Made by a program: the position numbers and the translations under genes
Notes under the pieces: generated by a model
Databases searched by the model: none
Seen by the model: the letters and a program-made list of their open reading frames with translations, nothing else
Told to the model about the DNA's origin: nothing
Shown: positions 1 through 64,000 of the stretch, piece by piece
Position numbering within the stretch: position 1 is the first letter of the stretch
Layout of the letters: the number at the start of each line of letters is the position of its first letter
Assembly (NCBI GenBank): GCA_963769025.1
Contig: CAVYKI010000003.1
Span: 416,001 to 480,000, forward strand
DNA from: an uncultured Verrucomicrobiae bacterium
Lineage (GTDB): Bacteria > Verrucomicrobiota > Verrucomicrobiia > Chthoniobacterales > Chthoniobacteraceae
Direction: 5' to 3'
DNA: 64,000 bases

Positions 1-782
1 CCGATGAGGAGCCGGCGTTCGCCGAAGCGGACGAGGATCGGGGAAACGTAGCCCGCGGTGTCGGGCGAGCCGTCGCCCTCCGTGTCCGGCAGCGGCGCGC
101 TTTTCCAAAGCACCGCACCAGTGTCCCGGTCGAGCGCGACGACGAGGGCATCGCGACCGCCGGCGGTGACGAAGACGCTGCGTCCCTCCACGAGCACGTT
201 TTCGCTGATGCCCCAGGTGATGTTTTTCCCGCCGAAGCGCGCGAGCACATCCACGGCCCACCGCTCGCTCCCGCTCGCCGCGTCGAAGCATGCGAGACGG
301 CCATGGGCATTCATATGGAAAATGTGGCCCGCGGCGTACGTGACCGAGGCGCGCGCGCCGGGATGATCGTCCTTCCATGACGCGCCGTTTTTCGCCGTCC
401 AGAGCGGGCGTCCGTCGAGGTCGAGCGCGAAGATGTGGAGCTCGTCGCCGACATCGCCGGTGAGGTAGATGCGGTCCTGCGCGATGATGGGCGATGAATA
501 GCCGCGGCCGGGATTTTCCACGGACCACAGGCGCTTCGGCCCGCCCTCGGGCCAGGTCTGGAGCAGCCCGCGCTGGTCGCTCACGCCGTCTCGTCGAGGC
601 CCGCGGAATTGCGGCCAACCCGGCTCCGGCGAGGCGATGAGTTGCGCGACTGAAGCAGGGGCCGCGGCGTTGGCCGGGGCATTCGCGCGACCGAGGCCGG
701 GGAAAGACAGGGCGATGACGAGGAGCAATCGCGCGAGCGGAAGCGACGCGCGGAGCGGGATGGATGTGGATGGGGCAACCAT
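1..782 (-). CDS. PQQ-binding-like/BamB-family beta-propeller protein, secreted (partial, runs off window start)
   Basis: Translated by hand (not in ORF track): signal-like N-terminus, then WPQFRGPRRDGVS...WPEGGPKRLWS...GYSSPII and repeated ALD/W motifs typical of PVC PQQ-like propellers. Confidence 0.8.
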   Translation of the reverse strand, partial: MVAPSTSIPLRASLPLARLLLVIALSFPGLGRANAPANAAAPASVAQLIASPEPGWPQFRGPRRDGVSDQRGLLQTWPEGGPKRLWSVENPGRGYSSPIIAQDRIYLTGDVGDELHIFALDLDGRPLWTAKNGASWKDDHPGARASVTYAAGHIFHMNAHGRLACFDAASGSERWAVDVLARFGGKNITWGISENVLVEGRSVFVTAGGRDALVVALDRDTGAVLWKSAPLPDTEGDGSPDTAGYVSPILVRFGERRLLI

Positions 783-1083
783 GGCTCAGGAAGCTATGCC
801 GAGGGGCGCATCGGTAAAGGAAGAGTGTTCGGCGATCGGGACGGTGCCGGGGCGGGAGTTGTCCTGTTTTGAACCGCGGCGGGCGCGGCGGCTTGACGAG
901 GCCGTGCATGTTTTTCGCCGCGACCGCCGCGGTTCCATCCGCGGCCCCCGCTCAGATCGGAACCCGACCCGCCGGGTGTGCCGCCTTGATTCGGAGACAG
1001 CAACCCGCTTCCATCCACGCGTTCTGCCAGTTCATCGCGAGGGCGGTGTGCGGCGGGAATTCCCATCTCCAGCCGCGCCCATC

Positions 1084-1737
1084 ATGCCCGAACCTCAAAA
1101 TCCACAGCAGCCGCAGAACCCGCAGCCAAGAGGCAGGCAACAGCAGCCGCGAAGCGCTCAGGGAAGATCAAGGCCGCAGCCAGATGCAGCGCCGAAGCCT
1201 CCTCCCCAGCCGCAGCAGCGATCCCAAACGGAGCCGCAAAGGCCGCCGGGGCCGCGTCCGCAACGCGGGAATGCGCGGCAACAGCGACCGCAGCGGCAGC
1301 CGCAACAGAGGCCGCAACCGCAGCCTGCGCCGCAACATCCACCCCAAGTCGCCCCACGGCAAAACGCGCAGCCGAAGCCCGGCGTCCAGTCGCACACAAA
1401 GTCGAAGTTTCTCCTCATCTTCGAGCGGGACCAGGGCCGGTGCGTTTACTGCGGGCTGGATCTCAAGGCGGACTTTGACCGCTTTATGATGGCGACCGAG
1501 GACCATCTGTTCCCCGGCTCGCAGGGGAGCTACGCGAGGGAGTTGGACAACTTGGTCCTGAGCTGCCGGACGTGCAACAACCTCAAGGGAAACTTCGTGC
1601 CGGTGCCACCCATCGATCCCATCGCGCAGCGGCGGCAATACATCACGGCGATGCGCGCCTACATCATGAGCCGGCGCGCCGAACGCGTGAAGGAGTTCCT
1701 CAAGGTGACGCACCCCGGCATGCCGGACTATCAGTGA
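1084..1737 (+). CDS. HNH endonuclease with Q/P-rich low-complexity N-terminus
   Basis: RDQGRCVYCG...EDHLFP...NLVLSCRTCNNLKG (HNH with CxxC/CxxC); ATG 1084 chosen as start within ORF 637..1737. Confidence 0.8.
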   Translation: MPEPQNPQQPQNPQPRGRQQQPRSAQGRSRPQPDAAPKPPPQPQQRSQTEPQRPPGPRPQRGNARQQRPQRQPQQRPQPQPAPQHPPQVAPRQNAQPKPGVQSHTKSKFLLIFERDQGRCVYCGLDLKADFDRFMMATEDHLFPGSQGSYARELDNLVLSCRTCNNLKGNFVPVPPIDPIAQRRQYITAMRAYIMSRRAERVKEFLKVTHPGMPDYQ

Positions 1738-1758
1738 CCGCGGCTTTCGCCCGGGCGC

Positions 1759-3098
1759 TCAGCCGAGCCGGGCGTGCAGCTTTTCCCGGAGCAGTTCGCG
1801 GAGCGGCCCGTCGGGCAGGCGCTCGGTGACCTCATTCAGGAAGCCGAAGACGACGAGGCGCTGCGCCTCGCGCATCGGGATGCCCCGCGAGAGGAGATAG
1901 AAAAGCTCCTCGGTATCCACTTGGCCGCTCGTCGCGCCGTGCGTGCATCGGACATCGTCGGCCTCGATCTCGAGGCCGGGCGCGCTGTTGGCCTCGGCTT
2001 CGTCGGTGAGGAGAAGGTTGCGCACCTTCTGATACGCATCCGTCTTGTGCGCGCCGGGCTCCACGCGGATGAGGCCGGTGAAGATGGTGCGCGACGTGAT
2101 CGTTCAGCGAGTTCTTGTAGAGCAGATCGCTCGCGGTGTTCGGAGCCTCGTGGATCTGCAGCGTGCGCTGGTCGATGACCTGCGAGCCTTCCGCGGTGGA
2201 GATGCTGAGCATGTCGCTGCGTCCGCCGGGGCCGCGCAGGTGGCTGAGCGATTCGCTGCGCACCAGCCGGCCGCCGAGATTCAGCGAGAGCGCGAGCGCG
2301 CTGGCGTCGCGGGCGACGATGGTGTTGTTCAGGCGAAAGGCGAGCGTCTGCCGGCTCCAGTTCTGGACGGCGATGTAGGTGACGCTTCGCGCCGTTGCCG
2401 ACGACGATGTCATTCACCCCGCATGCGAGGCCGGGCTCTTCGCCGGCGGACTGGAAATGATCCACCATCGTCACCTTGCTCGTTCTCATCGGCGATGATG
2501 AGCGTGTGAGGAAAGACGCTCGCGCCGCCGCCCTGCAGCCAATGGAAGGACTCGATGGGCAGGGCGATTTCGACGCCCCGCGGGACGTAGAGGAAGGTGC
2601 CGTTGCGCACCTGCGACTCGTGCAGCGCGGCGAATTTCTGCGAGCCGAGCGATCGCATCCTCGCTCAGGAAATGTTTTTCGATCAGCTCGCGGTGCTCGG
2701 CGATGGCCTGCTCCAGCGGAAGCCACAGCACGCCCTTCGCGCGCAGGCTGTCGCCGTGGAGTTGCCGTTCGACGAGGCGGTCGTTTGCGAAGACCATCCG
2801 GCCCGAGGTCTCGGCGAGCCCCGTCGAGCGGGCGACGCAGCGCGGCGCACTCCGCATCGCTGAGCGTCGGCGCGCGCGCTGGAACGGCGAAAGGTCGAGC
2901 GCCTTCACGTCGGCAAAGCGCCACGTTCGTCCGTGCGCACTGGCATCGGCAGTTTTCTCGAATTGCTCCCACGCCGCCTGCTGGCGCTCGCGGAAGTAGT
3001 CGGGATGAGTGCTGAAATTCGGGCCGCGCTTCGGTGACGGAAGATTCGTCACTCACGGCGAGGTTTGCGGGTACAGGTAGGTCCACGGTTGCGTTCAT
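1759..3098 (-). CDS. sufD: Fe-S cluster assembly protein SufD (several frameshifts)
   Basis: Fragments [51 protein letters not shown]; follows sufB. Confidence 0.9.
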
Positions 3099-3131
3099 GA
3101 AAATTTGCCAAGGGCGATGCTTGCGCAGGCG

Positions 3132-4570
3132 TCAGCCGACGCTGCCTTCCATTTCGAGATCGATGAGGCGCTTCAGTTCGACGCTGTATTCCATCGGGAA
3201 CTGGCGGACGAGGTCGTTGACGAAGCCGTTCACGGAGAGGCTCATCGCCTGCGCCTTCGGTGAGGCCGCGCTGCTGCATGTAGAAGATCTGCTCGGCGGA
3301 AATCTGCGAGACGCTCGCCTCGTGCTGCGTGGCGTTGCCGGTGCCACGCACGGTGATGGCGGGATACGTGTCGGTGCGGCGACGTGGAATTGATGAGCAG
3401 CGCGTCGCACTCGGTGTTGTTCTTGCAGCCCTTGAGGTGCTTCGGAATGTGGACGAGGCCGCGGTAGGTCGAGCGTCCCTTGCCGAGGCGAGATGATCTT
3501 GCTGAACGATGTTCGAGGTCGTCTCGTCGGCGGCGTGGATCATCTTCGCGCCGGTGTCCTGGTGCTGGCCGTCGCCGGCGAGCGCGATGGAGATGACTTC
3601 GCCGCGCGCCTTGCGGCCCTTCAGCACGACGCCGGGATACTTCATCGTGAGGCGCGAGCCGATGTTGCAATCGATCCACTTCACCTCCGCCTCCTCGTGC
3701 GCGATGGCGCGCTTGGTCACGAGGTTGAAGACGTTCGCGGACCAGTTCTGCACGGTGATGTACTGGAGCTTCGCGCCCTTCATCGCGACGAGTTCGACGA
3801 CCGCGGAGTGCAGCGTCGCCGTCTCGAATTTCGGCGCGGTGCAGCCTTCCATGTACATCACCTCGGCAGCCTTCGTCGGCGATGATGAGCGTGCGCTCGA
3901 ACTGGCCGAAGTTCTCCGCGTTGATGCGGAAATACGCCTGGAGCGGATGCTTCACCTTCACGCCCTTCGGCACGTAGATGAACGAGCCGCCGCTGAACAC
4001 CGCGCTGTTCAGCGCGCTGAATTTGTTGTCGCCGGTCGGGATGACCTTGCCGAACCACTTCCGGAAAATCTCCGGGTGCTCCTTCAGCCCCTCGGTGCTG
4101 CTGACGAAGATCGACGCCCTGCGTCGCCGAGCGCCTTCTTCATGTTCGAGTAGACCGCCTCGGAGTCGAACTGCGCCTCGACGCCGGCGAGGAACTTGCG
4201 CTCCTGCTCCGGGATGCCGAGCCGCTCGAAGGTGCGCTTCACATCGTCCGGCACATCGTCCCACGAGCGCTTCGGCTTCTGGCCGTTCGCGAGGTAGTAG
4301 CGGATTTTTTCGAAGATGATGTTGTTCGAGATCCTTCGAGGCCCAGTGCGTCGGCATGGGCTTGGAAAGGAATACGTCGAGCGCCTTGTGGCGAAACTCA
4401 CGGATCCAGTCCGGCTCGCTCTTCACGTCGGAGATGTAGTCAATCGTCGCGTGCGACAAGCCCGTGCCCGCGCCGAACGCGTGCTCCTCGGGATAGGCAA
4501 AGTCTCCGCGCGTGCGATCGATGTCGAGTTTCGCGGCCTGGTCGGTTGGTTCGAGTAGTTCTGTGCTCAT
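3132..4570 (-). CDS. sufB: Fe-S cluster assembly protein SufB (several frameshifts)
   Basis: [45 protein letters not shown]-terminal MEGSVG. Confidence 0.95.
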
Positions 4571-4593
4571 GATGACCTCCTTTGTTTTTAAAA

Positions 4594-5362
4594 TCATGCG
4601 TTCGCGGATGCCGCGATCTCGTCCTTGATCCAGTCGTAGCCCTTCGCCTCAAGTTCGAGCGCGAGTTCCTTGCCGCCGGTGTGGACGATGCGTCCGCCCA
4701 CGAGCACATGCACGATGTCGGGCACGATGTAGTCGAGCAGCCGCTGGTAGTGGGTGATGACGAGAATGCCCGCATCCGCGCTGCGCATGGCGTTCACGCC
4801 GTTCGAGACGATCTTCAGCGCGTCGATGTCGAGGCCGCTGTCCGTCTCGTCGAGCACGGCGTACTTCGGCTTGAGCATGAGCATCTGGAGGATTTCGTTC
4901 CGCTTCTTCTCGCCGCCGGAGAAGCCTTCGTTCACCGAGCGCGCGGTGAATTTCCGGTCCATCTCCAGCATGTCCATCTTCTCGTAGAGCTGGTCGTAAT
5001 AGTCCGTCGCCTCGAGTTCCTCGCCTTCGGGCAGCCGCGCCTGCAGCGCCGCACGGAGGAAGTTCGCATTCGAGACGCCGGGGATTTCCATCGGATACTG
5101 GAACGCGAGGAAAAGACCCGCCCGCGAGCGCACATCGGGCTCCATGCCGAGCAGGTTCACGCCGTCGAGCAGCACTTCGCCCTCGGTCACTTCATAGTCG
5201 GGATGGCCGCCGAGCACCTTGCTCAGCGTGCTCTTTGCCGGAGCCGTTCGGGCCCATGATGGCGTGGACTTTCCCTTTCTCGACCGTGAGGTCCAGGCCG
5301 CGGAGGATTTCGATGCCGGTCGTAGCGACGCGGGCGTGCAGGTTTTTGATTTCGAGGCTCAT
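4594..5362 (-). CDS. sufC: Fe-S cluster assembly ATPase SufC (one frameshift)
   Basis: [11 protein letters not shown]alker [38 protein letters not shown]. Confidence 0.95.
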
Positions 5363-5379
5363 GTTTGTAAAAATGTTCT

Positions 5380-5848
5380 TCAGTTGCGCTTCGGCGTTCT
5401 TGCCTTGGCGGATGCGGCCACCGTGCATTTCGGGCAGGTGCCGCGAAACGCGACTTCGTGCTCGGCGATGACGAGGCTCTCGGGAAACTCCCACACGTCC
5501 TCGGGACGCCTGCGGCTGCGCAGCGGGATGTCGGAAACGCCCCCACACGATTCGCAGAAAAAGTGCGCGTGCTCCTGGAGATTCGGGCAGTAGCGCGCAG
5601 GGCCGCGCTCGTCGGTCACGGTTTTCGCGAGCCCGCAGTCGGTCAGCGTTTCGAGGCAATTGTAAACCGTCGCGAGAGAGATTGAAGGGATGCGTTCGCG
5701 CACCCGCGTGAAAACCTCAACCGCCGTGGGATGGTCGCGTTTGCCAGTCAGAATATCGTACACGGCGCGCCGCTGATCCGTCATCCGCAGGCCGTGGCCG
5801 TGGATCTTTGCATCTGGCGAAATGGGCTGGGAGGTTGGCTTGTTCATC
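5380..5848 (-). CDS. Fur-family transcriptional regulator (PerR/Irr-like)
   Basis: [33 protein letters not shown]; first gene of the suf operon. Confidence 0.9.
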
Positions 5849-5880
5849 TCCTTCCAAAGGAGCATCCGCCCTTCTCCATA

Positions 5881-5897
5881 TCAAGAACAATTCTTAT
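5881..5897. promoter_or_regulatory. Candidate Fur-family operator (AAGAA-N3-TTCTT)
   Basis: TCAAGAACAATTCTTAT, an AT-rich inverted repeat about 30 bp upstream of the Fur-family start. Confidence 0.5.
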
Positions 5898-6006
5898 TTA
5901 GGTTAGCCGCGGAGCGCGACGAACACCGCGTCACGGAATTGCGAACACCTGGGTTTATCGCTTTGCAGCGCTTGGATGTCCGGTATGCTTATACGTACTT
6001 TTTAAC

Positions 6007-7311
6007 ATGAAGAAACTCCTTGTTCTGCTGCTCCTGCTCGTCGCCAGCTTCTTCGCTCTGAAAAAATGGAGTCCCGATACACTGAAAAGGATCACGGGCG
6101 TCCTTTCCAATCCAGGCCGGGCAACCGAGGTCCAGGAGCCCCTGCCGGCGATTCCCCTGCCCGAGCCGGCACCGGCGCCGAAGGCAACGGATCCCGAGCC
6201 GATGCCCGCGCCCGCCGTCGCGCAGAATGTGGTGTCAGTGGACAGGTCCGCGCAGGTGGTCGTCCTGGGCTACCACCGCATGGAGGGTCCATCAGGCGGC
6301 GCGCTGAGCATCTCACCGGAACTGTTCGAGCAGCACATGCAGCGGCTGAAGGACAGCGGGATTCAGGTGATTTCGATGAAGGATTTCCTCGCATGGCGGC
6401 GCAATGAAAAGACCATCCCGCCGAAGAGCGCGATCATCACGATCGACGACGGTTACGCTTCGGCATTCGATGTCGCCCGGCCGATCCTGAAGAAATTCAA
6501 CTACCCGTGGACGTACTTCATTTACACCAAATACGTGGCAAGCGGCGGCAAGAGCATCACGTGGGAGCAGCTCGCAGAGCTGCGCGATGAAGGCGTGGAA
6601 ATCGGCTGCCACACCGCCTCCCACATCAATCTCCGCGAGACGCGCGGCAGGTCCCCGGAGGCTTACGACGCCTGGCTCCGCGACGAAATCATCGGCTCGA
6701 AACAGCTCATCGAGCAAAAGCTGGGCATCCGTTGCGCGGTGTTCGCCTACCCCGAGGGCCGCTACAACACCAAGGTGCTCGATGTCGTGAAGACCGGGGG
6801 CTACGACGCCGCGTTCACGACCTACGGCCAGCGCGTCACGCACGGCGCGCCTGCGGATAAGATCGGCCGCTACGCTTGGTACACCAAACGTCCGCAGGAC
6901 ATGGAAATGGCCCTCAATTTCAGCGGCCCGCTCAGCTCCTCGGAGGAGGAGGATCCCGGATCGACCGACCTCGCGGCGGCGATGCTCCTCACCCAGCCGG
7001 TGAATGGCGAAATCATCTCCGATCCCGAGCCGTTGCTGAAGGCGAACCTCAGCACCCTCGGCGCATTCGACGAGAGCAGCCTTGTGCTGCGCCTGAGCGG
7101 CATCGGGCGGATTCCGGCGAAATTCGATCGCGCCAACAAAATCATCGAGGCCAGGCCGCCGCAACCGCTCAAGCCCGGCGAATACACCGTCGTTGTCTCG
7201 GGAAGAAACGGCGCGAAACGAATCGAGACGCAGTGGTCATTCAAGATCGACCCGCACGGCGGACTCGCCGCGCCGCTCGATTCATTTTCGTCGAATCCGC
7301 TGCTCAAGTAA
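6007..7311 (+). CDS. Polysaccharide deacetylase (CE4/NodB) with N-terminal anchor and extra C-terminal domain
   Basis: VLGYH, TIDDGY, HTASH, FAYPEG motifs. Confidence 0.9.
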   Translation: MKKLLVLLLLLVASFFALKKWSPDTLKRITGVLSNPGRATEVQEPLPAIPLPEPAPAPKATDPEPMPAPAVAQNVVSVDRSAQVVVLGYHRMEGPSGGALSISPELFEQHMQRLKDSGIQVISMKDFLAWRRNEKTIPPKSAIITIDDGYASAFDVARPILKKFNYPWTYFIYTKYVASGGKSITWEQLAELRDEGVEIGCHTASHINLRETRGRSPEAYDAWLRDEIIGSKQLIEQKLGIRCAVFAYPEGRYNTKVLDVVKTGGYDAAFTTYGQRVTHGAPADKIGRYAWYTKRPQDMEMALNFSGPLSSSEEEDPGSTDLAAAMLLTQPVNGEIISDPEPLLKANLSTLGAFDESSLVLRLSGIGRIPAKFDRANKIIEARPPQPLKPGEYTVVVSGRNGAKRIETQWSFKIDPHGGLAAPLDSFSSNPLLK

Positions 7312-7320
7312 CTCCGCGCG

Positions 7321-7968
7321 TCACGGCGCGAGACGCTCGATTTTCCACGCGCCGTCAGCGACCCGCGTGTAGCGCAGCCGGTCATGCAGCCTGCTCTGGC
7401 GGCCCTGCCAGAACTCCACCGTCGCCGGCCGAACCACATAACCGCCCCAGTGCTCCGGCGCCGGCGGATTGTCGCCGAAGCGCGCCTTCGCCTCCTCGAA
7501 CGCCTTCTCCAGCGCGGCGCGATCCGCGAGCACATCGCTCTGACGCGACGCCCAGGCACCGAGCCGGCTCGCGTGCGGGCGCTTCGGGAAATACGCCTCC
7601 GTCTCCTCGCGCGGCACCTTCTCCACGCGCCCCGTCACATTCACCTGCCGCTCCAGCGCGGCCCAGAGGAAGGTGAGCGCACACCGCGGTTCGTGCGCGA
7701 GATGCCGGCCCTTCGCACTCTCGTAGTTGGTGAAAAATGAAAAGCCGCGCGCGTCGCAACCCTTCAGCAACACCGTGCGCGACCACGGCTGGCCGCCGGC
7801 GTCCACGGTCGCGAGCGTCATCGCATTCGGCTCGAGCAATTGCTGCGCGGCTGCTTCCTCCAGCCATCGCTGAAACTGCCGGAGCGGATCGGGATCCAGC
7901 TCGTTTTCGAGGAGGCCTCGCAGCCCGTATTCCTGGCGGAGGTTTGCGATGTCAAAGTTGCTGGGCAT
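7321..7968 (-). CDS. pdxH: Pyridoxamine 5'-phosphate oxidase
   Basis: LRQEY, EPNAMTLAT, RTVLLK, FFTNYESAKG, EFWQGRQSRLHDR, RLAP. Confidence 0.95.
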   Translation of the reverse strand: MPSNFDIANLRQEYGLRGLLENELDPDPLRQFQRWLEEAAAQQLLEPNAMTLATVDAGGQPWSRTVLLKGCDARGFSFFTNYESAKGRHLAHEPRCALTFLWAALERQVNVTGRVEKVPREETEAYFPKRPHASRLGAWASRQSDVLADRAALEKAFEEAKARFGDNPPAPEHWGGYVVRPATVEFWQGRQSRLHDRLRYTRVADGAWKIERLAP

Positions 7969-8018
7969 CCACGGAGCTTCACCATTTGCGCGGCGCCGCG
8001 CAACACGCCGGTGCGTGC

Positions 8019-8624
8019 TCAGCGCGGCTTTGGCAGCGTGATGTGCGGCTCGCGCAGGTAGAGCGGTTCCAGATCGCCTTCGGCGCAAATGCCGCGCCCT
8101 CCCGCCGCCAGCCGCGCGAGCGTGAGGGCACGCGGACGCGAAACCACCGCCTGCGGCACCAACGCGAGCGGCTCCGCGGAAAGCACCGGCCAATCCGGCA
8201 ACGAGGCCAGGCGCGCGAGCAAGCCCGCCGCATCGACCAGCATCGGCCCATCGGTGCAGGTGCCACCTTCGACTTTCGTGAAGTAGAACGTATCCCGCCG
8301 CGCATCTCCGATCGCGAGGTGCCGCTCCGCGTCGCACTCCCACGCCGCGACGCTCGGGAGTCCGACCAGCTTCGCGCCCATCGCCATGCCGATGCCCATC
8401 GCCGTCGCGATCGCGATGCGCACACCCGCGTAGCTGCCGGGACCGAGGCCGACGGCGATCAAATCGAACCGTCCTGCAAGTTCGCCCGCGCGCTGCAACA
8501 GCGGGACGAGCGCACAGCCGTGGTTGCGGTCCGAAATGCACGACTCGTCGAGCAACAGGCGCCCGTCATCGAGCAGCGCGACGCTCCCGTGCGAAGTCGA
8601 GGTGTCTATCGCGAGCACTTTCAT
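8019..8624 (-). CDS. tsaB: t6A biosynthesis protein TsaB
   Basis: MKVLAIDTST, GPGSYAGVRI, DARR, LEPLYLR. Confidence 0.92.
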   Translation of the reverse strand: MKVLAIDTSTSHGSVALLDDGRLLLDESCISDRNHGCALVPLLQRAGELAGRFDLIAVGLGPGSYAGVRIAIATAMGIGMAMGAKLVGLPSVAAWECDAERHLAIGDARRDTFYFTKVEGGTCTDGPMLVDAAGLLARLASLPDWPVLSAEPLALVPQAVVSRPRALTLARLAAGGRGICAEGDLEPLYLREPHITLPKPR

Positions 8625-9061
8625 GCGCGCGGCGCCTCCCCGCTCTCGTCGCTTTCGTCGATATGCCGCACGTCGCCTTCGCCCGCGCGCATCCGGAACC
8701 AGCGCGTGCCCGCGGGCAGCAGCGCGGGAAATTTTCCGGCCCACTCGATCACGACCACGCCGCCCTCGCCGAGATAATCGTCGAGCCCGATCCGCAGCGT
8801 CTCGTCCTCGCTTTCGAGCCGGTAAAAATCGAAATGGAACAGCGGCAGCCGCCCGCCCGCGTATTCGTGGACGAGCGTGAAGGTCGGGCTCGTCACGTCG
8901 CCAGCGCAGCCGAGGCCGGCGGCGATTCCTTTCACAAAATGCGTCTTGCCCGCGCCGAGTTCGCCATCGAGCGCCACGACATCGCCGGCGCGAAGGGTCT
9001 CACCGAGCGAACGGCCGTACGCGAAGGTCTCCGCCGGACTATGCGAAATGATCGAAGCCAC
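8621..9061 (-). CDS. tsaE: t6A biosynthesis ATPase TsaE
   Basis: GELGAGKTHF, VTSPTFTLVHEY, HFDFYRL, IEW; GTG start inferred. Confidence 0.92.
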   Translation of the reverse strand: MASIISHSPAETFAYGRSLGETLRAGDVVALDGELGAGKTHFVKGIAAGLGCAGDVTSPTFTLVHEYAGGRLPLFHFDFYRLESEDETLRIGLDDYLGEGGVVVIEWAGKFPALLPAGTRWFRMRAGEGDVRHIDESDESGEAPRA

Positions 9062-9932
9062 GGGTTGTTGGTTTTCGTTTTTTGCCCGTCGTCCCGCGCG
9101 TGAGCGAACCGATCCGGGTGAGCGGAAGTTTTGGAAATTTCGCGTGCCACTTCGCCTCGAGCCGCGCCGCGTCACTCGGCTGCACGGCGAAGAGCAGCTC
9201 GAAATCCTCCCCGTCGCCGAGCGCCTGCGCGACGGTACAGCCAGGATTGCGCGGGATCCGCTCCCCGGAAATTTCAAACCCGCACCCGCTCGCCTTCGCG
9301 AGCCGCGGAAGGTCGGCGGCGAGGCCGTCGCTGAGATCCATCATCGCGCGGATGCGGAACTGCTCCGTGAGCCAGCGCGCCTCGGCGAGCCGCGGGATGA
9401 AATCGAGATGCTTCGCCGCGAGCGAACCGCCAAGCTTGCCGGTCACGTACAGGATGTCCCCCGCCCTGCCGCCGCTGCGCGTCACGCACCGCGCGCGCTC
9501 GACCTCGCCGGTGAGCGCCACGCTGATGAACGCCGGCCCCGGCGAACGCGACGTCTCCCCGCCGACGATGCTCACGCCGAACCGCCGCGCCGCTTTTCTC
9601 AGCCCCGCGTAAAGTCCGCGCAGCCACGCCAGCTTCACGTCCCTCGCGACTGCGATTGTGATCATCGCGTGGCGTGGCAGTCCGCCCATCGCGGCGATGT
9701 CGCTCACCGCGCGGCACAGCGCCTTCCAGCCGACGCGCGCCGGTTTTTCCTTTGCAAGAAAGTGGACACCCTCGACCACGCAGTCCGCCTTCAGCAGTGA
9801 CCACACGCGATCGCGCGGGCCGCCGATGACGGCGCAATCATCCCCCGCGCCGCGCCGCACATCGCCGCCAAGCGGCAAACCACGCGTGATCGCCGCCACC
9901 ACGGCATCCTCGCCGAGCGCAGCGATTTTCAT
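9039..9932 (-). CDS. thiL: Thiamine-monophosphate kinase
   Basis: GDDCA, EGVHF, SDIAAMGG, GGET, MDLSDGL, GEDFELLF. Confidence 0.95.
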   Translation of the reverse strand: MKIAALGEDAVVAAITRGLPLGGDVRRGAGDDCAVIGGPRDRVWSLLKADCVVEGVHFLAKEKPARVGWKALCRAVSDIAAMGGLPRHAMITIAVARDVKLAWLRGLYAGLRKAARRFGVSIVGGETSRSPGPAFISVALTGEVERARCVTRSGGRAGDILYVTGKLGGSLAAKHLDFIPRLAEARWLTEQFRIRAMMDLSDGLAADLPRLAKASGCGFEISGERIPRNPGCTVAQALGDGEDFELLFAVQPSDAARLEAKWHAKFPKLPLTRIGSLTRGTTGKKRKPTTRGFDHFA

Positions 9933-10810
9933 TTCATGAGCCCGTGGCTGGTGGCCCACCACATGACGAAGAGCGAGGTCGCATTGAACCACGCGTGCAT
10001 GAAAATCGAGACGGCGATCGAGCCGGACCATTCGTACGCGAGCGTAAGCGCGAGCGCGAGGACCGTGAGGCCGGGGAACCCGAGTGCGTTGTTGTGGATC
10101 GCACCGAAGAGCATCGACATGCCAAGCGCGGCAGGGATGGGCCCCGCGATGCGTTTCAGGACCGGATAAAAGTAGCCGCGGAAGAGAAGCTCCTCGGTGA
10201 TCGGCGCGATGACGACCGCCGCGACGAAGACCTGCCAGAGGATGTCGCTCTTCCCGCTCTTCGCCGCGCGCTGGTAAACCTTCACCAGCTCCTGCTGCTC
10301 CGCGTGCCCGTCGAGGAACTGATACGCGATGCTCGTCACGAGCATGAACAGCGGCAGCATGAGCACGATGAGGCCCGCCGCCGTGGCGATGGCGCGCACG
10401 AGGCCGACGCGTTTCAGGCCGAAAATCGCCGGAAGGCTGATCCCGCGGGCGATGAGCAGTGCGATGATCGCAGCCACAGGCAGCGCGAACTGGAGCGCGC
10501 CATAGATGATCTGAAGCCCCGTGACTCCCCCGGCCGGCGAGCCCGGGGCATCCGGCGGTTTCGGCACGGCCGGCAGCACCCACTGCATCACCACGAGCAG
10601 GAGCAGCAGCACGACGAGCGCACCCGTCACGAGCACATCCGGCAGCCCGAACAAGTCGGTGCGGACGAGCCCGCCGCGGATGCCCACGCGCCGGATCATC
10701 TTCCGGTAAACGTGGATGCCGGCAAAGAGCAGCCCGAACGCGATGACGTTCAGCAGGATCAGTTGATCCATCGGCAGCTCGATTTCCGTCGTGAGTGAGG
10801 CGACCAGCAC
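9929..10810 (-). CDS. CPBP (CAAX/Abi) family intramembrane metalloprotease
   Basis: EELLFRG, FGAIH, HAWFN motifs; multiple TM helices. Confidence 0.88.
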   Translation of the reverse strand: MLVASLTTEIELPMDQLILLNVIAFGLLFAGIHVYRKMIRRVGIRGGLVRTDLFGLPDVLVTGALVVLLLLLVVMQWVLPAVPKPPDAPGSPAGGVTGLQIIYGALQFALPVAAIIALLIARGISLPAIFGLKRVGLVRAIATAAGLIVLMLPLFMLVTSIAYQFLDGHAEQQELVKVYQRAAKSGKSDILWQVFVAAVVIAPITEELLFRGYFYPVLKRIAGPIPAALGMSMLFGAIHNNALGFPGLTVLALALTLAYEWSGSIAVSIFMHAWFNATSLFVMWWATSHGLMK

Positions 10811-10824
10811 GGCTCTGAAAAGCG

Positions 10825-11826
10825 CTACGGCGCGAGGATTTCCGGCAGCAGGTAAAGCCGTCCCGGCTGGAGCTGCAGCGCCGACTGCGGCCCGAGGTTG
10901 ATCTCCACGCGCTTCGAGCTGTCCGCCTTGCCGAAAAGGCGAAGGTATTTGCTGAGCGGCTCGACGATGCGGTACTCCACGACCGTGGCTCCCGGCGCCA
11001 CGCCGAGTTCCATCGCCTTGCTCACCGCCGCGTCGAAATCGCCGAGGCCATCGATCAGCTTCGCCTCCAGCGCATCCTTGCCGGAAAGGATGCGGCCGTC
11101 GGCGACGCCGTTGCGCAGCGCGTCCTCCGGCAGCTTGCGCTCGGCGGCGACGATGCCGACGAATTTTCCGTACGTCTGCATCACGAGGGCCTGCACATAC
11201 ACGCTTTCTTCCGGCGTGATCGGACGCGAACCGCTGAGCATGTCCTTCATCTTGCCGCTCTTGAACGTCACCATTTGCAGCCCGATTTTCCCGAAAAGCT
11301 CGCCGTAGTTCAGCGTCTGCATGATCACGCCGATGCTGCCGGTGAAGGTCGTGTCGTGCGCGATGATGTAGCTGCCGCCGAGCGCCGCATAGTAGCCGCC
11401 GCTCGCCGCCATCGCACCCATGCTCACGATGACTTTCTTCCGGTCACGCGCCTTGCGGATGATGTTGTAGAGGTCGTCGCTCGCGGTGACTTCGCCGCCG
11501 GGCGAGTCGATCGCCAGCACGATCGCGCGCACGTCCTTGTCGTCGAGCGCCTGCTTGAACGCCTGCCTGATGTCTTCCGGCGTCGCGCCAATGCCGAATG
11601 CCGTTTCGTCGCTGGAAATGACGCCGCCGAGACGGATGACGGCGATCTTTGCCTTCACGGTGGGTGTGCCTTCGGTGAGCACCGTCTCGCGGAATTTGCG
11701 GGAGCCACCCGGCAGGCTGCCCGCCACCTCGCCGACGAGAAAGAGGAGATTGAAAAGCAGACTGAGGCACAGCAGCACCACGATGAATACACCGAGGCAG
11801 CCGAAGCGTTTTTCCGAGGAAGGCAT
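10825..11826 (-). CDS. sppA: Signal peptide peptidase SppA (36K type)
   Basis: DSPGG, AASGGYY, TGSIGV, KSGKMKD, ADGRI. Confidence 0.92.
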   Translation of the reverse strand: MPSSEKRFGCLGVFIVVLLCLSLLFNLLFLVGEVAGSLPGGSRKFRETVLTEGTPTVKAKIAVIRLGGVISSDETAFGIGATPEDIRQAFKQALDDKDVRAIVLAIDSPGGEVTASDDLYNIIRKARDRKKVIVSMGAMAASGGYYAALGGSYIIAHDTTFTGSIGVIMQTLNYGELFGKIGLQMVTFKSGKMKDMLSGSRPITPEESVYVQALVMQTYGKFVGIVAAERKLPEDALRNGVADGRILSGKDALEAKLIDGLGDFDAAVSKAMELGVAPGATVVEYRIVEPLSKYLRLFGKADSSKRVEINLGPQSALQLQPGRLYLLPEILAP

Positions 11827-11936
11827 CCGGCGACAGTGGTTATGAGTGCCGGATTACGCAAGCCCCACGGATTTGCCGCCAGGATTTAACCGCGCTCGAC
11901 TTTTGCCGCCGCAAAACGCCACAACCCCCGTGACGT

Positions 11937-13162
11937 ATGAAGGCGCTTTTTCTCACCAACGAATTTCCACCCACCATCTACGGCGGCGCTGGCGTGCATG
12001 TGGAATATCTCTCGCGCGAACTCGCGAAGCTCATCTCGCTCGAAGTCCGCTGCTACGGCAAGGAAGCGCGCGAGCATCGCATCGACACGCCGACGCTGAA
12101 GGCCACCGGCTATGGCTGCGACACCTCGGCCTACACCGCGCCGAAGCCGCTGCACTCCGTCTTCGCCGCCGTGCAGCGCGGCGTGGACTGGAACACCACG
12201 GCCATCGACGCCGACCTCGTCCACCTGCACACGTGGTACACGCACTTCGGCGGCATCCTCGCGAAGCTCAACTACGGCATCCCGCTCGTGCTCACCGTCC
12301 ACTCGCTCGAGCCGCTGCGCCCGTGGAAGCGCGAGCAGCTCGCCGGCGGCTACGATTTCTCCTGCTGGGTGGAAAAGACCGCGATGGAAATGGCCGACGC
12401 CGTCATCGCCGTTTCGCGCGAGACGCGCGACGACATCCTGCGCCTTTTCGACGTGAAGCCGCGAGCGCGTGCCGGTCATCCACAACGGCATCGACCTCGA
12501 CGAATACCGCCGCGTGAAGACCACCGCCGCGCTGGAAAAATACGGCGTGAATCCGCGCGAGCCCTACGTGCTCTTCGTCGGCCGCATCACGCGGCAAAAG
12601 GGAATCATCCACCTCGTCCGCGCCATCGAGCACATGACTCCGGGCATCCAGGTCGTCCTGTGCGCGGGCGCGCCGGACACGCCGGAGATCGCCGCCGAGA
12701 TGAAGGCCGCCGTCGGCGCCGCGCAGGCGAAGCACGGCAACGTCGTCTGGATCGATCAGATGGTGAGCAACACCGAGAAGATCGAGCTCTACAGCCACGC
12801 CGCCGTCTTCTGCTGCCCGTCGATTTACGAGCCGTTTGGCATCATCAATCTCGAGGCGATGGCCTGCGAGACCGCCGTCGTCGCGAGCGCCGTCGGCGGG
12901 ATCAAGGAAGTCGTCGTCGAGGGCGAGACCGGCTTCCTCGTTCCGCTCGAGCAGATGACCGAGAGCCCGTTTGAAGCCGCTCGACCCCGAGCGGTTCGCG
13001 CGCGACCTCGCCTCGCGCGTCAACCAGCTCATGGCCGACCCCGCCATGCGCGCCCGCATGGCCGCCGCCGGACGCAAGCGCGCCGAGGAGCACTTCGCCT
13101 GGGGCGCGATCGCAAAGCGTACCGTGGAGTTGTACGAGACCCTCGTGAAACGGCCGCACTGA
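11937..13162 (+). CDS. glgA: GT4 glycogen synthase of the actinobacterial type (GlgM, maltose-1-phosphate synthase-like); frameshifted
   Basis: TNEFPPTIYGGAGVHVEYL, HTWY, HSLEPLRPWKREQL, FVGRITRQKG, YEPFGIINLEAMAC across three frames. Confidence 0.88.
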
Positions 13163-13248
13163 CCGCGACGCGTGCGGAGTCCCATCGCCGGAAAACTTTT
13201 TGAAGCCAGGACGTGATTCTTTCACCGCGAACTCACAATGTCGGCGTC

Positions 13249-13905
13249 ATGCTGATTCGTTTCCTCCTGCTGCTCACAATGCTCCCGCTTTCAACGCGCG
13301 CCGGTGTCCCGGCGAAACCGGCAACGGCGGTGGTGTTTGGCGATTCAATCACCGAAGGCGGCGCGCTGCCGAAGGAACAGCGGGACCGCGCGTGGGTGCG
13401 CGTGGTGGAACGCGAGGCAAAAGGCGCGCTGACGGTGATCAACGAGGGCAAGGGCGGCCGGCCCACGCAGTCGGTGCCTGAATTTGAGACAATGCTGACA
13501 CGGCAGCCGCGCGCGGATTTCCTCGTGCTCGCGCTCGGCACGAACGACTCGCGGGACATCACGAAGGACTGCGTGCCAAAGGCGGTCGCGAACCTGCGCA
13601 AAATGATCGAGCGCGCACGTCTGACCTACGGCCCGAAGACAGCGGTGCTGCTCGTCGGCCCGCCGAACATCAACAAGTCCGCGCTCGTCGCGACGAAGCC
13701 CATCGCCAATGAACGCGAGGCCAAGCTGCGCGAACTCGGCGACGCCTTTGCCGCCCTCGCAAAGGAAACCGGCTGCGACTTCGTCAGCCTTTTCGGCGCA
13801 GTTCCCGAGGGCAGCATGACGAAGGACGGCGTGCATCCCGATCCCGCCGGCAATGAAGCCATCGCACGCGTGATTTTGCCGAAGCTGACAGCGAAGCAGC
13901 GATGA
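13249..13905 (+). CDS. SGNH/GDSL hydrolase, secreted
   Basis: GDSITEG, NEGKGG, GTND, DGVHP; signal peptide. Confidence 0.88.
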   Translation: MLIRFLLLLTMLPLSTRAGVPAKPATAVVFGDSITEGGALPKEQRDRAWVRVVEREAKGALTVINEGKGGRPTQSVPEFETMLTRQPRADFLVLALGTNDSRDITKDCVPKAVANLRKMIERARLTYGPKTAVLLVGPPNINKSALVATKPIANEREAKLRELGDAFAALAKETGCDFVSLFGAVPEGSMTKDGVHPDPAGNEAIARVILPKLTAKQR

Positions 13906-13952
13906 GGGTGCGCAGTTGGCAAGCGCCGGACCTGTGCTAGGAACTGCCGCCC

Positions 13953-14141
13953 ATGTTTCGCATCACCATCCTGCTTTTCGCCCTCGGCTCCGCTCGCGCC
14001 GCGCGCGAGTTCGATCGGCGGCGCGCTGCGTTCGCCTTTTCCGATGACACGGTGCCGAACTGGGAGGTGACCCGCGACGGCGGCGCTTCTACTGACCCGG
14101 CGGCGAACGCATTCCCCGTTTACGACCGGCCACTCCACTAA
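13953..14141 (+). CDS. Small hypothetical protein with signal-peptide-like N-terminus
   Basis: 62-aa ORF fills the gap; its TAA directly abuts the antiporter ATG. Confidence 0.35.
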   Translation: MFRITILLFALGSARAAREFDRRRAAFAFSDDTVPNWEVTRDGGASTDPAANAFPVYDRPLH

Positions 14142-15434
14142 ATGATCCTCGCCTCCGCCTCCGTCACGCCCACGCCCGTCTGGCTCATCGCGCCGTTTGC
14201 GCTGCTGCTGCTCTGCATTGCGGTCGGGCCGCTCGCGTTTCCGCATTTCTGGCACAAGCGCTACCCTCTCATCGCCGCGGGACTCGCCCTGATCAGCGCG
14301 GTCTTCCAGGTCGCGCTTTCCGGCAGCTTTTCGCCGTTGCTGCACGCGCTGGAGGAATACGCGGGGTTCATCGCGCTCATCGCGTCGCTTTACATCGTGT
14401 CGGGCGGCATCCACATCCGCGTGAAGGGCGAGGCAACGCCCTTCGCGAACTGCGTGTTCCTCGCCATCGGCGCGGTGCTCGCGAACATCATCGGCACGAC
14501 GGGCGCCTCGATGCTGCTCATCCGCCCGTGGATCCGGATGAACAAATACCGCATCACGGCGTTCCACATCGTCTTCTTCATCTTCATCGTCAGCAACGTC
14601 GGCGGCTGCCTCACGCCCATCGGCGACCCGCCGCTCTACATGGGCTATTTGAAAGGCGTGCCGTTTTTCTGGGTGCTCACCCACTGCTGGCAGGGCTGGC
14701 TCGTCGCCGTCGCGGGGCTCATCGCGATCTTCGCCGTCTTCGACCGGAAAAACTTCCTCCGCGCGCCGCGAGACATCCGCGAGATGGAGACCGCGCATGA
14801 GACGTGGACATTCCGCGGGCTGCCGAACCTGCTTTTCCTCGGCGTGATCCTCTTCGCCGTGCTGGTGCTGCCGATCGGATGGCGCGAAGGCGCGATGGTC
14901 GCCGCGGCGCTCGGCTCGTGGTTCACGACGAATCGCGAAATTCACCAACTGAACGACTTTGCATGGGAGCCGGTGAAGGAGGTCGCGTGGCTCTTCATCG
15001 GCATCTTCATCACGATGACCCCGGCGCTCAGCTATCTGCAGGTGAACCCGCCGCCGCTCAGCAGCGCGCACGAGTATTACTGGGCGACCGGAGTGCTTTC
15101 GGCGTGCCTCGACAACGCGCCCACGTACCTGGCCTTCCTCGCGACCGCGCTCGGGCAGGTGCAGCTTTCCATGGATCGCGTCGCGGACATCCAGCAATTC
15201 GCCAGCATGCACGCGGGAAAACTCGAGGCCATATCACTCGGCGCGGTGTTCTTCGGCGCGATGACCTACATCGGCAACGGGCCGAATTTCATGGTGAAGG
15301 CGATCGCCGAGCACGCAAAGGTCCGCACGCCGACCTTCCTCGGATACATCGTGCGATACGCGATCCCGATCCTGCTGCCGTTCCTCGCGCTCATCGGCAT
15401 CCTGTTCTTCTCGCGCTGGCACATCTTCGGGTAA
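14142..15434 (+). CDS. Putative sodium:proton antiporter (IT superfamily, NhaD/CitMHS_2-like)
   Basis: Many TM helices; GTTGASMLLIRP, SNVGGCLTPIGDPPL, LDNAPTY, TYIGNGPN. Confidence 0.82.
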   Translation: MILASASVTPTPVWLIAPFALLLLCIAVGPLAFPHFWHKRYPLIAAGLALISAVFQVALSGSFSPLLHALEEYAGFIALIASLYIVSGGIHIRVKGEATPFANCVFLAIGAVLANIIGTTGASMLLIRPWIRMNKYRITAFHIVFFIFIVSNVGGCLTPIGDPPLYMGYLKGVPFFWVLTHCWQGWLVAVAGLIAIFAVFDRKNFLRAPRDIREMETAHETWTFRGLPNLLFLGVILFAVLVLPIGWREGAMVAAALGSWFTTNREIHQLNDFAWEPVKEVAWLFIGIFITMTPALSYLQVNPPPLSSAHEYYWATGVLSACLDNAPTYLAFLATALGQVQLSMDRVADIQQFASMHAGKLEAISLGAVFFGAMTYIGNGPNFMVKAIAEHAKVRTPTFLGYIVRYAIPILLPFLALIGILFFSRWHIFG

Positions 15435-15443
15435 GGTCACGGC

Positions 15444-16050
15444 ATGTTCACCGGACTGGTCCTCGAAACCGGCGAGATTCTCTCGCTCGAGCGCACGGGA
15501 GAAAGTGCGCGCCTCACGCTGCGCGCACCCGTCGCCGGGCCTACCGCGCAAATCGGCGACAGCATCGCGGTGAATGGCTGCTGCCTCACTGTCACCGAAC
15601 GCGACGGCGAGCGGCTCACCTTTGATCTCCTCGCGGAAACACTGCGCCTCACGAATCTCGGCGAGCCTCGCGGACGGCGCGCGCGTGAACCTCGAACCCG
15701 CGCTCGGCGCTGGCGCGAAGCTCGGCGGGCATTTCGTGCAGGGCCATGTGGACACGACGGCGGAGGTGCTGGACTTCTCGCCGCACGCGCAGGACTTCCG
15801 GCTCGAGATCGCGCTGCCTTCGGACTTCGCGCAGTATGTCGCATTCAAGGGCAGCATCGCCGTGGACGGCATCAGCCTCACGGTCGCGGAAGTGCGCGAC
15901 GGAAATGCGGCGAGCTTCGTGTGCTGGATCATCCCGCACACGCGCGAAGTCACGAATCTCGCCGTGCGGCGCAAGGGCGGGCGCGTGAATCTCGAATTCG
16001 ACCTGCTCGCGAAATACGTCGAGCGCATCGTCGCGCGACAGCGGGAATGA
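15444..16050 (+). CDS. ribE: Riboflavin synthase (one frameshift)
   Basis: MFTG N-terminus, GDSIAVNGCCLTV, GGHFVQGHVD, KGSIAVDGISLTV, VNLEFD. Confidence 0.93.
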
Positions 16051-16053
16051 ACT

Positions 16054-16101
16054 GGATGGACCCGATGGACTCGCGCAAAGGCGCAAAGGCGCAAGGCAAA
16101 G
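16054..16101 (+). repeat. Short tandem repeats (GATGGAC x2; GCGCAAAG x~3)
   Basis: ggatggacccgatggactcgcgcaaaggcgcaaaggcgcaaggcaaag. Confidence 0.6.
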
Positions 16102-16112
16102 GGGTGCCCGTC

Positions 16113-16197
16113 CCCGTAGCCGCCGAGGGAACGAGGCGGGCTGATTTTTCTTCCGCGTTGCAGAAAGTGCCCGCCTCCTTCCGTCGGCGGCTACGGG
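16113..16197. repeat. REP/REPIN-like inverted repeat (GTAG type)
   Basis: 29-bp arms CCCGTAGCCGCCGAGGGAACGAGGCGGGC / GCCCGCCTCCTTCCGTCGGCGGCTACGGG with 2 mismatches. Confidence 0.75.
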
Positions 16198-16198
16198 A

Positions 16199-16637
16199 AT
16201 GATCCGCCCCATCGCCGCCGCTGAGACAATCGCCGTGCGCTGGCCCGTGCTGCGTCCGGGCTTTCCGCGCGAGACGGCGATCTTCGATGGCGACGACGCG
16301 CCGGCCACGCTGCACTTCGGCGCGTTCGACGGCGAACGGCTCGTCGGCGTCGCATCCATCTACGCTCGCGCCCTGCCCGGAAATGCCGGACGTGTCGCCC
16401 GCATGGCAGCTCCGCGGAATGGCTACGCTGCCCGAAGTGCAAGGCGCCGGATTCGGCAAGGCGCTGCTCGATGCGTGCGTGACGGCGGCGCGGAAAAATG
16501 GCGCGGCGCTCCTCTGGTGCAACGCACGGACCTCCGCCGCCGCATTTTACTCAAAGAACGGCTGGGAAATCGTCGGCGGGGAATTCGACATCCCGACCGT
16601 CGGCCCGCACTTCCGGATGCTGCTCGCGCTGCGGTGA
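16199..16637 (+). CDS. GNAT N-acetyltransferase (one frameshift)
   Basis: VLRPG, HFGAF, WQLRGMATLPEVQGAGFG, LWCNAR, GPHFRM. Confidence 0.85.
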
Positions 16638-16640
16638 GCG

Positions 16641-19130
16641 CTACTGCCGCTCGACCTCGTACCAGAGCGTCTTGAATCGCGGGCCGATTTCCAAGGTGGC
16701 GCCCGCGACAGGAATCTCCTCACGCCGCTGCCCGCATTCGTCGAGTGCCCACGCCTTGAATTTCCCGCCGCCGGGAAGCTCGATCTTCGCCGCCGGGCCT
16801 TCGACGAGGACGGGCGCCTTCCCCCAATCGCGCCCCACGCTCGTCTTCTCCGCATTCTTCCAGCCCATGCCGGTGTTCTCGATGTCGCCGGTGGCGGTGA
16901 TGAGAGCACGCTTCGCGTTGTCTGATTTAGTGCTCTCGATCACCGTCCATTGGATGCACATCCATTTTTGGCGTCTGCTCTTGGGCTCCACGAAAAGGGA
17001 TCCAATCTTTTGCTTTTCACCCGTCGTGCGCCCCACCCAGGACTTCGAGTAGATTCTATCCACACTGGCGAATCGCGATGCAGAATCCCAGCGCGCGCGG
17101 TGATCAGTCGCATTCTTCATCGTCCACGTCTCCTCTTCGCCTCCGGATCCGAGCTTGTGAGAAAGAAAATGCTTGAAAAGATCCCCCGGCGCTTCGATTC
17201 CGCCGCGCACAAGTGACGGCCCTCGTCTCAGAGCCAGCTCCACGATCTTGTCCTTTCCGATCACGGCAGTCTTGGGTGACGACGACGGCTCAATATCCCC
17301 CCGCCGAAAACTGATCACCGCCCCCGGCAGCGTCGCCATTTTCACGGTGTGGCGGTCGATGTCGAAGAAGTTGTTGAAGTAATCCTGCGCCCATTCGCCT
17401 GCGCCGCGGTGGCTGTAGCTGAAGGCGAAGACGCCGTCCCAATCCTGCAGCGCGGCGAAGGCGCACAGCAGCGGGAAGGTCTCGGCGGAATACGTGTTCG
17501 GCGCGGGGTGATTGTATTCGGTGCAGATGAAGGGCTTGCCCGCCACGCGCTGCGCGGCGAGGCCGGGGAGCGTGCCGCCGTCGGGCGCGCCGGCCATGGG
17601 CTCGTTCTTCACGTCCCACACGTCGGCGTTCCAGCCGCGGCCGTGGAAGTCGGGGTGATGCCAGTAGGCGTGCGAATCAATGACATCCATGCCCGCCTGC
17701 ACGTGGCCGGGGCTCCAGAATCCCTGCGTGCCGACGATGGGCGCCTTCACGCCGAGATCCTTTTTCAAAAAGTCGCGCATGCCGTTCCAGTAGGCGGTCT
17801 CGGTGTCCCAGATGAATTCCTGCCAGTCGCGCTGCTTGGCAAAGGTGGTGCGGGCGAGGTCGCGCTTGCGGAGCATCGGCACGCTGCCTTTCTCACCTCG
17901 CACAAACGAACCGTCCACCGCCGCGGTGCGCAGCGAGAAGCCGGTGAACTCGAACGCGCCGGCGGCCATGCCCATGCCGCCGATGGTGAGGCGGGCGTTG
18001 TCATCGGCGGCGGTGACTTTGATCGTCGCGGAGACTTCGCGAAAGTCGGCGCCGGCCTTCACGTTCGCGGAGCCGAGGACTTTCCACGGCTCGTGCGACT
18101 GCATGAGGGAGACGGAGAGGCTTGTGCCCTGCGCAGCTTTCACACGGAAGCGCACTTCGTAGCTCTCCGCCTTCACTGCGAGCGGGGCGGCGGAGAACTG
18201 GACGTGCCACGGCTCGGTGCCGGGCTTGGTGACGTGCACGGTGATGACGCCGTCCTTCTCCGAATGCGTCTGCTCCGCGCCGGCGTGCTGCTCGAAGTTC
18301 CACTTCGGCCCGGAAAGAATCTCCGGGCCGGCTTCGCGTGCGCCTTCGCGCCACACCTCGCGCTTGGCGTCCGCCCAGTATTTTTTCGTGATCCACGCGC
18401 CATACAGTGACTCCAGCTCCTCGCGATACGGCGCGGGGAGGTCGTCCATCTCCCCGGCCCACCACTGGAAGCCGAGGGCGTTCTCGTTGTTGATTTCCAC
18501 GAGCGCGACGGCGGGTTCGTCGGCGTAGCGGTTGCCGGTGTAGGCGTTCACGTGCGTGAGCAGGTCGCGCGCGTAGTCCTTCTGCAGCGCGATCATCGCG
18601 GCGCAGAAATTGTCCACGCCCTTGTCGAATTCGGGATTCCCCTTTTTCTCCTCGCGCGGGCGGTCGGGGTAGGTGCGCGAGACGTGCAGGTTCAGGTCGG
18701 CGTAGATGCCGTTCTTCTTCAGCTCGGCGATGAAGAAATCGAGCCGGTCGAGCTGGCCGGGGTCGAGCGTGCGTCCGTCCTTGGCGAAGATTCCGGCAGG
18801 CGCGCTGAACATGTCCATGTGGTGGAAGCGCACGCAATTGATGCCGAACTTCGCCATACGCGCGGCGACCTTCGGCGCCATGTCCTTGTCCGGGAAATTT
18901 GCGGCGAAGCACGTGTTCACGCCGAAGATGCGCAGGCGCTTTTCGCCGGCAAATAGATGGCCGTCCTTCACGTGGACGAAGCCGTCGCGGCCCGCAGGCT
19001 TGTCGTTGAGCCACGCGATGTTCGTGGCCGATTCGCTCGCGTCGTCCCACGGCAAGACGAACGGAAAAAGATCGGCCGCGTTGGCCGCGGCGGCGAGGGC
19101 GAGAACGGCGAGGAGGGGCGCGAGATGCAC
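16641..19130 (-). CDS. Secreted clan GH-A (GH5-like) glycoside hydrolase with inserted CBM4/9-like domain
   Basis: GINCVRFHHMD, EINNEN (acid/base), CTEYN (nucleophile), LQDWDG; central WHVQF..QSHEPW CBM-like segment; GTG start inferred. Confidence 0.75.
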   Translation of the reverse strand: MHLAPLLAVLALAAAANAADLFPFVLPWDDASESATNIAWLNDKPAGRDGFVHVKDGHLFAGEKRLRIFGVNTCFAANFPDKDMAPKVAARMAKFGINCVRFHHMDMFSAPAGIFAKDGRTLDPGQLDRLDFFIAELKKNGIYADLNLHVSRTYPDRPREEKKGNPEFDKGVDNFCAAMIALQKDYARDLLTHVNAYTGNRYADEPAVALVEINNENALGFQWWAGEMDDLPAPYREELESLYGAWITKKYWADAKREVWREGAREAGPEILSGPKWNFEQHAGAEQTHSEKDGVITVHVTKPGTEPWHVQFSAAPLAVKAESYEVRFRVKAAQGTSLSVSLMQSHEPWKVLGSANVKAGADFREVSATIKVTAADDNARLTIGGMGMAAGAFEFTGFSLRTAAVDGSFVRGEKGSVPMLRKRDLARTTFAKQRDWQEFIWDTETAYWNGMRDFLKKDLGVKAPIVGTQGFWSPGHVQAGMDVIDSHAYWHHPDFHGRGWNADVWDVKNEPMAGAPDGGTLPGLAAQRVAGKPFICTEYNHPAPNTYSAETFPLLCAFAALQDWDGVFAFSYSHRGAGEWAQDYFNNFFDIDRHTVKMATLPGAVISFRRGDIEPSSSPKTAVIGKDKIVELALRRGPSLVRGGIEAPGDLFKHFLSHKLGSGGEEETWTMKNATDHRARWDSASRFASVDRIYSKSWVGRTTGEKQKIGSLFVEPKSRRQKWMCIQWTVIESTKSDNAKRALITATGDIENTGMGWKNAEKTSVGRDWGKAPVLVEGPAAKIELPGGGKFKAWALDECGQRREEIPVAGATLEIGPRFKTLWYEVERQ

Positions 19131-19255
19131 GGGATGAGTCTGGGCAGAGGATCTCCGGGACACAAGCCGGGCCGCTCCCTTGCGCTGACGGCGCTTCGGG
19201 ATTAAAATAAACAAATATCCCGGTCAGTGACGCCTCTCTTTCACAACCTCTCTGC

Positions 19256-20281
19256 ATGAACACGCTGCTCCGCCACCTCGGTGCCCTCCTCGCTTTCGTT
19301 TTCGTCGCAGCCGCGCCCGTCCAGGCTTTCACCGTCGCGCAGATGAAGGAGATGGAGGTGAAAGTGAAGAAGCTCGTCGCGACAAACATGCCGGCGGTCG
19401 TTTCGCTCATTGGCGAAAAGGTGGCCGGCGCGGGCTCGGGAGTCGTCGTTTCGGCGGATGGATTGATCCTCACGGCGGGGCACGTCACGGTCGGCAATGA
19501 CACGATGATCGTCGTTTTCCCCGACGGGAGACAGGCGAAGTGCAAGGTGCTCGGCGCGGATTACACTCGCGATGTGGGGCTCGCGAAAATCATCGAACCG
19601 GGAAAATATGCGTTCGCGGAACTGGGCGACTCGGACAAGTTGGAGACGACCAGCATCGTCATCGCGCTCGGGCATCCCGGTGGCTACGACGTGCGGCGCA
19701 CGCCGCCGGCGCGCATCGGGCGCATCAGCAGCAAGAATGCGGGCGGATTCCTCATGAGCGACTGCACGCTGATCGGCGGCGACTCCGGCGGCCCGCTCTT
19801 CGATCTCGATGGCAAGGTCGTCGGCATCCACTCATCCATTTCGGAAAGCCTGAGCTATAACCGCGATGCGCCCGTCAACGCGGCGAAGGTCTCGTGGGAA
19901 AAGATGCTCAAGGGCGAGCGGTGGGGAAAAATCCCCGGGCAGCGTCCGTCTCCCTTCAGCAGGCGGCAGACGGGTGGCAAGGCCGTGCTCGGAGCGGTCT
20001 TCGACACCTCGGGCTCCGGCGGCACGGTGCTGAAGGAAGTGATGCCAAAGTCCCCGCTCGAAGCCGCGGGAGCCCGGCCGGGCGACGTGATCCTCCGCAT
20101 TGGCGGCGAGGAAATGACGACCAGCGAGGCGGTGGCCGCGAAAATCGGCAAGGCGAGGCCCGGCGACCGGCTTGCGCTCGTTTACCGCCGTGGCGACGAG
20201 GAGAAGCGGACCGAAGTCGCATTGATTTCCGAGGCCGAAATGCTCAAGCGCATGGAATCCGCCGCACCGCAAAAACCGTAA
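19256..20281 (+). CDS. HtrA/S1C trypsin-like serine protease with C-terminal PDZ
   Basis: GSG..TAGHV, D, GDSGGP intact triad; signal peptide. Confidence 0.9.
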   Translation: MNTLLRHLGALLAFVFVAAAPVQAFTVAQMKEMEVKVKKLVATNMPAVVSLIGEKVAGAGSGVVVSADGLILTAGHVTVGNDTMIVVFPDGRQAKCKVLGADYTRDVGLAKIIEPGKYAFAELGDSDKLETTSIVIALGHPGGYDVRRTPPARIGRISSKNAGGFLMSDCTLIGGDSGGPLFDLDGKVVGIHSSISESLSYNRDAPVNAAKVSWEKMLKGERWGKIPGQRPSPFSRRQTGGKAVLGAVFDTSGSGGTVLKEVMPKSPLEAAGARPGDVILRIGGEEMTTSEAVAAKIGKARPGDRLALVYRRGDEEKRTEVALISEAEMLKRMESAAPQKP

Positions 20282-20300
20282 CCCTTCCCAACACCTGCCC

Positions 20301-21658
20301 ATGACCCGCAAACTGATCCTCGCAGCGCTGCTCACCGCGGGCACGCTCCACGGCGCAATCAAGAAAGCCGCCCAGCAAAAGCCCGCCGCCGCCGCCGGCT
20401 GCAGCGGAATCGCAGGCCGCAGACGAAGCTGACCGGCTCCTCGGTGAACTGCGGAATCGCGCGCAGAAAAACGGCGGGAAACTGAAGATCGAGCAAAAGG
20501 AACTCATGGACCTCCTGCGCGGAGTCCTGGAAAAACAAGGCGTGTCCGCGGACGAACTCCGCAAGGCCGGATTCACCGAGCTGATGCGGATGATGCAGGA
20601 AAGAAATCCCGATGCCCTCAAGGGTCTCGGATTCGGCACGGCGCCGGGATTTTCCAAGGATATCGAGAAACGGCTGAACGAGCACTTCTACGAACTCCTC
20701 GACGGGCACCGCCCGGGAACCCTCGGCGCGGCTCATGCGACCTTTGCGTTGCGCGACAAAAAGAAGCCGGCCGACCCGCTGGCCTTCGCGACCGCGGTGC
20801 GGGCCGACGGCTGGCTCGTCACCAAGGCGAGCGAGGTGGGCAGCGGCGATATCCAGTGCGAGATCAAAGGCTCGTGGGTCGCGGCGAAAGTCGTGCGCAC
20901 TTGGCCGGAGCACGATCTCGCGCTTTTGAAAACCGCCGCGAAAGAAATCCCCGTGGTGAAATGGTCCGAGCGCGGCGCGCTGGAGGTCGGCACATTCATC
21001 AGCGCCGTGGCTCCCGATGGCCGCGAGCCGGTGGCCATCGGCATCGTGAGCGTCCCGGTCCGCAACGAGCAGACGAAAGGGCGCGGCTTCCTCGGCGTCT
21101 CGCTGACGAGCGACGAGCGCGGGCTGAAGATCCGCGAGATCGTCCCCGGCGGCCCGGCGAAAGCATCCGGACTGCTGGCGGAGGATCGCATCCTCGAACT
21201 CGACGGGAAAAAGCCGGACTCGGTCTTCAATTTCACCAAGCTCGTCTCCGACCGGAAAGCCGGCGACAAGGTGCGCCTGAAGCTCCAGCGCGGCGAGGCG
21301 GTCATGGAAAAGGAGATCGCCCTCGGCGACCGCGGATCGCTCCCCGGCGCGGGAAGGCCCGGCCTCGACCGGATGAACAATATGGGCAGCACGATCAGCA
21401 AACGGCGGACGGATTTTGCGTCGGTCATGCAGACGGATCTTCCGCTGCAGGCGACGCAGTGCGGCGGCCCGGTGACGGACCTCGATGGCGATGTGATCGG
21501 CGTCGTCATCGCGCGTTCCGGCCGCGTCGATACGATGGTGCCTCCCGAGTGAAACGATCCGGCAGTTGCTCGCAGACGTCGATTTTTCCAAGGAGGAAAA
21601 ACCCACGGCGCCCACACCGGCAGCCCCCAAGGCCGCGGAACCCGCGGCCGCGAAGTAG
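20301..21658 (+). CDS. Degenerate trypsin-like protein with internal PDZ (two frameshifts)
   Basis: TKASE in place of TAxH, HDLALLK, GFLGV PDZ, QCGGP in place of DSGGP. Confidence 0.75.
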
Positions 21659-21717
21659 CACGGCATCCCGCCCATCGCCGCCTTGCGTGAGCCGAGGCGC
21701 TGGCACACGCTGCCGAC

Positions 21718-22476
21718 ATGTCTTGGAAAACACTCCGCCCGGAATGGGGACTCGTGCTGGGCTCGGGGCTGGGAGGGTTTGTCGAAAGGATCGCGGTTTC
21801 GGAAACCGTGCCGTTCTCGGAAATCGCCGGGCTTCCGCAATCCCGCGTGGCAGGACATGCGGGCGAATTTGTGTTCGGCACACTCGGCGGCGTGCCAGTG
21901 GTCGCCGCACGTGGGCGCGTGCATCTTTACGAGGGCCGGAGCGCCGCGGAGGTGACGGCGCACGTGCGCTGGATGGCCGAGCGTGGCATCCGGCGGCTCG
22001 TGCTCACGAACGCAGCAGGAACGTGCAACGCGGCGTTTGCGCCCGGCGGATGGATGATGCTCTCCGATCACCTCAACCTCACCGGGACTTCGCCGCTGCT
22101 CGGCGGGCCGAATTTTTTCGACATGAGCGAAGTGTACTCCAAGCGACTCCGAGCACATTTTGCCGGAACCGCGAAAGCGGCTGACATCACGTTGCACGAG
22201 GGCGTTTATGCCGGCCTGCTCGGCCCGCAATACGAGACTCCCGCGGAGGTCCGCATGTTGCAAAAACTCGGCGCAGACGCCGTCGGCATGAGCACGGTGC
22301 TCGAAGCGATCCAGGCGCGCGCACTCGGACTCGAGGTCACGGGATTTTCATGTCTGACCAACTGGGCCGCCGGCCTGCACGCTGCACCGCTCGCGCACGC
22401 CGAGGTCATCGAGACCGGCGGGCGCGCCGCATCGAGCCTCGCGGACCTGCTGGCGCGGGCGATTCCTGCGCTGTAA
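21718..22476 (+). CDS. punA: Purine-nucleoside phosphorylase (trimeric type)
   Basis: LGSGLG, GHAG, GRVHLYEG, TNAAG, GPQYETPAE, GMSTV. Confidence 0.92.
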   Translation: MSWKTLRPEWGLVLGSGLGGFVERIAVSETVPFSEIAGLPQSRVAGHAGEFVFGTLGGVPVVAARGRVHLYEGRSAAEVTAHVRWMAERGIRRLVLTNAAGTCNAAFAPGGWMMLSDHLNLTGTSPLLGGPNFFDMSEVYSKRLRAHFAGTAKAADITLHEGVYAGLLGPQYETPAEVRMLQKLGADAVGMSTVLEAIQARALGLEVTGFSCLTNWAAGLHAAPLAHAEVIETGGRAASSLADLLARAIPAL

Positions 22477-22539
22477 GGCGCGCCCCGAGACATTCCAGTT
22501 GCGCCGTGAGGATCGTTTGCCGAAGATGCGCGCCGATTC

Positions 22540-22627
22540 GGAGGGGTGGCAGAGTGGTCGATTGCATCGGTCTTGAAAACCGACAGGCCGCAAGGTCTCG
22601 CGGGTTCGAATCCCGCCCCCTCCGCCA
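22540..22627 (+). tRNA. tRNA-Ser (anticodon UGA)
   Basis: Acceptor GGAGGGG/CCCCTCC, G discriminator, encoded CCA; anticodon arm TCGGT-CTTGAAA-ACCGA; long variable arm; GGTTCGAATCC T-arm. Confidence 0.97.
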
Positions 22628-22831
22628 TCAGGCGCGGATAATCGAGGCGGGGCGATATCAGGGACGTTCGACAGTCCCGTGAACAAGGATACGACCGCAC
22701 GGCGAGGACGTGGCGATGAATGCATAGAAAGTCATCTTCCATGAATTCGATTCTTCACGATGTCTCCCCTGCCACCGCACGGCACGCGCAGAAATGGATT
22801 CCGTCACCCATTTTAAACCAACCCTGACCCT

Positions 22832-23371
22832 ATGGATCCACTGCGCATGAAATCCTGGTCGCCCTATGTGGTGGGCGTGGGAATCGGTGTGCTGAGCTGG
22901 TTCGCCTTCGCGTCGGCGGATCATCCCATCGGTATCACCACGGCTTTCGAAAACACTGCGGCGCTTTCCGAAAACGCCATGGCCCCGAGCGTCGCGGCGC
23001 CATTGATGGAGAAGAAGGCAGCGGAGGGTAAGTCTCCGAAGATCGACTGGGAATGGATGCTCGTGATCGGCGTCTTCATCGGCGCCTGGCTCAGCGCGAC
23101 CATGGGGAATGATCGCGAGCCGCGGAAAGTGCCGCCCCTCTGGAACTGGCGATTCGGGCCAAACGTGGCGAAGCGTTTTGCCGCCGCGTTTTTCGGCGGC
23201 GCGCTGATGATGTTCGGAGCCCGGTTGGGGCAAGGTTGCACGAGCGGCCATGGGATCAGCGGCGCGCTGCAACTGGCCCTTTCAAGCTGGATCTTCGCAG
23301 CGCTCATCTTTGCCGGGGGAGTTGCCACTGCCTTCGCGCTCTATGGAAAGGAGGGTCGCAGCCATGTTTGA
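22832..23371 (+). CDS. YeeE/YedE sulfur-transport family, half-size subunit A1
   Basis: WSPY, FGARLGQGCTSGHGISG. Confidence 0.88.
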   Translation: MDPLRMKSWSPYVVGVGIGVLSWFAFASADHPIGITTAFENTAALSENAMAPSVAAPLMEKKAAEGKSPKIDWEWMLVIGVFIGAWLSATMGNDREPRKVPPLWNWRFGPNVAKRFAAAFFGGALMMFGARLGQGCTSGHGISGALQLALSSWIFAALIFAGGVATAFALYGKEGRSHV

Positions 23372-23924
23372 AGAACCACTCAAACTCGTGCTCGGTCTCA
23401 TCACCGGCATTCTTTTCGGCTTCCTCCTGCAGAAGGGGCGCGTCGCGAAATTCCGCGTCATCATCGGCCAGTTCCTCCTCAAGGATTGGACCGTGGTGAA
23501 GATCATGCTCACGGCAGTGGCGGTCGGCGCGGTGGGTGTATGGGCGATGGTGCAAATGGGCTGGACCACTCTGCACATCAAGCCGGCGGCGTTCGCTCCG
23601 GTGATCATCGGCGGGGTGCTTTTCGGCATCGGGATGGCGCTCTTTGGCTATTGTCCCGGCACCAGCGTCGCAGCCTGTGGGGAAGGGCGTCGCGATGCGA
23701 TGGTCGGTGTCCTTGGGATGGTCGCGGGAGCATTCGCCTACGTCGCGGCATTTCCGGCGCTGCAAACGCTGACGAAGGCGTGGGGCGATTGGGGCAAGGT
23801 CACGCTGCCGCAGGTCACCGGCATTTCTCCGTGGATCTACGTGGGCGCGATCGTCCTCGCCACCGTCCTCACGCGCCTCTTCTCCCGCCGCTCACATCCG
23901 CAATCCCCATCCATTCACCCCTGA
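23364..23924 (+). CDS. YeeE/YedE sulfur-transport family, half-size subunit B1
   Basis: FGFLLQKG, GGVLFGIGMALFGYCPGT; RBS AAGGAGG; overlaps upstream stop. Confidence 0.88.
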   Translation: MFEEPLKLVLGLITGILFGFLLQKGRVAKFRVIIGQFLLKDWTVVKIMLTAVAVGAVGVWAMVQMGWTTLHIKPAAFAPVIIGGVLFGIGMALFGYCPGTSVAACGEGRRDAMVGVLGMVAGAFAYVAAFPALQTLTKAWGDWGKVTLPQVTGISPWIYVGAIVLATVLTRLFSRRSHPQSPSIHP

Positions 23925-23936
23925 CCCAGACCTCCC

Positions 23937-25340
23937 ATGGCTCTCATCTTTGAAACCATCCAAACCGAAGGCATCGCTGAACTTTCCTACCTGCTCGGCG
24001 ACGACAGCAGCGGCGTCGCAGCGGTTTTCGACCCGACGCCGGACGTGGAGAAGTACGTCGAACTGGCGCGTGAAAAGAAGGTCTCGATCACGCACATTTT
24101 CGAGACGCACATCCACGCCGATCTGGTCAGCGGGTCGCGCGAACTGTGTGACCGGGTGCAATCCGCGAAGGTGTTTGTCAGCCATGAGGAGGATGCGAAG
24201 TATGGATTCGATCACGAGAAGCTGAAGGACGGCGATCAGTTCACTTTTGGAGAGACACTTGTGACCGTGCGCCACACGCCGGGTCACACGCCGGAGCACG
24301 TGAGCTACGTCCTCGCGGAAAAGAAACACGCCGACACGCCGTGGGGCGTGCTCACGGGCGACTCGCTTTTCGTGAACTCCGCCGGCCGGCCCGATCTGCT
24401 CGGCTCGGGCGAAACCGACGAGCTGACGAAGAAGCTCTTTCACACGCTCCGTGACTATTTTCTGACGCTGCCGGACAGCGTGATGATCTTTCCCGCGCAC
24501 GGTCACGGTTCCCCGTGCGGGGCAGATATTGGCGACCGCCTGCAAAGCACGATCGGCTACGAACGGAAGTTCAATCCGTATCTCCAGATTCCGGATTTCG
24601 AGGCGTTCAAAAAGCACGCGCTCGATAGCGCGCCGCCGGTGCCGACCTACTACCCGCGGATGAAAAAAATCAACGCCAAAGGACCGGAAATCCTTGGCAA
24701 TCTGCCGCGCGTCCCCGCCCTTCCGCCGAAGACCTTCAAGGAAGCGATCGAGAAAAAGGAAGGCGTGCTGGTCGATACGCGGATGATGCTCGCCTTCGGC
24801 GGCGGCCACATCAAAGGCGCACTCAGCATCGGCGGGACACCGATGGCGTCGATCTGGGCGGGTTGGCTGCTGGAGCCCGACGAGCCCATCCTCCTCGTCA
24901 TCGATCACGACAGCGAGATCGACGACATCGTGAAGCTGTTCCTACGCACGGGTTACACGCAGTTCGCAGGCTATCTCGCGGGCGGGATGAAGGCTTGGGA
25001 CAATGCGGGATTCGAGCTGGAGGAGGTCGGCCAAATGACGGTGCACGAGGTAAAGGACGCCGGCTCGCGGTTGCAGATCGTCGACGTGCGGTCGCCATCC
25101 GAATGGGAGAGCGGGCACATCCCGGGCGCGCACTACCTGTTTCTTCCCGAGCTTCGCAAAAAAATCGGGAAACTGGATCCGAGCAGACCGACCGCCGTCT
25201 ATTGCGACAGCGGCTACCGCGCGAGCATCGGGACGAGCATCCTCAAGCAGGAAGGCTTCCAGTGCGTCTGCAACATCCCCGGGAGTTGGCAGGCATGGAA
25301 GAAGGCGAAGTATCCCATCGAAGGAGGGAACGGGAAATGA
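23937..25340 (+). CDS. CstB-like persulfide dioxygenase-rhodanese fusion (MBL plus two rhodanese domains)
   Basis: THIHADLVSG, TPGHTPEH, TGDSLF, HGHGSPCG, C-terminal rhodanese YCDSGYR. Confidence 0.88.
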   Translation: MALIFETIQTEGIAELSYLLGDDSSGVAAVFDPTPDVEKYVELAREKKVSITHIFETHIHADLVSGSRELCDRVQSAKVFVSHEEDAKYGFDHEKLKDGDQFTFGETLVTVRHTPGHTPEHVSYVLAEKKHADTPWGVLTGDSLFVNSAGRPDLLGSGETDELTKKLFHTLRDYFLTLPDSVMIFPAHGHGSPCGADIGDRLQSTIGYERKFNPYLQIPDFEAFKKHALDSAPPVPTYYPRMKKINAKGPEILGNLPRVPALPPKTFKEAIEKKEGVLVDTRMMLAFGGGHIKGALSIGGTPMASIWAGWLLEPDEPILLVIDHDSEIDDIVKLFLRTGYTQFAGYLAGGMKAWDNAGFELEEVGQMTVHEVKDAGSRLQIVDVRSPSEWESGHIPGAHYLFLPELRKKIGKLDPSRPTAVYCDSGYRASIGTSILKQEGFQCVCNIPGSWQAWKKAKYPIEGGNGK

Positions 25341-25927
25341 ACCGACTCGTTCCCGCCGCGCTTCTTGTGCTGCCGTCGTTGGCCGGAGCCGCCGACTTTG
25401 GAGTCGATGCCACGAATTACGACGGCCCGGCCTGGTCGCCCTACATCGTCGGCGCCGCCATCGGCGTCCTGTCGTGGCTCACGTTTTATTTTGCGGACAA
25501 AACCATCGGTGCTTCGTCGTTCTACGCCACGCTGGCTGGGTTCATCGGCAAAGCAGTCGCGCCGAAGCACACGAAGTCGCTGAATTACTACAAAGACAAC
25601 CCGCCTGTCATGGATTGGGGCTTCATCTTTGTGGTCTTCACCATCGTCGGCGCACTTGTCGCCGCGTGGACCGGGGGCGAGATCCGCAATGAATGGCTGC
25701 ACCCGATGTGGGTCGATAAGTTCGGCGAAAACAGCATGGTGCTGCGCGGCATCATCGGATTCGCGGGCGGGGTGCTGATGGCGTTCGGCGCGCGGCTCGC
25801 GGGCGGGTGCACGAGCGGTCACGGCATCTCCGGGACGCTCCAACTCAACGTCGGCTCCTGGCTCACAGTCGTCTGCATGTTCATCGCCGGCATTGCCACC
25901 GCGATGCTCCTTTATACTGCCCTATGA
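25337..25927 (+). CDS. YeeE/YedE half-size subunit A2
   Basis: WSPY, FGARLAGGCTSGHGISG; ATGA overlap. Confidence 0.88.
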   Translation: MNRLVPAALLVLPSLAGAADFGVDATNYDGPAWSPYIVGAAIGVLSWLTFYFADKTIGASSFYATLAGFIGKAVAPKHTKSLNYYKDNPPVMDWGFIFVVFTIVGALVAAWTGGEIRNEWLHPMWVDKFGENSMVLRGIIGFAGGVLMAFGARLAGGCTSGHGISGTLQLNVGSWLTVVCMFIAGIATAMLLYTAL

Positions 25928-26514
25928 TCGATCCCGGCAAAGTCGTGAAGGAATCCACCGAGCCGTCCGAGGAGGGACCGGGCGGCAAAAAGATCCTCAC
26001 TGCTGTTCTCTTCGGGCTCGCGTTTGGCTTCCTCCTACAGAAAGGCGGCGTGGCGAAATTCAATGTTCTGATCGGGCAACTGCTGCTGCAGGACTTCACC
26101 GTTGTGAAGATCATGGTGAGCGCTATCGTCGTCGGCATGGTCGGCATCTTCACGCTGAATCACTTTGCGAAAGTGAACCTGCACATCAAACCGACGCGCA
26201 TTGGCGCACAGATCATCGGCGGGCTGCTTTTCGGGGCCGGCTTCGCGCTGCTCGCGTACTGCCCCGGTACCGGCGCCGCCGCGCTCGGTCAGGGGAGCTG
26301 GGACGTGCTCTTTGGCTTCGCCGGCCTCATGGCGGGGTCCTACGTCTTCGCGGAAATGTCCGGCTGGCTGAAAAAGACCGTCGAGACATGGGGCGAAAAG
26401 GGAAAGGTCACGCTCCCCGACATCTTCCACTTGCCGCGCCTGCCGTTCGCCTGCGCGCTCGCCGTCCTGCTCAGCGTCGGCCTGTTTTTCCTCCAGCGCG
26501 TGTACCCGCGGTAA
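25924..26514 (+). CDS. YeeE/YedE half-size subunit B2
   Basis: FGFLLQKGG, GGLLFGAGFALLAYCPGT; ATGA overlap. Confidence 0.88.
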   Translation: MIDPGKVVKESTEPSEEGPGGKKILTAVLFGLAFGFLLQKGGVAKFNVLIGQLLLQDFTVVKIMVSAIVVGMVGIFTLNHFAKVNLHIKPTRIGAQIIGGLLFGAGFALLAYCPGTGAAALGQGSWDVLFGFAGLMAGSYVFAEMSGWLKKTVETWGEKGKVTLPDIFHLPRLPFACALAVLLSVGLFFLQRVYPR

Positions 26515-26626
26515 CCTGATTGCTCCCCATGCCCGGATTTCGATCCAAACAGCCAGTCTCGGAAACGACGGCCGCTCGGGGGATCGCGCGCGTCGAAGCT
26601 GTCGCCGGGGAACTGGAGGCCTTCCT

Positions 26627-27724
26627 GTGAATGCGGCGGAGGACGGCGGTGGGACGTGTCGTGAATTTGGCGGGATGATCGTTCGGGAAAAGAACCCGGT
26701 GAATCTCGAAATGCCGTTCGGGTTCCTCGATTCGTTCATCACGCCGGTGGATCGGTTTTATGTGCGCTGCCATTTTCCAATCCCGACGATCGATGCGCAG
26801 CTCTGGCGACTGAGGATCGAAGGAGAGGTAGACAAGGCGTTGGAACTGACTCTCGAGGACCTCCGCGCCATGGAAGCACGGACTATCACGACCTTCATGG
26901 AGTGCGCGGGCAATGGTCGCGCCTTCCTCGAACCGCAGCGAGCCGGCGCCCAGTGGGAAGGCGGAGCGGTGGGAAACGCCCGCTGGACCGGCGTGCCGCT
27001 CGCGGCCGTCCTGGACCGCGCGGGGCTGAAGAATTCGGCCTGCGAGATCATTCTGGAAGGCGCAGATGAGGGCCGGATAAAGGAGCCGCCGCGGCCTGCG
27101 GGAAAGATCCACTATTCGCGCAGCCTCCCGATCGCGAAGGCGAATGAGGACGTGCTGCTCGCTTATGAGATGAATGGCGAAGCGTTGACCGCGGCGCATG
27201 GCTTTCCGCTGCGCGCAATCGTGCCGGGCTGGTATGGCATGGCGGCGGTGAAGTGGCTCACACAGATCGTCGTCACGAACCAGTGCTACAACGGCTACTT
27301 TCAATCGATCGACTACGCCTACTGGGAACGGGGCTCGAGCGCGCCGTCGCTCGTGCCGATCACAAGCGCGAGGGTGAAGTCGCAGATCGCCCGGCCCGAA
27401 TTTGCGGAGACGGTGCCTGCGGGCAAAACGTATCGCGTGCACGGCGCGGCGTGGACGAGCGATGCGGAGATCGTGCGTGTGGAAGTCAGCACCGACAAAG
27501 GAGAGAGCTGGAGCGATGCCCGCCTGCTGGGTGGCTCGGTGCGGAATGCTTGGCGGCTTTGGGATTACGAATGGGCCGTGCCTGCGATTCCTGGTCGGAC
27601 CGTGCTGCTGTCCCGCGCCACGGATTCCGAGGGCCGCACCCAACCCCCGGAACATCACGACGACCGCGGCAGCTACATCATTCATCACTGGCTGCCGATC
27701 GATGTCACCATCCGGTCGACCTGA
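26627..27724 (+). CDS. Sulfite oxidase family molybdoenzyme, no export signal
   Basis: NLEMP, FYVRCH, MECAGNGR (Mo-Cys), HGFPLR..PGWYG..VKWL; start uncertain (26627 or 26675). Confidence 0.9.
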   Translation: MNAAEDGGGTCREFGGMIVREKNPVNLEMPFGFLDSFITPVDRFYVRCHFPIPTIDAQLWRLRIEGEVDKALELTLEDLRAMEARTITTFMECAGNGRAFLEPQRAGAQWEGGAVGNARWTGVPLAAVLDRAGLKNSACEIILEGADEGRIKEPPRPAGKIHYSRSLPIAKANEDVLLAYEMNGEALTAAHGFPLRAIVPGWYGMAAVKWLTQIVVTNQCYNGYFQSIDYAYWERGSSAPSLVPITSARVKSQIARPEFAETVPAGKTYRVHGAAWTSDAEIVRVEVSTDKGESWSDARLLGGSVRNAWRLWDYEWAVPAIPGRTVLLSRATDSEGRTQPPEHHDDRGSYIIHHWLPIDVTIRST

Positions 27725-27894
27725 AATGCCGTCTCCAGCGGTTGGCTGCCGCCATTCTACCCGAACCGGTGCGGGCTCGGGGCCTTGAATTTGGATATCG
27801 CCATCGGGCTCGGTTTGAATGTAATGTGCATGTTCATTTCAATTCCAAAGATGTTCATCGCGCTCCCGAACATGCCGTCATTGCGATCCAAACT

Positions 27895-28350
27895 ATGAAT
27901 CCGCCGCTGAAGCCCATCACGATCCTCATGGCCGACGACGATCCGGGCGACCGGGTTCTGACTGCAGAGGCTCTCAAGGATGCGAGGCTCATCAACGACC
28001 TCCGGTTCGTCGAGAACGGAGAGGAGCTGATGGATTACCTGCGTGCGCGCGGAAAATTCGCGCCGCCCGCACAGGCTCCGCGCCCCGGCCTCATTCTTCT
28101 CGACCTGAATATGCCGCGCAAAGATGGCCGGACCGTGCTGAAGGAATTGAAAGACGATCCCGACCTTCGCAACATCCCGGTGGCCGTGCTGACGACGTCC
28201 GAGGACGATGCGGATGTTTACCGGAGCTACGACCTCGGCGTGAACAGCTACATCGTGAAGCCCGTCACCTTTGGCGCGCTCGTGGATACGCTCCAGACTC
28301 TGGAAAAGCACTGCTTCCAGATTGTCGAATTGCCAGCCGGAACCTCGTAA
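27895..28350 (+). CDS. Single-domain response regulator (Rcp1-like)
   Basis: ADDD, LILLDLNMPRKDG, LTTS, NSYIVKP. Confidence 0.88.
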   Translation: MNPPLKPITILMADDDPGDRVLTAEALKDARLINDLRFVENGEELMDYLRARGKFAPPAQAPRPGLILLDLNMPRKDGRTVLKELKDDPDLRNIPVAVLTTSEDDADVYRSYDLGVNSYIVKPVTFGALVDTLQTLEKHCFQIVELPAGTS

Positions 28351-28411
28351 CCGCGGGCGCTCGGAATCGCCCGGACGGATGCGCGAGAATCGTCACGGGC
28401 CTGCAAAAACG

Positions 28412-28435
28412 ACTTTGTGAAAAATTTCACAAAGT
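28412..28435. promoter_or_regulatory. Rex-type operator upstream of atp operon
   Basis: ACT-TTGTGAA-AAAT-TTCACAA-AGT, exact match to TTGTGAANNNNTTCACAA. Confidence 0.75.
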
Positions 28436-28570
28436 ACTTGCCTCCCCTCAACCAACCGCGTTTTCTCCCGGCAACATTCGCCCTGTCTGCGGCTCGCCAC
28501 CGCGCCCGTTTGCGTCTCCCCGACTTGCAAATTGCGGCGCTGGAACGACCCGGCACGGGAGCCATTGCCA

Positions 28571-29599
28571 ATGAACTCATCAGCTTTCAGCACATTTGGA
28601 AAATCCGGCCGCCGACATGCCGCATGGCTCATCTTGACGCTGTGTGCGCTTCTGGCATTCGCGACCGCTCCAGCGCAAGGTGAGGAAAAGCACGCCGCAC
28701 CCGCCGGCACGATCAGCCATGCTGCGGAGCACGGAGGCGGACACCACGGCCTTCCGTCCGCGGCACCCACCTTCGGCGACCGCGCGAAGGGTGCCTGGGT
28801 GAACAACTCGATGATCGCGACGTGGATCGTCGCGGGACTCGTCATCCTTTTTGCGCAGATCGCCACGCGGCGGGTCCGCTCCGCAAAAGACGCCGCGAAC
28901 CACGTGCCGAACGGCGCGGAGAATGTGTGGGAGTTCCTCGTCGAGTCACTGCACAACTTCCTCACCGAAATCATCGGGCCGGCCTTGGCGAAAAAGACGT
29001 TCTGGTTCTTCGCCACGATTTTCATCCTCATCCTCGCGGTAAACTGGTTCGGTCTCGTGCCCGGCGTCGGCACGATCGGATGGGGAGTGCCGCCGGATCC
29101 CGCGGCGCCGCACTCCTTGCAACACGTCACCACTCCCCTACTGCGCGGCGGCATGGCGGACCTGAACATGACGGCCGCGATGGCGCTGGTGTTCTTCGCG
29201 TGCTGGGTCGTATGGGCGCTTCAGTTCAATGGCGTCGTCGGTTTCTTCAAGCATCTCTTCGGCGCCAAGGGCGGCACGAAGGGCCTCATGCTGGCCTTCC
29301 TCACGGTCATCTTCGTCATCGTCGGCCTCCTGGAAGTCATCTCGATTCTCTTCCGCCCGGTGTCGCTCAGCTTCCGTCTCTACGGGAATATTTTCGCCGG
29401 TGAGAATCTCCTCGAGTCCATGCAGCAGGTCGTCCCCGCGCTCGGCTGGCTGGTGCCGATTCCGTTCTATTTCATGGAACTGCTCGTCGGCCTCGTGCAG
29501 GCGCTCGTCTTCATGCTGCTCACGGCGGTCTTCACGCTGCTCATCTGCTCGCACGACGAGGAGCACGAACACGCCCACGGAGAAGCCGCGCACCACTGA
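28571..29599 (+). CDS. atpB: F0 ATP synthase subunit a
   Basis: NWFGLVPG, RPVSLSFRLYGNIFAGE, LVQALVFMLLT. Confidence 0.96.
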   Translation: MNSSAFSTFGKSGRRHAAWLILTLCALLAFATAPAQGEEKHAAPAGTISHAAEHGGGHHGLPSAAPTFGDRAKGAWVNNSMIATWIVAGLVILFAQIATRRVRSAKDAANHVPNGAENVWEFLVESLHNFLTEIIGPALAKKTFWFFATIFILILAVNWFGLVPGVGTIGWGVPPDPAAPHSLQHVTTPLLRGGMADLNMTAAMALVFFACWVVWALQFNGVVGFFKHLFGAKGGTKGLMLAFLTVIFVIVGLLEVISILFRPVSLSFRLYGNIFAGENLLESMQQVVPALGWLVPIPFYFMELLVGLVQALVFMLLTAVFTLLICSHDEEHEHAHGEAAHH

Positions 29600-29683
29600 C
29601 ACTTTCAACACTTTCGCCGATCGGACCGTCCATAGTGAGCGGGGGTCGGCGGGAAAACCAAAACCAAACAAGGAAAACCACAA

Positions 29684-29902
29684 ATGAGCATGTTCACCAT
29701 CCTCGCTGACCTCGGCAACGGCCTCCAAGGAGGCCTCGGAGCCCTCGGCGCCGCAATCGGCGTCGGACTCATCGGCATGAAGGCTTCGGAAGCAGTCGGG
29801 CGCAATCCCGGCGCGTCCACGAAGATCCTCGTGCAGTCGATCCTCAGCACCGCCTTCGCAGAAGGCATTGTGTTCTTCGCTCTCTTCCTCGGAAAGAGCT
29901 AG
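29684..29902 (+). CDS. atpE: F0 ATP synthase subunit c
   Basis: GAAIGVG, GRNP, FAEGI. Confidence 0.95.
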   Translation: MSMFTILADLGNGLQGGLGALGAAIGVGLIGMKASEAVGRNPGASTKILVQSILSTAFAEGIVFFALFLGKS

Positions 29903-29910
29903 TTCACCGC

Positions 29911-29954
29911 GGCGCGGGGCCGGTTCGCCGGTCCCGCGCCCGTTTTCCTTTTCC
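29911..29954 (+). terminator. Strong hairpin plus U-tract after atpE (intra-operon terminator or stabiliser)
   Basis: GGCGCGGGGCCGG-TTCG-CCGGTCCCGCGCC followed by CGTTTTCCTTTT. Confidence 0.7.
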
Positions 29955-29967
29955 TGCAAAAGTCGCC

Positions 29968-30522
29968 ATGAATTTCCCAGTCATCCTCGCCCAAGCCTCA
30001 CAGAATCCCGTCGTGAAGACGGTGTCCGACATCGCGCAGCAGTTCGGAGCCAACTGGTGGGGCCTGCTCTGCCAGATCATCAGCTTCTGCATCGTCGCAT
30101 TCCTGCTCGCGAAGTTTGCCTACAATCCCGTCCTCGCCGTGCTCGAAGCGCGCCGGCAGAAAATCGAGGAGAGCCTCGCCAACGCGAAGAAAATCCAGGA
30201 GCAGCTCTCCGAGGCGCAGAAGACCTCGGAGCAGATCCTCGCCAAGGCCAACGCCGATGCGACAAAGATGATCGAGGAGACGCGCGCCGCAGCGAAGCAG
30301 GTTTCCGAAAAGGAAAACCAGCGCGCCGTGCAGCAGGCCGCCGAGATCATCCAGAAGGCCCGCGAAGCCGGTGAAGCCGAGCAGAAGCGCCTCATGGCCG
30401 AGCTGAAGAAGGAACTTTCCCGCCTCGTGGTGGACACCACGGCGAAAGTCACCGGCAAGGTGCTCACTTCCGCCGACCAGCAGAAGATCACCTCCGAGGC
30501 GAACAAGGAACTCGCCGCTTAA
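29968..30522 (+). CDS. atpF: F0 ATP synthase subunit b
   Basis: N-terminal TM (QIISF..KFAYNP..LEARRQKI) then coiled coil. Confidence 0.93.
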   Translation: MNFPVILAQASQNPVVKTVSDIAQQFGANWWGLLCQIISFCIVAFLLAKFAYNPVLAVLEARRQKIEESLANAKKIQEQLSEAQKTSEQILAKANADATKMIEETRAAAKQVSEKENQRAVQQAAEIIQKAREAGEAEQKRLMAELKKELSRLVVDTTAKVTGKVLTSADQQKITSEANKELAA

Positions 30523-30531
30523 ACACCGGAA

Positions 30532-30931
30532 ATGAAACTTTCCAAAGAGGCCCGCAAACTTTCCAAGCAGCTTTTCCGTGAGAGCTTCACGGGCGGAGCG
30601 CTGGACGCAGCGAAGGTGGGCAGTGTCACGGACACGGTCATCCGCGCGAAGCCCCGCCAGTACATCGGCGTGCTCAAGGAATTTGCCCGCCTCATCCGCC
30701 TCGAAACCGCCCGCCGTCACGCGATCATCGAGAGCGCTGCGGAATTGGAACCGGCCGAGAAGGGCGCGATCACCCGCACCATCCACGAAAAGTACGGCGC
30801 GGATGTGACCACCGAATACACGACGAATCCCGCGCTCATCGGCGGGCTCCGCATCCAGGTCGGCAGCGATGTCGTGGACGCCAGCGTCCGCATCGCGGCT
30901 CGACCGCCTCGCGAACGATCTCGCAGCCTAG
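30532..30931 (+). CDS. atpH: F1 ATP synthase subunit delta, short form (frameshift near 3' end)
   Basis: NPALIGGLRIQVGSDVVDASV; position between atpF and atpA. Confidence 0.88.
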
Positions 30932-30938
30932 TTTTCCC

Positions 30939-30963
30939 CAACACTCAACTCTCAACTTTCAAC
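30939..30963 (+). repeat. Heptamer repeat (CAACTCT-like) before atpA
   Basis: CAACACT CAACTCT CAACTTT CAAC. Confidence 0.7.
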
Positions 30964-30976
30964 ACGCACCTTCGCC

Positions 30977-32511
<1,535 letters not shown>

Positions 32512-32524
32512 CCGAAACCCGACC

Positions 32525-33424
32525 ATGGCCGCGAACACCCGCGACATCCGCCGACGCATCAAGTCGGTCAAGAACACGTCGCAGATCACGAAGGCGATGC
32601 AGATGGTCGCGCGCTGCGAAGATGAAGCAAGGCGCAGGACAGCGCGCGCTCAACGGCCGTCCCTACGCCGAGACTCGCTGAACAAGGTGCTGCGTCGCTC
32701 TGCACAGGCCGGCGGCAGCGAGGAACTCGCACCCGCTTCTCGCAGGAGCGCAAGGAGTGAAACGCGAGCTCGTGCTCGTCATCACCACCGACAAGGGCCT
32801 CTGCGGCGCGCTCAATACGAACCTGCTCCGCGAAGCTGACCAAGTTCGATCCCGCGAAGACCACCTTCGTCACCATCGGCCGCAAGGGCTCGCAGTTCCT
32901 CGGCCGCCTGAAGCGCAACCTCGTCGCGGACTTCGCGCTGAAGGAGGCGTTCACCTTCCTCGAGTGCAAGCAGGCGTCGCAAGTTCTGCATCGAGAAATT
33001 CCTCACCGGCGAAGTGGACAAGGTCACCGTCGCCTACACCAACTTCATCAACACGCTGCGGCAGGAGCCGACGCTCGAAGCTGATCCTGCCCGTGCAAAA
33101 CTTCGATGCGTCGACTCGAAGGCGCTGCATGGCGCGAAGACCGACGTCGCGCCGCGAAACACCGACCGAGTATCTTTTCGAACCGAGCGCCGAGCGGCGT
33201 GCTGGAGCATCTCGTGCCGCACTACGTGAACTTCACCGTCTATCAGATGGTGCTCGAAAGCCGCGCCTCCGAGCACAGCGCGCGCATGGTCGCGATGAAG
33301 AACGCGACCGACAACGCGAAGCAGCTCATCAAGGACCTCACGCTCGAATACAACAAGCTCCGCCAGGCCGCGCATCACCACCGAACTTCTCGAAATCACC
33401 ACCGCGCAGATGGCGCTCGGCTAA
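32525..33424 (+). CDS. atpG: F1 ATP synthase subunit gamma (several frameshifts)
   Basis: [41 protein letters not shown]. Confidence 0.95.
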
Positions 33425-33433
33425 TCCGTCATC

Positions 33434-33460
33434 CAACTCTCAACTCACCGACTCTCAACC
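33434..33460 (+). repeat. Heptamer repeat (CAACTCT-like) before atpD
   Basis: caactctcaactcaccgactctcaacc. Confidence 0.65.
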
Positions 33461-33462
33461 AC

Positions 33463-34879
<1,417 letters not shown>

Positions 34880-34881
34880 CT

Positions 34882-34981
34882 GGTTGAGAGGTGAGGGTTG
34901 AGAGTTGAGAGTCCCGGACTCGCCACTCTGGCCCAAACACTGAAAAGCACGCCTCTCGACTCTCGACCAACAACTCTCAAC
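34882..34981. repeat. Inverted arrangement of heptamer repeats between atpD and atpC
   Basis: GGTTGAGAGGTGAGGGTTGAGAGTTGAGAG ... CTCTCGACTCTCGACCAACAACTCTCAAC. Confidence 0.7.
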
Positions 34982-34988
34982 TTCCAAA

Positions 34989-35405
34989 ATGGCTGCCACT
35001 CTCCACCTCGAAATCGTCACTCCTGAGTCACGCGCTTACAGCGACGACGTGGAGCTGGTCGTACTTCCCGCCATCGAGGGCGAGATGGGCGTCTACCCGC
35101 AGCACGTCCCGCTCATCACCGCGATCACGCCCGGTGAACTCATCGTCACCAAGGACGGGAAGACGACGCACCTCGCCGTCGGCGAAGGTTTCGTCGAGAT
35201 CACCGGTGACAAAGTCAGCGTCTTGGTGGACATGGCGCTCACCGAGGAATCGATTGACGAAAAGGCTGCCGAAGAAGCCGTGAGACGTGCCGAAGCACGC
35301 CTCAAGGAAGAACACATCGGCGAGGAGGAATCTGCGATGGTACAGGCGGCCATCGCCAAGTCGCTCGCCCAGCTCCACGTCAAGCGCCGCCGGCGCTCGG
35401 TGTAG
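34989..35405 (+). CDS. atpC: F1 ATP synthase subunit epsilon
   Basis: LEIVTPE, GEMGVYPQHVP, GFVEI. Confidence 0.95.
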   Translation: MAATLHLEIVTPESRAYSDDVELVVLPAIEGEMGVYPQHVPLITAITPGELIVTKDGKTTHLAVGEGFVEITGDKVSVLVDMALTEESIDEKAAEEAVRRAEARLKEEHIGEEESAMVQAAIAKSLAQLHVKRRRRSV

Positions 35406-35479
35406 ATTCGACCGGAATCTCGCGGCTCAACAGGGGCTTCACTTTCGCGGCGAGCTTCCGCGCGCTTTTGCGGCGAGAT

Positions 35480-35965
35480 TCAGACCTGCGTCTGCTTTGG
35501 ATTGATCCAAATCTCCCCGGCTCGCACCTCGACCGGATAGCGAGGCAGCGGACGTGGCGGCGGACCGGCAAGCACGCTGCCATCCCTGGCGCTGAAAAAT
35601 CCCTCGTGGCACGGGCAATAGAATTGCCGCTTGTCGTGCTGGTAATTCACCGGGCACATGAGGTGTGTGCAACTCTGGCTGTACGCGGCGAACTCATTTT
35701 CACCCAACCGCACGAGGATCGCGGGATGATGCTCCGTGGGATATGCGAAGAGCTTGTAGCCACCGACCGGCACCTCCTCGACGCGCGCGATGAACTTCGG
35801 CTCGGTCGCGGCAGGCATCGGGAAGAGTTTGTCCTTCGCAAGCCAGCCTGCACCGACGGCGAGCGCGGAGCAGCATGCGACCTTCGCGAATGCCCGGCGT
35901 GTCACATCGTGCTCGGCTGATTGGCGGATGGGGTAACCGGATTTCCAATGAGACTGGTCAGACAT
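35480..35965 (-). CDS. Rieske [2Fe-2S] protein with twin-arginine-like N-terminus
   Basis: CTHLMC / CPCHEG; TRRAFAK plus hydrophobic stretch; GPPPRPL. Confidence 0.9.
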   Translation of the reverse strand: MSDQSHWKSGYPIRQSAEHDVTRRAFAKVACCSALAVGAGWLAKDKLFPMPAATEPKFIARVEEVPVGGYKLFAYPTEHHPAILVRLGENEFAAYSQSCTHLMCPVNYQHDKRQFYCPCHEGFFSARDGSVLAGPPPRPLPRYPVEVRAGEIWINPKQTQV

Positions 35966-35974
35966 CGGGTGTAA

Positions 35975-36676
35975 TCAGTGGCAGGTGCAGGTTTCTGAGC
36001 AACGCGCGCCGAGTTCGGCCTCATTCCAGACCGCAGCGCCCGCAGCATCCGGCGCTCCGGCGCGGGTAAGTGAAAACGGATCGAAGTCCTTTCCCTCCCA
36101 CGGAAGGAAATCGAGCACCTCGAACGGCAGCGCCTTCAACTCCGGCGAAGTCATCATGTTCACCTTCGTGCGCACGGTCTGACGGCCAAATTGGAACTCA
36201 TTCACGGGCTGCTCGCGGCGGAATTTCTCAATGTATTCGCGCGGACCGTAGTAGAGCGCGCCGCTCGGGCAGACCGTCGCGCACATCGGCTTCTTCCCGA
36301 CGCTCGTGCGGTCGTAGCACATGTCGCACTTCATCATCAGGTCGATCTCGACCTTCATCTTCGGCACGCCGAACGGGCATGCGATCACGCAGTTCGAGCA
36401 CGCCACGCAACGCGGCTTGGCTGCGCTGTGGACGACGCCATGGTCATCCTGCTTGATCGCATCCGCCGGGCACACGCGCGCGCAGGTCGGATCCTCGCAG
36501 TGCATGCAGACGACCGGCGCAGTCTGCACTCCGGTGGAGCGATGCACGTATTCGAGATGGATCATCGGCTGGCCGCGATGCGTGCCGCATTCCCCACAAG
36601 CCTGCACGCACGCCTGGCATCCGATGCAGCGCGACGGATCGAGGAAGAATTCGTTGCCGTTCAGCGCGCCGTTCAT
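35975..36676 (-). CDS. Four-cluster (DmsB/FdnH-like) Fe-S protein
   Basis: [52 protein letters not shown] overlap with the Mo subunit. Confidence 0.92.
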
Positions 36677-38895
36677 TTGGTTTTCAACGGCATCGGCTGG
36701 CCGGCGGCGGCGGGCTTGGGTTTCGGCGCGTCGGAAACTTTCTCCACCCGGCACGCACAGACCTTGAACTCGGGAATCTTCGATATCGGATCGAGCGCAC
36801 GGATTGTCACCTGGTTCGCGGCCTTCTTGCCCGGCCAGTGATACGGGATGAACACCGTGTCGGGCCGGATGCTCTTCACGACTTGCGCGGGCACGGTGAT
36901 GTCACCACGTCGCGTCGTCACCTTCACGATGTCGCGATCCTTGATGCCGAGCTTCTCGGCCAGCAGCGGGTGCATCTCACACAGCGGTTCGGGGTATTGA
37001 TCCACCAGGCCGCCGATGCGTCGCGTCTGCGTACCGCTGAGGTATTGCGAGACGACGCGGCCAGTCGTGAAAAAGATCGGGAACTCCGCGTCCACATCCT
37101 CGGCCGGCGGCCGGTAGTCGTAGGCGTGGAATTTCGCGCGCCCATCCGGGTGATGGAACTTCCCGCCCTCAAACAAGCGCGGCGTGCCGGGATGCTCGGG
37201 CGCGGGGCACGGCCAAAAGACGCCCATGTTGTCCTCGATCTTCTCGTAGGTCATCCCGCTGTAATCAATCGGCCCGCCCTTCGATGCCGCGGCGAGTTCG
37301 GTGAAAATCTCCCCGGCGCTCTTGTAGTGGAAGAACTTCTCCTTGCCGAGCAGTTCGGCCAGTTCGCAGATGATTTTCCAATCCACCCGCGCGTTTTCGG
37401 GTGGCGAGACCGAATTGCGCAGCCGCACGCAGCGCCCTTCGCCGGTCGTCACGGTGCCCTCGTCCTCCTCCTGCAAGGAACCCGCGAGCACGACGTCCGC
37501 GTAGCGCGCGGTCTCGCTGAGGAAGAAGTCTATGCAGCCAAAAAACTCCAGCTTCTCGAGCGCCTTGCGCGTGCGCTCGGAGTCGGGGATCGAGACGAGC
37601 GGATTGAAGCTGATCGAGAGCAGCCCTTTGATTTCCCCCCGCTCGATCGCGTCAATGATCTCGCACGCCGTGAGCCCCTGTTTCGGCAGCTCCGGCTCGG
37701 GGATTCCCCAGAAATCCGCGATAAACTCACGGTGCTCCGGCTTGCCGATGTCCCGCCCGCCGGGGAGCTGGTTGCACCTCTGTCCATGCTCCCGTCCACC
37801 TTGTCCATTCCCCTGCCCGGTGATCGTGCCGTACCCGGAGCCGGGCTTGCCGATGCGTCCGGTGGCGAGCACGAGATTGATGTAAGTGAGCACGTTCTCC
37901 GTGCCCTTCGTGTGATGCTCGATTCCGCGCGCGTGCATCAGCATCGAAGTCTCCGCCGGGCCCCACATCTCCGCCGCGGCGATGATGCTCTTCGCCGGGA
38001 CTCCGGTGATCCTTTCCGTCACCTCGGGCGTGAATTTCTTCACCAGCTCGCGGACTTTGTCGAAGTCGGTCGTGTGCTCGGCGATGAACTTCTCGTCCGT
38101 CCACCCGCGCTCGATCATCACGTGCAGGATGCCATTCGCCAGTGCGCTGTCGCGGCCCGGCCGCACGGGCAGGAAAAGGTCCGCCGTCCGCGCGATCGGC
38201 GTGATGCGCGGATCAATGACGATGATTTTCGCGCCCGCATCACGCGCCCGCCAGACGTAGTCGGTGAGGATCGGGAAGCACTCGGCGAGGTTCGTCCCGG
38301 TGAGGATGATCACCTTTGCGAGCGGGATGTCGCTCCACGGATTCGCCGCGCGATCCACGCCGAACGCCATGCGGTTCGCCGAGCCCGCGGCGACCATGCA
38401 GAGACGGCCGTTGTAATCAATGTTCGCGGTCTGCAGCGCGATGCGCGCGAACTTGCCGTTGAGGTAGGCCTTCTCATTCGTCATCGATGCGCCCCCGAGA
38501 AATGCAAATGCGTCCTTCCCGTACTTGGCCTGGATGTCCTTGATCGCATTCGCCGTCTTGTGCATCGCCTCGTACCAGCCGGCCTCGCGGAAGCCGGTCT
38601 CGTTGCGAATGAGCGGCGAGAGGAGACGGTCCGGGTGGTCGTTCTGCATGTAACGCTTCACGCCCTTCGGACACAGTTTGCCTTGGTTCACGGGGAACTC
38701 CTCCCACGGCTCAAATCCGATGACCTTGTTGTCCTTCACCTTGAGCTGGATGCCGCACTGCACGCCGCAGAAGCAGCAGTGTGTCTTCACGAGCTTGTCC
38801 GGCTCGCCGTTGTTCCAGCCACCCGCCGGCGTGTGCGCGGGCGTCGGACCGTAGTTCTCGATGTATTTTTCTTCCGGTAAAGTGAGCGTGGCCAT
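36673..38895 (-). CDS. Mo-bisPGD oxidoreductase, assimilatory nitrate reductase (Nas/NarB-like) catalytic subunit
   Basis: [13 protein letters not shown] 4Fe-4S, NGRLCM (Mo-Cys), [17 protein letters not shown]; no Tat signal; nitrate operon context. Confidence 0.88.
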
Positions 38896-38905
38896 GAATG
38901 GTTAG

Positions 38906-39988
38906 TCAGCGGCCGATCGTGCGGCCTTGGTTGAGCGCGAGCAGCCGACGGCGGCATGCGGGGCAGATTTCCTGATAATGCACCTCGCCCTGCGCGCCAT
39001 CGAAGCGGTAGTCGAAGCCGAGTTGGTCGAGCACGGTCTTCAGATCGTCCACGTGCATCTGGCTTGCGAAATCTTCCCCACACCGCCGGCAATGCGCCCG
39101 CGTTCCCGCTTCGCCGACCTTCTTGTAGCGGCTCACGCACAGAGAACACGTGCGCTGGAACATGTGAAAAAGTTTTCCGAACGGAATGTAGAGCAGAAGA
39201 GAGACGACGCTGACCATGTGGACGATCGCCCAGATGCCGTGCCCGCGCCCGGCGAGAAATTTGTAGCTCACCGTGAGCGCGAGGCCCGTCGCTGTGACCG
39301 CGAGGATGAGCAGCAGCGGGACGATGTCCTCGGAAAAGGTCTGCGTAGCACGCTCACCCGCATCGGTGAAGCGCCGCCAGCCTGCCATCGCCAGCCCGAC
39401 GAGCACGAGGATCGCCGAGATGTTCAGCAGATTGAACATCAGAAACGCCTTGAAGCTGTGGACGCTGAAGCTGTCCACATTCACGCCGAACGCAGCCACA
39501 TGGTACATCTCGGCGTCGTCGGCAAAGGAAGCGAAATGGATCCAGCCGAACACCAGCGGGAAAGTGATCGCGAATGCGAGCGTGCAGCCGCCCGAAAGGC
39601 ACAGGTGCATGATCCAGCGGTAGCCGCCACGCCGTCGGATGAAATCCTGCGCCACGAAATTTCGCGCCAGCGCATAGCCGAGAGTCCCCGCTCCGTGCGG
39701 CACAGGCACGCTGACCTTCTCGGCGCGCTTCTCCGCGTGAGGCGCCGCTCCGGCCCGACGGAACAGGAGCTCAATCCCCCGCCGGAAGTACATCCGCGAA
39801 GGCGGCCTCTGCGCCCACACCGAGAAGCGATAGCCGACCGCAAACGCCGCCATGAGCGCCCCGATCGCGTAACCGGTGAGCGCCGCATCGAAATGCCGCA
39901 TCCCGATGGAACCGATAACAATCGCCGCGGCGGTCGCGCCTGCCAGCATCACACCCGCGATGAGAGCCGATCGGTTCGGGAGCTTCAT
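38906..39988 (-). CDS. Integral membrane protein, NarI/DsrM-like, with C-terminal CxxC..CxxC
   Basis: About 6-7 TM helices; His in WIMH, IVHM and YIPFGKLFHMF; C-terminal CRRC..CPAC. Confidence 0.6.
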   Translation of the reverse strand: MKLPNRSALIAGVMLAGATAAAIVIGSIGMRHFDAALTGYAIGALMAAFAVGYRFSVWAQRPPSRMYFRRGIELLFRRAGAAPHAEKRAEKVSVPVPHGAGTLGYALARNFVAQDFIRRRGGYRWIMHLCLSGGCTLAFAITFPLVFGWIHFASFADDAEMYHVAAFGVNVDSFSVHSFKAFLMFNLLNISAILVLVGLAMAGWRRFTDAGERATQTFSEDIVPLLLILAVTATGLALTVSYKFLAGRGHGIWAIVHMVSVVSLLLYIPFGKLFHMFQRTCSLCVSRYKKVGEAGTRAHCRRCGEDFASQMHVDDLKTVLDQLGFDYRFDGAQGEVHYQEICPACRRRLLALNQGRTIGR

Positions 39989-39997
39989 GGGCGCGGT

Positions 39998-41711
39998 TCA
40001 CTCCTCATTGGAAAAGAACGCCTGGAGCGTGTTGAGATCGTGCCGCGCGGTGAAGGCTTGGAAGGTCTCACCCTCCGTGCGGTGGCGCAGGTAGCCGCGC
40101 AACATTTTCTCGATGAGCGGCGGCAGACTGTCGAAGGCGATGCCGTTGAAAACCTGACGGCCCACGGCCTGATGCGCGCCGAATCCGCCGCCGACAAAGA
40201 CGTGATAGCCGTCCTGACTTTCACCCATGACTTTCACCTTCGTGCCGAGCAGGCCGATGTCACCCATGTAGTGCTGCGCGCAGGAATTCGGGCAGCCGGT
40301 GACGTGGATGTTCACGGGCTGGTCCAGCTTGATGCGCTTGTCGAGCCAGTCGGCGAGCTTGAGCGCGTGGCCCTTCGTGTCGGCCTGCGCGAATTTGCAA
40401 TACGAGTTGCCCGTGCAGGCGATGAGGCCGCTGCGGAGGTTCGACTGCTCCGTGTCGAATCCGACTTTGCGCAGCGCCTTCTTCACCGTTGCGACGAAGT
40501 GATCAGGCACGTTCGGGATGATGAAATTCTGCCAGACCGTGAGCCGGATTTCGCCGGAGCCGTAAAGGTCGGCGATCTCCGCGATGCGGATCATCTGCTT
40601 TGGATTGATGTGGCCGACGGGCACCGCGACGCCGACGTAATTCAGCCCTGCCTGCTTCTGCGGAAAGATGCCGACGTGCGAATGCGGCAACGTCTGACTC
40701 GGATGCTGGGCAGCCGCCAGATCGAGCGGCGCGCGCTGAAGCTGATAACCGAGCAGCTTCTCCGTCTCGGCGAGATACTGATCGAGCGACCACTTTTCGA
40801 GCAGGTGCTTGAGACGCGCCTTCTTCCTGTCGGTGCGGTTGCCATTCGCGATATAGACGCGCACCACCGCGGCGACGACCTTGTTCAGTTCGGCGGGCTT
40901 CACCAGCACCCCGATGTCGCGCGCGAACGCCTTGTGCCCGGTCGCGCCGCCGAGCGCGATGCGGAAGAAAACCTCGTCGCCGACCTTCACGGCCTTGCAG
41001 CCGATGTCATTCGTGTCCTCGACCGTGCCGATCAGTCCGCCGCCGTCGTAGGCGATGTTGAATTTGCGCGGCAGATCGTAAAAGGCGCGGTCGTTGATGA
41101 TGAGGTGCCCCATCTCGTGGCAGAGCGGCATCACGTCGATCAGCTCGTGCGGATCGATGCCCGCCGTCGGGTTTGCCGTCAGATTGCGGATATTGTCCGC
41201 GCCCGACCCCCGTGTGTGCAGGCCGACATGCTGGATGCGCTGCACAAACGCCGGCGTGTCCTTCGGCTGGATGAGCCGCATCTGCAGGTTCGCCCGCGTG
41301 GTGATCTGCACGTAGCCGGTCGTGAGATCCTTCGCGACTGTGCGCGAGTTCGCGGAGCTGGAAGGTGCGGAGCTGTCCGCCGGGAATCCGCAGCCGCGCC
41401 ATGAAGGCCTCCTTGTTTGGCGTGAGGTAAAAGAGCCCGTTCCACTTGAATCGGAACGTATCCTCCTTGTCCGGCGCCTTGTTCGTCGCCGCGTTCTCAA
41501 GGAGCTGCGGATAGGCGTCGAGCGGATGCAGTTCGCGCTTCACGCGCTCCTCGAAGATGAGGTCTTCCAGCGCGACCTTCGTCTCAGTGGCGGGATTCGG
41601 CGCGACATCGCCAAATCCGACTCCGCGCGCGGAGATGCCGGCGAAAAGCCCGGTAAGATACTCCTTCTGCTCAGCGGTGAAATTCTGTGCGTTGGTGGCT
41701 GTGGCACTCAT
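39998..41711 (-). CDS. nirA: Siroheme nitrite reductase NirA family (one frameshift near 41340)
   Basis: TTRANLQ, DNIRN, LPRKFN, CTGNSYC and GCPNSC siroheme/4Fe-4S ligands. Confidence 0.9.
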
Positions 41712-41714
41712 CGT

Positions 41715-43505
41715 TCAATAGACATCGCGCTGGTAGCGTTTCTCGCCCTTGAGCCGCTCGACGTAGGCCTTTGCCTCATCGCTGGATTTTCCGCCCGCCG
41801 TCTCGATGATCTGTGTGCAGCGCGGCGTCCACATCCTTCGCCATGCGCGAGGCGTCGCCGCAGACGTAAAAGTGCGCGCCGGCTTCGAGCCACGACCACA
41901 GCTCCGCGGCGGCTTCGAGCATCCGCGATCTGCACGTAGATTTTCTCCGCCTGGTCGCGGCTGAAGGCGAGATCGAGCCGCGTGAGATGACCGTCCGCCA
42001 CCCAGCCTTCGAGCTGCTCCTGGTAGAGGAAATCGGTCGCGCGTTTCTGATCGCCGAAGAAGAGCCAGTTGCGCCCCTTCGCTCCGGTCGCGAGGCGTTC
42101 CTCGAGGAACGCGCGGAACGGCGCGATGCCGGTGCCGGGGCCGACCATGATCATCGGCGTGTCGCCGTTCGTCGGGCGGTTTGAAGCCATGCGACGGCTG
42201 GATGTAAACGGGCACGTCGCCGGTCTCACCGACGCGGTCGGCAAGGAAGGTCGAGGCGATGCCCTTCCGGCTGCGGCCATGCGCATCGTAGCGGACGGCG
42301 GCGACGGTGAGATGCACTTCGTCCGGATGCGCCTTGAGGCTCGATGAGATCGAGTAAAGGCGCGGCGCAATCTTCTTGAGCAGCGCCACGAATTCCTGCG
42401 GCGCGAAGCGAACCGGTCAGACATCCGAGCACGTCCATGACTTCGCGTCCGTAGAGCCATTTCTTCAGCTCGTCCTTTTTCGACGGATCGAGCAGCGGCG
42501 CGAAGATGGCGTCCGGCGAATGCTTCGCGACGGCGGCTCAGGAGTTCGGCGGATGGTTTCGTGATGTCGAAGTGCTGCGTCAGCGCGAGCCGCAGCGGCA
42601 GTTCGCCATCCACGGTCTTGACGGCTTCCTCGCCGTCACAGCGGAGCGTCGCGAGAATTTCGCCGACGAGCACCGGACAGTTGCTCGGGAAAACGCCGAG
42701 CGCGTCGCCCACTTCGTAGGTGAGCCCGCTGCCTGCGAGTCCAGATCTCAAAATGCCGCACGTCCTTGCCGGAGCCTGTCGGCGCTGAGCCTGCGATTCG
42801 TGAGGAGCCGCGCCGGGAAAGGCTTCTTCCGCGACCAGGCCGATGCGCCTTCGGATTCCACGGTGGCGCTGCCGTTGGAACCGTTGGCTCCGGGCTGCGG
42901 CTTCACCGCTGCGCCCAGCGCATCGAAAACGCTCGCCGTCCATTCGGCTGCGGGAGTTTCGTATTCCACGTCGCACTCCTTCCGGTCGGCTGACGCGCTT
43001 CGCGCCGAGCGCGGCAAGGCGCTCGTCGCAGAATCTCCCGAACTGGCAGAACGCCGAATAATTCGTGTCACCGAGCGCGAGCACGCTGTAGCGCACGTTT
43101 TCGAGCTTCGGCGCGGCGTCGCTGTTCAGCCATTTCCAAAATCCCTGCGCCATGTCCGGCGGATCGCCGTCGCCGTAGGTGCTCGTGATCACGAGGACGT
43201 TCTGTTCCTTCGTCAAATCCACGTCGGAGTACTTGTCCATGCTCACGAGCTTCGGCGCAAAGCCGCGGCCCTCGGCGACCTTCGGCGGTCTTTTTCGCGA
43301 GCCCTTCGGCGGTGCCGGTCTGGCTGCCGTAGAGGAGAACGAGCGGCGTCTTCGGGCCGGCGTCCAGGCCGAGCGTGGAGGCGAGCGCTTCCGCTCCGGG
43401 CGGGTTGGCGTTGGAGAAAACACCGGCGAGAAAACCGTTCAGCCACATCCGCTGTTCGGCGGTGAAGGGGGCGTTTTCGGGGATGAATGGAATGCGGTTC
43501 ATCAT
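41715..43505 (-). CDS. CysJ-like diflavin (FMN/FAD/NADPH) reductase (several frameshifts)
   Basis: [42 protein letters not shown]-terminal RYQRDVY. Confidence 0.88.
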
Positions 43506-45150
43506 CGCGAAGTCACGAGTTTCAAAGCCAGGGCGATGCACGCGGCGAGCAGCAGCCAGAAGCCGGTGCGGTAGAATCCGAGCGGATTGCGTTCGATGAG
43601 GGACGTGCCCTTTTGAAAGAACGGCTCGACGCTGTCCGGGTGTTCGAGGTCGAAGGCCAGTTCGCTGAAATGCCGGTAGCGACGCTCGGGATTGATGCTG
43701 ATCGCGCGCAGGATGACGTGGTCGAGCCACGGCGGAATGATCTGGGTTCAGAGCGCTCGGTGGCTTCGGCGGATGGAAAACGGGCGACTGGAAGCGCTCG
43801 ATTTCGCCGAACGGAAACTTGCCGGGTGAGCGCCTCGTAGAGCGTGACGCCGATGGCGAAAATCTCGGTGCGTTCCGAAATCGGCTCGCCGTGAAATCGC
43901 TCCGGCGCGAGGTAGCTCGCCGTGCCCGCGCGAGACGTGACGCTGAAGACTGCCGCGGCGCTGCCGAAGTCGATGAGCTTGAAGCGCAGCTTGGCGTAGT
44001 CGGAGACGACGAGCACATTCTCGGGTTTCACGTCGCCATGCACCAGGTCGAGTCCGAGCAGGCGCTGGCCGGCCTTGGCGAGCATCCTGCCGAGCGCCAC
44101 AGCTTCATCCGGGCCGAGCGCACGCGCCTTGAGCACGCTCTTGAGACTCGGCGCCTCGACGAATTCCTGGACGTAGTAGCGCGCCGTGGCCCTCTCGGGC
44201 GTGAAGGCCGCGACGAACAGGTCGGGCGCGGCCTCCGCGGCACGCTGCGCGTTCCATTCCTCCTTGATGAAGCGCGCGAGGATCTCCTCGTCGTCGCGCG
44301 CTTCGAGCGGCGCGAACTTGATCGTCCAGCGCTGGTCGTCCTTCGTCGCGAGCCATACGCGGTCACTGTGCTGAAACGGACGGACGAGTTCGTAGCCGTC
44401 GATCACATCGCCCTTGCGCAGGTGTCCGGAATCTGGAGCGGGAGCTGGCTCACGGCGCGCAGCATACCAGCCCTCACGATATCGATCACGATCGCACTCG
44501 CGTCATCGAGCGTCTCCTCGGTCGCGAGTTCGCGCGCCTGTTGCACGATGGCGCGGGCGGCGGTGTGATGGGTGAGCCGCTCCGAGAGGACATCATCGCT
44601 CAGCACGTTGGAAACGCCGTCGGAGCAGAGGAAGGCGATGTCGCCGTCGCGCAGCTCGGTCTCGAAGCAATGCGGCTCAACGTCAGGCGCGAGGCCGATG
44701 GCGCGCTGGAGGACGTGGGAGAATGTGCGGTCATTGATGACGTGATCGTGCGAGAGCTGCGAGAGCTGGCCGCCGCGTGAGAGATAGACGCGCGAGTCGC
44801 CGACATTCAGGCCGAAGAGCCGGTTGCCCTCGATGACTGCGACCGAGAGCGTCGAGATCATCTCTGGTGCGGAGTGCCTCACGAGCGATTCGTGGTGCAG
44901 CGTGTGGTTGATGATTTTGGTGAACTCCGAGAGAGCGCGCTGCGGGCTCCAGCTAGCCGGGCGCACGGCGTAATTGGTCATCAGCGATTTCACAATCCGC
45001 CTGGCCGCCTCACGTGCATCGCGCGCCGCGCCCGCGCCGTCGGCGAGCACGGCGATCACGGTTTCGTCCCACGCTTTCACGGCGAAGGAGTCCTCCGATT
45101 CCGCGCCGTCCCGCTTTGCGCACGCCGTAGCTGGTGAAGTTCACTTTCAA
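43502..45150 (-). CDS. Bifunctional PP2C phosphatase / Ser-Thr kinase with C-terminal TM (frameshifts)
   Basis: ADG, NVGDSRVY, CSDGV, DDAS; HGDVKPEN, DFG, YLAPE; C-terminus LIERNPLGFYR plus TM; TTG start inferred. Confidence 0.85.
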
Positions 45151-45161
45151 TATTTCAGGGC

Positions 45162-46373
45162 TCAAATCCTCGCCGCTGAGACCGCGCCCCACGTCGTGCG
45201 CCAGCGGGTCTTGACCAGTTTCAGTCCGATCAGTGCGAAGAGGCAGAGGCTCGCGAAGACGAGCAGTCCGCCGAGATAGCTGCCGAAGTGCTCCTTGCTC
45301 TGGCCCATCATGTTCGCGAGCAGGAATCCGCCGAGGCCGCCGCCGCAGCCGACGAGGCCGGTCATGAGCCCGAGTTCCTTGCCGAAGCGCTGTGGCAGGA
45401 GCTGGAAGACGGAGCCGTTGCCCATTCCGAATGCGCCGCATGCGACGAAGAATGCCGCGACATTCAGCCAGAGGTTTTCGATGAGTCCGCCGAGAATGAG
45501 CGCGACGCACGCGACGCTGTAATAGACATGCAGCGAGCGGATGCCGCCGATGCGGTCTGAAATCGCGCCGCCAACCGGGCGGCCGAGTGCGCCGATCGCC
45601 GTGCAGAGTGCAACGAGATCGCCCGCCTGTGACGGTGAGAGGCCGAAGCGATCCTTGAAATACATGCCGAGCGAGTAGGCCAGGCCGACGAAGCCGCCGA
45701 AGGTGACGGTGTAGAAGAAGCAGAACCAGTGAACGTCCTTGTCGCGGAACATGCCGAAGTAGTCGCGGAGCTTCTTTGGCGTCGCGGGGTTCGGCGGCTC
45801 CTTGGAAAAGATGATGTAGATCGCGAGCACGAATACCGCCGGTATGAGCGCGAACCCGAACACCGCCTCCCAGCCGTAGGCGGCGGCGAGACGCGGTGCG
45901 AGCAGCGAGTCGATCACCACACCGATGTTCCCGGCACCGGCGAGACCCATCACGAGGCCCTGCATGTTCGGCGGGTACCAGCGCCCGGCCTGCGGCATCG
46001 CCACTGCGAAGCTCGCGCCTGCCACTCCGAGGACCATGCCCATCAGCAGCGTTGCCTCGTAGTTTTTCAGCCCGAAAATCCACGCCACGGCCAGTCCGGT
46101 CATCACGACGAGTTGCGCGATGATCCCCGTGCGCTTTGCCCCGATGCGATCCACGAGCAGCCCGAGCCCGAGCCGGAAGACGCCGCCAAACAGGATCGGC
46201 ACCGAAACCATGAAGAACCGCTGCTGTGCGCTGAGATTCAGCGACTCCGGCGCGGCGATCTGGTTCGCGAGGACGCCGAGGAGCGTCCAGACCATGAAGC
46301 TGTAGTCGAAGTAGAGGAACGCCGTGACGAGCGTCGGGAAGTGGCCTGCCTTTTTGAGCGCGGAGAGGTTCAA
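45162..46373 (-). CDS. narK: MFS nitrate/nitrite transporter (NarK/NasA family)
   Basis: GHFPTL..FLYFD, GLAGAGNIG, FGGFVG, RPVGG, GMGNGSVFQ; TTG start inferred. Confidence 0.9.
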   Translation of the reverse strand: MNLSALKKAGHFPTLVTAFLYFDYSFMVWTLLGVLANQIAAPESLNLSAQQRFFMVSVPILFGGVFRLGLGLLVDRIGAKRTGIIAQLVVMTGLAVAWIFGLKNYEATLLMGMVLGVAGASFAVAMPQAGRWYPPNMQGLVMGLAGAGNIGVVIDSLLAPRLAAAYGWEAVFGFALIPAVFVLAIYIIFSKEPPNPATPKKLRDYFGMFRDKDVHWFCFFYTVTFGGFVGLAYSLGMYFKDRFGLSPSQAGDLVALCTAIGALGRPVGGAISDRIGGIRSLHVYYSVACVALILGGLIENLWLNVAAFFVACGAFGMGNGSVFQLLPQRFGKELGLMTGLVGCGGGLGGFLLANMMGQSKEHFGSYLGGLLVFASLCLFALIGLKLVKTRWRTTWGAVSAARI

Positions 46374-46428
46374 ATGGGAGTGTTGGTGGTTGTTTTCGAT
46401 GCACCCCGAAAGGTGTGCGCTCCCCCTT

Positions 46429-46444
46429 AGCCGATGCGATGCCA
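46429..46444 (-). promoter_or_regulatory. Sigma54-like -24/-12 element upstream of narK
   Basis: TGGCATCGCATCGGCT (GG-N10-GC; -12 region non-canonical). Confidence 0.5.
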
Positions 46445-46480
46445 GCACGGCTCCACTGACAAGATGAGGGCTCTTCAAAG

Positions 46481-46511
46481 TTTTCATGGAAAAGATGCAT
46501 TCCGTTCATAC
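46481..46511. promoter_or_regulatory. Putative LysR box, copy 2
   Basis: 24/31 identical to 53455..53485; contains ATG-N9-CAT (T-N11-A). Confidence 0.7.
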
Positions 46512-46735
46512 CTCTCCCCTGACAGAGGGCGGCGATGCCTTTATGTGCGGCGTGAAACAGCCGGTTCACTTCCTGCACTGCCCAAATTTTTTTTCCAGCG
46601 CCGGAAATCATCCGGCGTGGTGTGTTTGGAATTGCACAGGCTGCGCATTCCGCGTGCGCAAAATGCGCCGTCAGGCCCGGCTGTATCGCTGTGTAGCACG
46701 CCGGCGTTTTCCTCAATGAACGGCGTCGCATCGCA

Positions 46736-46862
46736 TGGAGCGCTGGCACCTCGTCGGCAGGGTGGCGCGGGATTTGTCACGCCTCACGGATAGCAGAACG
46801 ATGGGATCTGCCTGCCTCGGGTGAGCGAATGGCTTCCTGCCGGCGAGGACGCCAGCGCTCCA
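46736..46862. repeat. REP/REPIN-like inverted repeat (GGAG type)
   Basis: TGGAGCGCTGGCACCTCGTCGGCAGG ... CCTGCCGGCGAGGACGCCAGCGCTCCA. Confidence 0.7.
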
Positions 46863-46876
46863 CGGAGGATGCCGCG

Positions 46877-48295
46877 TCAGAACGTGATCGTCGCCTGCAC
46901 GTAGCCGAAGTCAGCGTCGCTGTGGAAGCCGGTGTCCTTGAGGTATGTGCCGGAGAAGAAGTGGCTGTACCCGCCCTGCACTTGCAGATACTTGTTCACG
47001 TTCCACGTCACGACGAAGGCCAGTTCGGACCCGACGTAGGAGTCCGCTGCCCTGGAAGCCGCGTTCAACGGGCGCACGGCGGTGAGGCCGTTTGCGCGGT
47101 ACCACACGTCGTTCGTGTCCGCGAGCCAGAAGGAATTGAAGTCCAACTGCGCGGTGACGTCCTTCGCGGGCGTCACTTTGAAGCTCAGCATCGTGTTGTG
47201 CAGATTCTGCCAGGCGAAGAGATCCATGACCCCGTAGAACTTGTGGTTCGTCGGGAACAGGTTCTGGAAGGTGCCGATGCTGCCATCCGCGGAATTTCCG
47301 TCACCCGACGCGTAGTTGTATTCGGCGTAAAGGCGCGGCTTCAGCGGCGCGTCGAAGTTGTAGCCGATGCCGGCGGCTGCGGCGAAGGCCTCGAGATTCA
47401 GCCCGCGCACGTCGCCCACCTGATAGGCGAGCTCGGTCATGAATTCCAAGCCATCGAGCTTTTTCGGATCGCCTTTCACCCGGGTGCCGAGCGTGACGAA
47501 GTCGCTGTGCCGCGCGTTCGATCCCGTCGTGACCGGTGCGGCGAGCCCGCCCTGCACATTCGAGGTATTCCCGCGCGGCTCATTCACGACCAGCGAGTAG
47601 AGATCGAGCGTGCCAAAGGGCAGCGAGTCCAGCGTGGCGTAGATGCCGCTGAAGACGAGCCCGCGATTCGTCTCGGTGCCATTGAAGAGATCGGACTGGT
47701 TGTAGTGCTTGCCGGTGATCACGACGGGCGTGGAGGTGAAGGCATCGATGGAGAAGCCCTTGCCCTTGTACGTGAGCTTCACGGCGTCGAACGTGCGGCC
47801 GAAGTTGTTCCACTCGAAGGCACCGACGAGACGCTCATCGCCGTAGGAGAGAATCTGCCGGCCCACCTTCAGGCCCCACGAGGACTTCGAATAGTCGGAG
47901 ATGTCCACGTATGCCTGACGCAGGTCGAATGAGTCGTCGCCCTCGGCACCGGCGGCGCCGGGGATCAACGGACGGCCGGAGAAAAACTCGCGGCTGTCCT
48001 GCGCCTGTCCGTAGATTTTCAGCCACGGCACGGGCTTGAGCATCATGCCGATGCGGAAGCGCTGGAGCAGCCAGCCGTCGTCGGTCACGGCATTGACGCC
48101 GCTGCGGAAATCGAAGTTGTTGTCGCGGATTTCCCAGCGGAGGCGCTCCTGGATGTCGAAGACGACCGTGCCGTCTGCGAAGCTGAGCAGCGGACCGGGA
48201 TCGGCCTTTTTCGGCTCGGGTGTTTTCGCGGGGCCGGCGATGGCGTTGCCGGCGAAGAGGACGGCAGCAAACAATGTCGTGATGTGTGGTTTCAT
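46877..48295 (-). CDS. Alginate-export (AlgE-like) outer-membrane beta-barrel
   Basis: Signal peptide, LRQAY, KVGRQ..YGDERL, FPTNHKFYG, C-terminal YVQATITF. Confidence 0.82.
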   Translation of the reverse strand: MKPHITTLFAAVLFAGNAIAGPAKTPEPKKADPGPLLSFADGTVVFDIQERLRWEIRDNNFDFRSGVNAVTDDGWLLQRFRIGMMLKPVPWLKIYGQAQDSREFFSGRPLIPGAAGAEGDDSFDLRQAYVDISDYSKSSWGLKVGRQILSYGDERLVGAFEWNNFGRTFDAVKLTYKGKGFSIDAFTSTPVVITGKHYNQSDLFNGTETNRGLVFSGIYATLDSLPFGTLDLYSLVVNEPRGNTSNVQGGLAAPVTTGSNARHSDFVTLGTRVKGDPKKLDGLEFMTELAYQVGDVRGLNLEAFAAAAGIGYNFDAPLKPRLYAEYNYASGDGNSADGSIGTFQNLFPTNHKFYGVMDLFAWQNLHNTMLSFKVTPAKDVTAQLDFNSFWLADTNDVWYRANGLTAVRPLNAASRAADSYVGSELAFVVTWNVNKYLQVQGGYSHFFSGTYLKDTGFHSDADFGYVQATITF

Positions 48296-48349
48296 GGGTG
48301 TTTTCGTAGGTGTTGGTGGTTTTGCTGTCTGGGAGTTCTTTGGGATTTG

Positions 48350-49183
48350 CTAGGCTGCCGTTGGCGACATCTGCGCGACGGGAGGTGTGCCGTGCGGAGT
48401 GCGCAGGTGCGCGCCGACCTCGAGGAAGTTGATGAGCCGCGAGCGCAGCGGCGCGTAGTCCGCGTGCTCCATGATTTCCTTGCGATTGCGCGGGCGCGGG
48501 AAACTCACAGGCACGATGTCGCCGATGGTCGCCTCGGGGCCGTCGGTCATGCACACCACGCGATCGGAGAGGAAAAGCGACTCGTCCACGTCGTGCGTGA
48601 CCATGAGCGCGGTGATGCGCTCCTTCCGCCACAGGTCGAGGAGCACCTGCTGGAGTTCGTAGCGCGTGAGCGCGTCGAGCATTCCGAACGGCTCGTCGAG
48701 CAGCAGCATCCGCGGCTTCAGCGCGAATGCGCGCGCGATGCCGACGCGCTGGCGCATCCCCTGCGAGAGTTCCGCAGGCCGCTTGTGCATCGCGTCACCG
48801 AGGCCGACGACGGTGAGGTAATAGTCGGCGATCTGCCGGCGCTCGGCCTTCCTCGCGGTGTAGAAGACCTGGTTGATGCCGAGCATCACGTTTTCAAACG
48901 CTGTGAGCCACGGGAGCAGTGATGGCGATTGGAAGACCATCGCCGCGATCCGGGCCGGGGCCGGTGAGTTCCTTGCCGAGCGAGAATGATGCCGCCCTCG
49001 GTCACGCTGCTGAGCCCCGCGACCATCGATAGCACGGTGCTCTTGCCGCAGCCCGAGTGGCCGATGAGGCAGACGAATTCGCCCTTCTGAATCTTGAGGT
49101 TGAAGTCCTTCACAATCACCGCCGGCGCCCTTCGGCGATGGATACGTCTTTCCGAGCTGGGACAGTTCGCAGTAGGCGCTCAT
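48350..49183 (-). CDS. nrtD: Nitrate ABC transporter ATPase (frameshifts)
   Basis: [29 protein letters not shown]. Confidence 0.88.
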
Positions 49184-50103
49184 TTCTCCACCTCCACTTC
49201 CGCGTGCTGAATCTCACTGCGGCGGATCGGTCCCCGATCCCCGAACCACGGGAGCGCCCTGCGGGGCAACGACAAATCCTCGGGCTCGATGTCCGGAAGC
49301 ACGAGCTTGCGGTCGAGTGTCGCCTTCCGGCTGTGCGCGCTTTTCAGGAGGTATTCCACGAGCTCGAGCCGGATGCGTTTGAAGTCCGGATGATCGGCGA
49401 TGGTCTTGCGATCGCGCGGGCGGGGAATGGTGATGGGAATGGACATTCCGAGCGTGGCATTCGGCCCCGCGGTGAGCGGGATGACGCGGTCGGCGAGCAG
49501 GATGGCCTCGTCGGGATCGTTCGTGATGAGCACGATCGTCGTGTCGTCCTCGCGCTTGATGCGCGTGACTTCGTCCTGCAGGTTGGCGCGCGTCAGGGCG
49601 TCGAGCGCGCTGAGCGGTTCATCGAGCAGGAGCACGCGCGGCCCCATCGCCAGCGCCCGCGCCACGGCCACGCGCTGGCGCATTCCGCCGGAGAGCTCGC
49701 GCGGCAGTTTGCCGGCGGCGGGCGTCAGATTCACCATGGCGATGTATTTCTCGACCTGCTCGCGGCGCTTTGCCGCGGTCCACTGCGGGAAGACCTGATC
49801 CACGGCGAGCGCGATGTTTTCGTGGACGGTGAGCCACGGGAGCAGGCTGTAGTTTTGAAACACGATGCCGCGCTCCGGCCCCGGGCCGGTGATCGGCTTG
49901 CCCTCGAATCGCGCCGAACCCCTGTCCGGGGCGACGAGTCCGCTGAGCATGTTGATGAGCGTGGTCTTTCCAGCGCCGGAAAAGCCGACGATGGCGACGA
50001 ACTCACCCTCTTCGACTTCAAGGTTGATGTCCGACAAAACCTCCGTGCGGTCCCACTTTGGCCCGAAGCCTTTGAATGCGCGTTCTATTTCGAGGAATGG
50101 CAT
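49180..50103 (-). CDS. nrtC: Nitrate ABC transporter ATPase (no NrtA-like C-terminal domain)
   Basis: GFSGAGKTT, VFQNYSLLPW, LSGGMRQR, LDEP. Confidence 0.85.
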   Translation of the reverse strand: MPFLEIERAFKGFGPKWDRTEVLSDINLEVEEGEFVAIVGFSGAGKTTLINMLSGLVAPDRGSARFEGKPITGPGPERGIVFQNYSLLPWLTVHENIALAVDQVFPQWTAAKRREQVEKYIAMVNLTPAAGKLPRELSGGMRQRVAVARALAMGPRVLLLDEPLSALDALTRANLQDEVTRIKREDDTTIVLITNDPDEAILLADRVIPLTAGPNATLGMSIPITIPRPRDRKTIADHPDFKRIRLELVEYLLKSAHSRKATLDRKLVLPDIEPEDLSLPRRALPWFGDRGPIRRSEIQHAEVEVEK

Positions 50104-50106
50104 ACG

Positions 50107-50992
50107 TTAGGCGGTCTTGAATCGTGATTCCACCAGCGACATCAGGCGGTCGAGCAGGAGGCCGATGATGCCGATGGTGAGGATGGAGAGGATGATCTGC
50201 GCGTAGTGGTTTGCGTTGTATTCCTGCCAGAGGAAGCCGCCGACTCCGGGGCGGCCGGTGAGCATTTCCACGGCGACGATGACCAGCCACGCGATGCCGA
50301 GCGAAAGACGGAAGCCGGTGAACATGTAGGGCAGCGTCGCAGGCAGCAGCACCTTGAAGAGCGTCTTGCTGCGCGAGAGTTTCAGCACGCGGGCGACGTT
50401 CAGGTAGTCCGGTCGGCACGGCGCGCACGCCGACGGCGGTGTTCATCACCGTCGGCCACATCGCGCAGATCGCGATGGTGAAAAGTGCGGCGGCGTCGCT
50501 CGCGCCAAAGACCGTCCTGCCGGAGCCGTCGAGCAGCTTCACCGAGCTGAAGAGGATCAGCCCGAGCGGAAACCACGCGAGCGGCGAGACGGGACGCAGC
50601 ACCTGGATGATCGGATCCATCGCCTTTGTGAACGTCTTTGAGAGCCCGAGGAAGAAGCCGAGCGGCGTGCCGATGATCAGCGCGATGAAGTAGCCCTGCA
50701 TCACGAGGCTGAGCGAGAGCGCGGCGAACGCGAGGATGCCCTGGTCGAGCTCGCCGCGCTTCGCGAATGGCTCCACGATGTAGAGCTTGCTGGACTTCCA
50801 TGTCTCCGCCGGCGTGGGGAGGTCGGCGGAGATGCCGGTGCGGACGGTCCTCACGACCGGGTCACCAAAATCGTCCACGGATCTCGTCACCGTTTCGCGC
50901 CCTGCGATGGCCAGCCACAGCATCAGGAAGGCGGCAAGGCCGATGCAGGGCAGCAGCAGGCTGTCGAGTTTGTAGCGTTTGATGAAGTCCAT
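50107..50992 (-). CDS. nrtB: Nitrate ABC transporter permease (one frameshift)
   Basis: LRPVSPLAWFP, WPTVMNTAVGV, LGIAWLVIVAVEML. Confidence 0.9.
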
Positions 50993-50995
50993 GCT

Positions 50996-52293
50996 TTAGC
51001 CTTTGAGTGTCTTGACCGCGAAGCTGGCGGCGTACGCCTCCAGGTCGCCCTTCGGGTCGAATTTCGTGCCGTCGAAGAACGTCTCCGGCGTATCGCTTGC
51101 GCCGCCGTGCGCGTAGCCGATCTCCTTCATCGCCTCCTCGTAGATGTCGGGGCGCATGACCTGCTTCGCCACGCCCTCGTAGTCCGGCGCGCCTTCGGTG
51201 AAGCCCCAGCGGCGGAGCTGCGTGAGCCACCATTTGCAGTACTTCGGCTGCGGGTAGTTGCAGTTCCGGTCGCTGAAGATCATGTAGTCCGGGTCGCGGA
51301 ACTTGCGCCCGTCGCCCATGACGTATTTGCCCTGCAGGCGGCCCGAGGATCGTCTCCGGCGGGCAGTTGATGTAGGTCGCGGCGCTGACGATGTTCGCCT
51401 GCTCCTCGCGGTTCTCCATCTTGTCGAGCCACACGCTCGCCTCGTGCAGCGCCTTGAGCACGGCCTTCACGGTCTTCGGATTCTTCTCCGCAAACTCCGC
51501 GGTGAAGGCGCAGACCTTTTCCGGATGATCCTTCCAGATCGCCTGCGTGGTGATCGCGGTGAAGCCGATCTCATCGGCGATGGTGCGCGCATTCCACGGC
51601 TCGCCCACGCAGAAGCCGTCCATCTTGCCGACCTTCATGTTCGCCACCATCTGCGCCGGCGGGATCGTGATGAGCGAAATGTCCGCGCCCGCGCCCGCCG
51701 CGTCGCCGGGATGAATGCCGCCCGCCGCGAGGTAATAGCGCATCCACATCGCGTGCGTGCCCGGCGGAAAAGTCATCGCAAAGGTCATCGGATTGCCGGC
51801 CGCCTTTGCCGCATCCACGAAGGGCTTCAGCGCCTTCGGATCGTCGGCGACCTTGCCGAGGAGTTCCTTCTTCAAGGTGATCGCCTGGCCGTTCCGGTTG
51901 ATCAGCCACGGGATGATCATCGGCTTCTTCGGCGCCCCGCCGAGCCCCATCGTGCTGGCGATGGGCATGCCGATGAGCATGTGCGTGGCCTGGATGTCGC
52001 CGTTGGAAAGCGAATCGCGGATCGCCGCCCAGCTCGCGCCTTTGCTCACGGTGGAGTTGATGCCGTATTTTTTGAACAGCCCCTTCTCGTGGGCGATGAC
52101 GATGCGTCGAGCAGTCCGTGAGCGCGATCATGCCGAACTTCAGGTCGGCCGTCTCCGGCGCGTCGCTGGCGAAGGTCGAGCCGACCCAGCCTTTTGGCAG
52201 GCCGGCGACGAGCGCGGCGAGGCCGGCGCCGCGGGTGATGAATTTGCGACGGGTGAGGTTGCGTGCGGTGTCAGTGGGTGCGGGTTTGTTCAT
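50996..52293 (-). CDS. nrtA: Nitrate ABC transporter substrate-binding protein, Tat signal (frameshifts)
   Basis: LTRRKF, IALTDC, NGQAIT, AMTFPPGTH, GFCVGEPWN, HPEK. Confidence 0.9.
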
Positions 52294-52312
52294 GTTGATT
52301 GGTTGGTTGGTT

Positions 52313-53369
52313 TCAGGCTGCCGAGGGGACGAAATCGGAGGACGCGAGCGGGAGCGCGCGCTTGAAAAGGTCGGAGCGAAAACATTCCGCACCGAGGCTG
52401 CGGGGGAGCTGCGAGGCCGTGGCGAGGCCGCTGGAGACGAGCGTCTGCACGACCCATGAGGCCTTTGTCGCATCGGGCTCGCTGGCGTTATCGCGCGCAA
52501 AAACGTTGAGGCCTGGACACGGTTCAATGCGTCCGTTGCCGTAGTCGAAGACCGACCCCATGCCGTGGAGAATCGCCTCCACGTCGGTGCCGATGTACTC
52601 GGGTCGCGCGAGGGTTTCGGCGACATACTCCCGGTTCGCGGGCTCGTCACAGAAACGGGCGGATTCCAGCAGCGCGGCAATGAGCGCCACGTGCTCCTCA
52701 TCGTTCTGCCTCGGCGAACTCGCTGCGGACCATCAGCACTTTCTCCGGATGCGAAGGTGCGAGCTCTGCGCTGCGCGCGACGACCCAGCCGGCGCGGGAC
52801 ATGACGGCGAGGGAATTCCACGGGTCGCCCGCGCAGAAGCCGTCGAGATGGCCCGAGCGCATGTGGGCGACCATCTGCGAGGGCGGCACCACCACCACCT
52901 CGGCGTCATTTTCCACGTCCAGGCCATGCTGCTTCAGCCACAAACGCAGCAGGACCGAATGCGACGACCATCGGTACACCGTGCCGAGCGTCACGGGGCG
53001 TCGCGTCTTGCGGACGTGCTCCCGCAGGGTCACGCCGTCGCGGACGCCGCACTGCCAGAGCCGCTGCGAGAGCGTGATCGCATTGCCGTGAAGATTCAGG
53101 ACAAGGCCGGTGAGGCAGTCGGCCTGGATTCCGCCAAGGCCCGCTGCCGCGGCAAAAAGCATCCCTGCCGGTGCGTGCGCGGCCTCGAGTTCGCCGTAGA
53201 TCACCTTTTCGCGGATGGTCGCCCAGCCGAGCTCGCGGCTGAGTTCCACGGCGAGTCCGTGCCTTTCATACAGGCCCAGTTCGCGCGCCATCACGAGCGG
53301 TGCGCAGTCGTTGAGCGCCACGAAGCCGATGCGGATGGCCTGGTCGCTGCGCCGGAGTTTTCCGGTCAA
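52313..53369 (-). CDS. Cytoplasmic NrtA/CmpA-fold nitrate sensor (NasS-like; one frameshift)
   Basis: IGFVALNDCAPL, HGNAITLS, VPPSQM, GFCAGDPWN, HPEKVL; no signal peptide. Confidence 0.78.
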
Positions 53370-53402
53370 GGCTGGCGAATAGTTTGCGATGGCCGGGCTG
53401 CC

Positions 53403-53418
53403 AGCGGGCGCCGTGCCA
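53403..53418 (-). promoter_or_regulatory. Sigma54-like -24/-12 element upstream of nasS-like/nrt operon
   Basis: TGGCACGGCGCCCGCT (GG-N10-GC). Confidence 0.55.
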
Positions 53419-53454
53419 GCATGCCAAGCGGAGCATCAGAAATTGCTTGCGAGT

Positions 53455-53485
53455 TTTTCATCTGCAAGATGAATGCCATTCATAC
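53455..53485. promoter_or_regulatory. Putative LysR box, copy 1
   Basis: Palindrome ATGAAT-GCC-ATTCAT (T-N11-A) immediately before the LysR ATG. Confidence 0.75.
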
Positions 53486-54388
53486 ATGCCGCAACCACTG
53501 GACAGCAGACAGCTTCGCGCCTTCTCGATCCTCGCCCGGACGGGCAGTTTCACGGAGGCCGCCCGTGAGCTTCATCTCTCGCAATCCGCGGTGAGTCACT
53601 CGATGAAGGCGCTCGAACGGGAAGTGGGCTGTCGCCTTTTGGACAAGATGGGCAAAAAGGCGGTGCTCACGCAGGCGGGCGAGCAGCTCCTCGCACGTGC
53701 GACCCGCGTGCTCGCCGAGATGTCCGAGGCGCGCGCGGAACTTGGCCGCCTCGGCAAGTGGGGCCAGAGCCGGCTGCGGCTCGGCGCGAGCACGACGGCG
53801 TGCCAGCACGTGCTCCCTGGTGTGCTGCGGGAATTCAAGAACAGCTTCCCGAAGTGCGCGATCTCCATCGAACCCGGCGACACGCCGGAGATGATCGAGG
53901 CGCTGCGCGCGCACAAGATTGACCTCGCGGTGAACCTTGAACCGAAGCGCGGCGAGCCGCTGGACTTCCGCCCGCTGTTCACGGATGAGTTGCAATTCAT
54001 CGTGAGCCCGCAGCACCCGTGGGCGCTCGCGGGCCGCGTCGATCGGAGTGAAATCGCGCGGCAGAGCTACATCCTCTACAAACGCAAGAGCTACACCTCG
54101 GCGATGATCGAGGAATACTTCCGCGACGACGACATCGTGCTCTTCAGCCAGCTCGACCTCGGAAACATGGAGGCCATCAAGGAACTCGTGAAGCTGGGAC
54201 TCGGCATCAGCATCTTGGCGCCATGGACGGCGCGCGATGAACTGAAGGCCGGAAAGCTCGTCGCCCTCCCGCTCGGAAAACGGAAGCTAAAGCGCCGTTG
54301 GGGCATCCTGCACTGGCAGGCGCGCCGGATGAGCATGGTCGAGGAGACCTTCATCGGCCTCTGCAAGGCAGCGACGGAGAACTGGTGA
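53486..54388 (+). CDS. LysR-family regulator divergent from the nitrate cluster
   Basis: LRAF..GSFTEAARELHLSQSAVSHSMKALE HTH; LTQAG. Confidence 0.93.
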   Translation: MPQPLDSRQLRAFSILARTGSFTEAARELHLSQSAVSHSMKALEREVGCRLLDKMGKKAVLTQAGEQLLARATRVLAEMSEARAELGRLGKWGQSRLRLGASTTACQHVLPGVLREFKNSFPKCAISIEPGDTPEMIEALRAHKIDLAVNLEPKRGEPLDFRPLFTDELQFIVSPQHPWALAGRVDRSEIARQSYILYKRKSYTSAMIEEYFRDDDIVLFSQLDLGNMEAIKELVKLGLGISILAPWTARDELKAGKLVALPLGKRKLKRRWGILHWQARRMSMVEETFIGLCKAATENW

Positions 54389-54470
54389 GCGCCGGAGCTG
54401 CGTGATGCGCAGGATCGGGCCGCTCGTTTTGAAAAGTCCCCGGTCTCCGGAAGTCGCTTCCCCTGCCCCG

Positions 54471-55923
54471 CTAGGGTTTCAACTTCGCGAAAATCTCATC
54501 CAGCGCGGCCTTCCACTTTGCGTAGCCGGCCGCGTTGGGATGGAGCATGTCGGGGAATTCAGCCTTTTTGCAGCTCCCGGTGCCGTCGTCGAAAATGCTC
54601 CACGTGTCGCAGATGATGACGCGGCCCTGCTTGGTCGCGAAATCCTGCAGCAGCGCGTTCAACTGCTGGATCTTCTCGGGGAAACGCCCCGGCTGCGGGC
54701 CTCGCGGCATCACAAGATTCAGCACGATGCGGACATTCCGGTTCTGCTTTTCCAGCTCGGCGACGATCGCGCGGATATTGTCGATGACCTGCTCGGGCGT
54801 GCCGCCCAGCCCTGAGATCGTTCGTGCCGATGAGCAGGACGACTGCGCGCGGGTGCAGGTCGAGCACGTCCTCCTTCAGCCGGTAGCGCAAGCCGCGCGA
54901 GGTGTCGCCGCTGATGCCGCGATTGATTGCGATCACGTCCGGAAAGTCCTTTGCGAGCGTCGCCCATCCCTGCGTGATGCTGTCGCCAAAGAACACCACG
55001 GGGCGCTGATCCTTCACCTTGTTCCGCGCAAATTCCACGCGGCGCACCATCCACAGCTTTTGAAACCAGGGCGCGAGCTGCAGCGGCCCGGTCCCTGGAA
55101 ACACATTCGCCGGCGGCATCGCGAGCGCGGTGTATTGGCTGACTGCGAGCCCCATTTTCTGCGGCGGCTGGCCGCGCTGCTGGGCGAAGAGCCAGGGCAG
55201 AAGATTCGGTTCCGAGTACGCGAAGGTCCACGAATCGTGCGCGACCCCGGGATACTCGGTGAGCGCCGCTTTCACGCCGGTCGCGCGCAGTCCGGCGATC
55301 ATGTCCTGAGAGCGCACGGGCAGGACCACTTTGTCTTCCAGCCCGTGAAACGCCCACACGGGCACGTCCTTCGCGGCAGCCGCCTTCAGCTTATCGCCGC
55401 CGCCACAGACGGGAACCGCCGCGGCGAATTTCTCCGGGTGGCGCGTGATAAGATCCCACGTGCCGTAGCCGCCCATCGAGAGGCCGGTGATGTAAATGCG
55501 GTCGGGATCGATGCTGAACTCCCGCGCGAGCGCATCCATCGCACCGAGCAAAAGCGCCTGCACCGGGCCTGGATCTTCGGGCGCGGTGCCGGTGGCGCCG
55601 CTCCAATCCATCTCGACCCACTTCTTTTCCTTCGGGCACTGCGGCGCGAAGACGAAGCAGGGGAATTTCTCCCGTGCCTCCGGTTTCGCGAATGCCGGTG
55701 CACCGTGCTTGAGTTGCACGGCGTTATCATTTCCGCGTTCGCCGGCGCCGTGGAGGAATACCACGAGCGGATATTTTTTCCCGGGCTCGATGTTCGCCGG
55801 CTGGAGCAACCGGTAGGGCAGCTTCGCACCGTTGGCACCGGAAAATTCGCGCGCCTCGAAATCATCGCCGTGCGCCGCAAAGGCGAAACTGAACAGGCTG
55901 AGGAAAAGGAGCCGAAGTTTCAT
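54471..55923 (-). CDS. Secreted alpha/beta-hydrolase fused to SGNH/GDSL domain (one frameshift)
   Basis: FLHGAGERG, GLSMGG, FHG..D, H; then GDSIT, RGISGD, GTND, DMLHP. Confidence 0.82.
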
Positions 55924-56101
55924 GGCTGCGAGTCTTGCGGCTGGAATCGCCGATAATCAAGCGCGCGCTTCCGGCTTCGCGGGTCACCGGCGCGATGAAC
56001 GCCCCAGCCGCGCCGGGCATGCCCGCCCGCCTGCTCGACAACGACGCCCCATCGCCTACGACTGAGCGTCGCTCCATCACCCCTCCTTTCTCCGCCGACT
56101 C

Positions 56102-57355
56102 ATGAAAACCATCGCCGCGCTCGCCTGCGCATTCGCACTCACCGCATTCGCACGCGCCGAACTGCGCATCCCCGCATCCACGGCGTACGGCGAACCGTGG
56201 GAGCGCGGGGCGAAGATCGGCAAGGACGGCATCTCCGGATGGAACGACTCGGCGCAGAAAATCCTGTGGTTCGGAGAAATCAAAGCGGCCGGGAAGCTGG
56301 ATGCCTCGTTCGTCGTGCGGCTCCCCGCGGGCGCGAAGTCCAGACTGCGTCTCACCATCGAAGGACAGACGCACGATGCCGAGATCACCGGTGCCGCTGC
56401 GCCCGCGACGGCTTCCTTCGGCAGCTTCACGATCGCAAAGCCGGGCTACGTGCGCTTTGAACTTTCCTCCGCAAATCCCGCTGGCAAACCAAACGGCAAC
56501 ATCGAGGCCCTCGTGCTCGACGGACCTGCGGCGGCGGATGCGCACTTTAACACCGACCCACGCCGCAACGCCGCCTCCGTCCACCTTTTTCACCCGACGC
56601 CAAAGGACGCCGCGATCGAGTGGTTTTACAACGAAGTCACCGGCGTTGAGGAACCGGTGGCGACCTTCTACATGGCGTGCGGATTCGCCCGCGGCTACTT
56701 CGGCATGCAGGTGAACTCGGCCACCGAGCGGCGCATCATCTTCTCCGTGTGGGACGCCGCGAGCGGCCAGACGGCGATCGATCGCACCACGGTCGCGGAG
56801 GAAAATCACACGCAGCTTCTCGGCAAAGGGCCGGGCGTCGTCGCGAGCGTCTTCGGCAACGAAGGCACCGGCGGCCACTCGCACCTCGTCTATCCATGGA
56901 AGACCGGCGAGGCGCAGAAATTCCTCCTTGGCGCGAAGGCCGACGGCGCGAACACGATCTACTCCGGCTGGTGGTTCCATCCCGGCGAGAAGAAGTGGAT
57001 GCTCATCGCCAGCTTCCGCGCACCGAAGGATGGCAAGCTCCTGCGCGGGCTGCATTCCTTCAGCGAAAATTTCAACGGCGCCAACGGGCACCTCCGGCGC
57101 AAGGCGCTCTACGGCCCGCAGTGGATCCGCACCGCCGACGGCAAATGGAGCGAACTCACCGAGGCCAGTTTCAGCCACGACGGCACCGGCAAGGCCGCGC
57201 GGCTCGACCGCTTCATGGGCGTGGAAGGCGGGCGCTTTTTCCTGTCCCATGGCGGCTTCGTTCCCGGCTTCACAAAATACGGCGAGAAGTTCATGCGTCC
57301 GGCCTCGAAGGCTCCGCCTGCCATCAACTTTGCCGAACTCCCCACGGTGAAGTAG
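56102..57355 (+). CDS. DUF5077/DUF3472-type secreted protein
   Basis: AASVHL, GYFGMQVNS..ERRIIFSVWD, FGNEGTGGHS, SFSENF. Confidence 0.72.
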   Translation: MKTIAALACAFALTAFARAELRIPASTAYGEPWERGAKIGKDGISGWNDSAQKILWFGEIKAAGKLDASFVVRLPAGAKSRLRLTIEGQTHDAEITGAAAPATASFGSFTIAKPGYVRFELSSANPAGKPNGNIEALVLDGPAAADAHFNTDPRRNAASVHLFHPTPKDAAIEWFYNEVTGVEEPVATFYMACGFARGYFGMQVNSATERRIIFSVWDAASGQTAIDRTTVAEENHTQLLGKGPGVVASVFGNEGTGGHSHLVYPWKTGEAQKFLLGAKADGANTIYSGWWFHPGEKKWMLIASFRAPKDGKLLRGLHSFSENFNGANGHLRRKALYGPQWIRTADGKWSELTEASFSHDGTGKAARLDRFMGVEGGRFFLSHGGFVPGFTKYGEKFMRPASKAPPAINFAELPTVK

Positions 57356-57398
57356 CCGCAGCTTGACCCGACCGCCACCGACCGTCCACGAACTCCCC

Positions 57399-58685
57399 AT
57401 GCGCCACGAACCGCTCGACCCCAAGCTCTTCACCGAAAACCGCGCCCGGCTCGCGAAGCTGCTGCCGCCGAAATCCGTCGCGGTGCTGAATGCGAACGAC
57501 ATCCTGCCGACGAACGCCGACGGCTCGCTGCTCATGCGCGCGAACAGCGATCTCTTCTACCTCACCGGCGTCGAGCAGGAGGAGACGCTGCTCGTCATTT
57601 TCCCCGACGCGGATGACGAGAAGCTCCGCGAGGTGCTCTTTGTCCGCGAGCCGAACGAACAGAACGAACTCTGGGAAGGCCACAAGCTGACCAAGGACGA
57701 GGCGCAGAAGCTCACGGGCATCAAAGCCGTGAAGTGGACGCAGGATTTCTGGCCGATCTTCCGGCGGCTCGCGTGCGAGGCGGAGCACATTTTCCTGAAC
57801 ACGAACGAGCACAAGCGCGCCACCGCGGAGGTCGAGACGCGCGACGACCGCTTTGTGCGCGAGGTGCGGCAGCGCTTCCCGCTGCACGACCTGCGGCGGC
57901 TCGCGCCGCTCATGCACCAGCTCCGGCTCGTGAAAAGCGAGAGCGAGATCGAGGTCATCGCGCATGCGTGCAAGCTCACGGAAAAGGCATTCCGCCGCGT
58001 GCTGCGTTTCACAAAGCCCGGCGTGAGCGAGACGGATGTCGAGGCGGAGTTCGCGCATGAATTCATCCGCGGGCGCGGGCGTTTCGCATACGAGCCGATT
58101 GTCGCAGGCGGGAAGAATGCGTGCTGCCTGCACTACCAGGAAAACTCGTCCGAGCTGAAGAAAGGCCAGCTCCTGCTGCTCGATGTCGGCGCTTCCTATG
58201 CGAACTACAACTCCGACATGACGCGCACGATTCCCGTGAGCGGCAAATTTTCACGCCGCCAGCGGCAGATCTACGGTGCCGTCCTGCGCGTCCTGCGCGC
58301 GAGCACGAGCGCGCTGCGTCCGGGCATCCTGCCGAAGGCCTGGCAGAAACAGGCCGAGGCGCACATGACCGAGGAACTGCTGAAGCTCGGCCTGCTCAAG
58401 CCGCGCGACATAAAGAAGCAGGATCCGGATTGGCCCGCGGTGAAGAAGTATTTCATGCACGGCCTCGGCCATCCCATCGGGCTCGATGTCCACGATGTCG
58501 GCGACACGACGAAACCCGTGCAGACCGGCTGGGTGATGACCGTCGAGCCGGGAATCTACATTCCCGAGGAAAAGCTCGCCGTGCGCCTCGAAAACACCGT
58601 CGTGGTCAGCGACACCGAGCCCGTGAACCTCATGGCCGGCATTCCCATCGAAGCCGATGAGATCGAGGAATTGATGGCAAAGTAA
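57399..58685 (+). CDS. pepP: Xaa-Pro aminopeptidase (M24B)
   Basis: SDLFYLTG, LHY, DVG..SDMTRT, HGLGHPIGLDVHD, EPGIY, RLE. Confidence 0.9.
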   Translation: MRHEPLDPKLFTENRARLAKLLPPKSVAVLNANDILPTNADGSLLMRANSDLFYLTGVEQEETLLVIFPDADDEKLREVLFVREPNEQNELWEGHKLTKDEAQKLTGIKAVKWTQDFWPIFRRLACEAEHIFLNTNEHKRATAEVETRDDRFVREVRQRFPLHDLRRLAPLMHQLRLVKSESEIEVIAHACKLTEKAFRRVLRFTKPGVSETDVEAEFAHEFIRGRGRFAYEPIVAGGKNACCLHYQENSSELKKGQLLLLDVGASYANYNSDMTRTIPVSGKFSRRQRQIYGAVLRVLRASTSALRPGILPKAWQKQAEAHMTEELLKLGLLKPRDIKKQDPDWPAVKKYFMHGLGHPIGLDVHDVGDTTKPVQTGWVMTVEPGIYIPEEKLAVRLENTVVVSDTEPVNLMAGIPIEADEIEELMAK

Positions 58686-58709
58686 GCGCGCGGCGGCGGC
58701 GGCAGAGGC

Positions 58710-59441
58710 TCACTTCGGCGGCGCAGGCTTCGCAGGCGGAGGCGTCCTGTTGCCAGCCACCCCGGCCCACACTTCGTCCGGCGTCTGGCCGACGACTTCC
58801 CTGAACGCCTCCTCCGTCAGTTTGCCCGCGTGCCCGCGGCGGTTCAGCTCCGCGACGATCGCCTTCGGTTTTCCGGCCTGCGCGGATGCCAACAGCGCCG
58901 CCGCCGGGTTGTAGCCAGCCCTGTAGCTCTGGCCCGGCCGCGCGCGGAACGCCGCGCCCTTCGCCGGCTCGTAGTGGTAATAGCGCACGTAATCCGCGAT
59001 GCCCTCGACCAGCCAGCCCGGCGAACCCGGCGGGTAGGCCTGGATGACATGCACCATCTCGTGGAGAATCGCGCCCACGTCGTCGGGATGCTTCGCAAAA
59101 AATCGCGTGCTCGCCTCGATCGTCGCACCTGTCGTCCGCGCGACGCCGTCATAGTCACGGAAGCGCAGCGTGATTTCCTCCGCCGTCGCGTAATCCACGC
59201 CGAGGATCTGGCGCACCCGCGGATACCAGTCCTTCATCATCTTCTCCGCCGCTTCCGCAAAGCCCGGCGGCGCCAGCTCCGCGCCCTCGATCTTTACCTT
59301 CAGCGTCGGAGCCCCCGGCAGTTTACCGACTGTCCCATCCTTCACCTGCACCGGCACCGCGTCGTCGCAAAACGACGCGGGCGCGGAGTGACCGGTGCTT
59401 GCGATGAAAACGGATGCAAGAATGAGGACTGCCGTTTTCAT
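58710..59441 (-). CDS. Basic secretory protein (BSP) family zinc-peptidase-like protein
   Basis: HEMVHVIQ..PGWLVEGIADYVR; signal peptide. Confidence 0.82.
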   Translation of the reverse strand: MKTAVLILASVFIASTGHSAPASFCDDAVPVQVKDGTVGKLPGAPTLKVKIEGAELAPPGFAEAAEKMMKDWYPRVRQILGVDYATAEEITLRFRDYDGVARTTGATIEASTRFFAKHPDDVGAILHEMVHVIQAYPPGSPGWLVEGIADYVRYYHYEPAKGAAFRARPGQSYRAGYNPAAALLASAQAGKPKAIVAELNRRGHAGKLTEEAFREVVGQTPDEVWAGVAGNRTPPPAKPAPPK

Positions 59442-59519
59442 CGGGAATGGTCTGATATGCTGGTAAACGAATCGCCGGGGACGCACCGCGACGCGGACAG
59501 GATTGTCCGCATTACGGCG

Positions 59520-60602
59520 CTACTTTTTCTCCTTCGCGTAATCCGCGAATGCCTCGGCGATCTTCGCGCTCTTTTCGTCGCCGGTGTGGAAAAGGAAACG
59601 GTGGCGCAGCTTCAGGCGTTCGCCGGGTTTCAGCACGGTCGTGCCGTCGGGCAGCGACTTGTCGTAGTCGCGCTGGGCAAACGGATTTGCGGTGAAGAGC
59701 CCGTAGGTGCGGACATGCCAGCGCGTGGGATGGCGGTAGCTGGAGGGGTGATTGAGCATCGCGACCCCGAGCTGCTCGCCGTCCACGGGGCCCTGGTAGT
59801 CGCACCACTCGGCGGACTTGCCCCACGCGTCCTTGTCCGTGTGCCCGGCGCTGTTGACGATTTTGCCGCCCTGCTTGCTGTCCACGGCCATGCTCGCGGG
59901 GACGCGGATGGAAAGGCCGGCGTCCTTCCGGTCTTCGAGCCTCGCCTCGCCGTCGCTCGCGATGAAGTCCTGGTCGAAATCAATCGCGCGCATGTCGCCG
60001 ATGACGCGGAACGTGAGGCGGCGCTCCTCGGTGAGGAAGCGTTTGCCCGACGGGTCGAGATGGTCGCAGACGGAGGCGACAACGGCCTTGTCACCGTCGG
60101 CCTTCAGCTCGGTGAATTCCCGGTGCGCGATGCGCGCGACCATTCCGATGCGCTGCTTTCCGCGAAGCTCGCTTTTCGGATTCCGCATCTGCTCCTCGAA
60201 CGTCATCCGCTCGTGCCACGTGTCCCCGCCGCCGGTGACCTTTTCCTCGCCCGTGATGCCGTCCCATTTCTCCGGGAATCTCCACGCGCTGCCGCCGGAA
60301 CTTTCGTGCCCGAAAAGAATGCCGCGATGATGCGGGTGGTCGCGCTGCGCCTTCGTCTCGGCCGGGACTTCCTCCATCGGGTACGCGCGCGTCATCGCCT
60401 TTCCCGTCGGGCCGTACACCGGCCAGAGATACGGCTTGTTCGCCTGGTCCACGACGTAGCTGGCGAAGGGCTTCCCGTTGACCTTCACGGTCACGCCGCC
60501 GGCCTTGTCCTTGTCGATGGTGAAAGTGTTCTCCGCGGCTTGCAGGGAGAAACACGTGAGGGCGAGCAGGGCGGAGGCGAAGGAGGCGAGTGGGGTTTTC
60601 AT
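59520..60602 (-). CDS. DUF6807/PmoA-like secreted protein
   Basis: KPYLWPV..TRAYP..DHPHHRG, WCDY, WHVRTYGLF. Confidence 0.78.
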   Translation of the reverse strand: MKTPLASFASALLALTCFSLQAAENTFTIDKDKAGGVTVKVNGKPFASYVVDQANKPYLWPVYGPTGKAMTRAYPMEEVPAETKAQRDHPHHRGILFGHESSGGSAWRFPEKWDGITGEEKVTGGGDTWHERMTFEEQMRNPKSELRGKQRIGMVARIAHREFTELKADGDKAVVASVCDHLDPSGKRFLTEERRLTFRVIGDMRAIDFDQDFIASDGEARLEDRKDAGLSIRVPASMAVDSKQGGKIVNSAGHTDKDAWGKSAEWCDYQGPVDGEQLGVAMLNHPSSYRHPTRWHVRTYGLFTANPFAQRDYDKSLPDGTTVLKPGERLKLRHRFLFHTGDEKSAKIAEAFADYAKEKK

Positions 60603-60820
60603 GAGGAGCGCGCCCATCGTCTCCATTGTTCCGCCCGAGATCAACCAAATGGGCAGCGCGCGCGCCGGAGCCGGAGCCGCACGGGCTTCACTTACTTTGC
60701 CGCTCGTCTCCGGACGGAAAATGGACTTCGCTGGATTCGCTGCGGGACGGTTCGTGGGAGGCCACGGGCCGGTGCCCGCCACAGCGACTCATCCATCTCC
60801 GCGACGCAGACCCCATTCCC

Positions 60821-63800
60821 ATGCCACTCACCCCGCTCCGCCGTTCCATCTTCATCATCCTCGCGTTTTGGGTGACCACTTTCGCGAATGCCCAGGGCAT
60901 CCAGAGCGGTGTGCCGGTGAGCTATCAGCTCCCCACCACCGGGCCGCTGCCGCAGACGTATCGCGTCACGCTGGCCATCGTGGATGAAAGGAAACCGGAC
61001 TGGATCATCAGCCAGTTTGCGGCGGGCGTGGTGCGGACGGTGACGGCGGAGAATGGCGGGAAATTTTCCGAGATTTGGAACGGGCTGGATGACAACTTCA
61101 TGCCGGTGCCGCCGGGCACGTATGGGCTGAAGGGCATCTACATGCCCGCAGCGAAATGGGCGGTGGATGGCGAGCACCATTCCATCACGCCGCGATACGT
61201 CACGAGCGCCGACGCGTGGCGGCCGCTGCCGGCAGAGTCGAAGCTGCCGATTCTATCCGGCGACCCGGTGAACAGCCCGATCGGCGATGTCGATGTGGCG
61301 CCGAACGGGATGGCCGTCTTCTGCTACCAGTACCTCGAAAATTCGCGGAACTTTTACACCGCCGATTTTCGCAAGCCGATCGGCTATGACCAGGCGACGC
61401 CCGGCTACAACTCCGGCGGCGCGGCCGGCGGGCGGGCCGTGGCGACCGACGGCATCACTTCGTGGTGCGCGGAGAACGAGGGCTTCGTCTTCCGCACGGA
61501 CATGAAGAAATTTGGCAACGAGAACGGCCGCTTCCGCAAGGGCGTGCATGAGCTGGAGGGAAAGGTGACCGCGATGGCGGCGTGGCGCGACGAGGCGGCG
61601 GGCAGGTCGTTTGTCTATCTCGCGGAGCGCGGACGGCTGATGCGCGACACGAAGCGCTGGTATTCGCCCGAGGAGAGCACGACGGAGATGGTGAACAAAA
61701 TCATCGTGCTCGATGGCGACACTGCACAGCGCCTCGGCGAGGTGCCGGTGAAGGAACCGCTGGGTGTCGTCGCGCGCTGGGGGGATCGGCTGTGGGTGCT
61801 GCACAAGGACGGCGATGGCTTCGCGGTGAGCGCCGCGGCGATGAAGGCCGGCGTGCCGGAACCGGCGCTGAAGCGCGTGCTGCGCGTGCCCGCGGGGATC
61901 GTGCCTGGCGACCTGGAGGTGGACAACCGCGGGCGCATCTACGTGGCCGATGCGAATGCTAACAAGGTGCATCAATTTTCCGCGGCCGGGAAGCCGCTGC
62001 GGACCTTCGGCAAGCTCGCGACGCAGCGCCCGGGGAGCTATGACCCGGAGAGTTTCATGTCGCCGGAGAAGCTCTCGTGCTGGCGCGACTCCGAAGGGCG
62101 CGACCGGCTCGTGGTCATCGAGAGGCACGGCCCCGACCGCGTGAGCGAATGGGATGCCGAAAGCGGAAAACTGCTGCGCGAGTGGCTCAGCGCGCAGACG
62201 TATGCGAACGCCGGCTACGCGGTGGATCCGCGCCAGCCCGGGCAGCTTTACATCCAGGGCCACGGCGGCTGGCTGATGCGTTTCCGCGTGGATTACCAGA
62301 CGGGTGCGTGGCACACCGACGCCGTATGGCCGGATGTCTGCACGGGGCGTTTTGCGCACCATCACTTTGGTTTTCCCCGCATGTTTTACCGTGGCGACAC
62401 CCGCTACCTCGCGTGGTCGCGCGGCGATTTCATCTACCGCGAAGCCGGTGATCGCTGGCTGCCTTCCGCCGCGATTTTGAACGAAGGCCAGGGCAAGGAT
62501 CGGAAGCAATTCGTCTGGCACGATGCGAATGGCGACGGCCAGGTGCAGGAGAGCGAATACCAATCCCGCCCGATGACGCAGCCGGTCGGCAACCGCCGTT
62601 ATTGGGGCGACTCGTGGATGGACGATCTGTCGCTCGTGGCCATCGAGCAGGGCGCCGCGGATGTCTGGCGGCTCGCGCCGGAATCGTTCGATGCGCACGG
62701 CAATCCGATCTACCCGGCGGACGGCTGGAAGAAGCTGCTCACCGATCCCGTGCTCTCGGCGCGCAAGCTCGGCACGGCGACCGCGACTTTTGGTGGGAAT
62801 GAAATCGGGGATCACTTTTCCTCCGCCTGGGCGATGGTCGCGGGCTCGATGACGGACGGCTTTTACGTCAACGCCCGCGGTCCGGACCTCGGGGCAAACT
62901 TCGGCGCGCAGCAGAAACTCTCGCGCTATGTGCCGGACGGCAAAGGCGGCTTCGGGCTGAAGTGGCGGGTCGGGCGCGTGGCCATCCACGGCACTGCGGA
63001 CGAGGGGGAAGTGTACGGCTCGATCAACGTCATGCCGCCCATCGGGGGGCTCATCACTCAGGTGGATCAGTCGCGCATGGGCCTCGTGCTTTACACGGAG
63101 GACGGGCTCTACGTGGAAACGCTGTTCCCCGACCAGCGCAAGGGCGGCAAGACCGCCGGCCCTTACAATCTCGGCGGCGAATTTTTCACCGGCTATTCCT
63201 TCGCAAACCCGGCCGACGGCAAAGTGTATTTCGCGCTCGGAAAAACCACGCCGATGATATTCGAGGCCGAAGGCTGGACGGTGAATGGCAACCCGGTGCG
63301 CCGGCTCGAGACGCTGCCGAAGACCGTGAGCATCTCCGCCTCGCAGATCGCGCCTGCGCCGGAATTCGCGCTGGCCGTGCGCAAGCAGCGCGGCGGCGGG
63401 ACGGTCGCGCGGGTGGCGCTCTTCGCGCCGATGCCGGGCGGCGGGCCTGCGCTCGACGGCTCGATGAGCGGCTGGGAAGGCTGCGAGCCGGTCACCTTTT
63501 CCGCCAATGCGAAGCAGACCGTGGAAGTGCGCTGCGGCTTCGACCCGGAGTATCTCTACCTGCGCTGGCAGGTGCGGCTGGGCCGCAAATTCGAGCCGAA
63601 GCCGCTCGACCCGGCAGACCGCATCTTCACGCACGATCGAGAGGCGGACACGCTGAGCTTTTTCATCCAGGGCGACCCCGACGCCAAGCCCGCCAAGGAC
63701 GCGAACGGCAGGCCCGGCGATGCGCGGTTTGTCTTCGGGCTGTTCCAGGACAAGGATCAGATCCGGCCCGTGGCGCTGGCGATGCTGCCGCACGATTCCG

Positions 63801-64000
63801 CCGGAGGAAAGGCGAGCCCACTGACCTATCGCACGCCCGCGGGCGGCGCGGCGGCCTTTGCGCACGTCGGGCTGCTCGGCGCGGCAAAGCTCGGCCACGT
63901 GATGGATGCGAACGGCGAGGGCTTCGTCCTCGCGGCGGCGATCCCGCGCGCGAGCGTGCCGAGGCTGCCCGCCTTCGCCGGGGAGTTCCGCACGCAGGTG
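60821..64000 (+). CDS. Large secreted protein with FlgD-Ig-like and NHL/beta-propeller regions (partial, runs off window end)
   Basis: Translated by hand (no stop seen, not in ORF track): signal peptide, WNGLDDNFMPVPPGTY, LEVDNRGRIYVAD..KVHQF, DANGDGQVQESE. Confidence 0.75.
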   Translation, partial: MPLTPLRRSIFIILAFWVTTFANAQGIQSGVPVSYQLPTTGPLPQTYRVTLAIVDERKPDWIISQFAAGVVRTVTAENGGKFSEIWNGLDDNFMPVPPGTYGLKGIYMPAAKWAVDGEHHSITPRYVTSADAWRPLPAESKLPILSGDPVNSPIGDVDVAPNGMAVFCYQYLENSRNFYTADFRKPIGYDQATPGYNSGGAAGGRAVATDGITSWCAENEGFVFRTDMKKFGNENGRFRKGVHELEGKVTAMAAWRDEAAGRSFVYLAERGRLMRDTKRWYSPEESTTEMVNKIIVLDGDTAQRLGEVPVKEPLGVVARWGDRLWVLHKDGDGFAVSAAAMKAGVPEPALKRVLRVPAGIVPGDLEVDNRGRIYVADANANKVHQFSAAGKPLRTFGKLATQRPGSYDPESFMSPEKLSCWRDSEGRDRLVVIERHGPDRVSEWDAESGKLLREWLSAQTYANAGYAVDPRQPGQLYIQGHGGWLMRFRVDYQTGAWHTDAVWPDVCTGRFAHHHFGFPRMFYRGDTRYLAWSRGDFIYREAGDRWLPSAAILNEGQGKDRKQFVWHDANGDGQVQESEYQSRPMTQPVGNRRYWGDSWMDDLSLVAIEQGAADVWRLAPESFDAHGNPIYPADGWKKLLTDPVLSARKLGTATATFGGNEIGDHFSSAWAMVAGSMTDGFYVNARGPDLGANFGAQQKLSRYVPDGKGGFGLKWRVGRVAIHGTADEGEVYGSINVMPPIGGLITQVDQSRMGLVLYTEDGLYVETLFPDQRKGGKTAGPYNLGGEFFTGYSFANPADGKVYFALGKTTPMIFEAEGWTVNGNPVRRLETLPKTVSISASQIAPAPEFALAVRKQRGGGTVARVALFAPMPGGGPALDGSMSGWEGCEPVTFSANAKQTVEVRCGFDPEYLYLRWQVRLGRKFEPKPLDPADRIFTHDREADTLSFFIQGDPDAKPAKDANGRPGDARFVFGLFQDKDQIRPVALAMLPHDSAGGKASPLTYRTPAGGAAAFAHVGLLGAAKLGHVMDANGEGFVLAAAIPRASVPRLPAFAGEFRTQV

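Follow-up and report, generated by a model that had tools for sequence, protein, structure and literature searches.

A four-gene unit closing a Verrucomicrobial nitrate-assimilation operon probably encodes a membrane-bound, quinol-fed nitrate reductase

Results

Four adjacent genes, here called M, A, B and R, close a nitrate-assimilation operon of an uncultured soil Verrucomicrobium (Chthoniobacteraceae). We consider it probable that their products form a single membrane-bound nitrate reductase complex that faces the cytoplasm, is fed by quinol and has a bc-like outer site, with electrons coming from the respiratory chain and not from soluble carriers. A first-pass annotation had proposed a hybrid, quinol-fed enzyme of this kind; its observations were confirmed and its interpretation was supported by the analysis described here.

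The window, that is, the whole stretch of DNA analyzed, comprises 64,000 nt of contig CAVYKI010000003.1 (assembly GCA_963769025.1, positions 416,001 to 480,000 of the forward strand). M (38906-39988), A (36673-38895), B (35975-36676) and R (35480-35965) are four intact, closely packed open reading frames on the minus strand. As read directly from the sequence, 9 nt separate the nirA stop from the M start, 10 nt separate M from A and 9 nt separate B from R, while A runs into B with an ATGA overlap, in agreement with the placement, the single overlap and the gaps of about 10 bp annotated before. All of the motifs quoted at that time were also recovered (NGRLCM in A, PFGKLFH and CRRC...CPAC in M, and TRRAF in R).

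The remaining genes of the locus, all on the minus strand, begin with nirA (39998..41711), encoding a siroheme, ferredoxin-type nitrite reductase. It is split into two frames in the assembly by a break near 41338, where one base (41338/41339) is absent from the contigs of related organisms, and the NCBIfam NirA family PRK09567 matches its long part with 629.9 bits and its N-terminal part with 99.6 bits. Next comes a cysJ-like flavoprotein gene (41708..43505; flavodoxin, FAD and NAD domains, with Pfam and NCBIfam cysJ matches), which is read in several frames in the assembly and shows single-base differences at at least six places in the contigs of other runs, one run being 99% alike. As a counterpoint to a quinol donor, it is conceivable in principle that this flavoprotein supplies the electrons as a soluble protein. 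The operon also includes a Ser/Thr protein kinase (43522-44406; Pfam Pkinase) and a PP2C phosphatase (44403-45080; Pfam PP2C_2), a pair also present in the Verrucomicrobial loci L002 and L003. They are followed by a NarK-type nitrate/nitrite transporter of the major facilitator superfamily (MFS) (45162..46487; NCBIfam TIGR00886, 257.6 bits), an outer-membrane porin (46877-48295; Pfam Alginate_exp) and an nrtABCD-like ABC transporter (48350-52049; NMT1_2, BPD_transp_1 and two ABC_tran matches). The nirA, cysJ-like, narK and nrtABCD-like context favors the assimilatory use previously assigned to the enzyme. The role of the enzyme may nevertheless extend beyond assimilation, since NirK is also encoded in the genome and part of the nitrite could take that route.

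To place the unit in a wider context, 80 loci were retained from 592 species genomes with matches. Where a locus extended downstream of M by 4.6 kb or more, the order M-A-B-R was kept in 57 of 58 cases, a recurrence that exceeds chance; in the exception (L067), MgtC comes after M and A, and B and R are missing. The four genes thus co-occur well beyond the present locus, in at least six phyla, with loci in Verrucomicrobiota, Acidobacteriota, Planctomycetota, Gemmatimonadota, Chloroflexota, Obscuribacterales and Acidimicrobiia, and gene overlaps of 4 or 8 bases are common. A sample of 200 further genomes from the phylum yielded M only once, indicating a patchy distribution. A NarK relative adjoins the unit in 40 of the 52 loci with enough flank, and natural fusions were found that join an MFS part to M (P0124, P0160 and P0173; 35 to 38% identity of the MFS part to the NarK of the window) or M to the Mo subunit A (P0216 and P0235).

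These neighborhoods bear on the source of electrons. If electrons reached A and B from a soluble donor, either NADPH by way of the CysJ-like flavoprotein or ferredoxin/flavodoxin, M and R might serve only to tether them near NarK or to regulate them. The cysJ-like gene does lie in the same operon, NasA-CysJ pairings are mentioned for alphaproteobacteria in a passage of PMC4013037, and the NarK-M fusions would fit pure tethering equally well. Nevertheless, cysJ-like genes and nirA stand beside the unit solely in Verrucomicrobial loci (L002, L005, L006 and L009), whereas M-A-B-R persists across phyla without them, and the invariance of the heme-ligand histidines, of the Rieske ligands and of sixteen cysteines in B argues for redox use. 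We therefore give a soluble donor little chance.

A (740 aa) is the catalytic subunit, a Mo-bisPGD protein that belongs with NasC/NarB; it has a [4Fe-4S] motif near its N-terminus and Cys166-Met167. It carries the Pfam domains Molybdop_Fe4S4, Molybdopterin and Molydop_binding, and Pfam detects no C-terminal domain beyond these three. A has no signal peptide, and an RR motif together with a hydrophobic stretch was found in 0 of 55 N-termini of its relatives, so that the earlier description of A as lacking both a Tat signal and a further C-terminal domain holds. Its best family was NasC (829.6 bits, under the cut-off of 1100), ahead of Fdh-alpha (631.7 bits). The closest solved relatives were FdhF-type formate dehydrogenases (E 4e-148), which head the matches because no Nas structure is among the solved chains listed. 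On the strength of these relatives and of the Fdh-alpha score, A might be taken for a formate dehydrogenase or a different Mo-bisPGD enzyme rather than a nitrate reductase. This is extremely unlikely, since NasC scores higher, Met167 and Thr359 occupy the positions of the formate dehydrogenase catalytic His and Arg in alignments to FdhF-type chains, and the adjacency of NarK and the nirA/nrt context indicate nitrate. Moreover, apart from A, the genome (83% complete) has a single Mo-bisPGD gene, which encodes a true, NAD-type formate dehydrogenase and shows the reverse ranking (Fdh-alpha 328 versus NasC 174 for its middle piece, with its other two pieces ranking likewise). The separation of A from the formate dehydrogenases expected at first is thereby borne out. 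The genome has no NarG, and the narG model reaches 23.6 bits against a cut-off of 1084. By sequence, A is the sole nitrate reductase candidate of the genome, absences being provisional at a completeness of 83%.

M (360 aa) is a six-helix membrane protein of the NarI fold and a putative di-heme cytochrome b, with a C-terminal domain bearing four cysteines (Cys4) on the cytoplasmic side. It matches Pfam PF02665 Nitrate_red_gam with 24.7 bits (cut-off 22.9), and the curated NarI equivalog gives 20.2 bits, far under its cut-off of 105.55. As seen by structure comparison (VIA) of an AF2 model with a pLDDT of 91.4, the nearest folds are EtfD (Z 11.7, rmsd 4.6 over 228 aligned residues) and NarI (Z 11.0, rmsd 5.0 over 178), the next reaching 7.9; both are quinone-reactive modules. 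Of the label "NarI/DsrM-like" that M had received, the NarI part is retained and the DsrM part proved too loose, the measured likeness being to NarI and EtfD; a transporter fold can be set aside. The family profile finds Escherichia coli NarI (E 8e-4) and places H257 on H187 and H275 on H205, which are heme ligands. H257 occurs in all of 160 sequences, H128 in 158 and H275 in 157 of them, suggesting that M binds heme. The fourth expected ligand, H151, is variable, being His in 31 of 40 complete M-A-B-R loci and in 23 of 42 divergent cluster representatives; therefore, the distal heme may be ligated in another way or be absent in some members. Loop charges fit an N-in/C-in topology with an outer loop at 150-178. 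The cysteines of the Cys4 domain (C300, C303, C342 and C345) are each kept in 155 to 156 of the 160 sequences, and the best, modest structural match of this domain is HycF 112-165 (Z 6.2, rmsd 1.8 over 52 residues, 27% identity; next 4.3), with which weak sequence matches concur (E 8.5e-4 to 0.034). In formate hydrogenlyase, according to a section of PMC9474812, this HycF extension holds a metal via its Cys quartet and contacts HycB and FdhF.

B (233 aa from its ATG, with an alternative longer GTG frame extending to 36754) is a ferredoxin of the FdnH/HycB/DmsB/NarH superfamily that resides in the cytoplasm and carries four [4Fe-4S] clusters. It matches Pfam Fer4_11 (71.9 bits) and further Fer4 families, its profile finds FdnH (1e-29), HycB (2e-21) and NarH (3.5e-13), and no signal peptide was found. 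The sixteen cysteines of its four cluster motifs are invariant across 40 sequences.

R (161 aa) is a Rieske [2Fe-2S] protein (Pfam Rieske, 44.6 bits) with a conserved N-terminal tail, the TRRAFAK motif, one membrane helix and a head with CTHLxC...CPCH. All 62 relatives have the twin arginine, and the genome encodes TatC. Across 46 sequences, R23, R24, C99, H101, C104, C117, C119 and H120 do not vary, nor do G122 and F124, and W7 in the tail is nearly invariant. High-potential Rieske proteins have Ser and Tyr at the positions of G122 and F124, and the replacement by Gly and Phe favors a cluster of lower potential.

To obtain a view of the assembly, M, B and R were predicted together from our own alignments, leaving A out and scoring R as the partner. 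The ipSAE, which expresses model confidence only, was 0.71 (median of 0.67, 0.77 and 0.71), and the best of three controls reached 0.15; contacts agreed by at least 93% between runs and the partner pLDDT was at least 80. When the tool was calibrated, 116 of 157 solved complexes came up to this mark, as did 2 of 215 mismatched pairs, counts that apply only roughly to three chains with own alignments. In the predicted model, the N-terminal tail of R (13-18) lies on B (62-78), its helix (25-48) runs by the M helices at 46-50 and 266-267, and its cluster-binding loops (102-108, 118-122 and 133-137) rest on the outer face of M (151-162, 176-185 and 241-254). The Rieske head and the catalytic module would thus lie across the membrane from each other.

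This predicted topology also bears on where nitrate is reduced. Among the four subunits, R alone bears a twin-arginine motif, and in AioAB a partner subunit is exported on another subunit's Tat signal. By this precedent, A and B could be exported together with R and form a periplasmic nitrate reductase on a quinol-oxidizing M, and AioA is reported, in a passage of PMC7331816, to have diversified from NasC/NasA. Such co-export is nevertheless very improbable: the predicted B site is the R tail upstream of the RR motif and helix, which puts B and the Rieske head on opposite sides, and the conserved tail before the RR motif argues for an uncleaved anchor. Furthermore, the docking-type Cys4 domain of M lies at the positive-inside face, and the frequent neighbor of the unit, sometimes fused to M, is a nitrate importer.

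Discussion

In the reading that we prefer, A would reduce nitrate to nitrite in the cytoplasm at its Cys-ligated Mo-bisPGD, and the four [4Fe-4S] clusters of B would connect it to M, whose HycF-like Cys4 domain may assist docking of the B-A module. R would be inserted via Tat, its conserved tail remaining cytoplasmic and clamping B, its helix packing on M and its [2Fe-2S] head covering the outer face of M beside the distal heme site. Quinol, probably menaquinol, would be oxidized at the outer site of M/R, from which electrons would pass through the M hemes across the membrane to B and on to A, with protons left outside. Nitrate would be imported by NarK and the Nrt-like transporter, and NirA with the CysJ-like flavoprotein would convert nitrite to ammonium. 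A role for the R cluster is not required by this scheme, because NarI functions without a Rieske protein.

The same complex might work differently if the Rieske head were the point of entry for electrons from a periplasmic donor (a cytochrome c, a cupredoxin or another oxidizing enzyme) and M a mere wire across the membrane to B and A in the cytoplasm that oxidizes no quinol. In favor of this, the prediction sets the head outside and turns its cluster loops toward M, NarI does without a Rieske protein, and the top curated match of R is the arsenite oxidase small subunit AioB (TIGR02694, E 1.6e-12), which exchanges electrons with soluble periplasmic carriers. We hold this to be unlikely, as the conserved unit includes no cytochrome c or cupredoxin gene and both nearest folds of M belong to quinone-reactive modules; in addition, the cluster tip is predicted to be buried against M, so an outside donor would require movement of the head.

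The suggestion that the exported Rieske protein forms a bc-like branch has gained support from the invariant twin arginine and from the predicted position of the head. Taken further, it would give a bc1-like split, with one quinol electron passing through the M hemes to cytoplasmic nitrate and the other leaving by way of the Rieske head for an acceptor in the periplasm and then an oxidase. The bc1/b6f/AioB-type signature of R with all four cysteines invariant, its Tat anchor and its predicted seat by the distal heme region of M would suit this arrangement. It is quite improbable nonetheless: no c1- or f-like partner is encoded, the invariant G122 and F124 argue for a lower-potential cluster, the fold of M differs from that of bc1 cytochrome b, and, nitrate having a potential of +420 mV, quinol can reduce it without bifurcation. 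Overall, R resembles its bc1/b6f counterparts in its Tat anchor, its CTHLxC...CPCH signature and a cluster tip predicted on the outer face of a putative heme-b membrane protein, and it differs in its Gly/Phe pair. The complex would differ from bc1/b6f in the NarI fold of M, in lacking cytochrome c1 or f and in a low-potential end that leads to a Mo enzyme rather than to a Qi site.

Two groups of known nitrate reductases share features with the unit. Like E. coli NarGHI (PDB 1Q16), it is built in three tiers, in which an Fe-S subunit with four clusters joins a Mo-bisPGD subunit in the cytoplasm to a membrane subunit of the NarI fold; two M histidines fall on NarI H187 and H205, and NarK is often a neighbor. 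However, A is NasC-like with a Cys ligand rather than NarG-like, NarH is more than twice as large as B, and M adds two N-terminal helices, an outer beta-sheet loop and the Cys4 domain; M-A-B-R also adds a Tat-anchored Rieske protein, has no NarJ-like gene, and stands here in an assimilatory operon. With soluble NasC (Bacillus), NarB (cyanobacteria) and NasA, A shares its set of domains, a Cys-Met pair that occupies the Mo ligand site and an operon with nitrite reductase and nitrate transporters. Their partners are ferredoxin, flavodoxin or NasB, whereas those of A are a four-cluster protein, a cytochrome-b-like anchor and a Rieske protein.

Other Mo-bisPGD systems resemble parts of the unit. 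In E. coli formate hydrogenlyase (PDB 7Z0S/7Z0T), FdhF is related to A and HycB to B, and the HycF extension resembles the M Cys4 domain, but M has a NarI fold in place of a complex-I-like arm, and substrate and direction of electron flow differ. In AioAB, too, a Rieske subunit bearing a Tat signal accompanies a Mo-bisPGD subunit from the Nas-related clade. At this locus, both Aio models score under their cut-offs (47.5 versus 95.65 bits and 146.9 versus 359 bits), and Aio, as described in a part of PMC7331816, is wholly periplasmic, without four-cluster subunit or membrane anchor, and no amino acid of AioA ligates the Mo.

According to Wells et al. 2020 (PMC7331816), the canonical four-cluster or membrane-anchor subunits accompany no member of the Nas/Aio/Nap/formate dehydrogenase clade. 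Heylen and Keltjens 2012 noted that nasC of Bacillus bataviensis is linked to genes for an iron-sulfur protein and a Rieske-type protein, which, going by that remark, is probably the A-B-R core; their account includes no membrane subunit, topology or mechanism and calls the Fe-S protein a hybrid-cluster protein. Like the first-pass annotation, we found no biochemical description of the M-A-B-R arrangement. Altogether, M-A-B-R most likely represents an undescribed type of membrane-bound nitrate reductase.

The four-gene unit and its nitrate-assimilation locus

The four minus-strand open reading frames that the first-pass annotation had placed at 35480-39988 were recovered at these positions by ORF reading, every motif that it had quoted was found in the translations, and the tight packing that it had described was read directly at the junctions. 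In the order of transcription, they encode M, a membrane protein with a C-terminal Cys4 domain (38906-39988, minus strand, 360 aa); A, a molybdenum subunit (36673-38895, minus strand, 740 aa); B, a ferredoxin with four [4Fe-4S] clusters (35975-36676, minus strand, 233 aa counted from the ATG); and R, a Rieske protein with a twin-arginine anchor (35480-35965, minus strand, 161 aa). The gaps are 9 nt between nirA and M, 10 nt between M and A, and 9 nt between B and R, and A overlaps B at an ATGA. By Pfam, R is a Rieske protein, B is a multi-cluster ferredoxin, and A is a molybdopterin oxidoreductase with three domains.

As seen in the gene order, the unit ends a minus-strand series that runs from an nrtABCD-like ABC transporter (48350-52049, minus strand) through genes for a porin, NarK, a PP2C phosphatase, a kinase, a CysJ-like flavoprotein, and NirA to M, A, B, and R; the ATP synthase operon (30532-35405, plus strand) lies beyond R and is convergent. 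Including the transporter and a divergent LysR regulator (46877-54388 for the upstream part), the nitrate locus covers ~17 kb, and the G+C content of the window is ~64%. The porin, an outer-membrane protein of the Alginate_exp type, is encoded directly upstream of narK, and weaker porin matches also lie near the unit in three related loci (L002, L010, and L046). The Ser/Thr kinase and PP2C phosphatase genes (43522-45080, minus strand), located between narK and the cysJ-like gene, recur beside narK in two Verrucomicrobial loci (L002 and L003) and in its vicinity, on the opposite strand, in L006, an arrangement suggestive of phospho-regulation in the uptake or assimilation of nitrate. The N termini encoded by nirA (41711) and the cysJ-like gene (43505) carry a similar short motif, FTAEQ..L.G..AG, which may be a docking or targeting segment shared by NirA-family and sulfite-reductase-alpha-like proteins.

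The nirA and cysJ-like genes (39998-43505, minus strand) are each spread over several reading frames. The essential atp genes at 30532-35405 are fragmented likewise, and in contigs from other public runs, one base is missing precisely where nirA breaks (41338/41339), as are single bases at several sites in the cysJ-like gene (41809-43284), with one of the latter differences stemming from a run alike to at least 99%. Since the atp genes are also split and the breaks coincide with bases missing from other runs, we read the breaks as insertion errors of the assembly, and pseudogenes are the less likely explanation. Among the single-base differences listed against contigs of other runs, none falls inside 35480-39988. 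One-base insertions seem to be scattered across the assembly and may also account for the 83% completeness estimated for this 5.34-Mb genome.

Conservation of the gene order

More than 1,935 relatives of M were obtained among 8,000 scored candidates, with 983 cluster representatives at an E value of 0.001 or better. A locus scan with one genome per species yielded at least 592 matching species genomes, and 80 loci were kept. In this neighborhood survey, mapped by tblastn, the co-occurrence of the four genes anticipated by the first-pass annotation was borne out, with A, B, and R following M on the same strand and in the same order in 57 of the 58 loci that had at least 4.6 kb downstream. The exception is a locus from a Phycisphaeraceae metagenome-assembled genome (L067, 10102-13167), where an MgtC gene comes after M and A and neither B nor R was found within 6.6 kb. 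All four ORFs are complete in 55 of the 80 loci, and overlaps of 4 or 8 bases are frequent. In one locus (L003, 12359-13794), ~1.4 kb lies between A and B.

The loci come from Verrucomicrobiota, Acidobacteriota, Planctomycetota, and Gemmatimonadota, with further examples from Chloroflexota (Herpetosiphon), Obscuribacterales, and Acidimicrobiia. Within Verrucomicrobiota, distribution is patchy, M having been found in 1 of 200 other sampled genomes. Where enough flank was available, a NarK relative lies directly upstream of the unit (33/52 loci) or downstream of it (7/52), and the combination with nirA and a cysJ-like gene is restricted to Verrucomicrobial loci. A NarK-like MFS domain is naturally fused to M in three relatives (P0124, P0160, and P0173), and in two others (P0216 and P0235), M is fused to the beginning of the molybdenum subunit. 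By database name, Chthoniobacter flavus Ellin428 is a cultured carrier, with an M that is 82% identical. Many 360-aa relatives of M, including that of C. flavus Ellin428, carry the name “MFS transporter, NNP family, nitrate/nitrite transporter,” an annotation probably inherited from the NarK-M fusion proteins.

M is a probable NarI-fold membrane protein

The NarI family (PF02665) is the sole Pfam family of M (24.7 bits; cutoff, 22.9), and the score against the corresponding equivalog TIGR00351 is 20.2 bits (cutoff, 105.55). The M sequence alone gave no meaningful match to solved chains (best E value, 0.6). An AlphaFold2 model of M (pLDDT, 91.4; pTM, 0.86) was used in structural comparison, where VIA ranked highest the Mycobacterium smegmatis EtfD (Z 11.7, rmsd 4.6, 228 residues aligned) and Escherichia coli NarI (Z 11.0, rmsd 5.0, 178 aligned), with the third-best chain at Z 7.9. 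Foldseek returned no hit at an E value of 0.001 or better and placed NarI chains at ranks 2 and 5 to 8 with a probability of 1.00. The NarI likeness proposed in the first-pass annotation is seen in both the VIA search and the Pfam assignment. A profile of the M family aligned with NarI at an E value of 8e-4, setting H257 on H187 and H275 on H205 (printed chain numbering), which we take to be haem ligands of NarI.

Across 160 M sequences, histidine is kept at position 128 in 158, at 257 in all 160, and at 275 in 157, and Y162 of the outer loop is kept in 158. The expected fourth haem ligand, H151 (window ~39536-39538), is more variable: it is His in 141 of the 160 sequences, in 23 of 42 divergent representatives, and in 31 of 40 complete M-A-B-R loci, the other complete loci having Ser, Gly, Arg, Gln, or Tyr. 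The putative distal haem site of M may be ligated unusually. Loop 58-123 holds 13 Lys and Arg against 4 Asp and Glu, and the beta loop 150-178 holds none against 4; these charges fit a putative topology of six helices with both ends inside, which agrees with the NarK domain fused in front of M in some relatives.

Modest resemblance of the Cys4 domain to the HycF extension

The four cysteines of the C-terminal domain (C300, C303, C342, and C345) are kept in 155 to 156 of 160 M sequences, and residues 278-360 folded alone reached a pLDDT of 89.9. In the VIA search, the best structural match of this domain was residues 112-165 of HycF (7z0t_F) from the E. coli formate hydrogenlyase (Z 6.2, rmsd 1.8 over 52 residues, 27% identity), with the runner-up at Z 4.3, and three weak sequence matches agree with it (E values of 8.5e-4, 7.6e-3, and 0.034). 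According to the structural study of formate hydrogenlyase, the HycF extension interacts with HycB and faces an acidic patch of FdhF, and its Cys quartet binds one metal, tentatively iron (PMC9474812). Because of the likeness to HycF, the FdhF-type relatives of A, and a profile match of B to HycB, we infer by analogy that the M tail may be a dock for the B-A module, the match itself being modest.

A is a probable Nas-type molybdenum subunit

The best curated family of A is NasC (829.6 bits; cutoff, 1100), ahead of the formate dehydrogenase alpha subunit at 631.7 bits, which favors its earlier placement as Nas-type rather than formate dehydrogenase. Two further features described from the sequence also stood: Pfam finds no C-terminal domain beyond the three, hence no BFD domain, and A carries no Tat signal. 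Substrates other than nitrate form a rival reading, and the closest solved relatives of A are FdhF-type enzymes. In the alignment with FdhF-type chains, Cys166-Met167 of A stands opposite a Cys-His or Sec-His pair and Thr359 opposite an Arg; this His and this Arg are catalytic residues of formate dehydrogenases. Cys-Met at the molybdenum ligand position marks Nas/NarB.

Another rival reading has the whole complex exported. Signal peptides were found on neither A nor B in 55 relatives.

In this 83%-complete genome, the sole other Mo-bisPGD gene encodes an NAD-type formate dehydrogenase, and none of the NarG, NirB, NrfA, NirS, or NasB models scored above its cutoff. The genome does encode TatC. 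A nirK gene lies outside the window (contig 3, 243896-244775) in two frames scoring 219 and 124 bits. With M-A-B-R as the one candidate for nitrate reduction, NO production might also draw on the nitrite formed.

B, the Rieske protein, and the predicted complex

In B, sixteen cysteines forming four cluster motifs are kept. At its C terminus (35975-36010), B has an extra Cys-rich tail, CSETCTCH, similar to one in L003 (14450-14522); the tail is limited to this lineage and is absent in other phyla.

The twin arginine of R is present in 62 of 62 relatives, and 46 sequences show no variation in the boxes C99-T-H101-L-x-C104 and C117-P-C119-H120. We take these boxes to be the bc1/b6f/AioB signature, including both disulfide cysteines. 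Ahead of its RR motif, R has a conserved tail in which W7 is nearly invariant. G122 and F124 are invariant, at positions occupied by Ser and Tyr in high-potential Rieske proteins; since Gly and Phe replace these residues, the sequence suggests a lower potential for the R cluster.

The complex of M, B, and R was predicted with matched 40-row alignments of each protein, R being the scored partner. R scored 0.71 (median of 0.67, 0.77, and 0.71), compared with 0.15 for the best of three controls; the runs share at least 93% of contacts, and partner pLDDT is at least 80. In calibration, the mark was reached by 116 of 157 solved complexes and by 2 of 215 mismatched pairs, a guide that is only rough here, given our own alignments and three chains. 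The score expresses the confidence of the model. To our knowledge, no solved complex joins a Rieske protein to a NarI-fold protein, which makes recall of such a structure an unlikely origin of the prediction. In the predicted contacts, R 13-18 meets B 62-78, the R helix 25-48 meets M 46-50 and 266-267, and the R cluster loops 102-108, 118-122, and 133-137 meet the outer face of M at 151-162, 176-185, and 241-254. With the R tail on B and its cluster loops on the outer face of M, the model would place the membrane between B and the Rieske head, which would cap the H151/Y162/H257 region.

Comparison with known systems and a possible mechanism

The favored reading, which we consider more likely than not, is that M-A-B-R forms a NarGHI-like redox loop around a Nas-type enzyme. 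Quinol would be oxidized at an outer site formed by the distal haem region of M and the Rieske head, electrons would pass from the M haems through the four clusters of B to the [4Fe-4S] cluster and molybdenum of A, and imported nitrate would be reduced at A, with NirA and the CysJ-like protein finishing assimilation. A rival to this route makes the Rieske protein the entry point for electrons; the predicted contacts of its cluster loops with the outer face of M bear on both.

The unit differs from NarGHI itself. In the whole genome, the NarG model TIGR01580 matches only A, at 23.6 bits against a cutoff of 1084.15, and B scores 31.8 bits against the narH model (cutoff, 524), its likeness to NarH (E value, 3.5e-13) reflecting superfamily kinship only. 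Assimilatory nitrate reductases of the textbook kind are soluble enzymes that receive electrons from ferredoxin, flavodoxin, or NAD(P)H, and a soluble donor is among the rival readings here; in contrast to those enzymes, the conserved partners of A are M, B, and R, and M-A fusions are known. A further rival is a bc1-like split of electrons. R shares with bc1/b6f Rieske proteins the Tat anchor and the CTHLxC and CPCH boxes, but it falls below the equivalog cutoffs (e.g., PetC, 45.4 bits against 250), M matches NarI in Pfam, and NarI and EtfD by fold, rather than a bc1/b6 cytochrome b, and the four genes include no cytochrome c. The AioAB models also score below cutoff (TIGR02693, 146.9 bits against 359.05; TIGR02694, 47.5 bits against 95.65).

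In a 2020 family-wide phylogeny, the Nas/Aio/Nap/formate dehydrogenase clade is described as being without canonical four-cluster or membrane-anchor subunits, and AioA as having probably diversified from NasC/NasA (PMC7331816). A 2012 genome report on Bacillus bataviensis describes nasC as linked to genes for an Fe-S protein and a Rieske protein, possibly an alternative system for assimilation, and gives neither a membrane subunit nor a mechanism (PMC3475470); another paper deals with NasA-CysJ and eukaryotic enzymes (PMC4013037). Phrase searches of the literature outside subscription journals found no biochemical description of an M-A-B-R-like enzyme and no matches for a membrane-bound or quinol-dependent assimilatory nitrate reductase or for a nitrate reductase combining NarI-like and Rieske proteins.

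A bolder proposal, which we regard as rather unlikely as a whole, is that M and R are a third, independently assembled type of Rieske/cytochrome-b quinol oxidase, in which a bc-type Rieske head on a NarI-fold cytochrome b makes a Qo-like outer site and the inner end supplies a cytoplasmic molybdenum enzyme in place of a Qi site, that M-A-B-R is the ancestral setting in which the Mo-plus-Rieske pair of AioAB emerged from the Nas lineage, and that many soil nasA/nasC genes mark energy-conserving nitrate assimilation linked to the respiratory chain.

The unit contradicts the subunit statement of PMC7331816 in no fewer than 592 species genomes, and Acidobacteriota and Verrucomicrobiota, both abundant soil phyla, account for many of these. 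The cultured C. flavus Ellin428 makes quinol feeding directly testable. If the enzyme is quinol fed, nitrate assimilation would draw on the respiratory chain and could conserve energy, and the Rieske protein on a NarI fold would be a new build of a quinol-oxidizing site that could be relevant to how arsenite oxidase arose. The “assimilatory nasA/nasC” of soil metagenomes would then conceal a membrane-bound enzyme with a possibly mixed role, given NirK here.
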